Shown: positions 1 to 64,000, numbered from the stretch's first letter. The stretch: DNA of 64,000 bases from an uncultured beta proteobacterium (GCA_963827595.1 CAWHBT010000004.1:19730-83729), one strand, 5' to 3'. A program made the numbers and translations. Notes: generated from the letters alone by a model not told the origin.

Positions 1-276
1 GTTGCTCGCGGGAGCCACGCGCCACTCCCCGACCTTGAGTTGGCGCGCGGTCTCGGACGGTCGGCCGTGACTCTCTGCTAGCACCGGAGGGGCCTCGGGA
101 CGAGCGTAGGGGCCTGAATTCTCTACCCGATCATTTCCTGAGGAAAAGCTTAGGCAATCCGTCAGGACGGCCGACGGGCCCTCGCCTATCTGTTGGGCTG
201 TGCGGCCGGCGGTCCCGCCGTCCCGGCAATGCCGGGGCCCGAGCGCTGGCCGAGGTTCACCCCGAGGAGGATCACC

Positions 277-1902
277 ATGAAGCTGAAGACAGTTTACGCG
301 GCACTCGCGGCGGCCGCTTTTCTCACCGCTGCTTCCGGCCTCGTTGCGACCGACCTGCCCCGTCAGCCGGCGGCCGCCGAGACGCTGGGGCGTGTCGATT
401 TCCCCGTGTCGTGCATCCCCGAGGCGCAACGGCGCTTCAACCGCGCCATGCAGCTCTATCACAACTTCTACTTTCCCGAGACCCGGAAAGCCTTCGACGC
501 GGTGCTCGAGGCCGATCCCGCGTGTGCGATGGCGCACTGGGGCCACGCCATGGTCGTGATGGACAACCCTTTCCAGTGGCCGTTGCGCGGGAAGGGCCTC
601 GGTGACGGCTGGGCACGCATCGAGAAGGCGAGAGCGCTCGGGGCGAAGACCGAGCGTGAAGGCATGTACATCGCCGCGGTCGAAGCCTTCTTCCACAACC
701 CGGAGGGGGGCGTCAACCGCACGCGGCAGCTCGCGTACGAGGTAGCCATGGATGCGCTCGTGCGTCGTTACCCGTCCGACACGGAGGCGCAGATCCTGCA
801 TGCCCTCGCGGTTTCTGCGAACTTCGACCCGAACGACAAGAGCTACACCAACCAGAAGAAGGCCGCTGCAATCCTGGAGCCGATCTTCGCGAAGCAGCCG
901 GATCATCCGGGGGTCGCGCACTACATCGTCCACTCCTACGACTATCCGCCTATCGCGCACCTCGGCGTGCCAGCTGCACGCCGCTACTCGGAAATCGCCG
1001 CGTCCGCGCCGCACGCGCAGCACATGCCGTCGCACATCTTCACGCGCGTCGGCGCGTGGCAGGACTCGATCGCCTCGAACCGGACGGCCGCACGGATCGC
1101 CGCGGCCTCCGATCCGCGCCAATGGCTCCACGCCTCGGATTACCTCGTGTACGCCCACCTGCAGCTCGGACAGGAGCGCGAAGCGAAAGCCATCGTCGAT
1201 GTAGTGCTCGCGCTGAAGCGCGTGCCTGAGGAGAACTTCGTTGCCGCGCACGCGGTCGCCGCGATCCCTGCGCGCTACACGATCGAGCGCGGCCGCTGGC
1301 AGGAGGCTGCCCGACTCGCTCTGAGCCCGGCTGAGCCCGACTTCGCCTGGCAGCAATTCCCCCATGCCGAAGCCGTGTTGGTCTCCGCGCGCGGGCTGGG
1401 CGCCGCACGGTCCGGGGACGTTGCGGGCGCACACCGCGAGGCCGGGCGCCTCGCGAAGCTGAAGGAAGCGATGCTGGAAGGCAAGCTTCGCTACTGGGCC
1501 GACCAGGCGGACCTCCAGATCGGTGTCGTCAACGCCTGGATCGCGCGCGCCGAGGGCCGCAACGAGGAGGCGCTGCGGCTCATGCGCGCCGCGGCCGACC
1601 ATGAGGATTCGACCGAAAAGAACACCGTGACGCCGGGGCCAGTGAAGCCCGCGCGCGAGCTGCTGGGGGAGTTGCTTCTCGAGCTCGCCCGACCCGCGCA
1701 GGCGCTGCCAGAGTTCGAGGCGGCGATGCGCAAGGAGCCCAACCGGCTGCGCGGGCTCTACGGCGCCGCGCGCGCCGCGGAACTGGCCGGCGATGCGGGC
1801 AAGGCGCAGGAGTACTACGCGAAGCTCGCGGCCCTGGGCGCGACCGCCGACCCGGCGCAAACCGAGGTCGAGACGGCGAAGCGCTTCCTCGCGCGCAGGT
1901 GA
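277..1902 (+). CDS. Exported TPR-like alpha-helical repeat protein (His-rich conserved-hypothetical family)
   Basis: AGGAGG RBS precedes ATG at 277; signal-peptide-like N-terminus; LGRVDFPVSC, HPGVAHYIVH, PHAQHMPSHIF motifs; TPR-like C-terminus. Confidence 0.7.
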   Translation: MKLKTVYAALAAAAFLTAASGLVATDLPRQPAAAETLGRVDFPVSCIPEAQRRFNRAMQLYHNFYFPETRKAFDAVLEADPACAMAHWGHAMVVMDNPFQWPLRGKGLGDGWARIEKARALGAKTEREGMYIAAVEAFFHNPEGGVNRTRQLAYEVAMDALVRRYPSDTEAQILHALAVSANFDPNDKSYTNQKKAAAILEPIFAKQPDHPGVAHYIVHSYDYPPIAHLGVPAARRYSEIAASAPHAQHMPSHIFTRVGAWQDSIASNRTAARIAAASDPRQWLHASDYLVYAHLQLGQEREAKAIVDVVLALKRVPEENFVAAHAVAAIPARYTIERGRWQEAARLALSPAEPDFAWQQFPHAEAVLVSARGLGAARSGDVAGAHREAGRLAKLKEAMLEGKLRYWADQADLQIGVVNAWIARAEGRNEEALRLMRAAADHEDSTEKNTVTPGPVKPARELLGELLLELARPAQALPEFEAAMRKEPNRLRGLYGAARAAELAGDAGKAQEYYAKLAALGATADPAQTEVETAKRFLARR

Positions 1903-1913
1903 GGCGCGCGATC

Positions 1914-1941
1914 TCCTGGCCCGGCGGTCGCCGGGCCAGGA
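1914..1941 (+). terminator. GC-rich hairpin after the TPR gene
   Basis: TCCTGGCCCGGC-GGTC-GCCGGGCCAGGA, perfect 12-bp stem; no clear U-tract. Confidence 0.45.
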
Positions 1942-1955
1942 AGCTGCGAATTCCC

Positions 1956-2150
1956 TTAGCCCGAGCGCTTGGGGCCTTCGCGCGCCGACGCGAACGGGCC
2001 TTTCACCTTGCGCCAACCGTTCTGGAAGGCGTCGCGTCGCCCGCCCGAAGCTGCGCGCGCCGTCGCGGATGTCACGCCCGGCGCGATGGACGCCCTCCCG
2101 GGTCTGCGACCAGGCGTCCTTCACGTCCTGGTTGAAACCCGAGCTGTCGG
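1956..2150 (-). pseudogene. Possible remnant of a small amphipathic protein gene
   Basis: Minus strand reads DVKDAWSQTREGVHRAGRDIRDGARSFGRAT, then after a 1-nt shift DAFQNGWRKVKGPFAS; no start identified. Confidence 0.3.
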
Positions 2151-2608
2151 AATGCTTCGCCGGCTCGGCGCGCCAGATGCCTTGGCAACCGAACATTACG
2201 ACCCAGCGAAGGCGGCAATCGAGGCGAGATCCAAGTACGACGCGCAGGCCGCGCTCTACCTGTTGCGCTCCGACATGGAACGGATGCGAATCAATGCCCC
2301 GACGATGATGGCGGCGCGCGCGCTTATACGGTGTGAGCAACGCTTTAGACAGAGAAGACTGGGGCATCCTCGAGTTGAAAGGAAGCTAGGGTCGTCCCTG
2401 AGCTGAGGAACGCACCGCCGACACATTGCGCCCAACGCAAGGACGGGCGCGCGTTCAGCGTAGGGCCGCTCAGCTTGAACGTTTGAGCCACGTCTGAGCG
2501 TCTGCTTTCAGCTAACGCGAAGGTCCGGAAAGGGTCGATAGCGCCATCGAACGACCGCTCTCGGCAACGTGGTGGTACAGCCGGTCTTGGCCGCTTCGCG
2601 ACGCCCCG

Positions 2609-3136
2609 TTAGAGCTTCGCCCTATCACCCTTGCGCCACTCCCAGGGCGGCACCGGGTTCGCGTCCACCCACAACCCGCGCTTCCGCCTTCGCAGCCTCC
2701 TCCGCGGCCTGGTACGCCTGCCGCTCTTCGGGCGTCTGCTCGTTCGCGTACTCCCGGAACCACCACGCCATGCCGGCACGGATTTGCTCTAGGCCGGCGT
2801 CCTGTCCTGCGCCGATGAAGACGCGGCAAACGTCGCGGCCGTAACGATCTCGCTTGTAGCAGCGCGCCTCGACGAGCCGTGTAAACGTCAGTTGGGCGAG
2901 GTTCCGCTTCGCGGCGTCGCCGTACGGCTGCCGGCGCTCGGGGGCGTCGATGCCGGCGATACGGACCCTGTGCTGCTTCTCCTCGGAGTCGAGCCCGTAA
3001 TCGTGTCGCCGTCGCTAACGCCGACGACGCGGCCCTCGAGCGTCCACGGGGCGGCAAGTGGCGAGAGGGAGAAGACGGCGAGGACGAGCGCGCAGGCTCG
3101 CGTGGCAAGCCACCGAGGTCTGTAGCCTTGCAGCAT
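2609..3136 (-). pseudogene. Thermonuclease (SNase-like) family gene with two frameshifts
   Basis: Three frames join as GRVVGVSDGDTIT / LDSEEKQHRVRIAGIDAPE..DRYGRDVCRV..AGMAWWFREY / RGLWVDANPVPPWEWRK; shifts near 2995 and 2685. Confidence 0.8.
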
Positions 3137-3194
3137 GGCAGGAGGCTACTTCAACCCCTGGCCGGGCGTGGCCGAGCGTAATTGCCGGGTCTGT
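3135..3194 (+). repeat. 4-Cys gene repeat, copy A (5' half only)
   Basis: ATG GCA GGA GGC TAC TTC AAC CCC TGG..AAT TGC CGG GTC TGT (MAGGYFNPWPGVAERNCRVC) aligns with 4581-4634. Confidence 0.8.
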
Positions 3195-3393
3195 GGACTA
3201 CTCAGCCGAGCGCATCGCCGAGTCGCTCGACCTTGCACTCGGCTTCGTCGCCGACGCCACGCCCGGCTTGCCGCAGGTCACCATCCACCTGCTCCCCACC
3301 TTGATGGGGTCCGAGTGCTTGCGGTAGCCATGTGGCTCGATCTCGAGGATCGCAAGGCGTACCGCGTCTTCCGTTTCACCGGACAAAAGAACA

Positions 3394-4414
3394 CTTGATT
3401 ACCAATGAGCCTCAGCCAACTTTACGAGCCGGTAAGGCATGGGCGGCGTCGCGGCGGCGGCCGCTCCAAGCCGTTCGAGCATGCCCGCGAGGTCGAAGCG
3501 TTGGTTGAAGCGCCAGCAGAACTCGGCGAGGTAGCGAGGCAAGTGCTTGGCCCGGATCGCATGGTAGGTGCCGTGCATCGCGTTCTTTACATTCCCGAGC
3601 ACCGTGTCGACCCACCGCAGCCGCCGGCGTGCCCGCGGCGAGGCGCTGGTGGCCACGGGCTGATGGGTGCAGTTCGCCTCGGTCACTGCGGTAAAGCAAC
3701 TCAGCGCATCGGAGCGCACCGTGCTGCCGGCCACCAGATGGCGTCGGCTCCAGAGCGCGATCTCGCGCTGGCGAAATGCCCGCAGTCGGCTCAGCCGCGC
3801 GCGGCGTGGCCGACCGCGCCGATCGGTCTGAACGGCCACCAGAAACGGGGTCTTGCCCCGGGCGCCGCGACCGCGCTTGCCGCCGCGCCGACGTCCACCC
3901 CAGTAGGCATCGTCGAGCTGCACCAGCCCGCGCAGCCGCCGTCCGGCCTCGCGCTCGGCCATCACCTGCATGAGCTTGTGCTTCATCAGCCAGGCGCTGT
4001 TGTAGGACACCCCGAGCGAGCGCGCCAACTCCAGCCCCGAAATCCCGTTCTTGGCCTGGCTGAGCAGGTACATGGCCAGAAACCACAGCCGCAGCGGCAG
4101 CTTCGCCGCGGCGAAGATCGTGCCGCTGGTGAGGGAGCTCTGGCGATGGCAGCGATGGCACTGCAGGAGCTTGCGGCTCTCCAGCCAGCAGTAGCCCTCG
4201 TAGCCGCATCCGGGACAGCGAAACCCCTGCGGCCAGCGCCACTCAAACAGCGCATCCTCGCACTGCTCTTCGGTGCCGAAGCGCTGCACGAATTCGGCCA
4301 AGCTCATGCCCTTCTGAAACTGAACCCTGTTTTTCGGCATCGCGTATCTCCTTGTCCAATCACGCGATGCCAGTGTGCTACTGGCTCACTAGCTGAGCCT
4401 CGTGGGTAACCAAG
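3394..4414 (-). mobile_element. IS1595-family insertion sequence (1021 bp)
   Basis: 23-bp imperfect TIRs: CTTGATTACCAATGAGCCTCAGC and reverse complement CTTGGTTACCCACGAGGCTCAGC (19/23); 8-bp TSD AAAGAACA at 3386-3393 and 4415-4422. Confidence 0.95.
3399..4340 (-). CDS. IS1595-family DDE transposase
   Basis: RWPQGFRCPGC zinc ribbon, LDDAYWGG, RSDAL, YLAEFCWRFNQR motifs. Confidence 0.95.
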   Translation of the reverse strand: MPKNRVQFQKGMSLAEFVQRFGTEEQCEDALFEWRWPQGFRCPGCGYEGYCWLESRKLLQCHRCHRQSSLTSGTIFAAAKLPLRLWFLAMYLLSQAKNGISGLELARSLGVSYNSAWLMKHKLMQVMAEREAGRRLRGLVQLDDAYWGGRRRGGKRGRGARGKTPFLVAVQTDRRGRPRRARLSRLRAFRQREIALWSRRHLVAGSTVRSDALSCFTAVTEANCTHQPVATSASPRARRRLRWVDTVLGNVKNAMHGTYHAIRAKHLPRYLAEFCWRFNQRFDLAGMLERLGAAAAATPPMPYRLVKLAEAHW

Positions 4415-4580
4415 AAAGAACATTCAACCCGAAATCGGTGACTTTGACGCTCATGGATTCCTCCCCTGTATGGCGGCCCTATGCCGCCTTCTTGAGCAGT
4501 GACGGCTGACCCGCCACCGCTTGAACGTCGATTGTCCCGCAGCATCGACCCCATGCCTGTGATGGACTTCTCGTTGAACC

Positions 4581-4748
4581 TCAGGCTACTTGACCCCCTG
4601 GCGGGGCGTCTCCGAGCGCAATTGCCGGGTCTGTCGGCACGCGACCGGAACGCAGGACGGCTGGCACCTATGGTGCGCCCGGCACCGGATCGTGGTTGTG
4701 TTCCCGTGCGGACTGTGGGAGCGGGAGCCGGGCACGGACGTGTTCTGA
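4581..4748 (+). repeat. 4-Cys gene repeat, copy B (nearly full length, no ATG)
   Basis: Reads SGYLTPWRGVSERNCRVCRHATGTQDGWHLWCARHRIVVVFPCGLWEREPGTDVF*; in-frame TGA at 4575 immediately upstream. Confidence 0.85.
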
Positions 4749-4869
4749 ATGCCGTCTCGCGGATCGAAAGCGTGCAGATTGCCGCTTTCGACGTGGGCGA
4801 TCGGCGCGCCGGGGTCTAAATATCTGTGCGGGGATGATCCCCGCGAACGACTTTCAGAAAGGATCGAAG

Positions 4870-5103
4870 ATGCGGAAGACCACCATCACCAGCGACGAGC
4901 TACAAGCCCAGTTCCGAGAACGGATGAAGGGCCGCCTCGACGGCGACTGTGACGACTGCGCCCTGTCCGTTTACGGGCCACAAGCGCCTGACGCAGAGGG
5001 GTCTAACTGGTCGCCCACCGGGTACTTCAGGTGTTCTCAGGTGTGTAACGATGAGATCCGCGCTGTAGTCCAGGAGCTGCGCGCGCTGTTCAACGTGAGC
5101 TAA
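4870..5103 (+). CDS. Small Cys-containing hypothetical protein (77 aa)
   Basis: ATG at 4870 after AAAGGA; DGDCDDC..PDAEGSNW..VVQELRALFNV pattern; flanked by a 16-bp direct repeat. Confidence 0.6.
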   Translation: MRKTTITSDELQAQFRERMKGRLDGDCDDCALSVYGPQAPDAEGSNWSPTGYFRCSQVCNDEIRAVVQELRALFNVS

Positions 5104-5287
5104 GGGCCGCGTCTCACGGCCCGCCGCTGGGCGATCGGCGCGCGCCGAACGGCCCCCGGCGAGTCGACCGGACGCCGAGCCTGGCCCCGAAATTAGTTGA
5201 CAGTCGTTTACTGTCGTCGCGCTCGAGACGCGCTAGGCTGTGCCGGTTCACCGGCTCCTAGGCGCGCGCCTGGGACGCGGGGGCTAG

Positions 5288-5563
5288 ATGAAGGTGACAG
5301 CCACGATGATCGGCACCACCGGGGACTGCACGCTCTCGGCTGTGGTGCGGTGTTTGGGAGGCCGCTTCTACGGCGAAGCCCGCGCCTTCGATCACCCCGA
5401 CCCCGCCATTACGATTCCATCAGGGACCAGACCGAAGCACGTCGTGCAGGCTGAGGGCGCCTCAAGAGCAGACGCGATCCAGGCTCTCGAGGTGGCCCTT
5501 GTCGCGCAGATAGGCCCGCTGAATTGGGTGCGGTGGAGCCTCGTCTCGGGCAAGGCCGGCTAA
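5288..5563 (+). CDS. Hypothetical protein (91 aa)
   Basis: ORF with protein-like composition; no recognised motif. Confidence 0.45.
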   Translation: MKVTATMIGTTGDCTLSAVVRCLGGRFYGEARAFDHPDPAITIPSGTRPKHVVQAEGASRADAIQALEVALVAQIGPLNWVRWSLVSGKAG

Positions 5564-5775
5564 GAGGCTTGCCGTGGCACCGCCCCGGTCGGTTGACCTC
5601 AAACAAGAACGCTTGGACACGGCGTTAAAGCTCGCCGTGCTGGTGCTGCAGGCGTGGGCAGCCTGGATGTTGAGCACTCTTCTAGCGCGCTCCCGTGGGT
5701 ATCAGTATGTTGTGAAACTGGCTATCTTTGTAGTCGCAAAGTCAGGGAGCGGGCTGATCAACCTGCCAAGGATGA

Positions 5776-6111
5776 ATGATGAGATATCCGAACGGGAGCT
5801 ACGGGAGAACCGCCCTGGTGATCACGGCCGCGCTCGGAGCAGCGATGCTCTTGCGACCGCCCGAGGCCGCCGGTCAAGAAACGTGCGGCGGTTTGCGCGA
5901 CGAGGGTCTCGTCGCGAAGGTGCAGGCGAAGTTGTTGCTCAGTCCACTATGGGCCAAGGTCGGAAGCCTTGTCGTCACGTCGAAGGAATGCGTGGTGACG
6001 CTCGCCGGAACCGTACCTGCACAGGAAAACATCGTTGACGCCGAGCGCATCGCGGCCAGCGTTCAGGGCGTCCGCAGAATTCGTAACACACTCCGGGTCG
6101 CGTCCCAGTAA
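5776..6111 (+). CDS. BON-domain (OsmY-like) exported protein
   Basis: Hydrophobic N-terminus; DEGLVAKVQAKLL..VVTLAGTV..AERIAASVQGVRRIRNTL. Confidence 0.8.
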   Translation: MMRYPNGSYGRTALVITAALGAAMLLRPPEAAGQETCGGLRDEGLVAKVQAKLLLSPLWAKVGSLVVTSKECVVTLAGTVPAQENIVDAERIAASVQGVRRIRNTLRVASQ

Positions 6112-6131
6112 GTCACATCGTTTTCGACCCC

Positions 6132-6233
6132 TCGATCGGCACACCCGACGGCTGGCATCTATGGTGCGCACGTCACCGGGTCGTGGTGGTATTCCCGTGC
6201 GGGCTGTGGGAGCGGGGGCCGGGGCGGATGACG
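6132..6233 (+). repeat. 4-Cys gene repeat, copy C (3' half)
   Basis: SIGTPDGWHLWCARHRVVVVFPCGLWERGPG, then a 1-nt deletion before ADD. Confidence 0.85.
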
Positions 6234-6237
6234 CTAT

Positions 6238-6612
6238 TCAATACCGGAAGAGTCCCATCCCGGCGCCGAAGCCTATTCGGTAGGACGCGGACTCGCCAGC
6301 CTTCAGCCGGTACTCCGCGGAGACAGTTCCGCCCGGACACGGCAGGGCTTGGCGAGCGACGATGACACCCTCTTTCGGCTCCAGGCGCAGTTCGACCTTT
6401 TGGCCAGGCCAAAGCGATCCGGCGGAGCGTCCATCAACGGTGATGCTCACCGGACAAGCGCCGTGGCTAAGTCCCGGGTCGCGAACGATCACCAGATGGG
6501 CCGCGCCAGAGGCAAACCCGGGGGCAGACACGGACTCTGCTTGGGAGGGCACGAGCGGCTCCGTGGCACAACCGGCGAGAACGACGGTGAGGAGGACGTG
6601 CCACGTCTTGAC
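6238..6612 (-). pseudogene. Lipoprotein gene lacking a start codon
   Basis: Frame extends upstream of 6552 as VKTWHVLLTVVLAGC-ATEP (lipobox LAGC, Cys codon 6570-6568); no ATG/GTG/TTG upstream of the lipobox. Confidence 0.6.
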
Positions 6613-6619
6613 ACCGAGT

Positions 6620-6960
6620 GTCGAGAACCTGTTCCGCCCTGAACTTGGGGCCGCGCAGCCCGAGCAGCAGCGCTACCAGCAAAAGCTCGCCCTGCTCGCT
6701 GCGGTCATCAACCAGGTGGCTGCCGACGTGGTGGCGTTGCAGGAAATCGGCGGCGATCAACCGCTTTTTGATCTGCAGCAGGCTCTCGGCGGGACATTTC
6801 CGCACTGGGTGATCTCGAACTTTCCAGATGCCCAGGGTATTCGGGTTGCGTTCCTGTCGAAGTTCGCCATCGTGAATGCGGCGCACATCGTCGAGTCCCC
6901 CCCGGTCCGGCGCTGGACATCCGTGGCCTGTCGGACACTGGCGAATCGATCCCAGTCGCG
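6620..6960 (+). pseudogene. Fragment of an endonuclease/exonuclease/phosphatase-family gene
   Basis: VENLFRP..ADVVALQEIG..GIRVAFLSK motifs; truncated at both ends. Confidence 0.65.
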
Positions 6961-7182
6961 GGGGCGCGGCACCCTCGAAGGCGATCGCCTGGCACTGCGG
7001 ATACCCGAGGCCGATCGCCTCTCGGCCTCGCAAGTGGGTACGTTTGCGGGTATCTCCCAGACCGCGTTACCAACAATTCACGTCCCCATAGCCACTTGGT
7101 GCAGGCGGTCGCGACTTTGCGCGAAAGGGGCTGCTCTACGGTAGATCCGGGCCGGAGAAGGAAAGCCACTACTAGTACGACT

Positions 7183-7383
7183 TCATCGGCAAGTCACAAT
7201 CCGGTCGCCAACGACGCGGCACGTAGATTCCCGCGTCTCGATGTTTCGCTCGGCCGGGCTCATGCCGCTGTGCATGTCCTGCGGACGGGATAGTCCTCCC
7301 ATGCCTTCCGCTGCGAGCAGCATCAGAATTACGAACAAACACACCAACAGCGTGAGAGCAAGCGCTGCGAGGATGCGAGTCAT
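7183..7383 (-). CDS. Small membrane-anchored/exported hypothetical protein
   Basis: Hydrophobic N-terminus; C-terminal CRVVGDRIVTC. Confidence 0.45.
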   Translation of the reverse strand: MTRILAALALTLLVCLFVILMLLAAEGMGGLSRPQDMHSGMSPAERNIETRESTCRVVGDRIVTCR

Positions 7384-7640
7384 GGCGCGTGTCTCTTACC
7401 AAAGGACCTTTGTAGCCATTCCTAGCGCTGCAGAACGCAAACTTGTGTGAAACCATGTGACTAAAGGCGCGCGACGTGACGCGAAGAAGGACTCGTACCC
7501 TCGACCGTCGGCCAATCAACAGTGCCAACGCTCTCCGATCTTTGACTGTCGGCGCATGCAAGAGGGGATAGGCTTTTCTTGCCGGCGCGCCAGCTCGCCT
7601 TGACCCACGGGCGCGCCGAGGATAGGAGCGACCCGCTGCG

Positions 7641-7757
7641 ATGATCTCGAAACCGGCACCGATCTACGACGACGCCATGCGCGCGGTCTGGCAGGACGTG
7701 CGCGTGGTAGCGCTAGTTGCGACAGTCGCGTTTTTGCTCGCGATCTTGCCTATCTGA
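7641..7757 (+). CDS. Possible 38-aa membrane peptide
   Basis: AGGAG upstream; MISKPAPIYDDAMRAVWQDVRVVALVATVAFLLAILPI*. Confidence 0.3.
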   Translation: MISKPAPIYDDAMRAVWQDVRVVALVATVAFLLAILPI

Positions 7758-7815
7758 AGTACCCCGCGAGCAAAGCTGGATGGCCCAGCGGTACGTAAGG
7801 AGGAAATGACTATGC

Positions 7816-7884
7816 CTGTGGTGCGAGCGTCACCGGATCGTCGTGGTATTCCCGTGCGGGCTGTGGGAGCGGGAGCCGGGTGCT
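7816..7884 (+). repeat. 4-Cys gene repeat, copy D (3' part)
   Basis: LWCERHRIVVVFPCGLWEREPGA. Confidence 0.85.
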
Positions 7885-7920
7885 ATAGTGGAGTAGCGGG
7901 CAGTCGCAGAGGAGCGACGC

Positions 7921-8313
7921 ATGTCAATCCACAACCTTTGCCTGTTGCCGATGGTTCTGCTCGCGAGCGCCTGCGCGCAGTTCGCCGCACAGTTCGCGCT
8001 CACGCGCTACCAGCTCGATCTCAACCCCATCATCGGAACGGCGACCCGGGAAGACATCGCGCAGCGATATGGGCCGCCAAAGGAGCGGCAGAGGATAGGA
8101 GCATCGGAAGTATGGACGTATCACATCTCCCATGGGTACTCCGCTGTGAGCCGCGTCTCCCCCTTCGGCACGCCGCATGATTTCAACAGCAACGCCTGGG
8201 GCGTTGCCTCCGCCCACGCCGTGACGCAGTCGCGCGAGGAGTACGACCGCCTCACCCTCAGGTTCCGCAACGACGGCGCGCTGGACTCGTGGCGCGTTTA
8301 CGTGCAGCGTTGA
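7921..8313 (+). CDS. Putative lipoprotein (SmpA/OmlA-like pattern)
   Basis: GAGGAG RBS; LLASAC lipobox-like; ATREDIAQRYGPP..EVWTY..LTLRF pattern. Confidence 0.6.
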   Translation: MSIHNLCLLPMVLLASACAQFAAQFALTRYQLDLNPIIGTATREDIAQRYGPPKERQRIGASEVWTYHISHGYSAVSRVSPFGTPHDFNSNAWGVASAHAVTQSREEYDRLTLRFRNDGALDSWRVYVQR

Positions 8314-8335
8314 GAATCGGCGCCCTGGCGCCAAC

Positions 8336-8433
8336 ACGCCCGACGGCTGGCATCTACCCATGGTGCGAACGCCACGAGCTCGTGGTCGTGTTCCCCTGCG
8401 GGCTGTGGGAGCGGGAGCCGGGAGCGGACGAAT
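8336..8433 (+). repeat. 4-Cys gene repeat, copy E (3' half, 4-nt insertion)
   Basis: TPDGWHL(+CCCA)WCERHELVVVFPCGLWEREPGADE. Confidence 0.85.
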
Positions 8434-8591
8434 CGGAGAAGCAGTTGCCGCCCGACCTCGCGCTCCGGCTGCTCGAAACGCGCTCGAGAGGGGCCTTCTG
8501 CCACGGCGCAGGAGGCCCGCTGGCGGGCGATCGGCTCCTGGAGGCCCCGGAGGGTAGGCGAGTCAAAGGCCTGTCTGGGCGGGTCCAGCGG

Positions 8592-8612
8592 GCCTATGCA
8601 CAGCCTATGCAC
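8592..8612. repeat. Tandem 10-mer beside the tRNA 3' end (candidate integrase arm-type sites)
   Basis: GCCTATGCAC at 8592-8601 and 8603-8612, 16 bp from the tRNA CCA. Confidence 0.5.
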
Positions 8613-8628
8613 GGCTTTTTGGCTGATC

Positions 8629-8704
8629 TGGCTCCCCGAGTAGGGATCGAACCTACGACCTGCGGATTAACAGTCCGTCGCTCTACCGGCTGAGCTATCG
8701 GGGA
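8629..8704 (-). tRNA. tRNA-Asn (GTT)
   Basis: Reverse complement TCCCCGATAGCTCAG..GACTGTTAATCC..GTTCGATCC..GGGGAGCCA, 76 nt. Confidence 0.97.
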
Positions 8705-8749
8705 AGCGCGAGGGGCGGATTATATCGAAGCCGCCCCCCAATTCTCAAT

Positions 8750-9955
8750 TCAGCGCATGACCTTCGCGATCGCGTCCGCGACCGGGTCGACGTTCTTCGA
8801 GTTGAGCGCCGCCACGCAGAGGCGGCCGGTGTCGATCGCGTAGATCGAGAACTCGTCGCGCAACCTGCGGACCTGCTCCCTGGACAGCCCCGAGTAGGAG
8901 AACAGGCCCCGCTGGCGCATGACGAAACTGAAGTCCAAGCCTGGGACGCGGGCCTGCACCTTCTCGACGAGCGTTCGGCGCATCGCCTTGATACGGTCCC
9001 GCATCTGGCCGAGCTCCCGGTCCCAGAGCTCCCGAAGCTCCGGCGTCGCGAGCACCGCGGCGACCGCTTTCGCGCCGAACGTCGGCGGGTTCGAATAGTT
9101 CGCTCGCACCACGCGCTTGAGCTGGCTCAGTACCCGCGCGGCCTCGTCGGCGCTGCTGGTTGCGACGCTCAGCGCGCCGATGCGCTCGCCGTAGAGCGAG
9201 AACGACTTCGAGAACGAGTTCGCGACGAACACCGGGCTGCAGGCCGCGACGAAACGGTGAATCACGGCCCCGTCGGCCTCGACTCCGTCGGCGAAGCCCT
9301 GATAGGCGATGTCGAGGATCGGCACGAGCTCGCGCGACCTGACGATCTCGATGACGGGTGTCCATTGCTCCGGCGTGAGGTCCACCCCGGTCGGGTTGTG
9401 GCAGCAGGCATGCAGCACCACGATCGTTCCGGCCGGCAGCTTCCCGAGCGCCTCGACCATGCCGGTGAAGTTCAGGCCATGCGTGGTCGGGTCGTAGTAC
9501 GGGTAGGCGTTCACGGTGAATCCGGCGCCTTCGAACAGCTGGCGATGGTTCTCCCAGCTGGGTTCGCTGATCCAGACCTGCGCGCCGGGGCTGACGCGGC
9601 GCAGGAAGTCGGCTGCGACCTTGAGCGCGCCCGTGCCGCCGATCCCTTGCACCGTGACGGCGCGGCCCTCCCTGACCACCGCCGAGTCCGCGCCGAACGC
9701 GAGCTCACGCACGGCACGGTCGTACGCCGGCAGGCCATCGATCGGCAGGTAGCCCCGCGGCGCGACGCTCTCGAGCATGTCCCGCTCGACCCGACGGACG
9801 CATTCGAGGACCGGCACCTTCCCGTTGTCGTCGTAGTACACGCCGACGCCGAGATTGATCTTCCTGGGGTTGGGGTCGGCGTTGAAGGCTTCGCTGACGC
9901 CGAGAATCGGGTCACCGGGGGCCATCTCGACGCGCGCGAAGATCGATCCGGTCAT
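8750..9955 (-). CDS. tyrB: Aromatic/aspartate aminotransferase (class I PLP)
   Basis: DPILG, LHACCHNPTG, DIAYQGF, SFSKSFSLYGERIG motifs. Confidence 0.9.
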   Translation of the reverse strand: MTGSIFARVEMAPGDPILGVSEAFNADPNPRKINLGVGVYYDDNGKVPVLECVRRVERDMLESVAPRGYLPIDGLPAYDRAVRELAFGADSAVVREGRAVTVQGIGGTGALKVAADFLRRVSPGAQVWISEPSWENHRQLFEGAGFTVNAYPYYDPTTHGLNFTGMVEALGKLPAGTIVVLHACCHNPTGVDLTPEQWTPVIEIVRSRELVPILDIAYQGFADGVEADGAVIHRFVAACSPVFVANSFSKSFSLYGERIGALSVATSSADEAARVLSQLKRVVRANYSNPPTFGAKAVAAVLATPELRELWDRELGQMRDRIKAMRRTLVEKVQARVPGLDFSFVMRQRGLFSYSGLSREQVRRLRDEFSIYAIDTGRLCVAALNSKNVDPVADAIAKVMR

Positions 9956-10090
9956 GGCAGGCGGAGGAGGATGCGAGGACGTGGACGCGAGATGCGAATA
10001 GTACCGCTCCGCCGCCACTCACGGTGTCGGGTGGGATGCTGCCTGTGAGACAATTACAGGTTGTCGCACGCTCGAACCACTGCGTCTCGC

Positions 10091-12183
<2,093 letters not shown>

Positions 12184-12187
<4 letters not shown>

Positions 12188-12672
12188 AGCGGGTGCTGTT
12201 CGTATGCACGGGGAACATCTGCCGGTCGCCGACCGCAGAGGGGGTGTTCCGGAGGTTCGTCGAGCAGGCCGGTCTTGACGACCGCATCGGCATGGACTCG
12301 GCCGGCACTCACGGGTATCACGTCGGCGAGCCGCCGGATCCGCGCAGCCAAGCCGCGGCGAGCGCCCGGGGCTACGACCTCTCGGGCCTGCGCGCGCGGC
12401 GGATCGCGCGCGAGGACTTCAGCCACTTCGACCTCGTGCTCGCGATGGATCGCGACCACCACACGATCCTCGCCCGGTTCGCGCCTCTGGGCGCCCGGCC
12501 GAAGCTCCGCATGCTGATGGAGTTCGCCCGCCGATCTGGTGTCGACGAGGTGCCCGATCCCTACTACGGCGGGCCCGACGGCTTCGAGCTCGTCCTCAAT
12601 CTCGTCGAGGACGCGGCGGAGGGCCTGCTCGATCACCTTCGACACGAGATCGAGTCGACCGCGCGCAGCTGA
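12184..12672 (+). CDS. Low-molecular-weight protein-tyrosine phosphatase
   Basis: [11 protein letters not shown]-loop; DPYYG. Confidence 0.95.
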
Positions 12673-12675
12673 TGG

Positions 12676-12703
12676 CCCTCCCGCTCCCGCGTCAGCGAGA
12701 GGG
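12676..12703. terminator. Hairpin between convergent phosphatase gene and rne
   Basis: CCCTCCCGCT..AGCGAGAGGG, 10-bp stem with one mismatch. Confidence 0.35.
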
Positions 12704-12721
12704 GAATTTAGGTAGCGATCG

Positions 12722-15481
12722 CTAGGGCCGGCGCGGCTCGCCTGGGGCGTCTCCCCCGCGCGTTTCCACCTGTTCCAGCGGCTCGTTCACCCCGGGCGGC
12801 GGGGCGCGGCGCTCGCGTCGCGCGCGCGGCGCCTGCGGCTCCCCTTCCGGCTCGGCCTCGTGCACCTTACCGCGATCGGTTTCGATCATGACCAGGCCGC
12901 TGTCGCGGAGGACCACGTCGAGGTCCTGCGCGGGTGGCGGAGGTGGCGGCGGGGGCGTCGCGCTCGTCTCATACCTCGGCTCCGGCCTGGGTTCGTACCG
13001 CGGCTCGGGCCTCGGTTCGTACCGCGGCTGATCGCCGGGCTCGGACAGCGGCGCCGGGCTGCCGTACGCCATGGGCGGGCTGCCGTCTTCCGCGACCCGT
13101 TCGGGGATTACCGCCGGTGCGGCAGCGGCCGCTGCCATGGCGATCGGGGCGGCCCCAGACGGCGGCGACATGAAGCGTTCAGCGGGTATTGCGCTGACGT
13201 GCTCCGGCCGCGGCTGGCCTTCGCGCCGCTCACCGCGGTCCCCTCGATTGCGGCGGCCACGTCGGCGTTCGCCGTCCTGCTGTTGACCCTCGGCCGAGCG
13301 AGGCTGACCACCCGGGCCGGGACCGCCGCCCTGGGGCGCACGACCCTCCTGCTGCGGGCCGCGGTCGCCCTGACGCGGACGATCCTCGTGGCGCGGACGA
13401 TCCTCGTGGCGCTGACGATTTTCGTGCCGCGGGCGATCCTCGTGCCGCGGGCGATCCTCGTGCCGCGGTCCCCGCTGTTCACGGGGTTGGTCGCCGCGCC
13501 CCTGCCGTTCGCCGCCCTGGCCTCGCCCCTGTCCCTGCATCCGTTCCTGCCGGGGCGGGCGGTCGCCGCGTCCGCGGTCCTGACCGTCGCCGCGGAACGG
13601 CCGGCGGTCGGACCCGCGATCACGTCGCTCGAATCGATCGCCACGATCGCCGCGGTCGCGTCGCTCCTGCGGCTGCGCGCGCACCGGCGCGGGTCGCACC
13701 GGCGGCGCCTCCGGAGCCGGTGGCGTGCGGCGGAACCAGCCGAAGATCGCGTCGATGACGCCGGATCGCTCGGGCACCGCTGTCGGCGGTACCGGAGTCG
13801 CCGCCGGGGCCGGCGTAACCGCCGGCCTTGGCGGCACGATGGGCGCCGGCTGTTCGGGCGTGACGCCTTGGACGACCGCCTGTTGGCGCGGCTCCCGCGC
13901 ATCCTGCGGCGCGGCGTAGGGCGTCTCTTCGGTCGGCGCCTCGACGAGGTTGTAGCTCGGCGGGAGGACGCCCTCCTGGTTGAGGTCGTCGTGCCGCAAC
14001 CGCTCGATCTTGTAGTGCGGCGTCTCGAGGTGGACGTTGGGAATCAGCACGATGCTGACCTTGATGCGTGCCTCGAGGGCATGGATGTCGGTGCGCTTCT
14101 CGTTCAGCAGGTAGGTCGCGACGTCCACCGGCACCTGCACGTGCACCGCCGCGCTGTTCTCCTTCATCGCCTCCTCCTGCATGATGCGCAGGATGTGGAG
14201 CGCGGTCGACTCGATGCCGCGGATGAACCCGATCCCGCTGCAGCGCGGGCAGGGCTGGTGCGCCGTCTCCTCGAGCGACGGGCGCAGCCGCTGGCGCGAC
14301 AGCTCCATCAACCCGAACCGGGAGATCTTCCCCATCTGCACCCGCGCCCGGTCGTAGCGCAGCGCCTCGCGGAGGCGGTTCTCGACCTCGCGCTGGTTGC
14401 GCGGGTTCTCCATGTCGATGAAATCGATCACGATCAGGCCGCCGAGGTCGCGCAGCCGCAGCTGGCGCGCGAGCTCGTCCGCCGCCTCGACGTTGGTGCG
14501 CAGCGCCGTCTCCTCGATGTCCGAGCCCTTGGTCGCGCGCGCGGAGTTCACGTCGATCGCGACCAGCGCTTCGGTGTGGTCGATGACGACCGCGCCGCCG
14601 GAGGGCAGGGCGACCTGGCGCGAGTACGCGCTCTCGATCTGGTGCTCGATCTGGAAGCGCGAGAACAGCGGGACGTCGTCGCGGTAGCGCTTCACGCGCT
14701 GGACGTTGTCCGGCATCACGTTGCCCATGAACGCCACCGTCTGCTCGAAGATCGAGTCGGTGTCGACGAGGAGCTCGCCGATGTCCGGCTGGTAGTAGTC
14801 CCGGATCGCGCGAATGACGAGGCTCGATTCCTGGTAGATCAGGAACGGCGCCGGGTTCGCCACCCGGCCGGCGTCGTCGCGCTGGGACTCGGAGGCCTCG
14901 AGGATCTTCTCCCACAGCTTGAGCAGGTACTTGAGGTCCCACTCCAGCTCTTCGAGCGTCCGGCCAATGCCGGCGGTGCGCGCGATGATGCTCATCCCCT
15001 GCGGGACCGGGAGCTTTTCCATCGTCTCCCGCAGCTCGTTGCGGTCCTCGCCCTCGACGCGCCGGGAGACGCCACCGCCGCGCGGGTTGTTGGGCATCAG
15101 GACCAGGTAACGCCCGGCGAGGCTGACGAAAGTCGTGAGCGCGGCGCCCTTGTTGCCGCGCTCGTCCTTCTCGACCTGGACGAGAACTTCGATGCCCTCG
15201 GCGATCGCGTCCTGGATCCGGGCGCGGCCGGGCTCGGCGTCGGGCCGGAAGTAGGCCCGCGAGATTTCCTTGAAAGGCAGGAACCCGTGACGCTCGGTGC
15301 CGTAGTCGACGAAGGCGGCCTCGAGGCTGGGTTCGACGCGAGTGATGACTCCTTTGTAGACGTTGCCTTTGCGTTGTTCCTTGCTAGCCGATTCGATGTC
15401 GAGGTCGATCAACTTCTGACCGTCGACGATCGCGACACGGAGTTCCTCGGCCTGTGTCGCGTTGAACAGCATGCGCTTCAT
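12722..15481 (-). CDS. rne: Ribonuclease E
   Basis: [36 protein letters not shown]; long Arg/Pro-rich C-terminus; divergent from rluC. Confidence 0.97.
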
Positions 15482-15831
15482 GTAGTTGTTCTCCGGGCGC
15501 GCCGCTGGACAACACGTCCCCTGACTGATGTGGGTCTTAGCGAAGCATGGTGATTGCGCTTGGACTCGGTTTGGTGGTCAGTCGGATTGAACGTATCGTC
15601 GCCCGGTCTGGTCTCCCCGTGCCGGGCTGGGGGGAATCGGTACGGATTCCGGCGCGCTAGTCGATTACTATCGCTGCTTCTGGTGAGCGACTACAACCAG
15701 CTGACGGGTTTGCCCGCACTTCGCGAGCGCGGACCCACTTCGCGGCCGTTAGGCCGGGGACGTGTTGGCGACCGGGCGATGCCTGCGGTCGTTGTCCCGC
15801 GAGCGAAGACAGCGCTCGGATTATATGGAGA

Positions 15832-16794
15832 ATGAAGGGTTTACGCAACGCGCAGGCAAGCCTCGTGGTCGTGGACGAGCGCCATTCGGCACAGCGGGTC
15901 GATAATTTCCTGCTGCGGGAGCTGAAAGGCGTGCCCCGCAGCCACGTCTACCGGCTGCTGCGGGGCGGCGAAGTACGGGTCAACAGCCGGCGCGTCGAGG
16001 CCACCTACCGGCTGCAGCCGGGCGACCGGGTCCGCATCCCGCCGGTGCGGCGAGGCACGCCGCCCGCGCGCGCCGCACCGGGGCCACGGGAGACCGGGTT
16101 CCCGGTCGTCTTCGAGGACGACGCGCTCCTCGTCATCGACAAGCCGGCGGGCGTCGCCGTCCACGGCGGGAGCGGCGTCAGCTTCGGGGTGATCGAGCGC
16201 CTGCGGGCCGAGCGGCCGCACGCGCGGTTCCTCGAGCTCGTGCACCGGATCGACCGCGAGACCTCGGGGTTGCTGGCGTTGGCGAAGAAGCGCACGGCGC
16301 TCCTCGCGTTCCACGCGGCGCTGCGCGAGGGCAGGGTGACCAAACGCTATCTCGCGCTCGTCAAGGGCGCCTGGCGCCAGCCCGCCCGCGACGTCGTGCT
16401 CCCGCTGCGCAGGCTCGTGACTGCGGCGGGCGAGCGGCGGGTGAGAGTGGAGCAGGGGGGACAGGCATCGCGGACGCAGTTCAGGCTGAAGGACCGCGGC
16501 GGCGGATACTCGCTCCTCGAGGCGACGCTCGACACCGGCCGCACGCATCAGATTCGCGTCCAGCTCGCCCACCTCGGCTTCCCGGTTGCGGGCGACGACA
16601 AGTACGGCGACTTCGAGCTCAACCGCCGGCTCGCGAAACAGGGCCTCAAGCGCATGTTCCTCCACGCCCATCAACTCGCGTTCGATCACCCGCTCACCGG
16701 CGCGCCGATCGAGCTCGCTGCGCCGCTGCCTGCAGACCTCGCCCGGTTCGTCCGCGGGCTGCTGGCACCCCGGGTCGATGCCGAAGCGGTTTGA
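15832..16794 (+). CDS. rluC: 23S rRNA pseudouridine synthase C
   Basis: S4 domain, HRIDRETSG, TGRTHQIRV; synteny with rne. Confidence 0.92.
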   Translation: MKGLRNAQASLVVVDERHSAQRVDNFLLRELKGVPRSHVYRLLRGGEVRVNSRRVEATYRLQPGDRVRIPPVRRGTPPARAAPGPRETGFPVVFEDDALLVIDKPAGVAVHGGSGVSFGVIERLRAERPHARFLELVHRIDRETSGLLALAKKRTALLAFHAALREGRVTKRYLALVKGAWRQPARDVVLPLRRLVTAAGERRVRVEQGGQASRTQFRLKDRGGGYSLLEATLDTGRTHQIRVQLAHLGFPVAGDDKYGDFELNRRLAKQGLKRMFLHAHQLAFDHPLTGAPIELAAPLPADLARFVRGLLAPRVDAEAV

Positions 16795-17434
16795 CCTGGT
16801 CGTGTTCGACTGGGACGGGACACTGATCGACTCGGCCGGGGCGATCGTCGCCTGTATCCAGGCGGCGTGCCGCGACCTCGGCCTGCCGGTCCCGGACGAC
16901 GAGCGCGCGAGTCACGTGATCGGCCTCGGTCTCGCCGATGCCCTCGCGCACGCGATTCCCGGTCTGGCGGCGGCGGAGTATCCGCGCGTCGCAGAGCGCT
17001 ATCGGCACCACTTTCTCGTCCACGGCGCCAACCTCCCGCTGTTCCCCGGCACGCAGGAGATGCTCGCCGGGCTGCGCGACAACGGTCACGCGCTGGGGAT
17101 CGCCACCGGCAAGAGCCGCGCGGGGCTCGCTCGCGCGCTGGCGCAGGCGGGGCTGGAGAAAGTGTTCGACGCGACGCGGTGTGCCGACCAATGCGCACCG
17201 AAGCCCGCCCCGGACATGTTGCTCGAGCTGCTGGACGAGGTGGGCATCGCTCCCGGGCGCGCGCTCATGGTCGGCGACACTTCTCACGATGTGCAAATGG
17301 CGGCGAACGCGGGCGTCGCTGCGATGGCTGTGAGCTACGGCGCCCACGACGGGTCGCGGCTGGCAGCGCTGTCACCGCTCGCGCTCGTGCATTCGACACC
17401 GGAGCTCGCTCGATGGCTGGCGGCGAACGCGTAG
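16778..17434 (+). CDS. HAD-IA hydrolase (phosphoglycolate phosphatase-like)
   Basis: FDWDGTL, KPAP, MVGDTSHD motifs. Confidence 0.9.
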   Translation: MPKRFDLVVFDWDGTLIDSAGAIVACIQAACRDLGLPVPDDERASHVIGLGLADALAHAIPGLAAAEYPRVAERYRHHFLVHGANLPLFPGTQEMLAGLRDNGHALGIATGKSRAGLARALAQAGLEKVFDATRCADQCAPKPAPDMLLELLDEVGIAPGRALMVGDTSHDVQMAANAGVAAMAVSYGAHDGSRLAALSPLALVHSTPELARWLAANA

Positions 17435-17760
17435 TCGTCTGTCCGAGCGCCGCCCTGGTCGACGGCGGGGACGGTGTTCGCTTCGAGGTGCGCCGGGGCG
17501 GCGGGCCGCATGCGGCGTTCGCCATCCGGCACGCGGGTCGGGTCCACGCATATCTGAATCGCTGCGCCCACATGGGCGTCGAGCTCGACTGGCAGGCGGG
17601 GCGTTTTTTCGATGCCGAGGGCATGGTTTTGATATGCTCGACGCACGGTGCGCTCTACGATCCGGAGACGGGGGCGTGCTTGGGCGGTCCCTGTCGCGGC
17701 GCAGGGCTCGCGCCCGTTGCGGTCGACGAAGTCGACGGCGAAGTCGTTCTGCGGGAATAG
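17413..17760 (+). CDS. Rieske 2Fe-2S ferredoxin
   Basis: CAH..CSTHGA motifs. Confidence 0.9.
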   Translation: MAGGERVVVCPSAALVDGGDGVRFEVRRGGGPHAAFAIRHAGRVHAYLNRCAHMGVELDWQAGRFFDAEGMVLICSTHGALYDPETGACLGGPCRGAGLAPVAVDEVDGEVVLRE

Positions 17761-17769
17761 GAATCGGCA

Positions 17770-18705
17770 ATGACTGAGAACAGCAGCAACTGGGAGCGCG
17801 GGGTCATCGAGAAGCTCGCGCTCGAAGCGCTCCAGGAGCAGCGTCGCGCGCGCCGCTGGGGGATCTTCTTCAAGGCGTTGACGTTCGCGTACCTGACGTT
17901 TCTCCTGGTCCTCCTCCTCGACCTGCGGCGGACCGACGCCTTTGCGGGCAAGCACTCCGCGCTCGTCGATGTGGCCGGGGTAATCGATGCCAAGGGCAGC
18001 GCGAGCGCGGACAACGTCAACAGCGCGTTGCTGAGCGCCTTCAAGGACAAGAACACGCAGGGCGTGATCCTGCGCGTCAACTCGCCGGGCGGGAGCCCGG
18101 TGCAGGCCGGCCTGATCTACGACGAGATCCGCCGCCTCCGCGACCTCTACCCGAACATCCCGATGTACGCGGTCGTGGAGGACGTGTGCGCCTCGGGCGG
18201 CTACTACATCGCTTCCGCGGCCGACCGGATCTACGTCGACAAGGCGAGCCTGATCGGGTCGATCGGCGTGCTCATGGACCAGTTCGGGTTCGTCGAGACG
18301 CTCGACAAGCTCGGCGTCGAACGGCGCGTGCTGAGCGCCGGCGAGAACAAGACGTTTCTCGACCCGTTCTCGCCGCTCGAGCCGCGCCACGTCGCGCACG
18401 CGAAAGCGCTGCTCGGCGAGATCCACCAGCAGTTCATCGAGGTCGTGCGCAAGGGCCGCGGCAAGCGGCTCAAGGAGTCGCCCGAGCTGTTCAGCGGCCT
18501 CATCTGGACCGGCGCGAAGTCGGTCGAGCTCGGTCTCACCGACGGCCTCGGCAGCGTCGACTACGTTGCGCGCGAGGTGATCAAGGCCGAGCAGGTCGTC
18601 GACTACACGCAGAAGGAGAACATCGCCGAGCGCTTCGCCAAGCGCTTTGGCGCCGGCGTCGCGCAGACGCTCGGGTTGGGCGGCGCGATCCCCCGGCTGC
18701 GCTAG
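17770..18705 (+). CDS. S49 family peptidase (SppA-like)
   Basis: NSPGGS, CASGGYYIA, GSIGV motifs. Confidence 0.93.
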   Translation: MTENSSNWERGVIEKLALEALQEQRRARRWGIFFKALTFAYLTFLLVLLLDLRRTDAFAGKHSALVDVAGVIDAKGSASADNVNSALLSAFKDKNTQGVILRVNSPGGSPVQAGLIYDEIRRLRDLYPNIPMYAVVEDVCASGGYYIASAADRIYVDKASLIGSIGVLMDQFGFVETLDKLGVERRVLSAGENKTFLDPFSPLEPRHVAHAKALLGEIHQQFIEVVRKGRGKRLKESPELFSGLIWTGAKSVELGLTDGLGSVDYVAREVIKAEQVVDYTQKENIAERFAKRFGAGVAQTLGLGGAIPRLR

Positions 18706-19418
18706 CCGGGCGCAGCGAGCAGGAGAAACACCGCCGGCCGCCGGCCGATCGCGCGCGGCGCGGCGCGCCATTCCGCGACGGTTCGCGTTGCGATCGATTC
18801 GCCCGGCGACGTGAGGTCCGCGGCCACGCAGAGCCAGGTTCCCGGAGCGCAGGTTTCCGCGATCACCCGCAGCAGCCGGTCGCTCCGGTAAGGCGTCTCG
18901 ATGAAGAGCTCCGTCCGACCGGCCCGCCGCGAGTCGGCCTCGAGCGCCCGCAACTGCGCCTTGAGCTCGCGCTCCTCGACCGGGAGGTAGCCGTGGAAGA
19001 CGAAGCGCTGGCCCTCGAGTCCCGAGGCCATCAGCGCGAGCAGAATCGCGGACGGCCCGACGAGCGGCACGACGCGAAGGCCGGAGGCGTGCGCCTGGCG
19101 GACGAGCATCGCGCCGGGATCCGCCACCGCCGGCGCCCCTGCGTCGGAGAGCACGCCCGCGTCGCGGCCCTCTCGCACCGGCGCGAGCAGCTCGCGGAGC
19201 CGGGTTTCGTCGGCGCCTGGTTCGAGCTTGACGATGTCGAGCGCGGCCAGCGGCCCGGGATGACCGACGGCCTTGAGGAACGCGCGCGCGCTCTTGGGCT
19301 CCTCGACGATGAAGCAGCCGATGGTGCGGATCCGTTCCCGGACCGCGGGCGGAATCGCTGCGGCGTCGGTGCCGTCGGCGATCGGCGTCGGGATGAGATA
19401 GAGCGTCCCCGTGCTAAT
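18702..19418 (-). CDS. Tetrapyrrole/RsmI-like SAM-dependent methyltransferase
   Basis: GTLYLIPTPI, SDAGAPAVADPG, GPSAILLALMASG, FIETPYR; only an ATT codon lies at the expected start. Confidence 0.85.
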   Translation of the reverse strand: MSTGTLYLIPTPIADGTDAAAIPPAVRERIRTIGCFIVEEPKSARAFLKAVGHPGPLAALDIVKLEPGADETRLRELLAPVREGRDAGVLSDAGAPAVADPGAMLVRQAHASGLRVVPLVGPSAILLALMASGLEGQRFVFHGYLPVEERELKAQLRALEADSRRAGRTELFIETPYRSDRLLRVIAETCAPGTWLCVAADLTSPGESIATRTVAEWRAAPRAIGRRPAVFLLLAAPG

Positions 19419-19422
19419 TGGA

Positions 19423-20061
19423 CTACCCTCGCGCGCCCGCGCTCGGGGGTTCGCCTTGGGAGGGCCCGGCGGGCTCGGCGAGCACGTCGCAGCCGAGCTC
19501 GCCGAGCAGCTCCACGAGCGCGATCAGCGGCAGCCCGATGAGCGCCGTCGGATCCTCGCCTGCGAGCCGTTCGACCAGGGCGATCCCCAGCCCCTCGATC
19601 TTCGCCGAGCCCGCGCAGTCGTACGGCTGCTCGGCGCGAAGATAGCGCTCGATCGCCGCGTCGGAGAACTCCCGGAAGTGGACATCGCAGGGCACGAGAC
19701 GCGTCCGGGTCTCGCGATCGGCGCTGCGGACGACTGCCACCGCGGTCAGGAAGCGCACGTGCCGGCCGCGCATCGCCCGGAGCTGGGCGACCGCGTTCGG
19801 GTGAGTCAGCGGCTTCACGAGCAGCTGCTCGCCCAGCACCGCGACCTGGTCCGAGCCGATCACCAGGGCGTCGCGCGACCGCGCCGCGGCGCTGTTCGCC
19901 TTCTCGACCGCGAGGCGCAGCGCCAGCGCGTCCGGGGTCTCGCCGGGGCGCGGCGTTTCGTCGACCGCCGGATTGACGACGTCGAACGCGACCTGCAGCC
20001 GCGCGAGCAGCTCGCGCCGGTACGGCGAGGTCGAGGCGAGGATGAGCGGCGTGGAACCCAT
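19423..20061 (-). CDS. Maf-family nucleotide pyrophosphatase (YceF-like)
   Basis: LILASTSPYRRELL, IGSDQV, DCAGSAKIEG motifs. Confidence 0.93.
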   Translation of the reverse strand: MGSTPLILASTSPYRRELLARLQVAFDVVNPAVDETPRPGETPDALALRLAVEKANSAAARSRDALVIGSDQVAVLGEQLLVKPLTHPNAVAQLRAMRGRHVRFLTAVAVVRSADRETRTRLVPCDVHFREFSDAAIERYLRAEQPYDCAGSAKIEGLGIALVERLAGEDPTALIGLPLIALVELLGELGCDVLAEPAGPSQGEPPSAGARG

Positions 20062-20148
20062 TCGGACCGGTCCGGCGAGGCGCGTGAGGCGAGCTAGTTC
20101 CCTGATTTCTTTGACGGTCCCGGTGGAAAATACTATCATTCGCCGCCT

Positions 20149-20652
20149 ATGTCTCGTGCCGGGACGATCGACGGCCTGCAGTTCGCCCGCGGCCGGGATC
20201 GCGTCGACGGAGCGATCGGCATCGAGGGCCTGCCGCGCCTCGCGGCGATGGGGTGCGACGCGGCGACGCTCGCCTATCGCGTGCGCGGCGGCGAGCACGG
20301 AGGAGGACGTCTCGGCCTGACCATCGAGATCAGCGGCGAGCTTCGCCTCGTGTGTCAGCGCTGCCTCCGTCCGCTCGCGTTCCCGCTCGCGGCGCGGAGC
20401 GAGCTGGAGCTGGCCGAGACGGAAAGCGAGATCGAAGCGGCGGCGGACGACATCGACCGGGTGCTGGCGACGAAAGCGATGGATGTCGCCACGCTGGTCG
20501 AGGACGAAGCCATCCTCGCGCTGCCGATGGTCCCGCTCCACGAGCAGTGCGAGACCGGCGTGGCGCCGGATGCGGCGGCGAAGGCGGGGCCGTTTGCGTC
20601 GCTCGCCGGGTTACGCAGGGCAAACGGCGGATCGAACGGCTCGGCCCGATAG
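20149..20652 (+). CDS. yceD: YceD/DUF177 protein
   Basis: [21 protein letters not shown]; upstream of rpmF. Confidence 0.88.
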
Positions 20653-20701
20653 GCGCGTTGGCGCCCGGGTGACATCCACACCAGAAGAAGGAGCAGGTTT
20701 C

Positions 20702-20881
20702 ATGGCTGTCCAGCAAAACAAGAAGTCGGCGTCGCGCCGGGGAATGCGCCGTTCGCACGACGCCCTGTCCGGTCCGCCGCTCGCGGTCGAGCCGGCGACG
20801 GGCGAGGTTCACCTGCGGCATCACGTCAGCCGCAGCGGGTTCTACCGCGGGAAGAAGGTCGTCAAGACGAAGAGCGAGTGA
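20702..20881 (+). CDS. rpmF: 50S ribosomal protein L32
   Basis: [32 protein letters not shown]. Confidence 0.97.
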
Positions 20882-20967
20882 CCGATCGCGTCCGCGTGGC
20901 CGCGGCGCACCGGCAAGGGGAGACGGGCGGCGGTGCGCCGGTCGCGCGGGACCACGGTCTGCCGAGC

Positions 20968-22005
20968 GTGGCGAGCGATCTCACTCTGGCGATCGACTGC
21001 ATGGGCGGCGACCATGGCCCGGCGGTGACCGTTCCTGCAGCGCTGCGCTTCATCGAGACGAACCCCGCCGCGGCGGCGATCCTGGTCGGCGTCGGCGACG
21101 CGATCGACGCGCAGCTGCGCCGCCGTGGGGCCGCGCGGTCCGACCGGGTCCGGGTGCACCACGCGAGCGAGATCGTGACGATGGACGAGGCGCCGGCCAC
21201 CGCGGTCAAGCGCAAGAAGGACTCGTCGATGCGGGTCGCGCTCGACCTCGTGCGGCGCGGCGAAGCCCACGCCGCCGTCAGTGCCGGCAACACCGGCGCG
21301 CTCATGGCGATGGCGCACTTCGTCCTGAAGACGCTGCCGGGGATCGACCGGCCGGCGCTCGTCTCCGCGCTCCCGACCGTCAAGGGGCACACCTACATGC
21401 TCGACCTCGGCGCGAGCCCCGACTGCAAGCCGGAGCACCTGATGCAGTTCGCCGTGATGGGCGCGATTCTCGTCGCGGCCGTCGAGCACCGCGAGCGGCC
21501 CACCGTCGGCCTCCTGAACATCGGCGCCGAAGCGATCAAGGGCAACCAGGTCGTGAAGCAGGCCGGCGAGCTGCTCCGCGCGAGCAAGCTGAACTTCGTC
21601 GGCAACGTCGAAGGCGACGGCATCTACCGCGGCGAGGTCGACGTGGTGGTGTGCGACGGTTTCGTCGGCAACGTCGCGCTGAAGACCTCCGAGGGCTTCG
21701 CGCGCATGGTCGAGCGGTTCCTGCGCGAAGAGTTCACGCGCAACCCGCTGCGCCGCGTCGCCGCGGCGCTCGCGAGGCCGGCGCTGGCCGCGTTTCGTCG
21801 GCGGGTCGACCCGCGCGAGTACAACGGCGCGACGCTGCTCGGCCTGAGGGGCGTCGTCGTGAAGAGCCACGGCTCGGCGGACGTGGTCGCGTTCGGTCGC
21901 GCCATCGAGCGCGCGGCGGAGGAGGTGCGGGGGCGGGTGCTCGAGCGCATCGCCGGGCGGCTCGCGATCGCGGAGTCGGCGGCGCTGCCGGAGGCGGCGT
22001 CGTGA
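20968..22005 (+). CDS. plsX: Phosphate acyltransferase
   Basis: [34 protein letters not shown]; start uncertain (20878 is an alternative). Confidence 0.95.
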
Positions 22006-22961
22006 TGCGCGCCCGCATCGTCGGCACCGGCAGCTACCTGCCGCCGCGGATCGTCACCAACGCCGAGCTCGCGCAGCGCGTCGATACCTCGGACGAGTGG
22101 ATCGTCTCGCGGACCGGGATCCGGCAGCGGCACATCGCCGACGAAAGCCAGACCTCCAGCGACCTGGCACTGGCGGCGAGCCGGGAGGCGCTGCAGGCCG
22201 CGGGGGTCAAGGCGAGCGACCTCGATCTGATCATCGTGGCAACCTCGACCCCGGACTACGTCTTCCCGAGCACCGCTTGCCTACTGCAGGAAAAGCTTGG
22301 CGTGCGCGGCTGCACCGCGTTCGACGTTCAGGCGGTGTGCAGCGGCTTCGTCTACGGTCTCGGGGTCGCCGACAGCTTCGTCCGTGCGGGCGAGTCGCGC
22401 AGCGCGCTCGTCGTTGGAGCGGAGGTCTTCTCGCGGATCCTCGACTGGAGCGACCGCGCCACCTGCGTGCTGTTCGGCGACGGCGCCGCCGCGGTCGTGC
22501 TGCGCGCCGACGAGCGTCCCGGGGTGCACGCCACCGTCCTGCGCGCCGACGGCTCGCAAAGTGGCATCCTGTCGGTTCCGGGCAACGTGTGCGGCGGCAG
22601 GATCGTCGGCAGCCCCTTTCTGCGGATGGACGGACCGGCGGTGTTCCGGTATGCGGTGCGGGTGCTCGACGAGGTCGCGCGGGAGACCGTCGCAAAGTGC
22701 GGCATGCGGCTGAGCGACATCGACTGGCTTATCCCGCACCAGGCGAACATCCGGATCCTCGATGCGACGGTGAAGAAGCTCGGCCTGCCGCCGGAACGGC
22801 TGGTGGTCACGGTCGATCGGCACGCGAACACCTCCGCGGCGTCGGTGCCGCTCGCGCTCGATCTCGCATGCCGCGACGGGCGGATCAAGCGGGGCCAGCG
22901 GGTCATGCTGCAGGGCGTGGGCGGCGGCTTCACCTGGGGCGCGTCCCTGGTCGAGATCTAG
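22005..22961 (+). CDS. fabH: 3-oxoacyl-ACP synthase III
   Basis: AVCSGF, PHQAN, NTSAAS, GGGFTWG. Confidence 0.96.
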
Positions 22962-22973
22962 GAGCCTGGACAG

Positions 22974-23909
22974 ATGAGCTTCGGCATGGTTTTCCCCGGG
23001 CAGGGCGCGCAGTCCGTGGGAATGCTCGCGGGGTACGGCGATGCGTCCGAGGTGCGCGAGGTGCTCGCAACGGCCTCCGAAGTGCTGAAGCAGGACGTCG
23101 CGAAGCTGATCGAGGAGGGCCCCGCGGAGGAACTGAGCCGGACCGTGAACACCCAGCCGGTGATGTTGACGGCCGGCTACGCCGCGTACCGCCTGTGGCG
23201 TGGCCTCGGCGGTCCAGACCCGGTGGTGGTTGCCGGGCACAGCCTCGGCGAATACACCGCCCTCGTGGCAGCGGGCGCGCTCGCGTTCGAGGACGCGCTC
23301 CCGCTCGTGCGGCTGCGCGCGCAGGCGATGCAGGAGGCGGTGCCGCAGGGGGAAGGCGCGATGGCTGCGATCCTCGGGCTCGATGAGGATGCCGTCCGCC
23401 TCGCGTGCGCCGAGAGTGCACAGGGGCAGGTCGTCGAGGCGGTGAACTTCAACGCGCCCGGCCAGATCGTGATCGCGGGCCATGCGGGCGCCGTCGAGCG
23501 TGCGGTCGCAGCGGCGAAGGCACGGGGCGCCAGGCGCGCCGTCCCGCTGCCGGTGAGCGCGCCCTTCCACTCTTCGCTGCTCGCGCCGGCGGCGGCGCGG
23601 TTGAAAGAACGGCTGGCGTCGATCGAAGTGCGGGCGCCACGAATCCCGGTGGTGAACAACGTCGATGCCGAGGTGTACGGCGAACCGGACCGGATCAAGG
23701 ATGCCTTGGTCCGCCAGGCCGACCATCCGGTGCGGTGGGTCGAATGCGTGCGCGCGATTGCAGGGCGGGGCGTGACCCACGTCGCCGAGTGCGGGCCGGG
23801 CAGGATCCTCGCACCCCTCGTCCGGCGCATCGCGGAGACCGCGCAGGGGTACGCCCTGATCGATCGCGCGTCCATGGAGCAGACCCTCGCCGAGCTGAGA
23901 GGCGACTGA
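22974..23909 (+). CDS. fabD: Malonyl-CoA:ACP transacylase
   Basis: FPGQG, GHSLGEY, SAPFH. Confidence 0.96.
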   Translation: MSFGMVFPGQGAQSVGMLAGYGDASEVREVLATASEVLKQDVAKLIEEGPAEELSRTVNTQPVMLTAGYAAYRLWRGLGGPDPVVVAGHSLGEYTALVAAGALAFEDALPLVRLRAQAMQEAVPQGEGAMAAILGLDEDAVRLACAESAQGQVVEAVNFNAPGQIVIAGHAGAVERAVAAAKARGARRAVPLPVSAPFHSSLLAPAAARLKERLASIEVRAPRIPVVNNVDAEVYGEPDRIKDALVRQADHPVRWVECVRAIAGRGVTHVAECGPGRILAPLVRRIAETAQGYALIDRASMEQTLAELRGD

Positions 23910-24653
23910 ATGGAGCTCAAGGGGCAGGTCGCCCTCGTCACCGGTGCGACGCGCGGGATCGGCAAGGCGATCGCGGTTGCCCTCGGCCAGGCGGGGGCGA
24001 CGGTCGTCGGTACGGCGACCACCGACGCCGGAGCGCAGTCGATCGGGGAGTATCTCGCTCCGGCCGGCATCGCCGGCCTCGGCGCGACGCTCGACGTCAC
24101 CGACGGTACCGCGGTCGACGCGCTGGTCGCGAGGGTGGAGAAGGAATTCGGGGCGGTGTCGATCCTCGTGAACAACGCGGGAATCACGCGCGACAACCTG
24201 CTCGCGCGCATGAAGGATGCGGAGTGGGATGCGGTGATCGACACCGATCTCAAGTCGGTGTTCCGGCTGTCGCGGGCGGTGCTTCGCGGCATGATGAAGG
24301 CGCGGGCCGGCCGCATCATCAGCATCACGTCGGTGGTGGGCGCGAGCGGCAACCCGGGCCAGATCAACTACGCCGCGGCGAAGGCGGGAATCGCCGGTCT
24401 GACGCGGTCGCTCGCGCGCGAGATCGGCAGCCGCGCGATCACGGTCAACTGCGTCGCTCCCGGCTTCATCGACACCGACATGACGCGTGCGCTCGCCGAG
24501 GCGCAACGCGACCAGCTCCGGGCCCAGATTCCGCTCGGGCGACTGGGGCGTCCCGAGGACGTCGCCGCGGCAGTGCTGTTTCTCGCCTCCCCCGGAGCGG
24601 GTTACATCACCGGCGCGACCCTCCACGTCAACGGGGGCATGTACATGAACTGA
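23910..24653 (+). CDS. fabG: 3-oxoacyl-ACP reductase
   Basis: TGATRGIG, NNAGITRD, YAAAK. Confidence 0.96.
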   Translation: MELKGQVALVTGATRGIGKAIAVALGQAGATVVGTATTDAGAQSIGEYLAPAGIAGLGATLDVTDGTAVDALVARVEKEFGAVSILVNNAGITRDNLLARMKDAEWDAVIDTDLKSVFRLSRAVLRGMMKARAGRIISITSVVGASGNPGQINYAAAKAGIAGLTRSLAREIGSRAITVNCVAPGFIDTDMTRALAEAQRDQLRAQIPLGRLGRPEDVAAAVLFLASPGAGYITGATLHVNGGMYMN

Positions 24654-24759
24654 AACGAAATCCGGTCCGGCGCCGGGGGGGAGGGGGTTCTGATAGAATT
24701 TTCGCCGCTCGGGCCCCCAGCAGTCCTAGAACACACCGATCCAGAGGGAAGGAGTCCGC

Positions 24760-25005
24760 ATGGACAACGTCGAACCACGCGTCAAGAAGATCGTCGCCGA
24801 GCAGCTCGGCGTAAACGAGGCAGAGATCAAGAACGAGTCCTCGTTCGTGGACGATCTTGGCGCCGACTCGCTCGACACGGTCGAGCTCGTGATGGCGCTC
24901 GAAGAAGAGTTCGAGACCGAGATCCCCGACGAGGAGGCCGAGAAGATCACGACGGTGCAGCAGGCCGTGGACTACATCAAGGGCCACCTCACCAAGAAGG
25001 CCTGA
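24760..25005 (+). CDS. acpP: Acyl carrier protein
   Basis: [14 protein letters not shown]. Confidence 0.98.
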
Positions 25006-25024
25006 GCGCGCTTCCGGAGTCTGC

Positions 25025-26263
25025 TTGTCGCGTCGCCGCGTCGTCGTCACCGGACTCGGGCTGGTCTGCCCCGTCGGCAACCGGGTCGACGAAGCGTGGC
25101 AGAACATCGTTGCAGGCCGGTCCGGCATCACCCGGATTACCCGGTTCGACGCCGCCGCCTTCCCGAGCCGGATCGCGGGCGAGGTGAAGGGGTTCGACGT
25201 CGGTGCGTACCTTTCCGCCAAGGAGGCGCGACGCTACGACACCTTCATCCACTACGGGCTCGCGGCCGCGATCCAGGCGATCCGTGACTCGGGGCTCGAC
25301 ACCGCCCGCGAGGACCTCGACCGCATCGGGTGCGTGATCGGCTCGGGGATCGGCGGACTGCCCCTCATCGAGGCGACGCACAACGAGTACCTCCGCGGCG
25401 GCCCGCGCAAGATCTCGCCGTTCTTCGTGCCCGGCACCATCATCAACATGATCGCGGGCCAGCTGTCGATCATGTACGGGCTCCGCGGCCCGAACCTCGC
25501 GCTCGTCACGGCCTGCACGACCTCCAACCACTGCATCGGCGAGGGCGGGCGGCTGATCGAATACGGCGATGCGGACGTCATCGTCGCCGGCGGGTCCGAA
25601 GCGACGATCAGCCCGCTCGGCGTCGGCGGGTTCACGGCGCCTCGGGCGCTGTCCACGCGCAACGATGACCCGCCGACGGCGAGCCGCCCCTGGGACAAGG
25701 ATCGGGACGGCTTCGTGCTCGGTGAAGGCGCCGGGATCGTGGTGCTGGAGGAGTACGAGCACGCGCGCCAGCGCGGCGCCCGCATCTACGCCGAGCTGGC
25801 CGGCTACGGGATGAGCGCCGACGCGTTCCACATCACTGCGCCGGCCGAAGACGGCGGCGGTGCCGCCCGTTGCATGACGAACGCCCTGAAAAACGCGCGG
25901 CTGAACCCCGACCAGGTCGACTACATCAACGCCCACGGCACCTCGACGCAGCTCGGCGACATCGCGGAGACGGTCGCGGTGAAGCGCTGCTTCGGGCCGC
26001 ATGCGGCGAAGCTCGCGATGAGCTCCACGAAGTCGATGACCGGACATCTCCTCGGCGCCGCCGGCGGGATCGAGGCGGTGTTCTCGGCACTTGCGGTCCA
26101 CCATCAGATCGCACCGCCTACGGCCAACCTGTTCAACGTCGACCCGGCGTGCGATCTCGACTACGTTCCGCTGCGGGCGCGGGAGATGCCGATCCGCGCC
26201 GCGCTGTCCAACTCGTTCGGCTTCGGCGGCACGAACGGCACGTTGATCTTCGCGCGGATTTGA
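25025..26263 (+). CDS. fabF: 3-oxoacyl-ACP synthase II
   Basis: TACT, NAHGTST, GHLLGAAG, NSFGFGGTN. Confidence 0.96.
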   Translation: MSRRRVVVTGLGLVCPVGNRVDEAWQNIVAGRSGITRITRFDAAAFPSRIAGEVKGFDVGAYLSAKEARRYDTFIHYGLAAAIQAIRDSGLDTAREDLDRIGCVIGSGIGGLPLIEATHNEYLRGGPRKISPFFVPGTIINMIAGQLSIMYGLRGPNLALVTACTTSNHCIGEGGRLIEYGDADVIVAGGSEATISPLGVGGFTAPRALSTRNDDPPTASRPWDKDRDGFVLGEGAGIVVLEEYEHARQRGARIYAELAGYGMSADAFHITAPAEDGGGAARCMTNALKNARLNPDQVDYINAHGTSTQLGDIAETVAVKRCFGPHAAKLAMSSTKSMTGHLLGAAGGIEAVFSALAVHHQIAPPTANLFNVDPACDLDYVPLRAREMPIRAALSNSFGFGGTNGTLIFARI

Positions 26264-26724
26264 ACGCGACCGTACGAGTGCGGCTGCGTCCGTCACGGAC
26301 GCTCGCCGCGGCGATCGTGCTCGCACATCTCGCGGCGCTCGCGGCGGCCGTCGCTGCGCTGCCGGGCGCAGCGGCTGCGGTCGTCGCCGCCGGTGTGGCG
26401 CTGTCTGCGCTCGGGCACCTGCGGGAGGCGCTGCACCGGGCACCGCAGGCGGTCGCCGAACTCGAGCTGACCGCCGACGGTCGGGTAGCGGTAGCGGGCC
26501 CCGCAGGGGATTGGTTGACCGCGCGCCTGCGGAGCGTCGCAGTGCCGGTTCCCTGGCTCGCCGTGGTGACGCTGCGCGACGCACTGGGGCAGCGCCGGGC
26601 GGCGGTCGTCCTCCCGGATGCGCTCGACCGGGAGGCATTTCGCCGGCTGCGGGTCTGGCTGCGCTGGGGAACCGCCGCCGGTCCGGCCGGGGCGGATTCG
26701 ACGCATGAGCCGACGCGCGGCTGA
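26260..26724 (+). CDS. YgfX-like membrane protein
   Basis: LRPSR N-terminus, two hydrophobic segments, DALDREAFRRLRVWLRW. Confidence 0.7.
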   Translation: MNATVRVRLRPSRTLAAAIVLAHLAALAAAVAALPGAAAAVVAAGVALSALGHLREALHRAPQAVAELELTADGRVAVAGPAGDWLTARLRSVAVPVPWLAVVTLRDALGQRRAAVVLPDALDREAFRRLRVWLRWGTAAGPAGADSTHEPTRG

Positions 26725-26749
26725 ACCAATGTTGCGAACAGGTGTCTGT
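26723..26749 (+). promoter_or_regulatory. Possible sigmaE/AlgU-type promoter for rpoE
   Basis: GAACCA-N16-TCTGT versus consensus GAACTT-N16/17-TCTGA. Confidence 0.35.
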
Positions 26750-26855
26750 AGTGCGAGGTCGTGGCAGGAGCGTGAGAGCGCTGCGGTATACTGCCCGTTG
26801 CCGGCCGGTAAGCGTTTGAAAAACAACAATACGCGAGGCTTGCGGGGAGGCGGCG

Positions 26856-27455
26856 ATGGCGGACCGCGACGTTGACCAGCAGCTGGTCGCGCGGGCGCAG
26901 GCGGGCGACAAGCAGGCGTTCGACCTGCTGGTCTCCAAGTACCAGCGCAAGCTCGGGCGGCTCCTCGCGCGGTTCATCCGCGATCCGGCGGAAGTCGAGG
27001 ACGTGGCGCAGGAGGCGTTCGTGAAGGCCTACCGTGCGTTGCCCTCGTTCCGCGGCGACAGCGCGTTCTACACGTGGCTGTACCGGATCGGGATCAACAC
27101 GGCGAAGAACTACCTGGTGGCGTTGGGCCGCCGGGCGCCGACCACGACGGGATTCGATTCGGACGAGGCGGAGGGCTTCGAGGACGGCGACCAGCTGCGC
27201 GACATCAACACGCCCGAGAGCGTGCTGGCGTCGAAGGAAATCGCGGCTACTGTGCAGAAGGCGATGGAAGACCTGCCCGAGGATCTGCGCACGGCGATCG
27301 AGCTGCGCGAGATCGAGGGCCTGAGTTACGAGGAGATCGCGAACATCATGAACTGTCCGATCGGGACGGTGCGCTCGCGCATCTTCCGGGCGCGCGAGGC
27401 GATTGCCGCCAAGCTGCGCCCGCTGCTCGATACCCGTAAGGACCGAAGGTGGTGA
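26856..27455 (+). CDS. rpoE: ECF sigma factor RpoE
   Basis: DVAQEAFVKAYRAL, FYTWLYRIGINTAKN, CPIGTVRSRIFRARE. Confidence 0.97.
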   Translation: MADRDVDQQLVARAQAGDKQAFDLLVSKYQRKLGRLLARFIRDPAEVEDVAQEAFVKAYRALPSFRGDSAFYTWLYRIGINTAKNYLVALGRRAPTTTGFDSDEAEGFEDGDQLRDINTPESVLASKEIAATVQKAMEDLPEDLRTAIELREIEGLSYEEIANIMNCPIGTVRSRIFRAREAIAAKLRPLLDTRKDRRW

Positions 27456-27459
27456 CCGG

Positions 27460-27954
27460 ATGAAGCAACGACTCTCGGCGATGATGGACGACGCGGCGGA
27501 GGACCATGAGTGCGAGAGCTGCGTCAAGGGGCTCAAGGACGACCCCGAGCTCCGCGCAACCTGGGATGTCTACCACCTGATCGGCGATGCCCTGCGGGGC
27601 CACACCGCTCCGGATGTCGCGGAGCGCGTTCAGCAGCGGCTCGTCGCCGAGCCGACGGTCTTCGCCCCGCGCGCGATCGAGCCGCCGCGACGGCGCGCGA
27701 CCCGGTATGCGCTGTCGATGGCCGCGAGCGTCGCAGCGATCGCGCTCGTCGGCTGGATGGCGCTGCAGCTCACCGGCCAGCCCGAATCGCCGCCGGTCAT
27801 CGCCAAGCTCCCCGAGCCAGCGCTCGTCGCCGTTCCGGTCGCACAGGGGGTGAGCGACTACCTGCTCGCGCACCAGCGGTTCTCGCCCGCGCTCGCGATC
27901 GGCGGCATCGCGCCCTACATCCGCAGCGTGGCCGAAGAGAACGGGGCGCGCTGA
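27460..27954 (+). CDS. rseA: Anti-sigma factor RseA/MucA
   Basis: LSAMMD..WDVYHLIGDALR, TM segment, YLLAHQ; synteny. Confidence 0.9.
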   Translation: MKQRLSAMMDDAAEDHECESCVKGLKDDPELRATWDVYHLIGDALRGHTAPDVAERVQQRLVAEPTVFAPRAIEPPRRRATRYALSMAASVAAIALVGWMALQLTGQPESPPVIAKLPEPALVAVPVAQGVSDYLLAHQRFSPALAIGGIAPYIRSVAEENGAR

Positions 27955-27956
27955 CG

Positions 27957-28935
27957 ATGCGGGCGCTCGTGTTGGCCGCGGCGCTCGCCGCGGGCTCGAC
28001 GGCATGTCCCGGCGCGCGCGGTCGCCCAGTCGAACGCCGACGCGATCTCCTGGTTGCAGCGGATCTACCGCTCCACCGAGCGCCTCAGCTATACCGGCAC
28101 GTTCGTGTACCAGCAGGGCGAGCAGGTCGAGAGCTCCCGGGTGACCCGGATCGTCGACGGGTCGGGTGTGCACGAGCGGCTGGAGACGCTCGACGGCACC
28201 CCGCGCGAGATCGTCCGCGTCAACGAGGAGGTGACCTGCTACCTGCCGCAGACGATGACGGTGAAAATCGAGCGCCAGACCGACACCGGGCCCTTTCCGG
28301 CGATGCGCGCGGATGCGCGCGAGCTCGCGCAGTACTACGACATCCGCAAGGGCGAGACCGAGCGGATCGCCGGGTACGATTGTCAGTCGATCGTCCTCGA
28401 GCCGAAGGACAAACTGCGCTACGGGCACAAGCTCTGGGCCGATCTCGCGACCGGGATGCTCGTCAAAGCCAAGACCTTCAACGAGAAGCACGAGGTCGTC
28501 GAGCAGTTCACGTTTACCCAGCTCCAGATCGGCGGCCGGATCGAGCGCGACCAGGTGAAGTCCCGGTTCGCCGGCAAAGGGCGCGACTGGCGGGTCGAGA
28601 GCGCGGCGATGGTCCCCACCGACCTCGCGAGCCATGGCTGGCTGCTGCGATCGCTGCCCATCGGCTACCGCAAGATCACCGAAATGAAACGCAATCTCGG
28701 GGCAAGCGTCGGGGTCGGCCACATCGTGCTCTCGGACGGCCTGGCCGCCATGTCGATTTTCATCGAGCCGCTCGCCGCCAAGCCGGCCCTGGGACCGCTA
28801 GGCCCGTCCCGACAGGGCGCGATCAACGTCTACACCCGCAAGCTCGACGGCTACCTCGTCACGGTCATCGGCGAGGTCCCTGCGGAAAGCGTCAAACTGG
28901 TCGCCAACACCGTCGAGTACCGTCGTCCGCAGTAG
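27957..28935 (+). CDS. rseB: RseB/MucB, with an apparent frameshift in the signal-peptide region
   Basis: YTGTFVYQ, LETLDG, SDGLAAMSIFIEP, GEVP; signal peptide from ATG 27957 is out of frame at the GCGCGCGCG run (~28012-28020). Confidence 0.88.
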
Positions 28936-29044
28936 GGTTGGGGTCAAATCCCCCGCCGCCGCGGTCGCCGCGCTTGAAACCTCGCCCGCCCCGATTTATC
29001 GTTAGTATCCGGCAGCAGTTCCGCACGCAGGGATGGAACACCCC

Positions 29045-30544
29045 ATGAAAACGCTACTTTCCGCAGTCCCCGTCGCCGCGGCGGTCGCCCTCGCCGGCCC
29101 GTCGTTCGCCCAGACCCGCGGGCTGCCCGACTTCACCCAGATCGTCGAGAGCCAGGGTACTGCGGTGGTGAACATCAGCACCACGCAGCTCCGGCAGCGT
29201 CAGGCGCGATCGCAGACCCCGCAGCTCGACGAGGACGATCCGTTCTACGAGTTCTTCCGCCGGTTCGTCCCCCGGGGGCCGCAGGGGCCCCAGGGCCCGC
29301 AGGGTCCCCAAGCCCCGCCGGGTTCCCAAGCTCCGCCGGGTTCCCAAGCTCCGCCGGGGCCGCGCGACTTCGAGTCGAACTCGCTCGGTTCCGGGTTCGT
29401 CATCAGCGCCGACGGCTACATCCTGACCAACGCCCACGTCGTCGAGGCCGCCGACGAAATCACCGTGAAGTTCAACGACAAGCGCGAGTACAAGGCCAAG
29501 GTCATCGGCGTCGACCGGCGTACCGACGTCGGGCTGATCAAGATCGAGGCCGCGGGGCTGCAGCCCGTGAGGTTCGGCGATGCAAGCAAGCTCCGGGTCG
29601 GTGAATGGGTGGTCGCGATCGGCTCGCCGTTCGGCTTCGAGAACACGGTCACGGCGGGAATCGTTAGCGCGAAAGGCCGGTCGCTCCCGCAGGAGAACTT
29701 CGTACCCTTCATCCAGACCGACGTCGCCATCAACCCCGGGAATTCCGGCGGCCCGCTCTTCAACCTGACCGGCGAGGTGGTGGGCATCAACTCCCAGATC
29801 TACAGCCGCACCGGCGGCTTCATGGGGCTTTCCTTCGCGATCCCGATCGACGTCGCGCTGGACATCTCGAACCAGCTCCGCACCGTGGGGCGAGTAAGTC
29901 GCGGGCGCATCGGCGTGGTCATTCAGGAGGTGTCCCGCGAGCTTGCCGATTCCTTCGGGCTCACCAAGCCCATGGGGGCGCTCGTGAACGCGGTCGAGAA
30001 GGGCGGGCCCGCGGAGAAGGCAGGGGTGGAGACCGGCGACATCATCCTCAAGTTCGACGGCCGGGCGGTCAACGGTTCGTCGGACCTGCCGCGGATCGTC
30101 GGCTCGACCAAGCCCGGCGCGCGGGTCCCGGTGCAGGTATGGCGCAAGGGACAGACCAAGGAGGTCGCGGTGACCGTGGGCGAGATCCCCGACGACCGGG
30201 TCGCCTCGAGCCGGGGCGCGCGTCCAGGGGAGCGCAAATCCGCGGTCGCGGCGAACCGTCTCGGCCTGGTGGTCAGCGATCTGGCGGAGGAGAAACGCCG
30301 CGAGCTGAGGCTGTCGGGCGGCGTCCTGGTCGACGAGGTCCGTGAGCAGCCGCGGGCCGACATCCGCGCCGGCGACGTGATCGTGGCGCTGACCGCGAAA
30401 GGCGCCACGACCGAGCTGAAGTCGGCGAAGCAGTTCAACGATCTCGTCGCCGGCCTCGACAAGGGCACGACGATGACGCTGCAGATCCGGCGTGGCGAAG
30501 CCAATATCTTCGCGACGATCAGGGGCGAGACCACCGGCGGTTGA
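29045..30544 (+). CDS. DegP/MucD-family serine protease with PDZ domains
   Basis: LTNAHVV, TDVGL, INPGNSGGPL; two PDZ domains. Confidence 0.95.
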   Translation: MKTLLSAVPVAAAVALAGPSFAQTRGLPDFTQIVESQGTAVVNISTTQLRQRQARSQTPQLDEDDPFYEFFRRFVPRGPQGPQGPQGPQAPPGSQAPPGSQAPPGPRDFESNSLGSGFVISADGYILTNAHVVEAADEITVKFNDKREYKAKVIGVDRRTDVGLIKIEAAGLQPVRFGDASKLRVGEWVVAIGSPFGFENTVTAGIVSAKGRSLPQENFVPFIQTDVAINPGNSGGPLFNLTGEVVGINSQIYSRTGGFMGLSFAIPIDVALDISNQLRTVGRVSRGRIGVVIQEVSRELADSFGLTKPMGALVNAVEKGGPAEKAGVETGDIILKFDGRAVNGSSDLPRIVGSTKPGARVPVQVWRKGQTKEVAVTVGEIPDDRVASSRGARPGERKSAVAANRLGLVVSDLAEEKRRELRLSGGVLVDEVREQPRADIRAGDVIVALTAKGATTELKSAKQFNDLVAGLDKGTTMTLQIRRGEANIFATIRGETTGG

Positions 30545-30644
30545 ACGGGCCGCGCCGGAGCGGCCGCGGCGTCGCGCGTCGCCCGGAAGTCGTGCCCGCG
30601 GCGCTGGAATCCGCTAGAATTCGCGCCGCCTCGAACGGCCGGAG

Positions 30645-30671
30645 AAGGGTGCTGGAAAAGCACCCTTTTTT
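30645..30671 (+). terminator. Terminator-like hairpin between degP and lepA
   Basis: AAGGGTGCT-GGAAA-AGCACCCTT-TTTT; lies downstream of a TAGAAT -10-like box at 30615. Confidence 0.55.
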
Positions 30672-30734
30672 GTGCTCCGGGCGGTAACGATTCCAGCCCC
30701 CGGAGAGCCAGCCGCGCCGCGAACGAGCGTCCCG

Positions 30735-32528
<1,794 letters not shown>

Positions 32529-32542
32529 GGACCGGCTCCGGC

Positions 32543-33328
32543 ATGAACTTCGCGCTGATCCTGTTCGTGCTGCTGGTGGTGACCGCCTTGATCGCGGCGG
32601 CCGACTACCTCTACTTCGGCAAGCGGCGCGGTGCGGGTGCGAAGGAGCCGTGGTGGATCGAGTATCCCAAGAGCTTCCTCCCGGTGATTCTGATCGTGTT
32701 CCTGCTGCGCTCGTTCGTGGTCGAGCCGTTCCGCATCCCGTCCGGGTCGATGATCCCGACGCTGCTGGTCGGCGATTTCATCCTGGTGAACAAGTTCACC
32801 TACGGCATCCGGCTGCCGATCCTGAACCGGAAGATCGTCGCGATGAACGACCCGCGTCGCGGGGACGTCATGGTGTTCCGCTATCCCGAGGACCCGTCGG
32901 TCGACTACATCAAGCGGGTCATCGGGGTGCCGGGCGACACGGTGTCGTACATCAACAAGCGACTCATGATCAACGGCAGCGAACTCGGGCTCAAGCCCGA
33001 CGGGGAGTACCTCCACAAGCGCGCCACGTACGCGAAGCAGTACGTCGAGACGGTCAACGGCCACCAGCACCGGATCCTGGTCGAGGACGACGCGCCGGCC
33101 GGGGTCTCGTTCGCGAAGCAGTTCCCGTTTCGTGACAAATGCACTTACAATAACCAGGGGTTTACCTGCACCGTCCCGCCCGGGCATTACTTCATGATGG
33201 GGGACAACCGCGACAACTCGGCCGACAGCCGGGTGTGGGGGTTCGTGCCGGACGAGAACATCGTCGGCAAGGCGTTCTTCATCTGGTTCAACTTCAGCGA
33301 GCCGAGTCGCTTCGGCTCGTTCCAGTAG
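32543..33328 (+). CDS. lepB: Signal peptidase I
   Basis: IPSGSMIPTL, YIKRVIG, GDNRDNSADSR. Confidence 0.97.
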   Translation: MNFALILFVLLVVTALIAAADYLYFGKRRGAGAKEPWWIEYPKSFLPVILIVFLLRSFVVEPFRIPSGSMIPTLLVGDFILVNKFTYGIRLPILNRKIVAMNDPRRGDVMVFRYPEDPSVDYIKRVIGVPGDTVSYINKRLMINGSELGLKPDGEYLHKRATYAKQYVETVNGHQHRILVEDDAPAGVSFAKQFPFRDKCTYNNQGFTCTVPPGHYFMMGDNRDNSADSRVWGFVPDENIVGKAFFIWFNFSEPSRFGSFQ

Positions 33329-33331
33329 GGG

Positions 33332-33721
33332 ATGGCAACCACCATGAGACGACAGCGGGGAATGGGTTTCGCGGGAGTGCTGGGGCTGCTGATCGCCATC
33401 GTATTCATCGCGATCATCGGCATGAAGATGGTCCCGGCGTACATCGAGTACTTCACGATCAAGAAGGCCGTTACCGCGATCACGCAGAGCGGCGAGCTGC
33501 GCAACGCGACGGTCGCCGACGTGCGCAAGGCCTACGACCGCCGCGCCAACGTGGACGACATCACCGCGGTCCGGCCCGGCGACCTGGAGATCACGAAGGA
33601 CGGCAACGAGGTCGTGGTCGCCTTCGCGTACGAGAAGAAGATTCCGCTGTTCTACAACATCAGCGTGGTGATCGACTTCGCCGGGTCGAGCAAGCCCGGG
33701 AGCACGAAGAGCGCTGACTGA
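33332..33721 (+). CDS. DUF4845-like protein
   Basis: RQRG plus hydrophobic N-terminus; position between lepB and rnc. Confidence 0.75.
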
Positions 33722-33722
33722 T

Positions 33723-34391
33723 GTGACGCACGCCGCCCTGCAGGACGGTCTGGGCTATCGGTTCCAGAACCCCCGGCTGCTGCAGCAGGCGTTGACCCAT
33801 CGCAGCCACGGCACGCCCCACAACGAGCGGCTCGAGTTCCTGGGGGACGGCGTCCTCAACTGCGTCATCGCCGCCGAGCTCTACACGCGGTTCGCCGGGC
33901 TGAACGAGGGCGAGCTGTCGCGCCTGCGCGCGAGCCTCGTCCGTGAGCTGCGGCTCCACGAGCTCGCGACCGGGCTCGCGCTGGGCGACGAGCTCAGCCT
34001 CGGCGAGGGTGAGCTGAAGAGCGGCGGCTTTCGTCGGCCCTCGATCCTGGCCGACGCGCTCGAGGCGCTGATCGGCGCGGTGTTCCTGGACGGCGGGTTC
34101 GAGGCGGCGCGGGGGGTCGTGGCGCGTCTCTACCGGCCGCTGCTCGAGACCCTCGATCCGAAGGGGACGGACAAGGATCCCAAAACGCAGCTCCAGGAGT
34201 GGCTCCAGAGCCGCAAGTATTCGCTGCCCCAGTACAGCGTGGTCGCCACCCATGGCGCGGCTCACGACCAGCGGTTCGAGGTCGAGTGCCTGGTGCGCGA
34301 GCTCGCCGTCCGCACCGTCGGCAGCGGGGCGAGCCGGCGGCTGGCCGAGCAGGAAGCGGCACGCGCGGCCTTCGAGCGCCTGCGCGAATGA
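33723..34391 (+). CDS. rnc: Ribonuclease III
   Basis: [12 protein letters not shown]; ds[11 protein letters not shown]. Confidence 0.97.
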
Positions 34392-35287
34392 CGGGCGACC
34401 TTGGATTCCGCTCCGGCACGGTCGCCATCGTCGGACGGCCCAACGTCGGGAAATCGACCCTGCTCAACGCCCTGGTCGGCCAGCGACTCAGCATCACGTC
34501 GCGCAAGCCGCAGACGACGCGCCACCGGATCAGCGGCATCCTCACGCGTCCGGGCGTCCAGTACGTGTTCGTCGACACGCCCGGGTTCCAGACGCGCCAC
34601 CGCGGTCCGCTCAACCGGCTCCTGAACCGCGCCGTCCGGCAGGCGCTCGCCGAAGTGGACGTGGTGCTCCTCGTCGTCGAGGCCGGGCGGTTCGACGACG
34701 AGGACCGCGCCGTAGTCGCGCTCCTGCCGGCGAAGACCCCGGTGTTCCTGGTGGTGAACAAGAGCGATCGGCAGCCGGGGCGCGAGCGAATGCTGCCGTT
34801 TCTCGCGCGCGCCGCGCGCGAGTTCGCCTTCGCCGAAGTGGTGCCGGTCAGCGCGACCAAGGCGCGGAACCTGCCGGAGCTCCTGAGGACGCTCGCGCGC
34901 TACCTCCCCGAGCAGCCGGCCATGTTCGACGAGGATGCGGTCACGGATCGGAGCGAGCGGTTCCTCGCCGCCGAGCTGGTCCGCGAGAAGCTCTTCCGCC
35001 TCCTCGGGGAGGAGCTGCCGTACGGCTGCGCCGTGACGATCGAGCGGTTCGAAGAGGACGGGCGGCTGCGGCGCGTCCACGCCGCGATCGTCGTCGACAA
35101 GGAGAACCACAAGGCCATCGTCATCGGCAAGGGAGGCGAGAAGCTGAAGGCGATCGCGACCGCCGCGCGCCGCGACATGGAGCAGCTCTTCGACGGCAAG
35201 GTCTTCCTCGAGGTCTGGGTGAAGGTGCGCCGCGGCTGGACGGAGGACGCCGTGGCGCTGCGGCGCCTGGGGTATGAGGATGTCTGA
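34388..35287 (+). CDS. era: GTPase Era
   Basis: [18 protein letters not shown]; KH motif VIGKGG. Confidence 0.97.
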
Positions 35288-36008
35288 GCGGCATCGCGTC
35301 GACCGGGCCGCGGCTTTCGCGCTGCATACGTATCCCTACAGCGAGACGAGCCTGCTGGTGGAGGCCTTCACGCGACCCCATGGGAGACTGCCCCTGCTCG
35401 CGAAGGGCGCGCGCCGGCCCGGATCGAGCCTCCGCTCCGTCCTGGTCGCGTTCCAGCCGCTCACCGCGAGCTGGTCCGGGCGCGGCGAGGTGCGGACGCT
35501 CGTGCGCAGCGAATGGCAAGGGGGTCAGCCGCTCCTGAGAGGGGAGGCGCTGCTGTGCGGCTTCTATCTGAACGAGCTGCTGCTGCGTCTGCTGCCGCGG
35601 GAGGACCCCCACGAAGTGCTGTTCGATCACTACGCGGCGGCGCTGGCTCGCCTCGCGACGGAGCGCGAGCAGGCGCCCATCCTGCGCGGGTTCGAGCGGC
35701 GGCTCCTGCAGGAGCTCGGATACGGCCTGGCGCTGGAGCGCGAGGCCGGGACGGGGGCGCCGCTCGACCCCGACCGCCTGTACCGATACGACCTGGAACG
35801 GGGCGCTACCGCCGTCGCGTCCGGGGCCGACGCCGGCGAGGGCCTCCTCATCGCCGGGCGGGCGCTGCTCGAGATCGCCCGCGACGACTACGCGGGCCCG
35901 TCCACGGCGCAGGCGGCGAAGCAGCTGATGCGGCTCGCGATCAACTACCGCCTCGATCGGCAACCCCTGCACAGCCGGACGATCTTCAAGGACCTCGCGA
36001 GCTTATGA
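35280..36008 (+). CDS. recO: DNA repair protein RecO
   Basis: [25 protein letters not shown]. Confidence 0.95.
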
Positions 36009-36051
36009 TGTACGGCTGGCGCGCAACTCCCGCGGGAGCCGTCGCTCAAAG

Positions 36052-36822
36052 ATGATCGAACTCGGCGTCAACATCGACCACGTGGCCACGGTCCGGCAGG
36101 CGCGCCGGACCTACGAGCCCGACCCGGTCTGGGCGGCGGTCGAGGCCCACCTCGGGGGCGCCGACGGGATCACCGTCCACCTGCGCGAGGACCGCCGGCA
36201 CATCCAGGACGAGGACGTCCGGCGCCTGCGCGAACTGACGCACATCAAGCTCAATCTCGAAATGGCGGCCACCGACGAGATGGTCGGGATCGCGCGGCGG
36301 ATCCGGCCCGAGATGGCGATGCTCGTCCCGGAGGGGCGGCAGGAGATCACCACCGAGGGCGGCCTCGACATCGTGGGCCGGGAGGCGCGCCTCCGGGAAG
36401 TCGTGGCACGCCTGGCCGATGCGGGGATCGTGGTGAGCGTCTTCATCGACGCCGATCGGCACCAGGTCGAGGCGGCGCAGCGGATCGGTGCCGCGGTCTG
36501 CGAGGTGCACACCGGCCCGTACGCCCACGCCTTCCACTCGCGGGGACGCGACGCGGAGAGTCCGCCGGTCGTCGCCGAGCTTGCCAAGCTCGCCGCGGCC
36601 GGGGCGGCGATCCGCGCCCAAGGCATGCGCTTCAACGCCGGACACGCGCTCAACTACGTCAACGTCGAGCCCGTCGCCCAGCTGCCCGCCATCCGCGAGC
36701 TTCACATCGGCCACGCCGTCGTGAGCCGCGCGGTGTTCGTCGGCATCCGCAACGCGGTCCGGGAGATGAAGACGCTCATCGTCGACGCGGCCACGCGCGC
36801 GGCCGTCCGGGAACGGCGGTGA
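36052..36822 (+). CDS. pdxJ: Pyridoxine 5'-phosphate synthase
   Basis: [24 protein letters not shown]. Confidence 0.97.
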
Positions 36823-37208
36823 TCGTCGGGATCGGTACCGACCTCGTCGAAATCGTGCGCGTCGAGCGCGCGCTCGAGCGTCATGGCGACCGCTTCGCGC
36901 GCCGGATCCTGGTGGCGCAGGAGTACGCGCGATTCGCGGCGCATCGGAAGCCGGCCGCGTATCTCGCCAAGCGCTTCGCGGCCAAGGAGGCGTTCTCGAA
37001 GGCGATGGGCACCGGCATCCGCGCGCCGGTGAACTGGCAGAACCTCGGCGTCGCGAACCACTCGTCCGGGCGGCCGTACTTCGAGCTCTCCGCGGCGCTC
37101 GCCGAACTCGTCCGCCGGCGCGGCATCCGGAGCGTGCACGTGAGCCTCACGGACGAGCGCGGAATGGCCGCGGCGTTCGTCGTCCTGGAAGGTCGCGATG
37201 ACGATTGA
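36819..37208 (+). CDS. acpS: Holo-ACP synthase
   Basis: [18 protein letters not shown]. Confidence 0.96.
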
Positions 37209-38235
37209 TCGCCCGCTCGGTCCCGTCGTCGTCGACCTGGTGGGGCTGGAGCTGACCGCCGGCGAGCGCGAGCTCCTCGCCCATCCGCTGGTCGGCGGGG
37301 TGATCCTGTTCGCCAGGAACTATGCCGGCTCCGAGCAGCTGCGCGCACTCGCTCGATCCATTCGCGCAGTTCGCAGCCCGCCGCTCCTCGTCGCCGTGGA
37401 TCACGAGGGCGGGCGCGTGCAACGCTTCCTCGAGGGCGGCTTCACGCGCCTCCCGCCGATGCGCGCGCTCGGGCGGGTACACGACCGCAACCCGGCGCTA
37501 GCCGCGAACCTCGCCGGCGCGATCGGCGTGGTGCTGGCGGCGGAGCTTGCCGCGCACGGTGTCGATTTCAGCTTCACACCGGTGCTCGACGTCGATTTCG
37601 GCGCCTCGAGCGTGATCGGCGATCGCGCGTTTCACTCCGACCCTGGCGCGGTGGCGAGTCTCGCCGGAGCGCTCGTGGCCGGAATGGCGCGGATCGGGAT
37701 GGGTGCCGTCGGCAAGCATTTTCCCGGTCATGGGTACGTGCGGGCCGATTCCCACCACGAGGTGCCGGTCGACGGCCGCGATCTGGCGACGATCGAGGCG
37801 AACGATCTCGTCCCGTATCGAGCGCTGATCGGGCGCGGGCTCGCCGGGGTGATGCCGGCGCACGTCATCTACCCGGAGGTGGACCCCCGGCCGGCGGGGT
37901 TCTCGCCGGTCTGGCTGAAGGACATCCTCCGCGGCCGGCTCGGGTTCGACGGGATCGTCTTCAGCGACGACCTGTCGATGGAGGGCGCAGCCGTCGCCGG
38001 GGACATCGTCGAGCGGGGGCGCGCCGCGCTCGACGCCGGGTGCGACATCGTCCTCGTGTGCAACGCCCCGGACGCAGCGCAACGCCTGCTCGACGGGCTG
38101 GAGGCGGAGCGCCTCGATGCGTCGCGGACCGGGAGGATGCGGCGCCCGCGCGCGGTCGAGCCGGAGCGGCTGCCCGACTACGGGGCGGCGTTGGCCGAAG
38201 TCAGGCGCGAGCGCGAAGGCGGTGTGCTCGCCTGA
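37198..38235 (+). CDS. nagZ: Beta-N-acetylhexosaminidase (GH3)
   Basis: DHEGGRVQR, KHFPGHG, DSH, SDDLSM. Confidence 0.95.
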   Translation: MTIDRPLGPVVVDLVGLELTAGERELLAHPLVGGVILFARNYAGSEQLRALARSIRAVRSPPLLVAVDHEGGRVQRFLEGGFTRLPPMRALGRVHDRNPALAANLAGAIGVVLAAELAAHGVDFSFTPVLDVDFGASSVIGDRAFHSDPGAVASLAGALVAGMARIGMGAVGKHFPGHGYVRADSHHEVPVDGRDLATIEANDLVPYRALIGRGLAGVMPAHVIYPEVDPRPAGFSPVWLKDILRGRLGFDGIVFSDDLSMEGAAVAGDIVERGRAALDAGCDIVLVCNAPDAAQRLLDGLEAERLDASRTGRMRRPRAVEPERLPDYGAALAEVRREREGGVLA

Positions 38236-38243
38236 GCTCGCGG

Positions 38244-38810
38244 TCAGGCACGCTCGATGTACGTGCCGTCGTCGGTGTTGACTTTGATCTTCTCGCCGGC
38301 CTCGATGAACGGCGGGACCTGCACCACCAGCCCGGTCTCCGTCTTCGCCGGCTTGAAGGAGGTTGTTGCGGTGGCGCCCTTGATGTTCGGATCGGTCTCG
38401 ACGACGGCCAGGACGACGCTGGGCGGGAGCTCGACCCCGATCGGCCGCTCGTTGTGGAAGTTGATCTGGACGTCGGTGTTCGGCAGCAGGAACTCGGTCT
38501 GGCCCTCGAGCGCCTCCGCCGCAAGCGTGAGCTGCTCGTAGGTGTCCTTGTCCATGAAGACGTAGCTGTCACCCTCCTGGTAGAGGTATTGCATCTGGCG
38601 CGGCTCGACGTACGCGCGCTCGACCTTCTCGTCGGTGCGGAAGCGGGTGTTGGTCTTGGTGCCGGCCTCGATGTCCTTCATCTCGACCTGCATGAACGCG
38701 CCGCCGCGCCCGCCGACGTGCACGTGATACGATTTCAACACCCGCCAGACGCGCTTGTCCCATTCGAGCAGGTTGCCGACGCGGATCTCGGTCGCGAGCG
38801 CTTTCGCCAT
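38244..38810 (-). CDS. efp: Elongation factor P family protein (atypical GGRGG loop)
   Basis: KPAKTETGLVVQVPPFI..YIERA C-terminal signature; position beside uvrC. Confidence 0.92.
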   Translation of the reverse strand: MAKALATEIRVGNLLEWDKRVWRVLKSYHVHVGGRGGAFMQVEMKDIEAGTKTNTRFRTDEKVERAYVEPRQMQYLYQEGDSYVFMDKDTYEQLTLAAEALEGQTEFLLPNTDVQINFHNERPIGVELPPSVVLAVVETDPNIKGATATTSFKPAKTETGLVVQVPPFIEAGEKIKVNTDDGTYIERA

Positions 38811-38904
38811 GGCCGGTTGCCAGGTGTGGTGAGAAAGGGGCGGAATTCTACCTCGCCGCGCGCCGTGCCGTCGCGTCGCGTTCCCGATCGGGACCGTTAG
38901 CCCC

Positions 38905-40701
38905 GTGTTCGACGCCGCTACGCTCATTGCCGATCTGCCGCACCGCCCGGGCGTCTACCGCATGCGCAACGCCGGCGGCGACGTGCTCTATGTCGGCAAG
39001 GCCCGCGACCTCCGGAAGCGCGTCGCCTCGTACTTCCAGAAGTCCGACCACGGCCCGCGAACCCAGGTCATGCTCTCCCAGGTCGCCGGCGTCGAGGTGA
39101 CCGTGACGCGGTCGGAGGCCGAAGCGCTGATCCTCGAGAACAACCTCATCAAGTCGCTCGCGCCGCGCTACAACATCCTGTTCCGGGACGACAAGTCGTA
39201 CCCGTACCTGATGGTCACCGGGGATGCGTTCCCGCGGCTCGGGTTCCACCGCGGCGCGCTCGAGAGGCAGCACGCGTACTACGGGCCGTTCCCCAATGCC
39301 GGGGCGGTGCGCGAGAGCATCCAGCTGCTGCAGAAGGTGTTTCGGCTGCGCACCTGCGAGGACTCGGTCTTCCAGAACCGCTCGCGGCCGTGCCTGCTGC
39401 ACCAGCTCAGCCGCTGCTCGGCGCCATGCGTCGGGCTGATCGACCAGGCGAGCTACGCCGCCGACGTGCGGAACGCGAAGCTCTTCATGGACGGTCGCGA
39501 GGACGACGTCATGTCGGCGCTGGCGGCCCGCATGCAGACCGCCGCCGACTCGCTCGACTACGAGCGCGCCGCGGTGCACCGCGACCAGATTCGTTCACTC
39601 GCCAAGGTGCAGGGCCGCCAGTACGTGGACACCTCCAAGGCCCTCGACGCCGACGCGATCGCCTGCGCCATCGAGCAGGAGATCGCGTGCGTGAACCTGG
39701 CGATGATTCGCAACGGCCGCTACCTGGGCGACAAGAGCTTCTTCCCGCAGCACGCGGAGGGCCGATCGCCCGGGGAAGTGGTCGGCGCGTTCCTCGCCCA
39801 GCACTACCTGCAGAGCCCGCCGCCAGGCCTGGTGATCGTCGGCGACGACGTCGACGCGGACGAGCTGGCCGGTGCGATCGCGGAGCACGCCGGCCGCCCG
39901 CTGCAGATCGTGTCGCGTCCGCACGCGGAGCGGCGCGCCTGGCTCGAGATGGCCGAGCGGAACGCCCGGCAGGCGCTGGCCCAACGGGCCCGGGAGCAGG
40001 GCACGCAGGAGACCCGGCTCGCGGCGATGCGGGAAGCCCTCGGGCTCGCGGCCTCGGTGCAGCGCATCGAGTGCTTCGACATCAGCCATACCCACGGCGA
40101 GGCGACGGTCGCGGCCTGCGTGATTTACGATCACTACCGGATGCGGAACTCCGAGTATCGGCGCTACAACATCACCGGCATCCAGCCCGGGGACGACTAC
40201 GCGGCGATGCGCGACGTGCTCCAGCGGCGCTACGAAAAGGTCGCGCGCGGCGAAGGGGTGATCCCGGACCTGATCCTCGTCGATGGCGGGAAAGGTCAGG
40301 TCAATGCCGCCCGGGTGGTGCTCGTGGAGCTCGGCTTCGCGGATCTCGACCTCGTGGGCGTCGCGAAGGGTCCCGAGCGCAAGCCCGGGCTGGAGGAGCT
40401 CGTTATGGCTGACGGTCGCGTGCTGCACCTCGACAAGGAGCACCCCGGCTTGCACCTGATCCAGCAGATCCGGGACGAGGCGCATCGGTTCGCGATCACG
40501 GGTCATCGCCAGCGGCGGGCGAAGCAGCGCGTCACGTCGACGCTGGAGTCGATCTCCGGCATCGGCTCGAAGCGCCGCCGCCAGCTGCTCGAGCGGTTCG
40601 GCGGACTGAAAGGCGTGCAGGCGGCGAGCGTCGAAGACCTGGCGCAGGTCGAGGGCATCAGTCGGACGCTGGCCGAGCGCATCTACCGGGAGCTGCACTG
40701 A
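38905..40701 (+). CDS. uvrC: Excinuclease ABC subunit C
   Basis: GVY..YVGKA (GIY-YIG), ECFDISH, DGGKGQ, RDEAHRFA, HhH. Confidence 0.98.
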   Translation: MFDAATLIADLPHRPGVYRMRNAGGDVLYVGKARDLRKRVASYFQKSDHGPRTQVMLSQVAGVEVTVTRSEAEALILENNLIKSLAPRYNILFRDDKSYPYLMVTGDAFPRLGFHRGALERQHAYYGPFPNAGAVRESIQLLQKVFRLRTCEDSVFQNRSRPCLLHQLSRCSAPCVGLIDQASYAADVRNAKLFMDGREDDVMSALAARMQTAADSLDYERAAVHRDQIRSLAKVQGRQYVDTSKALDADAIACAIEQEIACVNLAMIRNGRYLGDKSFFPQHAEGRSPGEVVGAFLAQHYLQSPPPGLVIVGDDVDADELAGAIAEHAGRPLQIVSRPHAERRAWLEMAERNARQALAQRAREQGTQETRLAAMREALGLAASVQRIECFDISHTHGEATVAACVIYDHYRMRNSEYRRYNITGIQPGDDYAAMRDVLQRRYEKVARGEGVIPDLILVDGGKGQVNAARVVLVELGFADLDLVGVAKGPERKPGLEELVMADGRVLHLDKEHPGLHLIQQIRDEAHRFAITGHRQRRAKQRVTSTLESISGIGSKRRRQLLERFGGLKGVQAASVEDLAQVEGISRTLAERIYRELH

Positions 40702-41285
40702 TGCTGTTCAGCCTTCCCAATCTCCTGACCTGGCTGCGAATCCTGGCGATCCCGCTGCTCCTCGCGATCTACTATCTCCCCGACCGGTGGCTCGACCCGC
40801 ACGAGAAGAACCTCGCTGCCACCATCCTGTTCGTCGGGGCCGCAGTCACCGACTGGCTGGACGGCTACCTGGCGCGGCGTCTGAACCAGACTTCCGCGTT
40901 CGGAGCGTTCCTCGACCCGGTTGCGGACAAGCTGATGGTGGCGGCGGCCCTGATCGTGCTCCTCCAGCTCAACCGCGTCGACGCCATCGTGGCCGTGATC
41001 ATCATCGGCCGCGAGATCGCGATCTCCGCGCTGCGCGAATGGATGGCCAAGATGGGGAAGGGCAAGAGCGTCGCGGTCAACTTCCTCGGCAAGATCAAGA
41101 CCGTCTCGCAGCTCGTGGCGATCCCGCTCCTGCTGTACCACGACCCGATCGGCCGATGGTTCGACTCGTTTCGCATCGGCACCTGGCTCGTCTATCTGGC
41201 GGCGGCCCTGACGCTCCTGTCGATGTTCTACTACCTGAAACTCGCCGCGCCGCACGCGTTCGGGCGAGGGGAGGGTGGGGCCTGA
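40701..41285 (+). CDS. pgsA: CDP-DAG-glycerol-3-phosphate phosphatidyltransferase
   Basis: DWLDGYLAR..GAFLDPVADK. Confidence 0.96.
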   Translation: MLFSLPNLLTWLRILAIPLLLAIYYLPDRWLDPHEKNLAATILFVGAAVTDWLDGYLARRLNQTSAFGAFLDPVADKLMVAAALIVLLQLNRVDAIVAVIIIGREIAISALREWMAKMGKGKSVAVNFLGKIKTVSQLVAIPLLLYHDPIGRWFDSFRIGTWLVYLAAALTLLSMFYYLKLAAPHAFGRGEGGA

Positions 41286-41320
41286 GCGTCGGTTGCGTCA
41301 CCGGACGGGGAGTCGCACGC

Positions 41321-41350
41321 TTGACCCTCGCTTCGGCGGGCGAGTAAAAT
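41321..41350 (+). promoter_or_regulatory. Sigma70 promoter of the tRNA cluster
   Basis: TTGACC-N18-TAAAAT, 13 nt before tRNA-Gly. Confidence 0.7.
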
Positions 41351-41363
41351 TCCTCTTCACATC

Positions 41364-41439
41364 GCGGGAATAGCTCAGTTGGTAGAGCGCAACCTTGCCA
41401 AGGTTGAGGTCGCGAGTTCGAGACTCGTTTCCCGCTCCA
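41364..41439 (+). tRNA. tRNA-Gly (GCC)
   Basis: GCGGGAATAGCTCAG..CTTGCCAAGG..TTCCCGCTCCA, 76 nt. Confidence 0.98.
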
Positions 41440-41447
41440 GATTCTCG

Positions 41448-41476
41448 CGAGGGAAAGCGGTTAGCGCTTTCCCTCG
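41448..41476 (+). other. 12-bp hairpin between the two tRNAs
   Basis: CGAGGGAAAGCG-GTTAG-CGCTTTCCCTCG. Confidence 0.6.
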
Positions 41477-41496
41477 TTCGTTTAGTCCCGAGTCGC

Positions 41497-41570
41497 GGCG
41501 GGGTGGCAGAGTGGTCATGCAGCGGCCTGCAAAGCCGTGTACGCCGGTTCGATTCCGACCCCCGCCTCCA
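41497..41570 (+). tRNA. tRNA-Cys (GCA)
   Basis: GGCGGGGTGGCAGAG..CTGCAAA..CCCCGCCTCCA, 74 nt. Confidence 0.97.
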
Positions 41571-41619
41571 AAACTCTGATCAGAAGAGGCGTGCGTCCCC
41601 TTTTCAGCCCTGGGCGTTC

Positions 41620-42621
41620 ATGAAACGCAAAGCCAGACCCGCGACGTCGTTGAAGCTGAAGCTCCTCGGGCCGCTGTTCGCCGCCGAAGCGAGTGGCGTC
41701 GATCTGAGAAAGCCGCTCAATCTGGCAGTGGTTCGGGCGATCGAGGAAGCGATGGACCGGTACGCGATGCTGGTATTCCATGACCAGCCGCTGAGCGAGG
41801 ACGAGCAGATCGCGTTCGCGCGCAGCTTGGGACCGCTGAATGGGGGGTTGCGCAAGGCCACGGGTGCCTCCACCCGGTTCAAGTACGATGAGCTCATCGA
41901 TATCTCGAACGTCGCGCAGGACGGCGAGGTCGTCGCACGCGACGACGCGAAGCTCGTCGGCGCCATCGCGAATCAACTCTGGCACAGCGACAGCTCGTTT
42001 CAGGATGCCCCGATTGCCTATTCGATGCTGTCGGCGGTTGTGGTGCCGGCGGAGGGCGGCGAGACCGAGTTCGCCGATCTGCGCGCCGCCTACGACGCGC
42101 TGCCCCCGAAGATCAAACGGGAGATCGAGGGCCTCGTGGCGCGGCACTCCGCCTTTCATTCGAGGTTCCTGCTGGGCGACAACCGGTACACCGCGGAACA
42201 GCTGAAGGTTTTCCCCTCGGTGGACTGGCCGTTGGTGCGCATACACCCGGGGTCAAAGCGCAAGGTGCTGTTCGTCGGCGCGCACTGCACCGAGATCCTC
42301 GGAATGACGGTGCCCGAGGGCCGGATGTTCCTGGCCGACCTGATCGAGCACGCGACGCAGCGCAGGTTCGTCCACCGGCACGAATGGCGGTCTGGCGACC
42401 TCGTGATGTGGGACAATCGCTGCACGCTGCACCGCGGGCGCCGCTACGATCTGTCGCAGCGACGCGACCTTCGGCGCACGACCACCGAGGAAAGAACAGC
42501 TCGGGCGCCAGCGGAGCGACGACGAATACCCTTCGAGCCGGCAGTCCGTCGCATTGTCGCGTGCGGACGAAGCCTTCGGCATCGAAATACCGGCCAACCA
42601 CCGAGGGGATACAACCCATGA
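41620..42621 (+). CDS. TauD/TfdA-family Fe(II)/2-oxoglutarate dioxygenase (TfdA-like)
   Basis: NQLWHSDSSF (HxD), GGETEFADLRAAYDAL, WDNRCTLHRG. Confidence 0.92.
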   Translation: MKRKARPATSLKLKLLGPLFAAEASGVDLRKPLNLAVVRAIEEAMDRYAMLVFHDQPLSEDEQIAFARSLGPLNGGLRKATGASTRFKYDELIDISNVAQDGEVVARDDAKLVGAIANQLWHSDSSFQDAPIAYSMLSAVVVPAEGGETEFADLRAAYDALPPKIKREIEGLVARHSAFHSRFLLGDNRYTAEQLKVFPSVDWPLVRIHPGSKRKVLFVGAHCTEILGMTVPEGRMFLADLIEHATQRRFVHRHEWRSGDLVMWDNRCTLHRGRRYDLSQRRDLRRTTTEERTARAPAERRRIPFEPAVRRIVACGRSLRHRNTGQPPRGYNP

Positions 42622-43628
42622 CGCAGCGATTCGGGAGCATCGTCAGCGGCCTGTTGGCGCTCGCGGCCGTTTGCTTGAGCGTGTCCGGCGGCGGCGCCGC
42701 GCAAGCTCAGGGCAGGGAGCTGACGATGGGCAACGTCAATCCGCCCAAGCACGGAACGTCGCTCGCTGCCCAGGAGTTTATCGACAAGCTGGCCGTAGTG
42801 TCCGGCGGCAGGCTCAAGGCAGTCCACCATCACTCCGGGGCGCTGGGCGGGGAGCGCGAGGTCGCGCAGCAGATACAGCTCGGGACGGTCGACTTCGGGC
42901 CGATCACGACGGCGCCGCTGTCGACGCTGGTGCCGGAGATGTCGGTGTTCCAGTTGCCGTACATCTTTCGCGACTACGACCATGTCTTCAAGGCGCTCGA
43001 CGGCGGCGATACCTTGCAGGTGTACTACGACGCCGTGCTCGACCGGCGCGGATTCAAGCTCGTGGGCTTCATCGCCGCGGGCTACCGCGGGATCTACGGT
43101 CATTACCCGATCAATGGGCTCGCCGACGTGAAAGGCAGGAAGGTGCGCGTGCAGGAGGACAAGATCCTGGTCGCGACTTTCAAGGCGCTCGGCATGATCT
43201 CCACCCCGATCGCCTTCCCGGAAGTCGCGACGTCGCTCCAGACCAGGGTGATCGACTTTGCCGAAGGCGGGGTCAACACGTTCTATCACAACAAGTTCTA
43301 CGACATCGTCAAGAACGTCGCGGACGTCCGTCACACGCATCAGTGCGTCGCGCTGGTCATGTCGAAGAGCTCATTCCAAAAACTGGACCCCGCCGGCCAG
43401 AAAGCCGTCCGCGATGCCTGGGAGCAGGCACGGCAGTTCAATCGTAAGTTCATCCTCGAGGAAGACCAGTCGCTCCAGGAGCAAGTGCGCGCCAAGGGCG
43501 TGGCGATCACCAAGCCGGATGCCACACCGTTCCGGCAAGCCACGCAGAGCGTGTACGAGGAGTTCTATGCGACGCCGGCGGGCAAGGACGCCCGCAAGAT
43601 GGTGGACTACATCCTCAGCGTGAAGTAG
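42618..43628 (+). CDS. TRAP transporter substrate-binding protein (DctP)
   Basis: Signal peptide, GALGGERE, LPYIF, KGRKVRV. Confidence 0.92.
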   Translation: MTQRFGSIVSGLLALAAVCLSVSGGGAAQAQGRELTMGNVNPPKHGTSLAAQEFIDKLAVVSGGRLKAVHHHSGALGGEREVAQQIQLGTVDFGPITTAPLSTLVPEMSVFQLPYIFRDYDHVFKALDGGDTLQVYYDAVLDRRGFKLVGFIAAGYRGIYGHYPINGLADVKGRKVRVQEDKILVATFKALGMISTPIAFPEVATSLQTRVIDFAEGGVNTFYHNKFYDIVKNVADVRHTHQCVALVMSKSSFQKLDPAGQKAVRDAWEQARQFNRKFILEEDQSLQEQVRAKGVAITKPDATPFRQATQSVYEEFYATPAGKDARKMVDYILSVK

Positions 43629-43632
43629 CCGC

Positions 43633-44154
43633 GTGACCTCCGACGCTGGAGGTCAGGCCGCGGACCAGGCGCCCGCGGGAGGGATCTGGGGGCGCTTCTA
43701 TGAAGGGCTCGGCTACCTCGCCGGCCTGATCCTGGCGATCATGGCGGGCGCGGTCTTTCTGCAGGTCATGCTGCGCTACGCCGGCTGGGCCGGGATCGAC
43801 GGGCTCGACGAAGTGCCGCGCTATCTCTTCGTGTGGCTGGTCATGCTCGGCGCGGCGGCGGCGATGCATCGTGGCGAGCACACGCTCCTCGGTTATTTTC
43901 GTGACCGCCTGGGTCGGCGCGGGCGCGCCCTGGCGATCATCGTCGCGAACGCGGCGGGAATCGCGCTGTTCGCCTATTTCATCAAGCTGAGCTTCGTCCT
44001 CGTCCCGAACGCGCACTTGCAGACCAGCGCGGGTCTCGGACTGCCGCTCGGCTATGTCTACGCCGCCGTGCCGGTGGGCGCCACGCTCATCATCCTGCCC
44101 ATGGCACGCGTCCTCCTCCTCGCACTGCGCGATCTGTGGCCGAGACACTCCTGA
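43633..44154 (+). CDS. TRAP small permease (DctQ)
   Basis: QVMLRY, DEVPRYLFVWLVMLGA; 4 TM segments. Confidence 0.9.
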   Translation: MTSDAGGQAADQAPAGGIWGRFYEGLGYLAGLILAIMAGAVFLQVMLRYAGWAGIDGLDEVPRYLFVWLVMLGAAAAMHRGEHTLLGYFRDRLGRRGRALAIIVANAAGIALFAYFIKLSFVLVPNAHLQTSAGLGLPLGYVYAAVPVGATLIILPMARVLLLALRDLWPRHS

Positions 44155-45422
44155 TCATATTCGTCCTCTTCGTCATCATCGGGACGCCGATCGGCATCGC
44201 CCTGGGGGTCGGCGCGCTGGGGGCCGCGATACTTTATCCGGCGCTCAATCCGATCATCATTCCGACGCGCTTCGTCGGGCTGCTCTCGGATTCATTCCTC
44301 CTGCTCTCGGCGCCGCTGTTCATCCTCGCGGGCAATCTCGCTGCGCGCGGCGGCGTGGCGCGCGCCATCATCGATCTGGCCACCGCGCTCGTGGGTCGAT
44401 TCCGCGGCGGCCTGGCGTACGTGAACATCGTCGACAGCATGCTCTTCGGCGGCATCTCGGGCTCGGCGGTGGCGGACGTCTCGGCGCTCGGCACCTTCCT
44501 CATCCCGCAGATGGAGCGCAAGGGCTACGACCGCGACTTCGCCACCGCGCTCACGATCAGCACCGCCATCATGGCGCCCATCATCCCGCCCTCGATCATC
44601 GCGGTCATCTACGCGTGGATGGCGGACGAATCGGTGGCGGCGATTTTCGCGGCCGGCTACCTGCCGGGGCTCCTGGTGGGCATCGGCATGGCGGTGCCGG
44701 TCTTCGTGATCGCCCGCAAGCGCAATTACCCGAAAGAGAAGCCCCCGACGGCGCGCGAGTTCATGGTGGTGCTGCGCGACGCGTTGCCCGCGCTCATGAT
44801 CCCGATCATCATCATGGGCGGTATCCTGTTCGGCCTCTTCACGCCGACGGAAGCGGCGGCCGTGGCGGTGGTCTACGCGCTCATCGTGCCGCCGTTGTTC
44901 TACCGCGAGCCGTCGTGGCGCGAGCTGCCGAAGATCTTCGCCGACTCCGCGCGGCTCTCGGGGGTGATCGGCCTCATCATCGGCCTCGTCGGCGCGTTCG
45001 GCTGGGTGCTCACGTATTCCAAGTTTCCGTTCGTGGTGGCCGAGGCGATCGGCAACGTCGCCCCGACCTGGTGGCTCTTCATGACGCTGGTGATCGTGCT
45101 CTACGTTCTGCTGGGCACGTTTCTCACGCCTTCCGAGATCATTCTCGTCACCGTGCCGGTGCTGTTGCCGGGGGCCATGGCGGTGGGCATCCATCCGATA
45201 CACTTCGGGATGGTGTGCGTGATCGCATCGGCGGTCGGCCACATCACCCCGCCGGTGGGCCTGTGCCTGTTCGTTGGCATGTCGATCAGCGGGCTGCCGA
45301 TGGAAAAACTGATGCGGCCGTTGGTGCCGTTCCTGTGTGCCATCATCGCCGTCCTGTTCGTGGTCGCTTTCGTTCCGGAGATCACGCTCTGGTTGCCCAA
45401 GGCATGGGGCTTGGTGAAGTAG
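44136..45422 (+). CDS. TRAP large permease (DctM)
   Basis: GGISGSAVAD, IIPPSI, TPTEAA, ITPPVG. Confidence 0.94.
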   Translation: MAETLLIIFVLFVIIGTPIGIALGVGALGAAILYPALNPIIIPTRFVGLLSDSFLLLSAPLFILAGNLAARGGVARAIIDLATALVGRFRGGLAYVNIVDSMLFGGISGSAVADVSALGTFLIPQMERKGYDRDFATALTISTAIMAPIIPPSIIAVIYAWMADESVAAIFAAGYLPGLLVGIGMAVPVFVIARKRNYPKEKPPTAREFMVVLRDALPALMIPIIIMGGILFGLFTPTEAAAVAVVYALIVPPLFYREPSWRELPKIFADSARLSGVIGLIIGLVGAFGWVLTYSKFPFVVAEAIGNVAPTWWLFMTLVIVLYVLLGTFLTPSEIILVTVPVLLPGAMAVGIHPIHFGMVCVIASAVGHITPPVGLCLFVGMSISGLPMEKLMRPLVPFLCAIIAVLFVVAFVPEITLWLPKAWGLVK

Positions 45423-45449
45423 ACGCTTGATCCATCCGAAAGCGATCCC

Positions 45450-46430
45450 ATGAGCGCACGTCCTCTCCCCGCCAGAGACAAGCTGACCCTCTGTTTCGCC
45501 CACGTCGCCTATCGCATGGGCGAACGCTTCGCCCTGCGCAACGCCGGCCTCGACTGGTTCGAGGTGCGCAGCCTCGACGCTTTGAAGGCGCGCATCACGG
45601 AGGTGGACGTGCTGCTGTGCTCCGGCCTGTGGCGAAACGAACTGATTCCCGCGGCGCCCAGGCTCGCCTTCATCCAGTCGATCAGCGCCGGCACAGACCA
45701 GTATTCCCGCGACGCGCTGGGCGCGGCCGGCATCCGCGTCGCCAGCGCGCAAGGCGTGAACGAGCGCGCGGTCGCCGAGCATGCGATCGCCTTGATCCTC
45801 GCCATGGCGCGGCAGATTCCGGAGGCGCGCGACAACCAGACCGCGAAGAAGTGGCGCGGCATGATCGGGGACATCTCAAAGCGCGAAGACGAGCTCGGCG
45901 GCAAGACTCTGGTGATCGCCGGCATGGGCCGCATCGGCTCGCGGCTGGCTACGCTCGCGAAGGCCTTCGACATGCGCGTGATCGCCATTCGGCGCGATCC
46001 GTCCAAGGGCGCGGGGGCGGCCGACAAGGTCGTCGGCGAGGATGGCCTGCTCGGCATGTTGCCGCAAGCCGATTTCGTCGCGCTGACCTGCCCGCTCACG
46101 CCCAAGACCGAGAACCTGATCGACGCGAAGGCGTTCGCGGCGATGAAGCCCTCGGCCTACCTCATCAACGTCGCGCGCGGCAAGGTGGTGAACGAGCCGG
46201 CGCTTGTCGAGGCGCTCAACCAGAAGCGCATCGCCGGCGCCGCGCTCGATTGCGTCTGGGAGGAGCCGCTGCCCGCCACGTCGGGGCTGTGGGGCGTGCC
46301 CAACGTGCTGATCACGCCGCACACCGCCGGCGAGACGCGCCGCTACGAGGACAACGTCATCGACCTCTTACTGGAAAACCTCGAATGCCTGTGGCGCGGC
46401 GAAGCGGTGTTGAAGAACCAGTTCGTCTGA
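45450..46430 (+). CDS. D-isomer-specific 2-hydroxyacid dehydrogenase
   Basis: GMGRIG, INVARG, ALDC..EPL, ITPHTAG. Confidence 0.93.
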   Translation: MSARPLPARDKLTLCFAHVAYRMGERFALRNAGLDWFEVRSLDALKARITEVDVLLCSGLWRNELIPAAPRLAFIQSISAGTDQYSRDALGAAGIRVASAQGVNERAVAEHAIALILAMARQIPEARDNQTAKKWRGMIGDISKREDELGGKTLVIAGMGRIGSRLATLAKAFDMRVIAIRRDPSKGAGAADKVVGEDGLLGMLPQADFVALTCPLTPKTENLIDAKAFAAMKPSAYLINVARGKVVNEPALVEALNQKRIAGAALDCVWEEPLPATSGLWGVPNVLITPHTAGETRRYEDNVIDLLLENLECLWRGEAVLKNQFV

Positions 46431-46446
46431 CGCCCGGGGCGTAGAC

Positions 46447-46458
46447 CCCCCGCCTCCA
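46447..46458 (+). repeat. Copy of the tRNA-Cys 3' end (att-like)
   Basis: CCCCCGCCTCCA identical to 41559-41570. Confidence 0.6.
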
Positions 46459-46527
46459 GCCGGTTCCCGAGGACCTCCTTTGCGCTGACCCCGCCGTCGC
46501 GTGTAGTCTCGAGCGCGACTCGCCTGC

Positions 46528-46613
46528 GCCCGGGTGGCGAAACTGGTAGACGCAAGGGACTTAAAATCCCTCGGCTTTCAGCCGTGCAGGTTCAAATCCT
46601 GCCCCGGGCACCA
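46528..46613 (+). tRNA. tRNA-Leu (TAA)
   Basis: GCCCGGGTGGCGAAACTGGTAGACGC..AGGGA-CTTAAAA-TCCCT, long variable arm, ..CCCGGGCACCA. Confidence 0.96.
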
Positions 46614-46776
46614 TTTTAAGAGTCCGCGCACAGCCATGCCCCGGTACCTGAGTTCACGGTGCGCTACGAGATCGTCGGCTAGCGGCTCGCGGCCGCAGCG
46701 GCCGGACGGCCTTGCTTCAATCCGGCGGGTACGTCCAGCGCTGGTAAACTGAGAACCCCTCAAAGGATCAAGTACC

Positions 46777-47022
46777 TTGATAGCCACCCTGCAGTGCCTC
46801 AAGAAATACGGTGAGCGACTCGATTCGGAGATCGCCAAAGAGATGGGCGTGCCGCTTGCGACGGTGCGCGAGCGCCTGGTGCGTCTGGCAGCCGCGGGAG
46901 AGATCATCACCTGCAACCTGACCCGCTTCGAGGGCGGCAACCCGGTCCAAGCGTTGCAGTGTCGCGTGACGGGCTATGTCCCCCCTAAAGCGCCCGGTCG
47001 AAAACCGGCGCTGACGACGTAG
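46777..47022 (+). CDS. Small winged-HTH putative regulator
   Basis: LDSEIAKEMGVPLATVRERLVRL HTH pattern; C-terminal CRVTGYVPPKAPGRK. Confidence 0.7.
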   Translation: MIATLQCLKKYGERLDSEIAKEMGVPLATVRERLVRLAAAGEIITCNLTRFEGGNPVQALQCRVTGYVPPKAPGRKPALTT

Positions 47023-47036
47023 CCGCCGCCCGTACG

Positions 47037-47053
47037 TCCTGCCCCGGGCACCA
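47037..47053 (+). repeat. Copy of the tRNA-Leu 3' end (att-like)
   Basis: TCCTGCCCCGGGCACCA identical to 46597-46613 (17 bp). Confidence 0.85.
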
Positions 47054-47376
47054 GCGCCTCTCGGCGCCGTAGGTGCTACTTCCATCACGCTTCCCGGGCA
47101 CGTCCTCGGACCTGCCACAGCGACGCTGCTGCGAGCTTCGCCGCCAGCGTGCAGTCCTTCTCAAAGATCCCTCGATAACCCCCGAATCTGGCTGTAAAAA
47201 ATCGACGCCAGCCGGTAGGATTTTGGGTTGATCGCAGGCGCCACTGACCGGGCGCGAACCGATGCGACGCGGACCACCCGGAGGAGCGCAATCGATGGCC
47301 ACCCTGACGAAGCTCGTCGGCGAGCACGAGCGCTGCCACGGGCAGTTGAAGTAACCAGCACCCCCGCACACCGTTC

Positions 47377-49266
47377 ATGGCCGCCGCGTTCAATTCCACC
47401 GGCCCCGGCGCGATCGCCGGCGGCCCGACCACGGCGACGGCGACCCAGCAAGAATCCGCGCTCTGGGCGGTCCTCGCGAGCGCGAACGACGCGCGCGAGT
47501 ACTGCCAGAGCTGGCTCGCGATCCAGTCGCGCCTGATCGCGGGGGTCGTCGGCGGCGTCGTCCTCCTGCGGCCCGAGGGCACGGAGAGCTACAGCGCAGT
47601 CGCCGTCTGGCCCGACGTCCGCCGCGACATGGGCTATCTCACTCCCACGGCGCAGAAGGCCCTCGTCGAGCGGCGGGGCGTGGTGACGCCGAACAAGGCC
47701 GGTGCCGACGCGGCGCCGACGAGCGTCCACATCGGCTACCCGGTCGAGGCCGTCGGCCATCTCTACGGCGTCGTCGTGCTCGACGTGTCGCTGCGTCCGG
47801 AGGCCGAGCTGCAGGCCGCGCTTCGCCAGCTGCACTGGGGCGCGGCGGGCCTCGAGCTGATGTTCTGCCAGCAGGAAGTCGCGCGGGTCGGCGAGACGCG
47901 CGACAAGCTGCAGACGGTGCTCGAGGTCGTCGCCTCGGCCGCCGCGCACGACCGCTTCGTCGCCGCGGCGACCGCGCTCGCCACCGATCTCGCCACCCGC
48001 CTCGCGTGCGACCGCGTGAGCCTCGGCTTCGAGCGCGGCGGGCAGATCAAGATCGACGCCGTCTCGCACAGCGCGCAGTTCAAGGAGCGGACCAACCTGA
48101 TGCGCGCGGTCGCGGCGGCGATGGACGAGGCGGTCGACCAGAACTCGACGGTCGCCGTGCCGCCGCCGATCGGCAGCGCGCCCCTCGTGCGCCGGGCGCA
48201 CGATGCGCTGCTGGACGAGCAGGGGTCCGGCGCGTGCTGCACGGTCGTCCTCACCGCGCTTGGCAAGCCCGCCGGGGCGATCACGCTCGAGCGCACCGCG
48301 AAGCGCCCGTTCGACGCCGCGATGATCGAGCTGTGCGAGGCGGTCGCCGGGCTCGCCGGCCCGATGCTCGAGGTCCATCGCCGCGAGGATCGCTGGTTCG
48401 GCGCGCGGCTGGCCGATTGGTGGCGGGAGAAGCTTCGCCATCTCTTCGGCCCGCGCCATCCCGGGCTCAAGCTCGCCGCGATCGTGGTTGCGACGGCCCT
48501 GGCGTTCCTGATCGTGGCGCGCGGCGACTTCCGGGTCTCCGCCGGGTCGGTGCTCGAGCCCCAGCTGCAGCTCGCGGCGACGGCCCCGTTCAACGGCTAC
48601 ATCCGGGAAGCGCCGGTCCGCGCCGGGGATCTGGTGAAGCAGGGCGCGCTCCTCGCCCGGCTCGACGACCGGGACCTCAAGCTCGAGCGGCTGAAAGGGA
48701 TGAGCCAGCAGGAAGAATTGAACAAGCAGGTCCGCCAGGCGTTCGCGGAACGCAACCTCGCGCAAGTCCAGATCGTCACGGCGCAGCTCGAAGCCGCCCG
48801 TGCCCAGGTCGCCCGCGTCGAGGAGCAGCTGCAGCGTACGACGGTGAGCGCCCCGTTCGACGGCGTGGTGGTCTCCGGGGACCTCAGCCAGCAGCTCGGC
48901 GCGCCCGTCGAGCGCGGGACGGTGCTCTTCGAGGTGGCGCCGCTCAGCCAGTTCCGCCTCGTTCTCAAGGTCGACGAGCGCGACGTCGCGTACGTGGAGA
49001 CGGGCCAGCGCGGGACGCTGCTGCTGTCCGCCTTCTCGGACGATCCGATCGGATTCGAGGTCACGAAGATCACGCCGGTGTCCACGCCGCGGGAAGGCAA
49101 GAACTTCTTCCGCGTCGAGGCGCAGCTCGACCGCACCGACCCGCGGATGCGACCGAACATGGAAGGCGTCGGCAAGGTGGAGATCGCCCGCCGCTCGTAC
49201 CTCTGGATCTGGACGCGTCAGGTGGTCGACTCGCTGCGGCTGCTCGCCTGGTCCTGGCTGCCGTAG
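47377..49266 (+). CDS. GAF-like domain + HlyD/membrane fusion protein
   Basis: CDRVSLG..AMDEAVDQ GAF-like region, TM segment, APFNGYI..GDLVKQG lipoyl half-motif, APFDGVV, RPNMEGVGKV. Confidence 0.85.
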   Translation: MAAAFNSTGPGAIAGGPTTATATQQESALWAVLASANDAREYCQSWLAIQSRLIAGVVGGVVLLRPEGTESYSAVAVWPDVRRDMGYLTPTAQKALVERRGVVTPNKAGADAAPTSVHIGYPVEAVGHLYGVVVLDVSLRPEAELQAALRQLHWGAAGLELMFCQQEVARVGETRDKLQTVLEVVASAAAHDRFVAAATALATDLATRLACDRVSLGFERGGQIKIDAVSHSAQFKERTNLMRAVAAAMDEAVDQNSTVAVPPPIGSAPLVRRAHDALLDEQGSGACCTVVLTALGKPAGAITLERTAKRPFDAAMIELCEAVAGLAGPMLEVHRREDRWFGARLADWWREKLRHLFGPRHPGLKLAAIVVATALAFLIVARGDFRVSAGSVLEPQLQLAATAPFNGYIREAPVRAGDLVKQGALLARLDDRDLKLERLKGMSQQEELNKQVRQAFAERNLAQVQIVTAQLEAARAQVARVEEQLQRTTVSAPFDGVVVSGDLSQQLGAPVERGTVLFEVAPLSQFRLVLKVDERDVAYVETGQRGTLLLSAFSDDPIGFEVTKITPVSTPREGKNFFRVEAQLDRTDPRMRPNMEGVGKVEIARRSYLWIWTRQVVDSLRLLAWSWLP

Positions 49267-49270
49267 CAAA

Positions 49271-51415
49271 GTGTCCCAGCAGCTCTTCAGCCCGAACTGG
49301 TACCGGGTCGCACGGCTCACGCCGAGGCTGCGGCCGCACGCTCAGATCCACCGCCATCAGTACCGGGGCGAGACCTGGTACGTGCTCCAGGATCTCGCCT
49401 CGGAGCGATTCCACCGCTTCTCGCCCGCCGCCTACTTCGTGATCGGCCTGATGGACGGCAAGAACACCGTCCAGCAGATCTGGGATCAGGCGCTCGCCCA
49501 GTTGGGTGATGACGCGGTGACCCAGGACGAGGTCATCCAGCTCCTTGGCCAGCTGCACGGCGCCGACGTCCTGCAATGCGACGTGCCGCCCGATACCGCC
49601 GAGCTGTTCCGGCGCCGGGAGCGCCAGGAGCGGCAGGCGTTGATGAAGCGCGTGCTGAGCGTGTTCGCGTGGCAGATCCCGCTGCTCGACCCGGATCGCC
49701 TGCTCGACCGGCTGCTGCCGGCGGCGCGTCCCTTCTTCGGCTGGTTCGGCTTCGTGCTGTGGTGCACGGTCGTCGGCGCGGGCGCGTTCGCTGCCGCCGC
49801 CCACTGGCGCGCGCTCACCGAGGACGTGCTCGACCGGGTGCTGTTGCCCGAGAACCTGCTGATGATCTGGCTCGTCTTCCCGCTGCTCAAGCTCCTGCAC
49901 GAGCTCGGCCACGCGCTGGCGGTGAAAACGCGCGGCGGCGAGGTGCACGAGATGGGAGTGATGATCCTCGTGCTCACGCCGGTGCCCTACGTCGACGCGT
50001 CGTCGGCGTGGGCGTTCCGGAGCAAGTGGCAGCGATTCGTGGTCGGCGGGGCGGGGATGATGGTCGAGCTCTTCATCGCCTCGATCGCGCTGTTCCTGTG
50101 GCTGTCGGTCGAACCGGGACTGTTCCGGGCGCTGCTCTACAACGTCATGCTGATCGCCGGGGTCTCGACGGTGCTGTTCAACGCCAACCCGCTCCTGCGG
50201 TTCGACGGCTACTACATGCTGATGGACTGGCTGGAGATCCCGAATCTCCGCACCCGCGGCAACCAGTATCTGATCTACCTCTGCGAGAAGTACCTGTTCA
50301 AGCGGGCCGAGGCGGAGCCGCCGCTCGCGACCGCCGGCGAGCGCGCCTGGTTCGTCGCCTACACCATCGGCTCGTTCCTCTACCGGATCGTCGTCATCGT
50401 CGCGATCCTGGTGTTCCTGGGCGAACAGTCGCTGCTGCTGGGGATCGTGTTCGCCGGCTTCACCGCGTTCTCGTGGCTGGTGATGCCGGCGGCCAAGATC
50501 GTCAACTACATCCTCAACGACCCCAGGCTGCGCCGGGTGCGGGGCCGGGCGATGGCGGCGAGCACACTGGTCGCGGTGGCGGTCGTCGGCCTCCTGTTCG
50601 CGGTGCCGCTGCCGTTGCGGACCACCGCGGAAGGCGTGGTCTGGCTGCCCGACGAGAGCTTCGCACGCGCCGGCTCGGAGGGGTTCGTCGACCGCGTCGT
50701 CGCCAAGCCCGGCGACTGGGTGAAGCCCGGCGACTCCCTGATCGAAACCCGCGACGTCGAGCTCGCCACCGAGCTCAAGGTCCTCGAGGCGCGGGTGCTG
50801 GAACTGGACGCCCGCCATCGTGCGCACAGCGTCGGCGACCGGGTGAAGGCCGAAATGGTCGAGGAAGAGCGGCGGTTCGCGCTGCAGAACCTCGAGCGGG
50901 CGCGCGAACGCGCGGGCGAGCTCACGATCAAGGCCAGGATGGAAGGCGAGTTCGTCATGCCCCGCGCGCCGGACATGCCGGGACGCTTCGTCAAGAAGGG
51001 CGAGCTGCTCGCGCACGTCGTCAACGTCGACGCGATCATCGTGCGCGCGATCGTGTCGCAGCAGGACATCGATCTCGTCCGCAACTCGACCCGGCGCGTG
51101 GACGTGCGGCTGGTGGAGCACATCGACGCTCCGGTCAGGGGTTCGCTCAAGCGGCTCGTGCCCTCGGCAACCGACCAGCTTCCGAGCGCGGCCCTCGGTA
51201 CGCAGGGCGGCGGGCACGCCGCCGTGGACCCGAGCGACCGCGACGGCCGCAAGACGCTGCAGAAGTACTTCCAGGTGGACGTCGAGCTGCCGCTCGACCG
51301 CAAGCTGCACGTGGGCGGCCGCGCGTACGTGCGCTTCGACCACGGCTGGGAGCCGCTCGGCTTCCAGTGGTACCGGCGGGCGCGCCAGCTCTTCCTGTCC
51401 CGGTTCAATGTCTGA
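49271..51415 (+). CDS. PqqD-like + M50 (site-2) metallopeptidase + MFP fusion
   Basis: HELGH (HExxH), GAGMMVE, NANPLLRFDGY, several TMs; C-terminal lipoyl/coiled-coil MFP region. Confidence 0.85.
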   Translation: MSQQLFSPNWYRVARLTPRLRPHAQIHRHQYRGETWYVLQDLASERFHRFSPAAYFVIGLMDGKNTVQQIWDQALAQLGDDAVTQDEVIQLLGQLHGADVLQCDVPPDTAELFRRRERQERQALMKRVLSVFAWQIPLLDPDRLLDRLLPAARPFFGWFGFVLWCTVVGAGAFAAAAHWRALTEDVLDRVLLPENLLMIWLVFPLLKLLHELGHALAVKTRGGEVHEMGVMILVLTPVPYVDASSAWAFRSKWQRFVVGGAGMMVELFIASIALFLWLSVEPGLFRALLYNVMLIAGVSTVLFNANPLLRFDGYYMLMDWLEIPNLRTRGNQYLIYLCEKYLFKRAEAEPPLATAGERAWFVAYTIGSFLYRIVVIVAILVFLGEQSLLLGIVFAGFTAFSWLVMPAAKIVNYILNDPRLRRVRGRAMAASTLVAVAVVGLLFAVPLPLRTTAEGVVWLPDESFARAGSEGFVDRVVAKPGDWVKPGDSLIETRDVELATELKVLEARVLELDARHRAHSVGDRVKAEMVEEERRFALQNLERARERAGELTIKARMEGEFVMPRAPDMPGRFVKKGELLAHVVNVDAIIVRAIVSQQDIDLVRNSTRRVDVRLVEHIDAPVRGSLKRLVPSATDQLPSAALGTQGGGHAAVDPSDRDGRKTLQKYFQVDVELPLDRKLHVGGRAYVRFDHGWEPLGFQWYRRARQLFLSRFNV

Positions 51416-53393
51416 GCTCGCCCTTCCGGCGCTGGCGCCGACGGCAGCCTATCCGGAGCAGGCCCTCGAGCGTCCGGGCCTGCTCGACCGGATCGCCGAC
51501 CGGATCGCCGGGCCGGTGGCGCGTCGCCTCCACGCCCGGCGCGTCCTCGCCACCGGAATCGTCGCGGCCGTCCATCGCTACGCGAAGGAGGCCGAAAAGC
51601 TCAACGACGCCGGCATCAAGCGCGCCGCGGCGGAGCTGCGCCTCGCGCTCCGTCGCGATGGCTTCGCCGAGCCGGTCGTGGCGCAGAGCTTCGCGCTCGT
51701 GCGCGAGGTGGCGGGGCGGACGCTCGGGATGCGGCACTTCGATTCGCAGCTCCACGGCGGCTGGATCCTGCTGAACGGCATGGTCGCGGAGATGGAGACG
51801 GGGGAGGGCAAGACCCTGACCGCGACGCTCCCGGCGTGCACCGCCGCGCTCGCCGGCCTGCCGGTCCACGTGATCACCGTCAACGACTACCTCACCGCCC
51901 GCGACGCCGAGCTGATGGGGCCGGTCTACCGGATGCTGGGGCTGTCGGTCGGGGTGGTGGTGAACGGGAAGGAACCCGCCGCGCGGCGCGCGGCGTACGC
52001 CTGCGACATCACCTACTGCACCAACAAGGAACTCACGTTCGACTATCTTCGCGACCGGACTGCGGTCGGCGCGCAGGTGAACCGCATCCAGCTCTCGATC
52101 GAGCGGCTCGCCGGTGGCGAGAATCGCGCGAGCCGGCTGGTCCTGAGAGGGCTGTTCTTCGCCATCGTCGACGAGGCGGACAGCGTGCTCTGCGACGAAG
52201 CGCGCACGCCGCTGATTCTCTCCGCCCGGTCGGAGCAGGCGCCGGAGCGGTCGATGTACGAGACGGCGCTGACCGTGGCCGCCCGGCTCAAGCCGACCGA
52301 GGACTTCGTGGTCGAGGGGGGCGAGCGGCAGGTCCGGCTCACCGCGGAGGCGAAGCAGAAGCTGGCGGGGTGGGCCGAGGCCCTGCCGGCCGCGTTCCGC
52401 GGGACGCGCCGGCGGGAGGAACTGGTCAAGCAGGCGCTCGTCGCGATGCACGTCTTCAAGTGCGACACGCACTATCTGGTCCGCGACGACAAGGTCCAGA
52501 TCATCGACGAGTACACCGGGCGGATCCTGCCCGACCGTTCGTGGGAGCAGGGCCTGCACCAGATGGTCGAGGCCAAGGAAGGCTGCCCGCTGACCGGCCA
52601 GCAGACCTCGATCGCGCGGATGACCTATCAGCGGTTCTTCCGCCGCTATCTCCGGCTCGCCGGCATGACCGGCACCGCCCAGGAGATCGCCCCGGAGCTC
52701 TGGTCCACCTACCGCTTGCCGGTCGTGAAGGTCCCGACGAACCGTCCGATCCAGCGGCGCGACCTCGGAGAACGCGTGTATCTGACGCCCGATGCGAAGT
52801 GGCGCGCCACCGTGGAGCGGGTGCGGGAGCTGATCGCGGCGCGACGGCCCGTGCTGGTGGGAACCCGGTCGGTCGGCGCGTCGGAGGAACTCAGCCGGCT
52901 CCTCACCGAGGCCGGGGTCGAGCATCAGCTTCTCAACGCCCGCCAGGACAAGCAGGAGGCGGACATCGTTGCTCAGGCGGGACAGCAGGGACGGGTCACG
53001 GTCGCGACGAACATGGCGGGTCGCGGGACCGACATCCGTCTCGGGAAGGGCGTCGAGCCGCTGGGCGGGCTCCACGTCATCGCCACGGAGTTGCACGAGT
53101 CGCGCCGGATCGACCGGCAGCTCTTCGGCCGCTGCGGCCGGCAGGGGGATGCCGGGAGCTTCGAGGCGATCATCTCGGTCGAGGACGAACTGAGCCGCGT
53201 CTACCTCGGCGGCCTGCTGCGGGGGCTCGCGCGGCGGTTGGCGCTAGGCGGCGCCCCGCAGGCGCATCTGCGCCGGCTCATCCGGATCGCTCAGGCGCGC
53301 GCCGAGCGCAGCCACGCCGCGATCCGCCGCGATCTGCTCAAGCTGGACGAGCAGCTCGGCGACCTGCTGGCGTTCTCGGGAAGAGGGGAGTAG
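51408..53393 (+). CDS. Truncated SecA paralog (SecA_DEAD ATPase, 661 aa)
   Basis: EMETGEGKT, TVNDYL, DEADS..DEARTPLI, GMTGTA, TNMAGRGTDI, HESRRIDRQLFGRCGRQGD; ends soon after, without the canonical SecA C-terminus. Confidence 0.92.
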   Translation: MSELALPALAPTAAYPEQALERPGLLDRIADRIAGPVARRLHARRVLATGIVAAVHRYAKEAEKLNDAGIKRAAAELRLALRRDGFAEPVVAQSFALVREVAGRTLGMRHFDSQLHGGWILLNGMVAEMETGEGKTLTATLPACTAALAGLPVHVITVNDYLTARDAELMGPVYRMLGLSVGVVVNGKEPAARRAAYACDITYCTNKELTFDYLRDRTAVGAQVNRIQLSIERLAGGENRASRLVLRGLFFAIVDEADSVLCDEARTPLILSARSEQAPERSMYETALTVAARLKPTEDFVVEGGERQVRLTAEAKQKLAGWAEALPAAFRGTRRREELVKQALVAMHVFKCDTHYLVRDDKVQIIDEYTGRILPDRSWEQGLHQMVEAKEGCPLTGQQTSIARMTYQRFFRRYLRLAGMTGTAQEIAPELWSTYRLPVVKVPTNRPIQRRDLGERVYLTPDAKWRATVERVRELIAARRPVLVGTRSVGASEELSRLLTEAGVEHQLLNARQDKQEADIVAQAGQQGRVTVATNMAGRGTDIRLGKGVEPLGGLHVIATELHESRRIDRQLFGRCGRQGDAGSFEAIISVEDELSRVYLGGLLRGLARRLALGGAPQAHLRRLIRIAQARAERSHAAIRRDLLKLDEQLGDLLAFSGRGE

Positions 53394-53399
53394 CGAGCG

Positions 53400-54206
53400 C
53401 TACTTCAGGAACCGCATCCGGCACTTGGCGCCGGCGGGGACGAGCTACTTGTCGTTCGGGAGCTCGAGGCGCACGCCGAACGTGCCGCTCGCGGCATTGA
53501 TCACGCGGTCCACGACCTTCACGCGCGCCGCGAACTTCTGCGCCGGCGTCTCGGGCGACACCTCGGCGCGGTCGCCCTGCTGGATCGAGCCGTAGAGGCT
53601 CGCCGGCAATATGACCTCGACGTTCAGCGGATCGATCTCCGCCACCCGGAGAATCGGGTCCTTCACGTTGGTCGCCGCCATCTCGCCGGTCTTCTGATAC
53701 CGGTCGACGACCACGCCGTTGACGGGGCTCCGGAGCGTGCGCAGATTGACCACCTCGGTCGCGCGCTGGACCTCGAGCTCGGCGAGCCGCTGGTTCTCGC
53801 GCGCCACCTTGAGGTCGGACTCGGCGAGCGAGCGCTCGGTCCGCGCTTCCTCCAGGGCGTTCGATGAAATGAACGCCTGACGGGCGAGCTCCTCGGCGCG
53901 CTTCTCTTTCTTCGAGGCGAGGTCGAGCTTGGCTTCGGCCAGGTTGACCGCGCCGATCGCCCCGGCGCGCTGCCGCGCCACGGCGAGTGCGGCCCGCTCC
54001 GGGCCTGACTCGAGCGTGACCAGGACCTGGCCCTTTTTCACCGATTCGCCGCGTTCCACGGCCACTTTCTCGATGAGTCCCTCGACCGGGCTGCGGATAT
54101 CGACCATCTGACGCGCTTCGATGATGCAGTCGTAGTCCTGGGCCGCGACCGGCAGGGCGGCGAGGAAGGCAACGGCAAGGCCAGCGCGCAGGAGGGAGTG
54201 TTTCAT
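53400..54206 (-). CDS. RND/HlyD-type periplasmic adaptor (MFP) with an in-frame TAG near the C-terminus
   Basis: Signal peptide, SPVEGLI..GESVKKGQVL, SPVNGVV, INAASGTFGVRLELPN; TAG at 53445 is followed in frame by LVPAGAKCRMRFLK*. Confidence 0.85.
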
Positions 54207-54429
54207 CGAGGTTCGGACCGCTAGGGAAGGCGATTCTCACCGTCGCTCTCAGAGGGTGTAAAGGAGGAAACCGACGGTTTCCCAACGGATGTCCAGGTTT
54301 GGGGCACCGCGTGGGCGGACTGAGGGCTTTTCACCGGGTCGCCCGGCCGGTTTTGGGCCGGGAGCCGAGGGGTCCAAACGGGCGGCATCCCCGTACAATC
54401 GGAAAGTCTGTTCGCTTGAGGCCGCCTGG

Positions 54430-54879
54430 ATGATCGTATTCGAGCTTATTTGCTCCGGACAACACCGGTTCGAGGGGTGGTTCGCGTCCGGAGAGGACTT
54501 CGAGCAACACCGTCTCGGGGGCCTGTTGTCTTGCCCGGTGTGCTCGACGGGCGAGGTGGCAAAGCTTCCCAGCGCGAAGCTCGGCCGATCAGGCGAGGAC
54601 GCTCCGCGCGACCCGAAGGCCAGCGCGCCGCAAACGCGACCCGCGGCCCCGACCGCGGCGCAGGCCGCGGCGGCAGTAGCGGCGTTCGTGGACCACGTCT
54701 TACAGAACACTGAGGACGTGGGACGGGCGTTTCCCGCGGAAGCTCGAAGAATCCACTACGAAGAGGCGCCGCGCCGCGGGATTCGCGGGACCGCGACCCG
54801 CGAGGAGACGGAAGCGCTGGCGGAGGAAGGAATCGGAGTCCTGTCGCTGCCGATCCCGCGGCGGGAGGACTATCACTGA
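54430..54879 (+). CDS. DUF1178-like protein
   Basis: MIVFELIC..HRFEGWF..CPVC..EDVG..EARRIHY..LAEEGI. Confidence 0.85.
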   Translation: MIVFELICSGQHRFEGWFASGEDFEQHRLGGLLSCPVCSTGEVAKLPSAKLGRSGEDAPRDPKASAPQTRPAAPTAAQAAAAVAAFVDHVLQNTEDVGRAFPAEARRIHYEEAPRRGIRGTATREETEALAEEGIGVLSLPIPRREDYH

Positions 54880-54890
54880 CCGGTAGCGCA

Positions 54891-54918
54891 ATGCGCGAGA
54901 ATGTGTATTATGTAAAAT
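54891..54918 (+). other. dif (XerCD) chromosome dimer resolution site
   Basis: ATGCGCGAGAA-TGTGTA-TTATGTAAAAT; XerD arm 10/11 to E. coli TTATGTTAAAT; intergenic between convergent genes; KOPS polarity flips here. Confidence 0.8.
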
Positions 54919-54954
54919 TATTGCTCCTCAGACCGATCCTCGAGCGTCCTTCGA

Positions 54955-55600
54955 TCACTCCTTAGCTCCCCCCCGCCTCAAGAGCTCCGCAGCCTCCGCG
55001 TTTCCCGCCTTCAGGGCCCACCGCAGCGCCGTACCCCCCGCGTCCGTCGTGACGTTGGGATCGGCAGCCCCCCGCAGCAACAGCCTCACCACCTCCGAAT
55101 GCCCGTTGCGAGCGGCGACCATCAGCGGCGTCGCTCCGTTGGGTGCCTGAGCATTGACGTCCGCTTTGCTTTCGATCAGATACCTGCAGACGGCAGCGTG
55201 CCCCTGGAATGCACAGTAGTGCAACGCCGTCCAGCCGTCCTTGTCCAGGGTGGCGCCCCGTGCGTGGAGCAGCTTGACGCGTCTCGACGTGCCCCCGGAA
55301 CGCCGCGAACATGATCGCGGTCTCGTTGCTCGGCGTGCGCTGGTTCACCCTCGCCTTCCGGTCGGCGAGGAAGCGGACCATTTCGATGTCGCCCTCGCGG
55401 GCGGCGATCATCAGGAGGGAGTACCCCTCCTTGCTGGTCGAGCTCGGGTCCATTCCCCGGTCAAGGAGGCTGCGCACCCCGTCCAGGTTGCTCGTTCCGG
55501 CGGCTCTGAACAGGTCATCCAGCGTCGCCCCCTGCGCGGCCGCGAGTGAGGACCAGATAGACAATAGATAACAACTTGTGATCAGTGAGTTACGAACCAC
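54955..55600 (-). CDS. Exported ankyrin-repeat protein (apparent frameshift near 55280)
   Basis: GYSLLMIAAREG, ETAIMFAAFRGH / GWTALHYCAFQGH, GATPLMVAARNGH split over two frames. Confidence 0.85.
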
Positions 55601-55603
55601 ATT

Positions 55604-56386
55604 TCACCTTGTTTCGAGATCTTTCGCGGATCGAAACACGCGGAAGAAGTTGGCCGTCGTCGCCGCCGCGACCTCCTCAAAGGGCATCGCCCGCAAGCGG
55701 GCAACCTCCTCCGCCACGTGGCGAACATACGCCGGCCGGTTCACCTTCCCCCGATAGGGCACCGGCGCTAGATACGGCGAGTCGGTCTCGACCAGGATGT
55801 GCTCCATCAGCAAGGCCTTCGCCACCTCGCGGACCGAGCCCGCGTTCCGGAAGGTCACGATGCCCGAGAACGAGATCAGGAAGCCCATTTCGACCGCCGC
55901 CAGCGCCACGTCGAGGGTCTCCGTAAAGCAGTGCATGACCCCTCCGACTTCACCCGCGCCCTCCTCCCGCATAATCCGCAACGTGTCGTCGGCCGCGGAC
56001 CGCGTATGGATCACGAGCGGCTTGCGACACGCCCGTGCGGCCCGGATGTGCACGCGAAACCGCTCCTGCTGCCAGCCAAGATCGCCCTGGAGCCGGTAGT
56101 AGTCGAGACCGGTCTCGCCGACGGCCACGATCCTGGGGTGGTCGGCGAGCGCCACCAGCTCGTCGACGGCGACCTCCCCGGCGTCCGGGTAGTCCGGATG
56201 GACTCCGACCGTGGCGAACAGCTGCGGGTGCGCCTCGGCTAGCGCCCGGACCCGCGGGAAGTCCTGCAGGGTGACGCTGATGCACAGCGCGTGCGCGACG
56301 CCGGCCGCGGACATCTCCGCCAGGAGCTCGGGGATGCGATCGCGGAACTCATCGAAGTCGAGGTGGCAATGGGAGTCGACCAGCAT
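55604..56386 (-). CDS. TatD-family hydrolase (YcfH-like)
   Basis: DSHCHLD, GETGLDY, IHTR, HCF, ETDSPYLAP. Confidence 0.95.
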   Translation of the reverse strand: MLVDSHCHLDFDEFRDRIPELLAEMSAAGVAHALCISVTLQDFPRVRALAEAHPQLFATVGVHPDYPDAGEVAVDELVALADHPRIVAVGETGLDYYRLQGDLGWQQERFRVHIRAARACRKPLVIHTRSAADDTLRIMREEGAGEVGGVMHCFTETLDVALAAVEMGFLISFSGIVTFRNAGSVREVAKALLMEHILVETDSPYLAPVPYRGKVNRPAYVRHVAEEVARLRAMPFEEVAAATTANFFRVFRSAKDLETR

Positions 56387-56751
56387 CAGTAGGTATGGGT
56401 GGATCGCGTCGACTGCAGCAGGCCGCCGAGCGCCGTCTCGATCCGACGCTTGGCCGCGTGGCCGCTCTCGTCGTCGGAGAAGTGCACGCCGATGCCCTGG
56501 GCCTTGTTGCCCTGGCAGTTCGCCGGCGTGATCCACACCACCTGCCCTGCCACCGGCAGCTTGTTCGGATCGTCCATCAGCGTGAGCAGCATGAATACCT
56601 CGTCGCCGAGCCGGTACGGCCGCGTCGTCGGGATGAAGATCCCGCCGCGCTTGAGGTGCGGGATGTACGCCGCGTACAGCGCCGACTTCTGCGAGATGGT
56701 CAGCGACAGGACGCTCGGCCGGATGCCGCCCTTGTTCGGATCCTCACGCAT
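56386..56751 (-). CDS. pilZ: PilZ protein (type IV pilus)
   Basis: LYAAYIP..GGIFIPT..VWITP..GIGV..THT; synteny after holB. Confidence 0.9.
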   Translation of the reverse strand: MREDPNKGGIRPSVLSLTISQKSALYAAYIPHLKRGGIFIPTTRPYRLGDEVFMLLTLMDDPNKLPVAGQVVWITPANCQGNKAQGIGVHFSDDESGHAAKRRIETALGGLLQSTRSTHTY

Positions 56752-57760
56752 GTGGCGCCTCCCAAAGCTGCGTATAGCGGATGAAGATCGCCTCCAGGAA
56801 CAGCCGCGCGTTCAGCGGATGCTGCGCGACCGCCGCGCAGGCTCCGAGCGACCGCTCGAATCTTAACAGCCGCTCGAGGGCGACGGCTTCCGCCAACCCG
56901 CGCAGGGCGGGCAGGTGCCGCACGTGGTAGCGCGCCCTGCTCGCGACCCGGGCGAGGACGAGATCCGCGGCCCAGCGCTGCAGCCACGCGATGACCCGCA
57001 CCGGCGCTGCACCCTGGCAAACGTCGGCGAGCGCGAGGGCATCGCGCTGGCCGCCCGCGAGCTCCCGGAGCAGCGCCTCGCGGGCCGCGCCGTCCTCGGC
57101 GCCCTCGAGCACCGCGAGCGGCGCGTTTCCCGCGTACGCCAACGCCGCCTCCGGATCGCTCACACCCTGGGCCACGAGCCACGGCACGGCGTCAGCCGCC
57201 GATGCGGGCGGCACGGACACTCGCTGGCACCGGCTCCTGACGGTCGCCAGCAGCCGGTCGGGCATGCTCGATACGAGCAGGAAAACGGTGTTCGGCGGGG
57301 GCTCTTCGAGGCTCTTCAGCAGCGCGTTCGAGGCCGCGACGTTCATGGCCTCGGCCGGTCGGATCAGGACCACGCGGAGCCCGCGCCGATGGGTGCCGAT
57401 CGCGAGGAGCCCCTGCACCTCCCGGACCTGATCGATGCGGATTTGCCGGCTGGCCGCTTCGCCGTCGCGCCGCCGCGACTCGGCGTCGGCCGGACCGGCT
57501 TCCGCGAGCGCCTCCGGCTGGATGAGTCGGAAATCGGGGTGGTTCCCCTGGCTGAACCAGCGGCAGGCCTCGCACTCTCCGCACGCCAATTCGGTGCCCC
57601 TCGTCCCTTCGCAGAGCAGCCGCTGCGCGAACGCCATTGCGAGCGCGGTCTTCCCGAGACCTGCGCGGCCCTGGATCAGAAGCGCATGTGGCAGGGCTTC
57701 CCGGCGCGCCTGAAGCTCGCTCCAGGTCGGCGATAGCCATGTAAATATCATGTTATTCAT
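56744..57760 (-). CDS. holB: DNA polymerase III delta-prime
   Basis: [32 protein letters not shown]. Confidence 0.95.
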
Positions 57761-58365
57761 AATACTGAGAGCGTATTCTCTAATATTACTTTAACTTCCT
57801 CGGTGCTCTTTCGCGCGTCGATCACCCGGAACCGCCCCGGGAACTGTCCCGCGCGTTCCAGGTAGGCCGCGCGAACCCGCTCATGGAACGCCGCGTCCTC
57901 CCGCTCGAAGCGGTCCGGGGCCCCGGGAGCCTGCCGGAGGCGCGCCTGGCCGGTGCTCACGGGGACGTCGAAGTACAGCGTGAGATCCGGTTGCAGGTCG
58001 TCCTGGACCCAGGTTTCGAGGATCCGGAGCTTGTCGACCGGGAACCCGCGTCCCCCGCCCTGGTACGCGAACGTGGCATCCGTGAACCGGTCCGAGATCA
58101 CCCATGCGCCGCGCGCCAGCCCCGGTCGCACGACCTGCGCGATGTGCTCCTGGCGCGCTGCGAACATGAGCAGGGTTTCGCTCCCGGCGTCCATGGCGTC
58201 ACGCAGCAGAATCTCGCGGAGCCGCTCCCCCAGCGGTGTGCCGCCAGGCTCGCGCGTGACCACAACTTCCCGCCCGGAGCGTCGCAGGCGTTCGGCGATC
58301 CAGGCGACGTGGCTGCTCTTGCCGGCGCCGTCGATCCCTTCGAGCGTTATGAACTTTCCCGGCAT
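57757..58365 (-). CDS. tmk: Thymidylate kinase
   Basis: [31 protein letters not shown]. Confidence 0.97.
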
Positions 58366-58377
58366 CTCGCAGCGCCC

Positions 58378-59379
58378 TCAGCGGCGGCCACCGAGCTGAT
58401 ATTTTGTCACGGCGCGGTTGTGCTCCTCGAGCGTCCGCGAGAACTCGCTCGTGCCATCGCCGCGGGCGACGAAGTACAGCGCGTCGGTGGGCGCCGGGTT
58501 GAGGACCGCCTCGATCGCCGCCGACCCCGGCAGCGCGATCGGCGTGGGCGGCAAGCCATCGCGCGTGTAGGTGTTGTACGGCGTGTCCGCGAGGAGATCG
58601 CGCTTGCGGAGATTGCCGTCGAAAGCGCTCCCCAGGCCGTAGATCACGGTCGGGTCCGCCTGGAGCTTCATCCCGGTGCGCAGCCGATTGACCAGGACGG
58701 CGGCGATCATGGCCCGATCGTCGGCGCGCCCGGTTTCCTTCTCCACGATGGACGCGAGAATCAGCGCCTCGTAGGGCGAGCCGAGCGGCAGGTCGGGCTG
58801 GCGCTGCGCCCATGCCGAATCGAGCCGCTTCGCCATCGCGCGGTAGGCGCGGCGCAGGACCTCGAGATCGCTCGCGCCCTTCGCGAACCGGTAGGTGTCC
58901 GGGAAGAACAGGCCCTCGGGGTTCTCGCTGGGCGCCTGGAGGCGCTGCATCACCGCGGCGTCGGCCAGCCCCCGCGTGTCGTGGCGGACGTCGGGATGCG
59001 CATCGAGCGCGTCCCGGAGCTGCTTGAAGCTCCAGCCCTCGATGAACGCGACCTCGGTCAGAGCGACTTCGCCCCGTACGAGCTTGCCGAGGAGGTCGAG
59101 CGGCGTCACCCCCGAGCGGATCTCGTACTGACCCGCCTTGATCTCGGACGGGTTTCCGGCCAGGCGCGCGAGCGCCTCGAACGCCCAGGGCCGCATTCCG
59201 ACGCCCGCCTGCGCGATCGCCCGCGAGGCGGTGCGGAGCGAGCTCCCCTGGGGGATCGTGAATTCGACCGTCGCCGCCCCCATCTCAAGGGGCGTGTGCG
59301 CGAACCACCAGAGCCAGCCCCCGGCGGCGAGCAACGCGAGAATTCCGAGCAGGAAGAGAGACTTGAGCGTCCGAACCAT
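58378..59379 (-). CDS. mltG: Endolytic transglycosylase MltG
   Basis: EGLFFPDTY, ASIVEKE, LQADPTV, YNTY..GLPPTPI. Confidence 0.96.
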   Translation of the reverse strand: MVRTLKSLFLLGILALLAAGGWLWWFAHTPLEMGAATVEFTIPQGSSLRTASRAIAQAGVGMRPWAFEALARLAGNPSEIKAGQYEIRSGVTPLDLLGKLVRGEVALTEVAFIEGWSFKQLRDALDAHPDVRHDTRGLADAAVMQRLQAPSENPEGLFFPDTYRFAKGASDLEVLRRAYRAMAKRLDSAWAQRQPDLPLGSPYEALILASIVEKETGRADDRAMIAAVLVNRLRTGMKLQADPTVIYGLGSAFDGNLRKRDLLADTPYNTYTRDGLPPTPIALPGSAAIEAVLNPAPTDALYFVARGDGTSEFSRTLEEHNRAVTKYQLGGRR

Positions 59380-59435
59380 CAGGGTGGGCGGGGCGGCTGT
59401 CGCTGTCCCGCCGATATGATACGGTCCCCTGCCCC

Positions 59436-60488
59436 ATGCTGCCGCACGTCGATTCGGTAAGTGATCCTTTTCTCGCGTTTCTTGCGGCGCGCGCCGGCAC
59501 CGTCGCCGACGGCGTGGTGCGCGACTTCGGTGACGCGCCCGGCGAGATCGCTGCGACCGCGTCCGGAAGCGTGGTGGCGCACCTCGCGCAGTTCGGGATC
59601 CTCGCGTTCAGGGGCGAGGACGCCCGCGATTTCCTGCACCGCCAGCTCAGCTGCGACGTGGAGGGGCTGGCCGACACTGCCGGCGCCTACGGCGCGTACT
59701 GCACGCCGAAGGGTCGCGTCCTCGCGAACTTCCTGCTCTGGCGCGAGCCGGACGCGTTCTGCATGCTGCTGCCACGCGCGATCGTCCACGGCATCCAGAA
59801 GCGGCTGCAGATGTACGTGCTCCGCTCGAAGGTGACGCTCGCGGATCGGACCGATGATCTCGTCGTCCTCGGCGCCTCCGGGCCGGCCGCAGCGGATGCA
59901 GTGGCGAAGCTGGCGGGAACCCCGCCCGGGGGGCCGCTAGGCGTTGCGCGGCGCGATCAGGTCACGGTCATCGCGCTCGCGCCGGCGCGGTTTCTCGTCA
60001 CGACCCCCAGGGCCTACGCGCCGCATGTCTGGGGCCAGTTGACCGGCGCTTTGCGGCCCGTCGGCGCGGCGTGCTGGGATTGGCTCGAGATCGCGAACGG
60101 CTGGCCGTGGATCACGGCCGCCACGCAGGACCAGTTCGTTCCGCAGATGGCGAACCTCGAGCTCCTCGGCGGGGTGAGCTTCCGGAAGGGCTGCTACCCG
60201 GGCCAGGAGATCGTCGCGCGTACGCAGCATCTGGGCCAGCCCAAGCGGCGGCTTTATCTCGCGCACGCGCGGCCGGAAGGGATCCCAGCGCCGGGTCAGC
60301 CGCTCTACAGCAGCGGCTTCGGCGACCAGGCCGCCGGCATGGTCGTCAACGCGGCGCCGGCGCCGGGCGGGGGCTTCGACCTGCTCGCCGTGGTACAGAC
60401 CGCGAGCGTAGCCGGCGACACCATCCGCCTGGGGTCGCGGTCCGGGGCCGAGCTGCTCTTTCGCGACCTGCCCTATGCCGTGACGTGA
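59436..60488 (+). CDS. ygfZ: Folate-binding Fe-S repair protein YgfZ
   Basis: KGCYPGQE signature. Confidence 0.93.
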   Translation: MLPHVDSVSDPFLAFLAARAGTVADGVVRDFGDAPGEIAATASGSVVAHLAQFGILAFRGEDARDFLHRQLSCDVEGLADTAGAYGAYCTPKGRVLANFLLWREPDAFCMLLPRAIVHGIQKRLQMYVLRSKVTLADRTDDLVVLGASGPAAADAVAKLAGTPPGGPLGVARRDQVTVIALAPARFLVTTPRAYAPHVWGQLTGALRPVGAACWDWLEIANGWPWITAATQDQFVPQMANLELLGGVSFRKGCYPGQEIVARTQHLGQPKRRLYLAHARPEGIPAPGQPLYSSGFGDQAAGMVVNAAPAPGGGFDLLAVVQTASVAGDTIRLGSRSGAELLFRDLPYAVT

Positions 60489-60766
60489 AGCACAGCTACT
60501 ACATCTACTACCGGACCGGCGTCGACGCTTCGCGGACTCGCGCGGCGGTGACCGCGATGCAAGCTGCCCTGGCTGAGGCGACCGGCGTCGCCGGGCGACT
60601 GCTCAGCCGGGTCGATGACCGCACGACGTGGATGGAGGTCTACGAGGACGTCACCGATCCCGAGCGCTTCGAGCGGGAGCTTGCGGCGTGCGTGGAACGG
60701 TTCGGCGTGCGCTCGCTGCTCCAGGCCGGCGCCGCGCGGCACGTCGAGCGTTTCACCGCCGACTGA
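60485..60766 (+). CDS. DUF4936-like small protein
   Basis: YYIYYR..TWMEVYE..RHVERF. Confidence 0.7.
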   Translation: MKHSYYIYYRTGVDASRTRAAVTAMQAALAEATGVAGRLLSRVDDRTTWMEVYEDVTDPERFERELAACVERFGVRSLLQAGAARHVERFTAD

Positions 60767-60775
60767 TTCTTCCGG

Positions 60776-61537
60776 ATGTGCCTGATTCTCTTTGCCCACC
60801 GCGCGCACCCGGCGTATCGCCTGGTCGTGGCCGCGAATCGCGACGAATGGTTCCGGCGTCCGACTGCTTCGGCCGCCTTCTGGGTCGACGCGCCGGAGAT
60901 CTTCGCCGGCCGCGATCTCGAGCAGCATGGCACCTGGCTCGGAGTCACGACGACCGGCCGGTTCGCAGCGATCACGAATTTTCGCGATCCGGGGAGCCAC
61001 CGGCCCGACGCGCCGTCCCGCGGCCGGCTCGTGAGCGACTTTCTGCGCGCGCGCGCCACGCCGGCTGCGTACCTCGAGCGCCTGGGTTCGGACGCGGCGT
61101 CCTACAACGGCTTCAGCCTGCTCGTCGGCGACGGCGCGTCGCTCTGCTTTTTCTCCAACCGCGAGGGCGAGGTCCGCAGGCTCGAACCGGGCGTCTACGG
61201 CCTGTCGAACAGCCTCCTCGACGTGCCGTGGCCCAAGGTCCGGCTCGGCAAGGACCGACTCACCCGCCAGCTCAACGCCCGCGTCGACGCGGACGCGCTA
61301 CTCGCGCTGCTGGACGACACGCGCACCGCGGCGGACGACGATCTCCCGCGCACCGGGGTCAGCAGCGAGTGGGAACGGAAGCTGTCCGCGCTTCGCATCG
61401 TCGCCGACGGCTATGGCACGCGTTCGTCTACTGCGCTCCTGGTCGGCGCCGAAGGCGATGTTTCGATCGCCGAGCGCTCGTTCGACGAGGACGGCCGGGA
61501 GCAGTCGACCGTCCGGGAGCGCTTCGCAATCAGCTGA
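60776..61537 (+). CDS. NRDE/TANGO2-family protein
   Basis: MCLI..AANRDE..GTWLG..YGTRSST. Confidence 0.92.
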   Translation: MCLILFAHRAHPAYRLVVAANRDEWFRRPTASAAFWVDAPEIFAGRDLEQHGTWLGVTTTGRFAAITNFRDPGSHRPDAPSRGRLVSDFLRARATPAAYLERLGSDAASYNGFSLLVGDGASLCFFSNREGEVRRLEPGVYGLSNSLLDVPWPKVRLGKDRLTRQLNARVDADALLALLDDTRTAADDDLPRTGVSSEWERKLSALRIVADGYGTRSSTALLVGAEGDVSIAERSFDEDGREQSTVRERFAIS

Positions 61538-61958
61538 TCTCGCGCGCCATCGTCACGTGCGGAATCCCCGCTTCCATGAACTCGTCGCCGGAAGCAGCGA
61601 AGCCGTGACGAACGTAGAACGGGACGGCGTGCGTCTGGGCGTTCAGGACGACCCGCTTCATGCCGCGCTCCTGCGCGCGCGCCACCAGCGCCCCGAGGAT
61701 TCGGCCACCGATCCCCGACCCGCGCCACTCCGGGAGCACGGCCATGCGGCCGATGTGTCCGTCCGGGAGCAGGCGCCCGGTACCGACTACCCTACCCGCG
61801 CGGTCGAAGGCGAGCGCGTGATCCGAGCGCTGATCCCATTCGTCGCGCTCGATCTCGGGCGGTACGCCCTGCTCGACGACGAACACCGCGTCCCGGACGC
61901 ACATCGCCTCCGCCTCCGCGTCGGGCCACGCGACAATCCGCACCGCCACTTCGCGCAT
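61530..61958 (-). CDS. GNAT acetyltransferase
   Basis: VRDAVFVVEQ, IGRMAV..RGSGIG, LNAQ, FMEAGIPH. Confidence 0.9.
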   Translation of the reverse strand: MREVAVRIVAWPDAEAEAMCVRDAVFVVEQGVPPEIERDEWDQRSDHALAFDRAGRVVGTGRLLPDGHIGRMAVLPEWRGSGIGGRILGALVARAQERGMKRVVLNAQTHAVPFYVRHGFAASGDEFMEAGIPHVTMAREIS

Positions 61959-62015
61959 CGCCAGGAGGAGTGAAAGACTGCAGTCGGTGTGAGGGCGGCC
62001 GCTATAATACTTTCG

Positions 62016-63989
62016 ATGCAGAGTCTCTGGCAGGACACCGAAGCCGCCGCCTTCGCCGGCGACCTCCCGCAACGCGTCTACACCTCGCGGCTGCTCGGCC
62101 GCGACAAGTCGCTCGTCTTGCATGGCGGCGGCAACACGTCGGTGAAGATCGGCGAGCGCAACCGTTTCGGCGAGAACGAGACGATCCTGTACGTGAAGGG
62201 CAGCGGCTGGGACCTCGAGTCGATCGAGCCCGCCGGCTTCTCCCCGGTGCGGCTCGACCACGTGCGCAAGCTCGCCGAGCTCGAGCGCCTGTCCGATCCG
62301 GACATGGTCAACGAGCTCGTCACCCACATGGTCCGGGCCGCGGCGCCGGCGCCCTCGATCGAGACGATCCTCCACGGCTGCATGCCGTTCAAGTTCGTGG
62401 ACCACACCCACGCGGACGCAGTCCTCGCGATCACGAACACGCCCGGCGGTGAGGCACGCATCCGCGAGGTCTACGGCGACGCAGTCATCGTCATTCCCTA
62501 TCTCATGCCGGGGTTCGACCTCGCCCAGCGCGTAGCGCGCGAATTCGCCCGGGCAGCAACGCCGCGGACGATCGGCGTGGTCCTGATGAAGCACGGGATC
62601 TTCTCGTTCGGCGACGGTGCGCGGGAGTCCTACGAGCGGATGCTCGACCTGGTCGGACGCGCGGAGGCATACCTCGCCGGAAAGCGTGCCTGGGACGTCG
62701 TGCTCTCCCCCACCGCCGCGGCCCCCGAAATCAGCGGTCTGGACCTCGCCGACCTGCGCCGGCGGATCGCCGCCGTGGCCGGGGTTCCCCTGCTCCTGCG
62801 CACGCGCACGACGGCGCAGACGCTCGCATTCGCGCGGCATGGCGAGGTGAGACGCCTCTCGCAGCAGGGCCCGGCCACGCCCGACCACGTGATCCGGACC
62901 AAGCGCGTCCCGATGCTCGGCGACGACATCGAGGGCTTCGTTGCGGCGTACCGCGACTACTTCGCCCGTCACGAGCCGCAAGCCAAGGAGCGCAAGGTCA
63001 TGCTCGACCCGGCGCCGCGCGTGGTCCTCGACCCGCGCTTCGGCCTGGCGTGCCTCGGCCGCACCGCCAAGGACGCGCGCGTCGTCGAGGAGCTCTACGA
63101 GCATACGATCGACGTGATTCTCCGGGCCGAAGCCCTCGCGGGCTACGAGGCGCTGCCGGCGCAGGACCTCTTCGACGTCGAGTACTGGGATCTCGAGCAG
63201 GCGAAGCTGAAGAAGGCCGGCAAACCGCTCGCGTTCGCCGGCGAGGTGGCCTGGGTCACTGGCGCGGCATCGGGCATCGGCAAGGCCGCAGTGAGCGCGC
63301 TCCTCGCCCGCGGTGCGGCGGTCGTGGGGCTCGACCTCAATCCCGCGGTCGAAACCCTCCACCGGCGCGACGACTATCTCGGCCTGCGCTGCGACGTCAC
63401 CGAGGAGAGTGCGATTGCCGGGGCACTCGAACGTACGGCACGCGCGTTCGGCGGCCTCGACATGCTGGTCCTGAACGCGGGCGTCTTCCCGGCGAGCCGC
63501 AGCATCAAGGACCTGGCGAGCGACGAATGGCGGAGCACGATGCGCGTCAATCTCGACGCCAATCTGCTGCTCATGCGCGCATGCCACGCGTACCTGAAGC
63601 GCGCGCCGCGAGGTGGACGGGTCGTCGTCATCGGCTCCAAGAACGTCCCGGCGCCGGGGCCCGGGGCGGCGGCGTACTCCGCCTCCAAGGCGGCGCTCAA
63701 CCAGCTCGCGCGGATCGCGGCGCTGGAATGGGGTGCCGACGGAATCCGCGTGAACACCCTGCATCCGAACGCGGTGTTCGACACCGGATTGTGGACCGAC
63801 GAGGTGCTGGCGGAGCGCGCGCAACACTACGGCATGACGATCGAACAGTACAAGAGCAACAACATCCTCCGCACCGAAGTGACGAGCCGCGACGTCGCGG
63901 AGCTGGCCGCGGAGATGTGCGGTCCGTTGTTCGCCAAGACGACGGGCGCGCAGCTGCCCGTCGATGGCGGCAACGAGCGGGTGATCTAG
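62016..63989 (+). CDS. Bifunctional class II aldolase / short-chain dehydrogenase
   Basis: HGGGNTSVK, KGSGWDL, PSIETILH, HTH; SDR motifs TGAASGIG and YSASKAA. Confidence 0.92.
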   Translation: MQSLWQDTEAAAFAGDLPQRVYTSRLLGRDKSLVLHGGGNTSVKIGERNRFGENETILYVKGSGWDLESIEPAGFSPVRLDHVRKLAELERLSDPDMVNELVTHMVRAAAPAPSIETILHGCMPFKFVDHTHADAVLAITNTPGGEARIREVYGDAVIVIPYLMPGFDLAQRVAREFARAATPRTIGVVLMKHGIFSFGDGARESYERMLDLVGRAEAYLAGKRAWDVVLSPTAAAPEISGLDLADLRRRIAAVAGVPLLLRTRTTAQTLAFARHGEVRRLSQQGPATPDHVIRTKRVPMLGDDIEGFVAAYRDYFARHEPQAKERKVMLDPAPRVVLDPRFGLACLGRTAKDARVVEELYEHTIDVILRAEALAGYEALPAQDLFDVEYWDLEQAKLKKAGKPLAFAGEVAWVTGAASGIGKAAVSALLARGAAVVGLDLNPAVETLHRRDDYLGLRCDVTEESAIAGALERTARAFGGLDMLVLNAGVFPASRSIKDLASDEWRSTMRVNLDANLLLMRACHAYLKRAPRGGRVVVIGSKNVPAPGPGAAAYSASKAALNQLARIAALEWGADGIRVNTLHPNAVFDTGLWTDEVLAERAQHYGMTIEQYKSNNILRTEVTSRDVAELAAEMCGPLFAKTTGAQLPVDGGNERVI

Positions 63990-64000
63990 CCCTTTCATGG

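Follow-up and report, generated by a model that had tools for sequence, protein, structure and literature searches.

A conserved gene module combining a truncated SecA paralogue, an intramembrane protease-adaptor fusion and two further HlyD-type adaptors in an uncultured betaproteobacterium, and its association with giant LEPR-XLL proteins

Results

The locus occupies positions 47377-54206 of the window, that is, of the whole 64,000-nucleotide stretch of DNA analysed here, and comprises four genes. The first (47377-49266, + strand) encodes a GAF-adaptor protein of 629 aa, with a cytoplasmic GAF region, one transmembrane helix (approximately residues 363-381) and a periplasmic HlyD-type adaptor (Pfam GAF, HlyD_3 and HlyD_D23). 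The second (49271-51415, + strand, GTG start) encodes a 714-aa protease-adaptor fusion made up of a PqqD-like (RRE) domain, an M50/site-2-protease-like membrane domain and a HlyD-type adaptor; Pfam recognises PqqD (27.2 bits, cut-off 23.4) and HlyD, with Peptidase_M50 below its threshold (20.1 bits, cut-off 27.2). It is followed by a truncated SecA paralogue of 661 aa (51408-53393, + strand) that contains both nucleotide-binding domains and the preprotein cross-linking domain (SecA_DEAD, 341 bits; SecA_PP_bind; P-loop_SecA). The fourth gene (53445-54206, - strand) encodes a short HlyD-type periplasmic adaptor of 253 aa with an N-terminal signal-peptide-like segment (Pfam HlyD and biotin-lipoyl), so that the locus holds three membrane fusion proteins of the HlyD_3/HlyD_D23 type. 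All four open reading frames lie exactly where a preliminary description had placed them, with the 4-bp gap, the 8-bp overlap and the convergent third adaptor that it reported; the stop codons of the SecA-like and short-adaptor genes face each other across 51 bp. Each of the four carries a high-GC coding signature (GC3 0.90-0.94).

The nucleotide-binding motifs attributed to the SecA paralogue are in place (GEGKT at residue 132, DEAD at 255 and GRCGRQGD at 574), and the canonical C-terminal domains are lacking, as had been proposed: the protein has no SecA_SW domain, wing, two-helix finger or C-terminal tail. Relative to the genome's canonical SecA, to which it is 42% identical, it breaks off some 45 residues after the scaffold region begins, at approximately canonical residue 656. 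The canonical copy, whose separate existence the proposal had named as a point to confirm, is full length and lies on another contig (C1; SecA_SW at residues 619-831), and the genome encodes only one SecY. Since canonical SecA and the single SecY are encoded elsewhere, the evidence supports a distinct, conserved module separate from the housekeeping Sec system. The best sequence matches in the PDB include the SecA2 chains 6t4h and 6sxh, and the SecA2 models of NCBIfam (TIGR04397, TIGR03714, TIGR04221 and NF012136) all scored far below their cut-offs. Two fused forms of the paralogue were also encountered, a 1,373-aa ORF (PqqD + SecA) and a 1,506-aa ORF (SecA + HlyD), each in a single record on a single contig; they may be read-through artefacts of overlapping genes and we discounted them as evidence.

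Upstream, the locus is bounded by a tRNA-Leu(taa) gene (46528..46613, + strand; ARAGORN), which also precedes the module in the closest relative, G406 (91% DNA match). The following segment of about 420 nt (46614..47036) is missing from G406 (blastn) and probably does not belong to the module; its 81-aa ORF (46777-47022, + strand) has a weak coding signature and matches HTH_20 and GntR models only below cut-off. A 61-nt block (47128..47188, + strand) that is 84% identical to its counterpart in G402 (blastn) and is kept in relatives within the genus is a candidate for the operon's promoter or a regulatory region. Between this block and the GAF-adaptor gene, alignment to G406 identified a 30-codon ORF (47262..47354, + strand) as the remnant of a DUF3467 partner gene, the first codons corresponding to the gene start and the last 16 or so to the gene end, with about 250 nt missing. 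In relatives the intact gene, of about 104 aa, lies upstream of the GAF-adaptor gene (Pfam-identified in G402 and G418); in G401 and G408 it was matched only in part. No DUF3467 gene was found elsewhere in our assembly, which is 81% complete. Four read sets matched at 90% likeness yielded only short contigs of related populations, none of those listed spanning the deletion point or the 47192-47455 bin; among the sequencing runs no RNA run was listed, and the best DNA run contained 0.28 of the words. The promoter scan gave a single sigma-70-like site, upstream of the short-adaptor gene (54233..54262, - strand; a consensus match only, against 0.3 sites expected), and the terminator scan of 46400-54400 gave none against 3.0 expected.

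The neighbouring genes encode a TRAP transporter, a dehydrogenase, the tRNA-Leu, a DUF1178 protein, an ankyrin protein and TatD; neither the operon nor any of the scanned neighbours encodes an ABC transporter. A search for a small precursor gene in 46430-47377 and 54206-55604 returned, the DUF3467 remnant excepted, only ORFs of low GC3. The window had also been said to hold no TolC or large substrate gene, and indeed all OEP and LEPR-XLL matches fall on other contigs, no ORF in the window exceeding 919 aa.

The M50 motifs of the fusion protein are intact, as had been reported (HELGH at residue 210, NANPLLRFDG at 304), and residues H210, E211, H214, N304, N306, P307 and D312 are invariant in all 117 aligned representatives. 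The best named family for residues 18-404 is the daptide intramembrane HExxH metalloprotease NF041824 (1.1e-51), at 176.1 bits against an equivalog cut-off of 300 and covering profile positions 1-363 of 379. A structure model of the whole fusion (pLDDT 92.8, pTM 0.81) supports the three-part organisation. By VIA-align, residues 18-104 of the model resemble leader-bound RRE proteins (5v1u: Z 9.7, rmsd 3.0, 83 aligned; 6jx3: Z 9.6; 5sxy: Z 8.8) and residues 437-705 resemble adaptors (4dk1: Z 13.9, rmsd 6.3, 239 aligned; MacA, MexA and EmrA: Z 13-14). Residues 191-323 and 142-402 resemble the site-2 proteases RseP and SpoIVFB (Z 9.3-9.8; RseP 7w6z: Z 9.8, rmsd 3.0, 131 aligned; SpoIVFB 8vjl: Z 9.4, rmsd 4.8, 169 aligned), Z values of 9-10 for a 714-residue model being in a range that the tool deems common for helical proteins. 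Foldseek on the full model returned adaptor proteins only, the protease and RRE matches coming solely from the wider VIA-align search. Assignment of the N-terminal domain to the PqqD-like RREs draws on a PF05402 score above cut-off, the matching fold and the predicted leader contacts described below.

To place the module in a wider context we surveyed 400 genomes of the phylum besides the studied one, defining a strong orthologue as a full-length match to the fusion at E <= 1e-94, a threshold set after a gap had been noticed in the list. At least two SecA_DEAD matches occurred in 35 of the 37 genomes with a strong orthologue, compared with 4 of the 363 others, and a LEPR-8K match in 34 of the 37 compared with 22 of the 363; the remaining 3 of the 37 had no LEPR match, and the model hit 0 of 14 control genomes. 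Fisher values for these associations overstate the case because the sampled genomes are related to each other. The fusion, a second SecA and LEPR-XLL giants are thus found together across genomes, and the last provide the co-occurring giant repetitive proteins for which the preliminary description had suggested searching. Counting the studied genome, a strong orthologue is present in 38 of 401 genomes (about one in ten), and in a 50%-identity library the fusion family as a whole numbers 4,483 cluster representatives or more (E <= 1e-30).

Linkage points the same way. In 35 genomes, the studied one among them, a strong orthologue occurs together with a LEPR match, and in 20 of these the two share a contig; the LEPR ORF then lies 1.1-11.4 kb from the M50 gene in every case and within 2.9 kb in 15. 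Genomes G418 and G027 carry orthologous four-gene sets, and their module-adjacent giants contain RTX nonapeptide repeats; such repeats also occur in a large ORF of G421 about 4.6 kb from the M50 gene. Related operons in G083 and G123 encode TolC, three adaptors, the M50 fusion and a LEPR giant with no SecA paralogue, the TolC gene lying beside the giant and the adaptors, and no ABC transporter was seen among the genes scanned in these two stretches. These two operons place the dedicated SecA outside the minimal core, and a motor role for SecA is therefore not universal across LEPR/TolC/M50 operons. The earlier proposal of a distinct secretion machine is partly supported: it gains support as regards a conserved module outside Sec and is weakened as regards a dedicated SecA, and the SecA-like motor may, as that proposal has it, push substrate through the M50-adaptor protein.

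The co-occurrence bears on two other uses of the same parts. One would be maturation and export of a RiPP-like product, the PqqD-like domain binding a short precursor, the M50 domain trimming its leader and the adaptors exporting it. In its favour, no named family matches residues 18-404 better than the daptide model, lasso-peptide B1 proteins share the RRE fold, and in other genera the module has tailoring-type enzymes nearby (a halogenase, B12-radical SAM enzymes, methyltransferases and a sulfotransferase). Yet the daptide model is matched at 176 bits, short of its cut-off of 300, neither the 764 bp upstream nor the 51-bp gap contains a small ORF with a coding signature, and the window is without modifying enzymes; co-occurrence and adjacency favour giant LEPR proteins, and RiPP systems leave a SecA-type preprotein motor unexplained. 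We regard this explanation as very improbable. We give an equally slight chance to a signalling role, in which the GAF sensor and the site-2-type protease would carry out regulated intramembrane proteolysis with the adaptors and the SecA-like protein as accessories: the GAF domain and the structural likeness to RseP and SpoIVFB would suit it, but no sigma or anti-sigma gene adjoins the locus, three TolC-type adaptors here and TolC in related operons suit a conduit, and the co-occurrence is with giant proteins of secreted type.

In the studied genome the sole LEPR-XLL match is a gene on C1 that encodes at least 1,955 aa and runs off the contig end. The LEPR-8K score is 30.7 bits in the genome search and 25.9 bits for the protein (cut-off 17), and the leader is followed by a DUF4347 domain (residues 112-281, 5.8e-52) and then by beta-helix domains. 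This LEPR-XLL/DUF4347 protein is the likely cargo of the module in this genome, an identity that we infer from the associations above; it is encoded on a different contig, and the module lies at least 67 kb from both ends of its own. Matches to the TolC family (OEP) occur on five other contigs (C10, C12, C13, C16 and C17). No component of the module is a known protein-conducting channel, which counts against reading it as an export machine.

Complex prediction of fusion residues 1-430 with residues 1-110 of this LEPR protein gave 0.71, 0.71 and 0.74, while the best of three controls gave 0.00. According to the tool's own figures, 58 of 80 solved complexes attain its mark, as do 2 of 110 mismatched pairs, counts that are only roughly valid here because our own alignments were used. 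Contacts agreed to at least 69% between runs, and the partner pLDDT was never below 40. The leader segment 49-68, within which LEPRLLMSAD falls, is predicted to touch the PqqD-like domain at residues 38-57 and 83-98 and the protease domain at residues 207, 210, 211, 214, 236-247, 299-315 and 324-328, with the modelled substrate touching edge strand 236-241. As RRE-leader and SpoIVFB-substrate complexes have already been solved, the docking result may reflect likeness to known structures. Even so, the suggestion that the M50 part may cleave a leader gains support from the invariant motifs and from a LEPR leader modelled in the active site.

The surroundings of the LEPR gene raise the question of whether the module exports anything. 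Arranged head-to-head with it is a classical type I operon encoding an ABC transporter, HlyD and a 746-aa RTX protein, so a conventional exporter could serve the LEPR protein, the module merely cleaving or tethering its leader. This division of labour would fit the divergent gene arrangement, which is kept in G402 (there the LEPR gene starts about 1.2 kb from an ABC gene of 85% identity), the RTX repeats of giants of this class, which are typical of ABC-exported proteins, and a docking model that bears on leader binding alone. We nevertheless think it unlikely. An RTX substrate is already encoded within the ABC operon on C1, three adaptor-type proteins are hard to square with a pure protease, the G083 and G123 stretches combine TolC, three adaptors, the fusion and a giant with no ABC gene seen, and the related loci of Kamneva, Poudel & Ward (2015; PMC4452313) are, in the section that describes them, without an ABC transporter.

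Within the genus, the module is present in all 8 other genomes (among them G404, flagged as unpublished), and dN/dS against three relatives is 0.10-0.22 for all four genes (0.10-0.20 for the GAF-adaptor gene); all four are still under purifying selection. The short adaptor is convergent here and in all seven relatives examined, and co-directional in the two other genera seen (G418 and G027). The LEPR gene is unlinked from the module in every genome of the genus where it was found (5 of 8), and no match was obtained in the other 3, including G406, which is rated 100% complete (260 contigs). That the window holds neither TolC nor cargo is a peculiarity of the genus; elsewhere the giant gene mostly abuts the module.

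Such features could mean that the module is a relic now being lost from this genus. Its cargo gene is severed from it, its fourth gene is inverted, DUF3467 is deleted here and only partially matched in G401 and G408, and the SecA-like gene is frame-broken in the G403 and G405 assemblies. These two assemblies, however, are of low quality (66% and 78% complete), the four genes are intact here with their catalytic motifs, and neither the dN/dS values nor the presence of the module throughout the genus is what decay would leave. Decay therefore appears quite improbable to us.

Discussion

The gene content of the locus, its conservation, its co-occurrence with LEPR-XLL giants, their adjacency in other genomes and the purifying selection on its genes are matters of observation; the folds and the leader interface are supported by structure prediction. 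We consider it probable, by a modest measure, that the locus provides the inner-membrane and periplasmic portions of a TolC-dependent machine, similar to type I systems, for giant LEPR-XLL/DUF4347 surface proteins of the RTX type. How such a machine would work, we infer as follows. The PqqD-like domain of the 714-aa protein would capture the leader in the cytoplasm by strand pairing, in the manner of an RRE, and hand the LEPRxLLS segment on to the intramembrane zinc-protease site next to it, where the leader would be removed. The truncated SecA, which is without the SecY-docking parts, would hold the unfolded chain in its preprotein clamp and thread it at the expense of ATP. The periplasmic adaptor parts of the 629-, 714- and 253-aa proteins would form a conduit to a TolC-family channel encoded elsewhere, and the 629-aa protein may, through its cytoplasmic GAF region, gate the machine or act as a sensor.

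A bolder version, to which we give rather less than an even chance as a whole, is that the module together with TolC constitutes an undescribed class of secretion system for giant RTX-type proteins built on RiPP-like logic. The LEPRxLLS leader would be read by an RRE fused to an intramembrane protease-adaptor; a wingless SecA, and not an ABC protein, would drive the chain into a three-adaptor conduit; the leader may also guide the adjoining tailoring enzymes in some genomes; and variants lacking the SecA paralogue would borrow housekeeping SecA or another source of energy.

If the proposed mechanism is correct, it would explain how certain bacterial proteins of the largest size can be exported with no ABC transporter involved, and it would mean that a SecA-driven, leader-dependent route joins the list of secretion systems, and that a recognition element of the RiPP type acts on a giant protein. 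The locus type itself is already known from comparative genomics (PMC4452313), and the locus is a real member of that uncharacterised class; literature searches found no experimental characterisation, as had been supposed, those on the secondary SecA_DEAD protein yielding nothing beyond the 2015 paper and one paper citing it, and those on LEPR-XLL and DUF4347 apparently nothing about such a system, judged by titles. New here are the phylum-wide link of the fusion with a second SecA and LEPR-XLL giants, the predicted docking of the leader onto the PqqD-like domain and HExxH site, the TolC-bearing operons without a SecA paralogue, and the changes specific to the genus (inverted fourth adaptor, unlinked cargo) together with the loss of DUF3467 in this genome. 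The window amounts to a natural experiment, the module being kept under selection despite an unlinked cargo and a missing DUF3467, and the 20-residue leader segment predicted to bind both the PqqD-like domain and the protease site is a testable prediction.

Several known systems share part of this design. Peptidase-containing ABC transporters (PCATs) export leader-bearing bacteriocins together with HlyD and TolC, with a protease built into the inner-membrane exporter. The resemblance would lie in an N-terminal leader that is read and cut by a protease built into the exporter and coupled to an adaptor and TolC. Here, though, the protease would be an intramembrane zinc enzyme with an RRE, whereas that of PCATs is a C39 cysteine peptidase, the ATPase is a separate SecA-like protein and not ABC domains, and the likely cargo is thousands of residues long. 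Giant RTX adhesins such as LapA (with LapBCE and LapG/LapD), SiiE and MpIBP are exported by type I systems with an ABC transporter, a C-terminal signal and a periplasmic protease. They would have in common with the proposed machine giant repetitive RTX surface proteins, a TolC-type conduit and N-terminal proteolytic control; in contrast, our module has no ABC transporter, and its N-terminal LEPRxLLS leader is modelled in a cytoplasm-facing or intramembrane site. With classical type I secretion generally it shares the HlyD-type protein and not the ABC energiser, the genome's type I ABC gene being on C1. RiPP leader peptidases (NF041824 and lasso-peptide B1 proteins) are alike in the closest family of residues 18-404, the RRE fold and the predicted pairing of the leader strand; our fusion scores below the family cut-off, is joined to a periplasmic adaptor and has as its apparent substrate a giant protein and not a short peptide. 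The fusion is like RseP and SpoIVFB in carrying HExxH and NxxPxxxxDG on two different helices and in an edge strand that the modelled substrate contacts, whereas here the M50 domain is below the Pfam threshold, lacks PDZ and CBS domains and is fused to an RRE and an adaptor.

Among SecA-dependent systems, the accessory SecA2 systems of Gram-positives and mycobacteria also place a second, shorter SecA beside the housekeeping copy, but the 661-aa protein is more deeply truncated (no wing or two-helix finger), SecY2 is absent, and its partners are adaptors and a protease. The closest precedent is the conserved "secondary SecA_DEAD domain protein" locus described by comparative genomics (Kamneva, Poudel & Ward 2015; PMC4452313), which bears out the association with genes related to type I secretion that the preliminary description had mentioned. 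As far as the parts of that account bearing on the locus go, the two agree in GAF/HlyD, weak-M50/HlyD and HlyD/biotin-lipoyl neighbours of a wingless second SecA_DEAD protein without SecA_SW, in a separate canonical SecA and in the lack of an ABC transporter (section 17), and the gene order of META1p2402-2399 in Methylobacterium extorquens AM1 is identical. The same parts do not name a cargo, the PqqD-like domain or the DUF3467 partner, and compared with that locus the present one has its fourth gene inverted, DUF3467 deleted and the likely cargo on another contig. A second parallel comes from giant proteins of Omnitrophota and Actinobacteria that contain wingless SecA_DEAD and preprotein-binding domains (West-Roberts et al., preprint, 10.1101/2023.11.21.568195). 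There, too, a SecA motor without wing or scaffold exists beside a normal SecA with a proposed role in giant-protein export; theirs is embedded in the giant itself near transmembrane segments, whereas ours is a separate 661-aa protein encoded in an operon with adaptors and a protease.

Results

The module and its SecA paralogue

The module comprises three forward-strand genes, encoding a GAF-domain HlyD-type membrane fusion protein (GAF-adaptor; 47377-49266, 629 aa), a fusion of a PqqD-like recognition element (RRE), a site-2-protease-like (M50) membrane domain and an HlyD-type adaptor (49271-51415, 714 aa) and a SecA-like protein (51408-53393, 661 aa), together with a convergent gene for a short adaptor (53445-54206, reverse strand, 253 aa). 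The positions given to all four genes in the preliminary description, with a 4-bp gap and an 8-bp overlap, were borne out, with a strong coding signature (GC3 0.90-0.94); Pfam and NCBIfam returned the domain make-up proposed there for the GAF-adaptor, the fusion and the short adaptor, and the motifs quoted there were all found in the module proteins. The absence of TolC and of a large substrate gene from the window also held: we detected no TolC, no match to LEPR-XLL (the N-terminal tag, captured by the LEPR-8K model, of giant DUF4347 proteins that are the candidate cargo) and no ORF longer than 919 aa. A scan of the neighbouring genes in the window found no ABC transporter.

As had been claimed, the SecA paralogue is devoid of the canonical C-terminal domains, neither Pfam nor NCBIfam detecting a wing/scaffold domain, and a separate canonical secA encoding this domain is present on another contig, C1. 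With 42% identity to that protein, the paralogue ends ~45 residues into the scaffold region. Because its alignment to solved structures covers only residues 9-603 or 9-606 of Bacillus subtilis-length SecA chains, it would lack what we take, from general SecA anatomy, to lie beyond: the wing domain, the two-helix finger entering SecY and the C-terminal tail. The genome encodes a single SecY. Elsewhere, single records hold fused ORFs, PqqD plus SecA in P0275 (1,373 aa) and SecA plus HlyD in P0276 (1,506 aa); both are probably read-through of overlapping genes, and if real would be fusion evidence for a physical association.

Around the module, ~420 nt directly after a tRNA-Leu (46614-47036) have no counterpart in G406, the closest relative, and contain an ORF (46777-47022, forward strand, 81 aa) with weak helix-turn-helix matches; this stretch is possibly a small insertion at the tRNA. 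Genes for tRNA-Gly(gcc) (41364-41439) and tRNA-Cys(gca) (41497-41570), both on the forward strand, are situated 5-6 kb before the locus, with TRAP transporter genes on one side and, on the other, a gene that, from its translation, is presumably CDP-alcohol-phosphatidyltransferase-like. Directly beyond the short adaptor gene are genes for a DUF1178 protein (54289-54879, forward strand) and a protein with ankyrin repeats and a hydrophobic segment at its N-terminus (54962-55600, reverse strand), neither with any evident link to the module. At these positions genus relatives have ORFs of comparable size (147 and 210-213 aa); blastp matched none of them to the ORFs called in the window, a set that did not include the DUF1178 and ankyrin ORFs.

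Conservation within the genus

All eight other genomes of the genus carry the module at 79-91% identity, split over two contigs in G404 (flagged unpublished). The loci retrieved from seven of these relatives share with the window a convergent short adaptor gene and have syntenic downstream genes. Directly upstream of the GAF-adaptor gene, five relatives (G402, G403, G405, G406 and G407, the last copy 52% identical) have a full-length match to the gene for a DUF3467 protein (PF11950), which is matched only in part in G401 and G408. The assembly studied here retains a 30-codon remnant (47262-47354, forward strand), with ~250 nt missing relative to G406, and no other DUF3467 was found in this assembly, which is 81% complete. 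In two low-quality assemblies the SecA-like gene is frame-broken, over three frames in G405 (L032 2793-4783) and two in G403 (L033 10383-12372), reflecting either assembly errors or inactivation. It could be argued that the module is a decaying relic in this genus, but comparison with G406, G402 and G407 gave dN/dS values of 0.10-0.22 across the four genes, which speaks against decay; we consider this reading improbable.

Co-occurrence with giant LEPR-XLL proteins

Three profile or protein searches were made over one phylum sample of 401 genomes, this genome included. The fusion protein matched in 94 genomes at E <= 1e-30; 38 of these have a full-length match at E <= 1e-94, which we term a strong orthologue, the cut-off having been picked after a gap was seen in the list. 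SecA_DEAD matched at least twice in 40 genomes, and the 24-position LEPR-8K model matched in 57 (and in none of 14 control genomes). The preliminary description had proposed to look for giant repetitive proteins that accompany the locus across genomes. Leaving this genome out, a second SecA_DEAD match occurs in 35 of the 37 genomes with a strong orthologue versus 4 of the 363 without, and an LEPR-8K match in 34 of 37 versus 22 of 363, Fisher values exaggerating both co-occurrences since the sampled genomes are akin to one another.

Strong orthologue and LEPR match occur together in 35 genomes, counting this one; LEPR ORF and fusion gene share a contig in 20 and are on different contigs in 15. 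In the 20, the two always lie 1.1-11.4 kb apart, and at most 2.9 kb apart in 15. In two other genera (G418 and G027) the genes run co-directionally as giant, one small gene (DUF3467 in G418, SapC in G027, L028 13896-14675), GAF-adaptor, fusion, SecA-like and short adaptor. These module-adjacent giants carry RTX nonapeptide repeats, a hallmark of proteins leaving through TolC-type systems, as does a large ORF ~4.6 kb from the fusion gene of G421 (covered apart from its N-terminus). Tailoring-type genes were also seen beside the modules of other genera: besides SapC in G027, a WelO5-like halogenase, a methyltransferase and two B12-radical SAM enzymes in G418 (L026 14662-18975), and two tryptophan halogenases and a PKMT-type methyltransferase in G421 (L027 2407-6060 and 13528-15327). 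The fusion family is very large: a library clustered at 50% identity contains at least 4,483 representatives that match at E <= 1e-30, and nearly all of the best 150 of these are full-length, at 37-57% identity.

Candidate cargo and predicted leader recognition

The only LEPR-8K match in this genome is on contig C1, in an ORF whose start is at ~557900 and which, after 1,955 codons, is cut by the end of the contig (12901-18765, forward strand, of the stretch L012, G000:C1:545000-563764). Its product contains beta-helix domains besides a DUF4347 domain (residues 112-281). The module is on contig C4, with at least 67 kb of sequence to each side of it, so candidate cargo and module are genuinely unlinked in this genome. 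Among the eight genus relatives, LEPR matches were found in five, never on the module's contig, and none in G403, G404 and G406.

The fusion protein was modelled with high confidence (pLDDT 92.8, pTM 0.81; 117-row alignment), and H210, E211, H214, N304, N306, P307 and D312 are invariant in that alignment. By VIA-align, in which Z 9-10 can be common among helical proteins, residues 18-104 resemble leader-bound RiPP recognition proteins (5v1u, Z 9.7, rmsd 3.0, 83 aligned; 6jx3, Z 9.6), PqqD (5sxy, Z 8.8) and also the C-terminal domain of PKMT methyltransferases (8hkr, Z 10.2; 5doo, Z 9.0); the membrane part resembles site-2 proteases (7w6z, Z 9.8, rmsd 3.0, 131 aligned; 8vjl, Z 9.4, rmsd 4.8, 169 aligned; 9j83, Z 9.3), a predicted likeness that is supportive only jointly with the invariant motifs. 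Residues 437-705 resemble efflux adaptors (4dk1, Z 13.9, rmsd 6.3, 239 aligned). The nearest named family of residues 18-404 is the daptide intramembrane metalloprotease, with a score below its cut-off. The module might instead serve small-peptide maturation or signalling by regulated proteolysis, and we hold each of these roles to be very improbable.

To see whether the unlinked LEPR leader of this genome is predicted to bind, a complex was modelled from fusion residues 1-430 and the first 110 residues of the C1 LEPR protein, each with its own alignment (that of the candidate cargo from 14 genomes). The scores were 0.71, 0.71 and 0.74, the best of three controls giving 0.00, and pass a mark that 58 of 80 solved complexes attain in the tool's calibration, as against 2 of 110 mismatched pairs; with own alignments, as used here, this calibration is only rough. 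At least 69% of contacts agreed between runs, and partner pLDDT was at least 40. Leader residues 49-68 only, containing LEPRLLMSAD, were placed; the modelled leader runs along PqqD-like residues 38-57 and 83-98 and against H210, E211, H214, the strand 236-247, residues 299-315 (with D312) and 324-328. Solved complexes exist for RRE-leader and SpoIVFB-substrate pairs, and the pass may partly be owed to likeness to these. The folds and the predicted leader interface thus have their support from structure models only.

Variants without a SecA paralogue

Eighteen LEPR-positive genomes have a weaker fusion match only (E 1e-30 to 1e-60), with a single SecA_DEAD match in all except G202. Two of the eighteen were looked at in detail. 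In G083 (L029, G083:C1:452000-471900), one strand encodes a short adaptor, a GAF-adaptor, an M50-adaptor, a sulfotransferase (between the protease fusion and giant genes), a 2,464-aa LEPR/DUF4347 giant and TolC, and no ATPase was found among the nine ORFs scanned in 20 kb. In G123 (L030, G123:C1:3145000-3164900, sequence covered up to the last gene), one strand encodes a 4,381-aa giant, TolC, two adaptors and an M50-adaptor; the second adaptor gave no GAF match, which its G083 counterpart has.

Discussion

It seems fairly probable that the module recognises and cleaves the LEPRxLLS leader and exports a giant RTX-type protein. The recognition element of the fusion would read the leader and its intramembrane zinc site would cut it; the giant protein would then leave through a conduit formed by the periplasmic adaptor parts of the three HlyD-type proteins, on to TolC, with the wingless SecA as motor. 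Of this picture, the data establish gene content, conservation, co-occurrence, adjacency in other genomes and selection, whereas cleavage, export, the motor role, the choice of TolC and the cargo of this genome are inferred. In the main alternative, the module would only process the protein, export being done by the ABC system next to the candidate cargo gene. The C1 LEPR gene is head-to-head with a classical type I operon on the reverse strand of L012, encoding a 552-aa ABC transporter (10209-11867), a 461-aa HlyD (8827-10212) and a 746-aa RTX/cadherin protein (6408-8648), and in G402 an 85%-identical ABC gene is separated by ~1.2 kb from the point where an LEPR gene starts. We regard processing alone as rather unlikely.

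For export by the module itself, the G083 and G123 operons support TolC dependence. The core appears to be TolC, three proteins of adaptor type, including the protease fusion, and an LEPR cargo, which places a dedicated motor outside the core; the SecA-like motor appears to be an addition in one large branch. The same operons weaken the specific proposal that substrate has to be driven through the M50 protein by the SecA paralogue.

The preliminary description rightly pointed to a comparative-genomics report of such loci, in which 'secondary SecA_DEAD domain proteins' adjoin genes for three HlyD-domain proteins (Kamneva, Poudel & Ward 2015, PMC4452313). As described in the passages of that report on these loci, they have a GAF domain, weak M50 similarity and in some cases an OEP gene, in none an ABC transporter; ATPase activity was suggested to come from the SecA-like protein, and the M50 protein to be possibly a membrane pore. 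The secretion machine proposed for the window, a SecA-like ATPase with an M50 membrane component, is in essence this suggestion. The same passages name no cargo and state the biological role as unknown. They list the four genes in a culturable, non-pathogenic carrier, Methylobacterium extorquens AM1 (META1p2402-2399). A related theme, wingless SecA domains embedded inside giant proteins, appears in a preprint (10.1101/2023.11.21.568195). The literature searched yielded no later experimental work on this locus type, and no link to LEPR-XLL/DUF4347 cargo, leader-docking prediction, DUF3467 partner or variants without a SecA paralogue.

In summary, the module occurs widely and could represent a new route of secretion. 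Its kind of locus is already in print, if uncharacterised, so the window adds one more member to it: not a new system, but an informative case of unlinked cargo.
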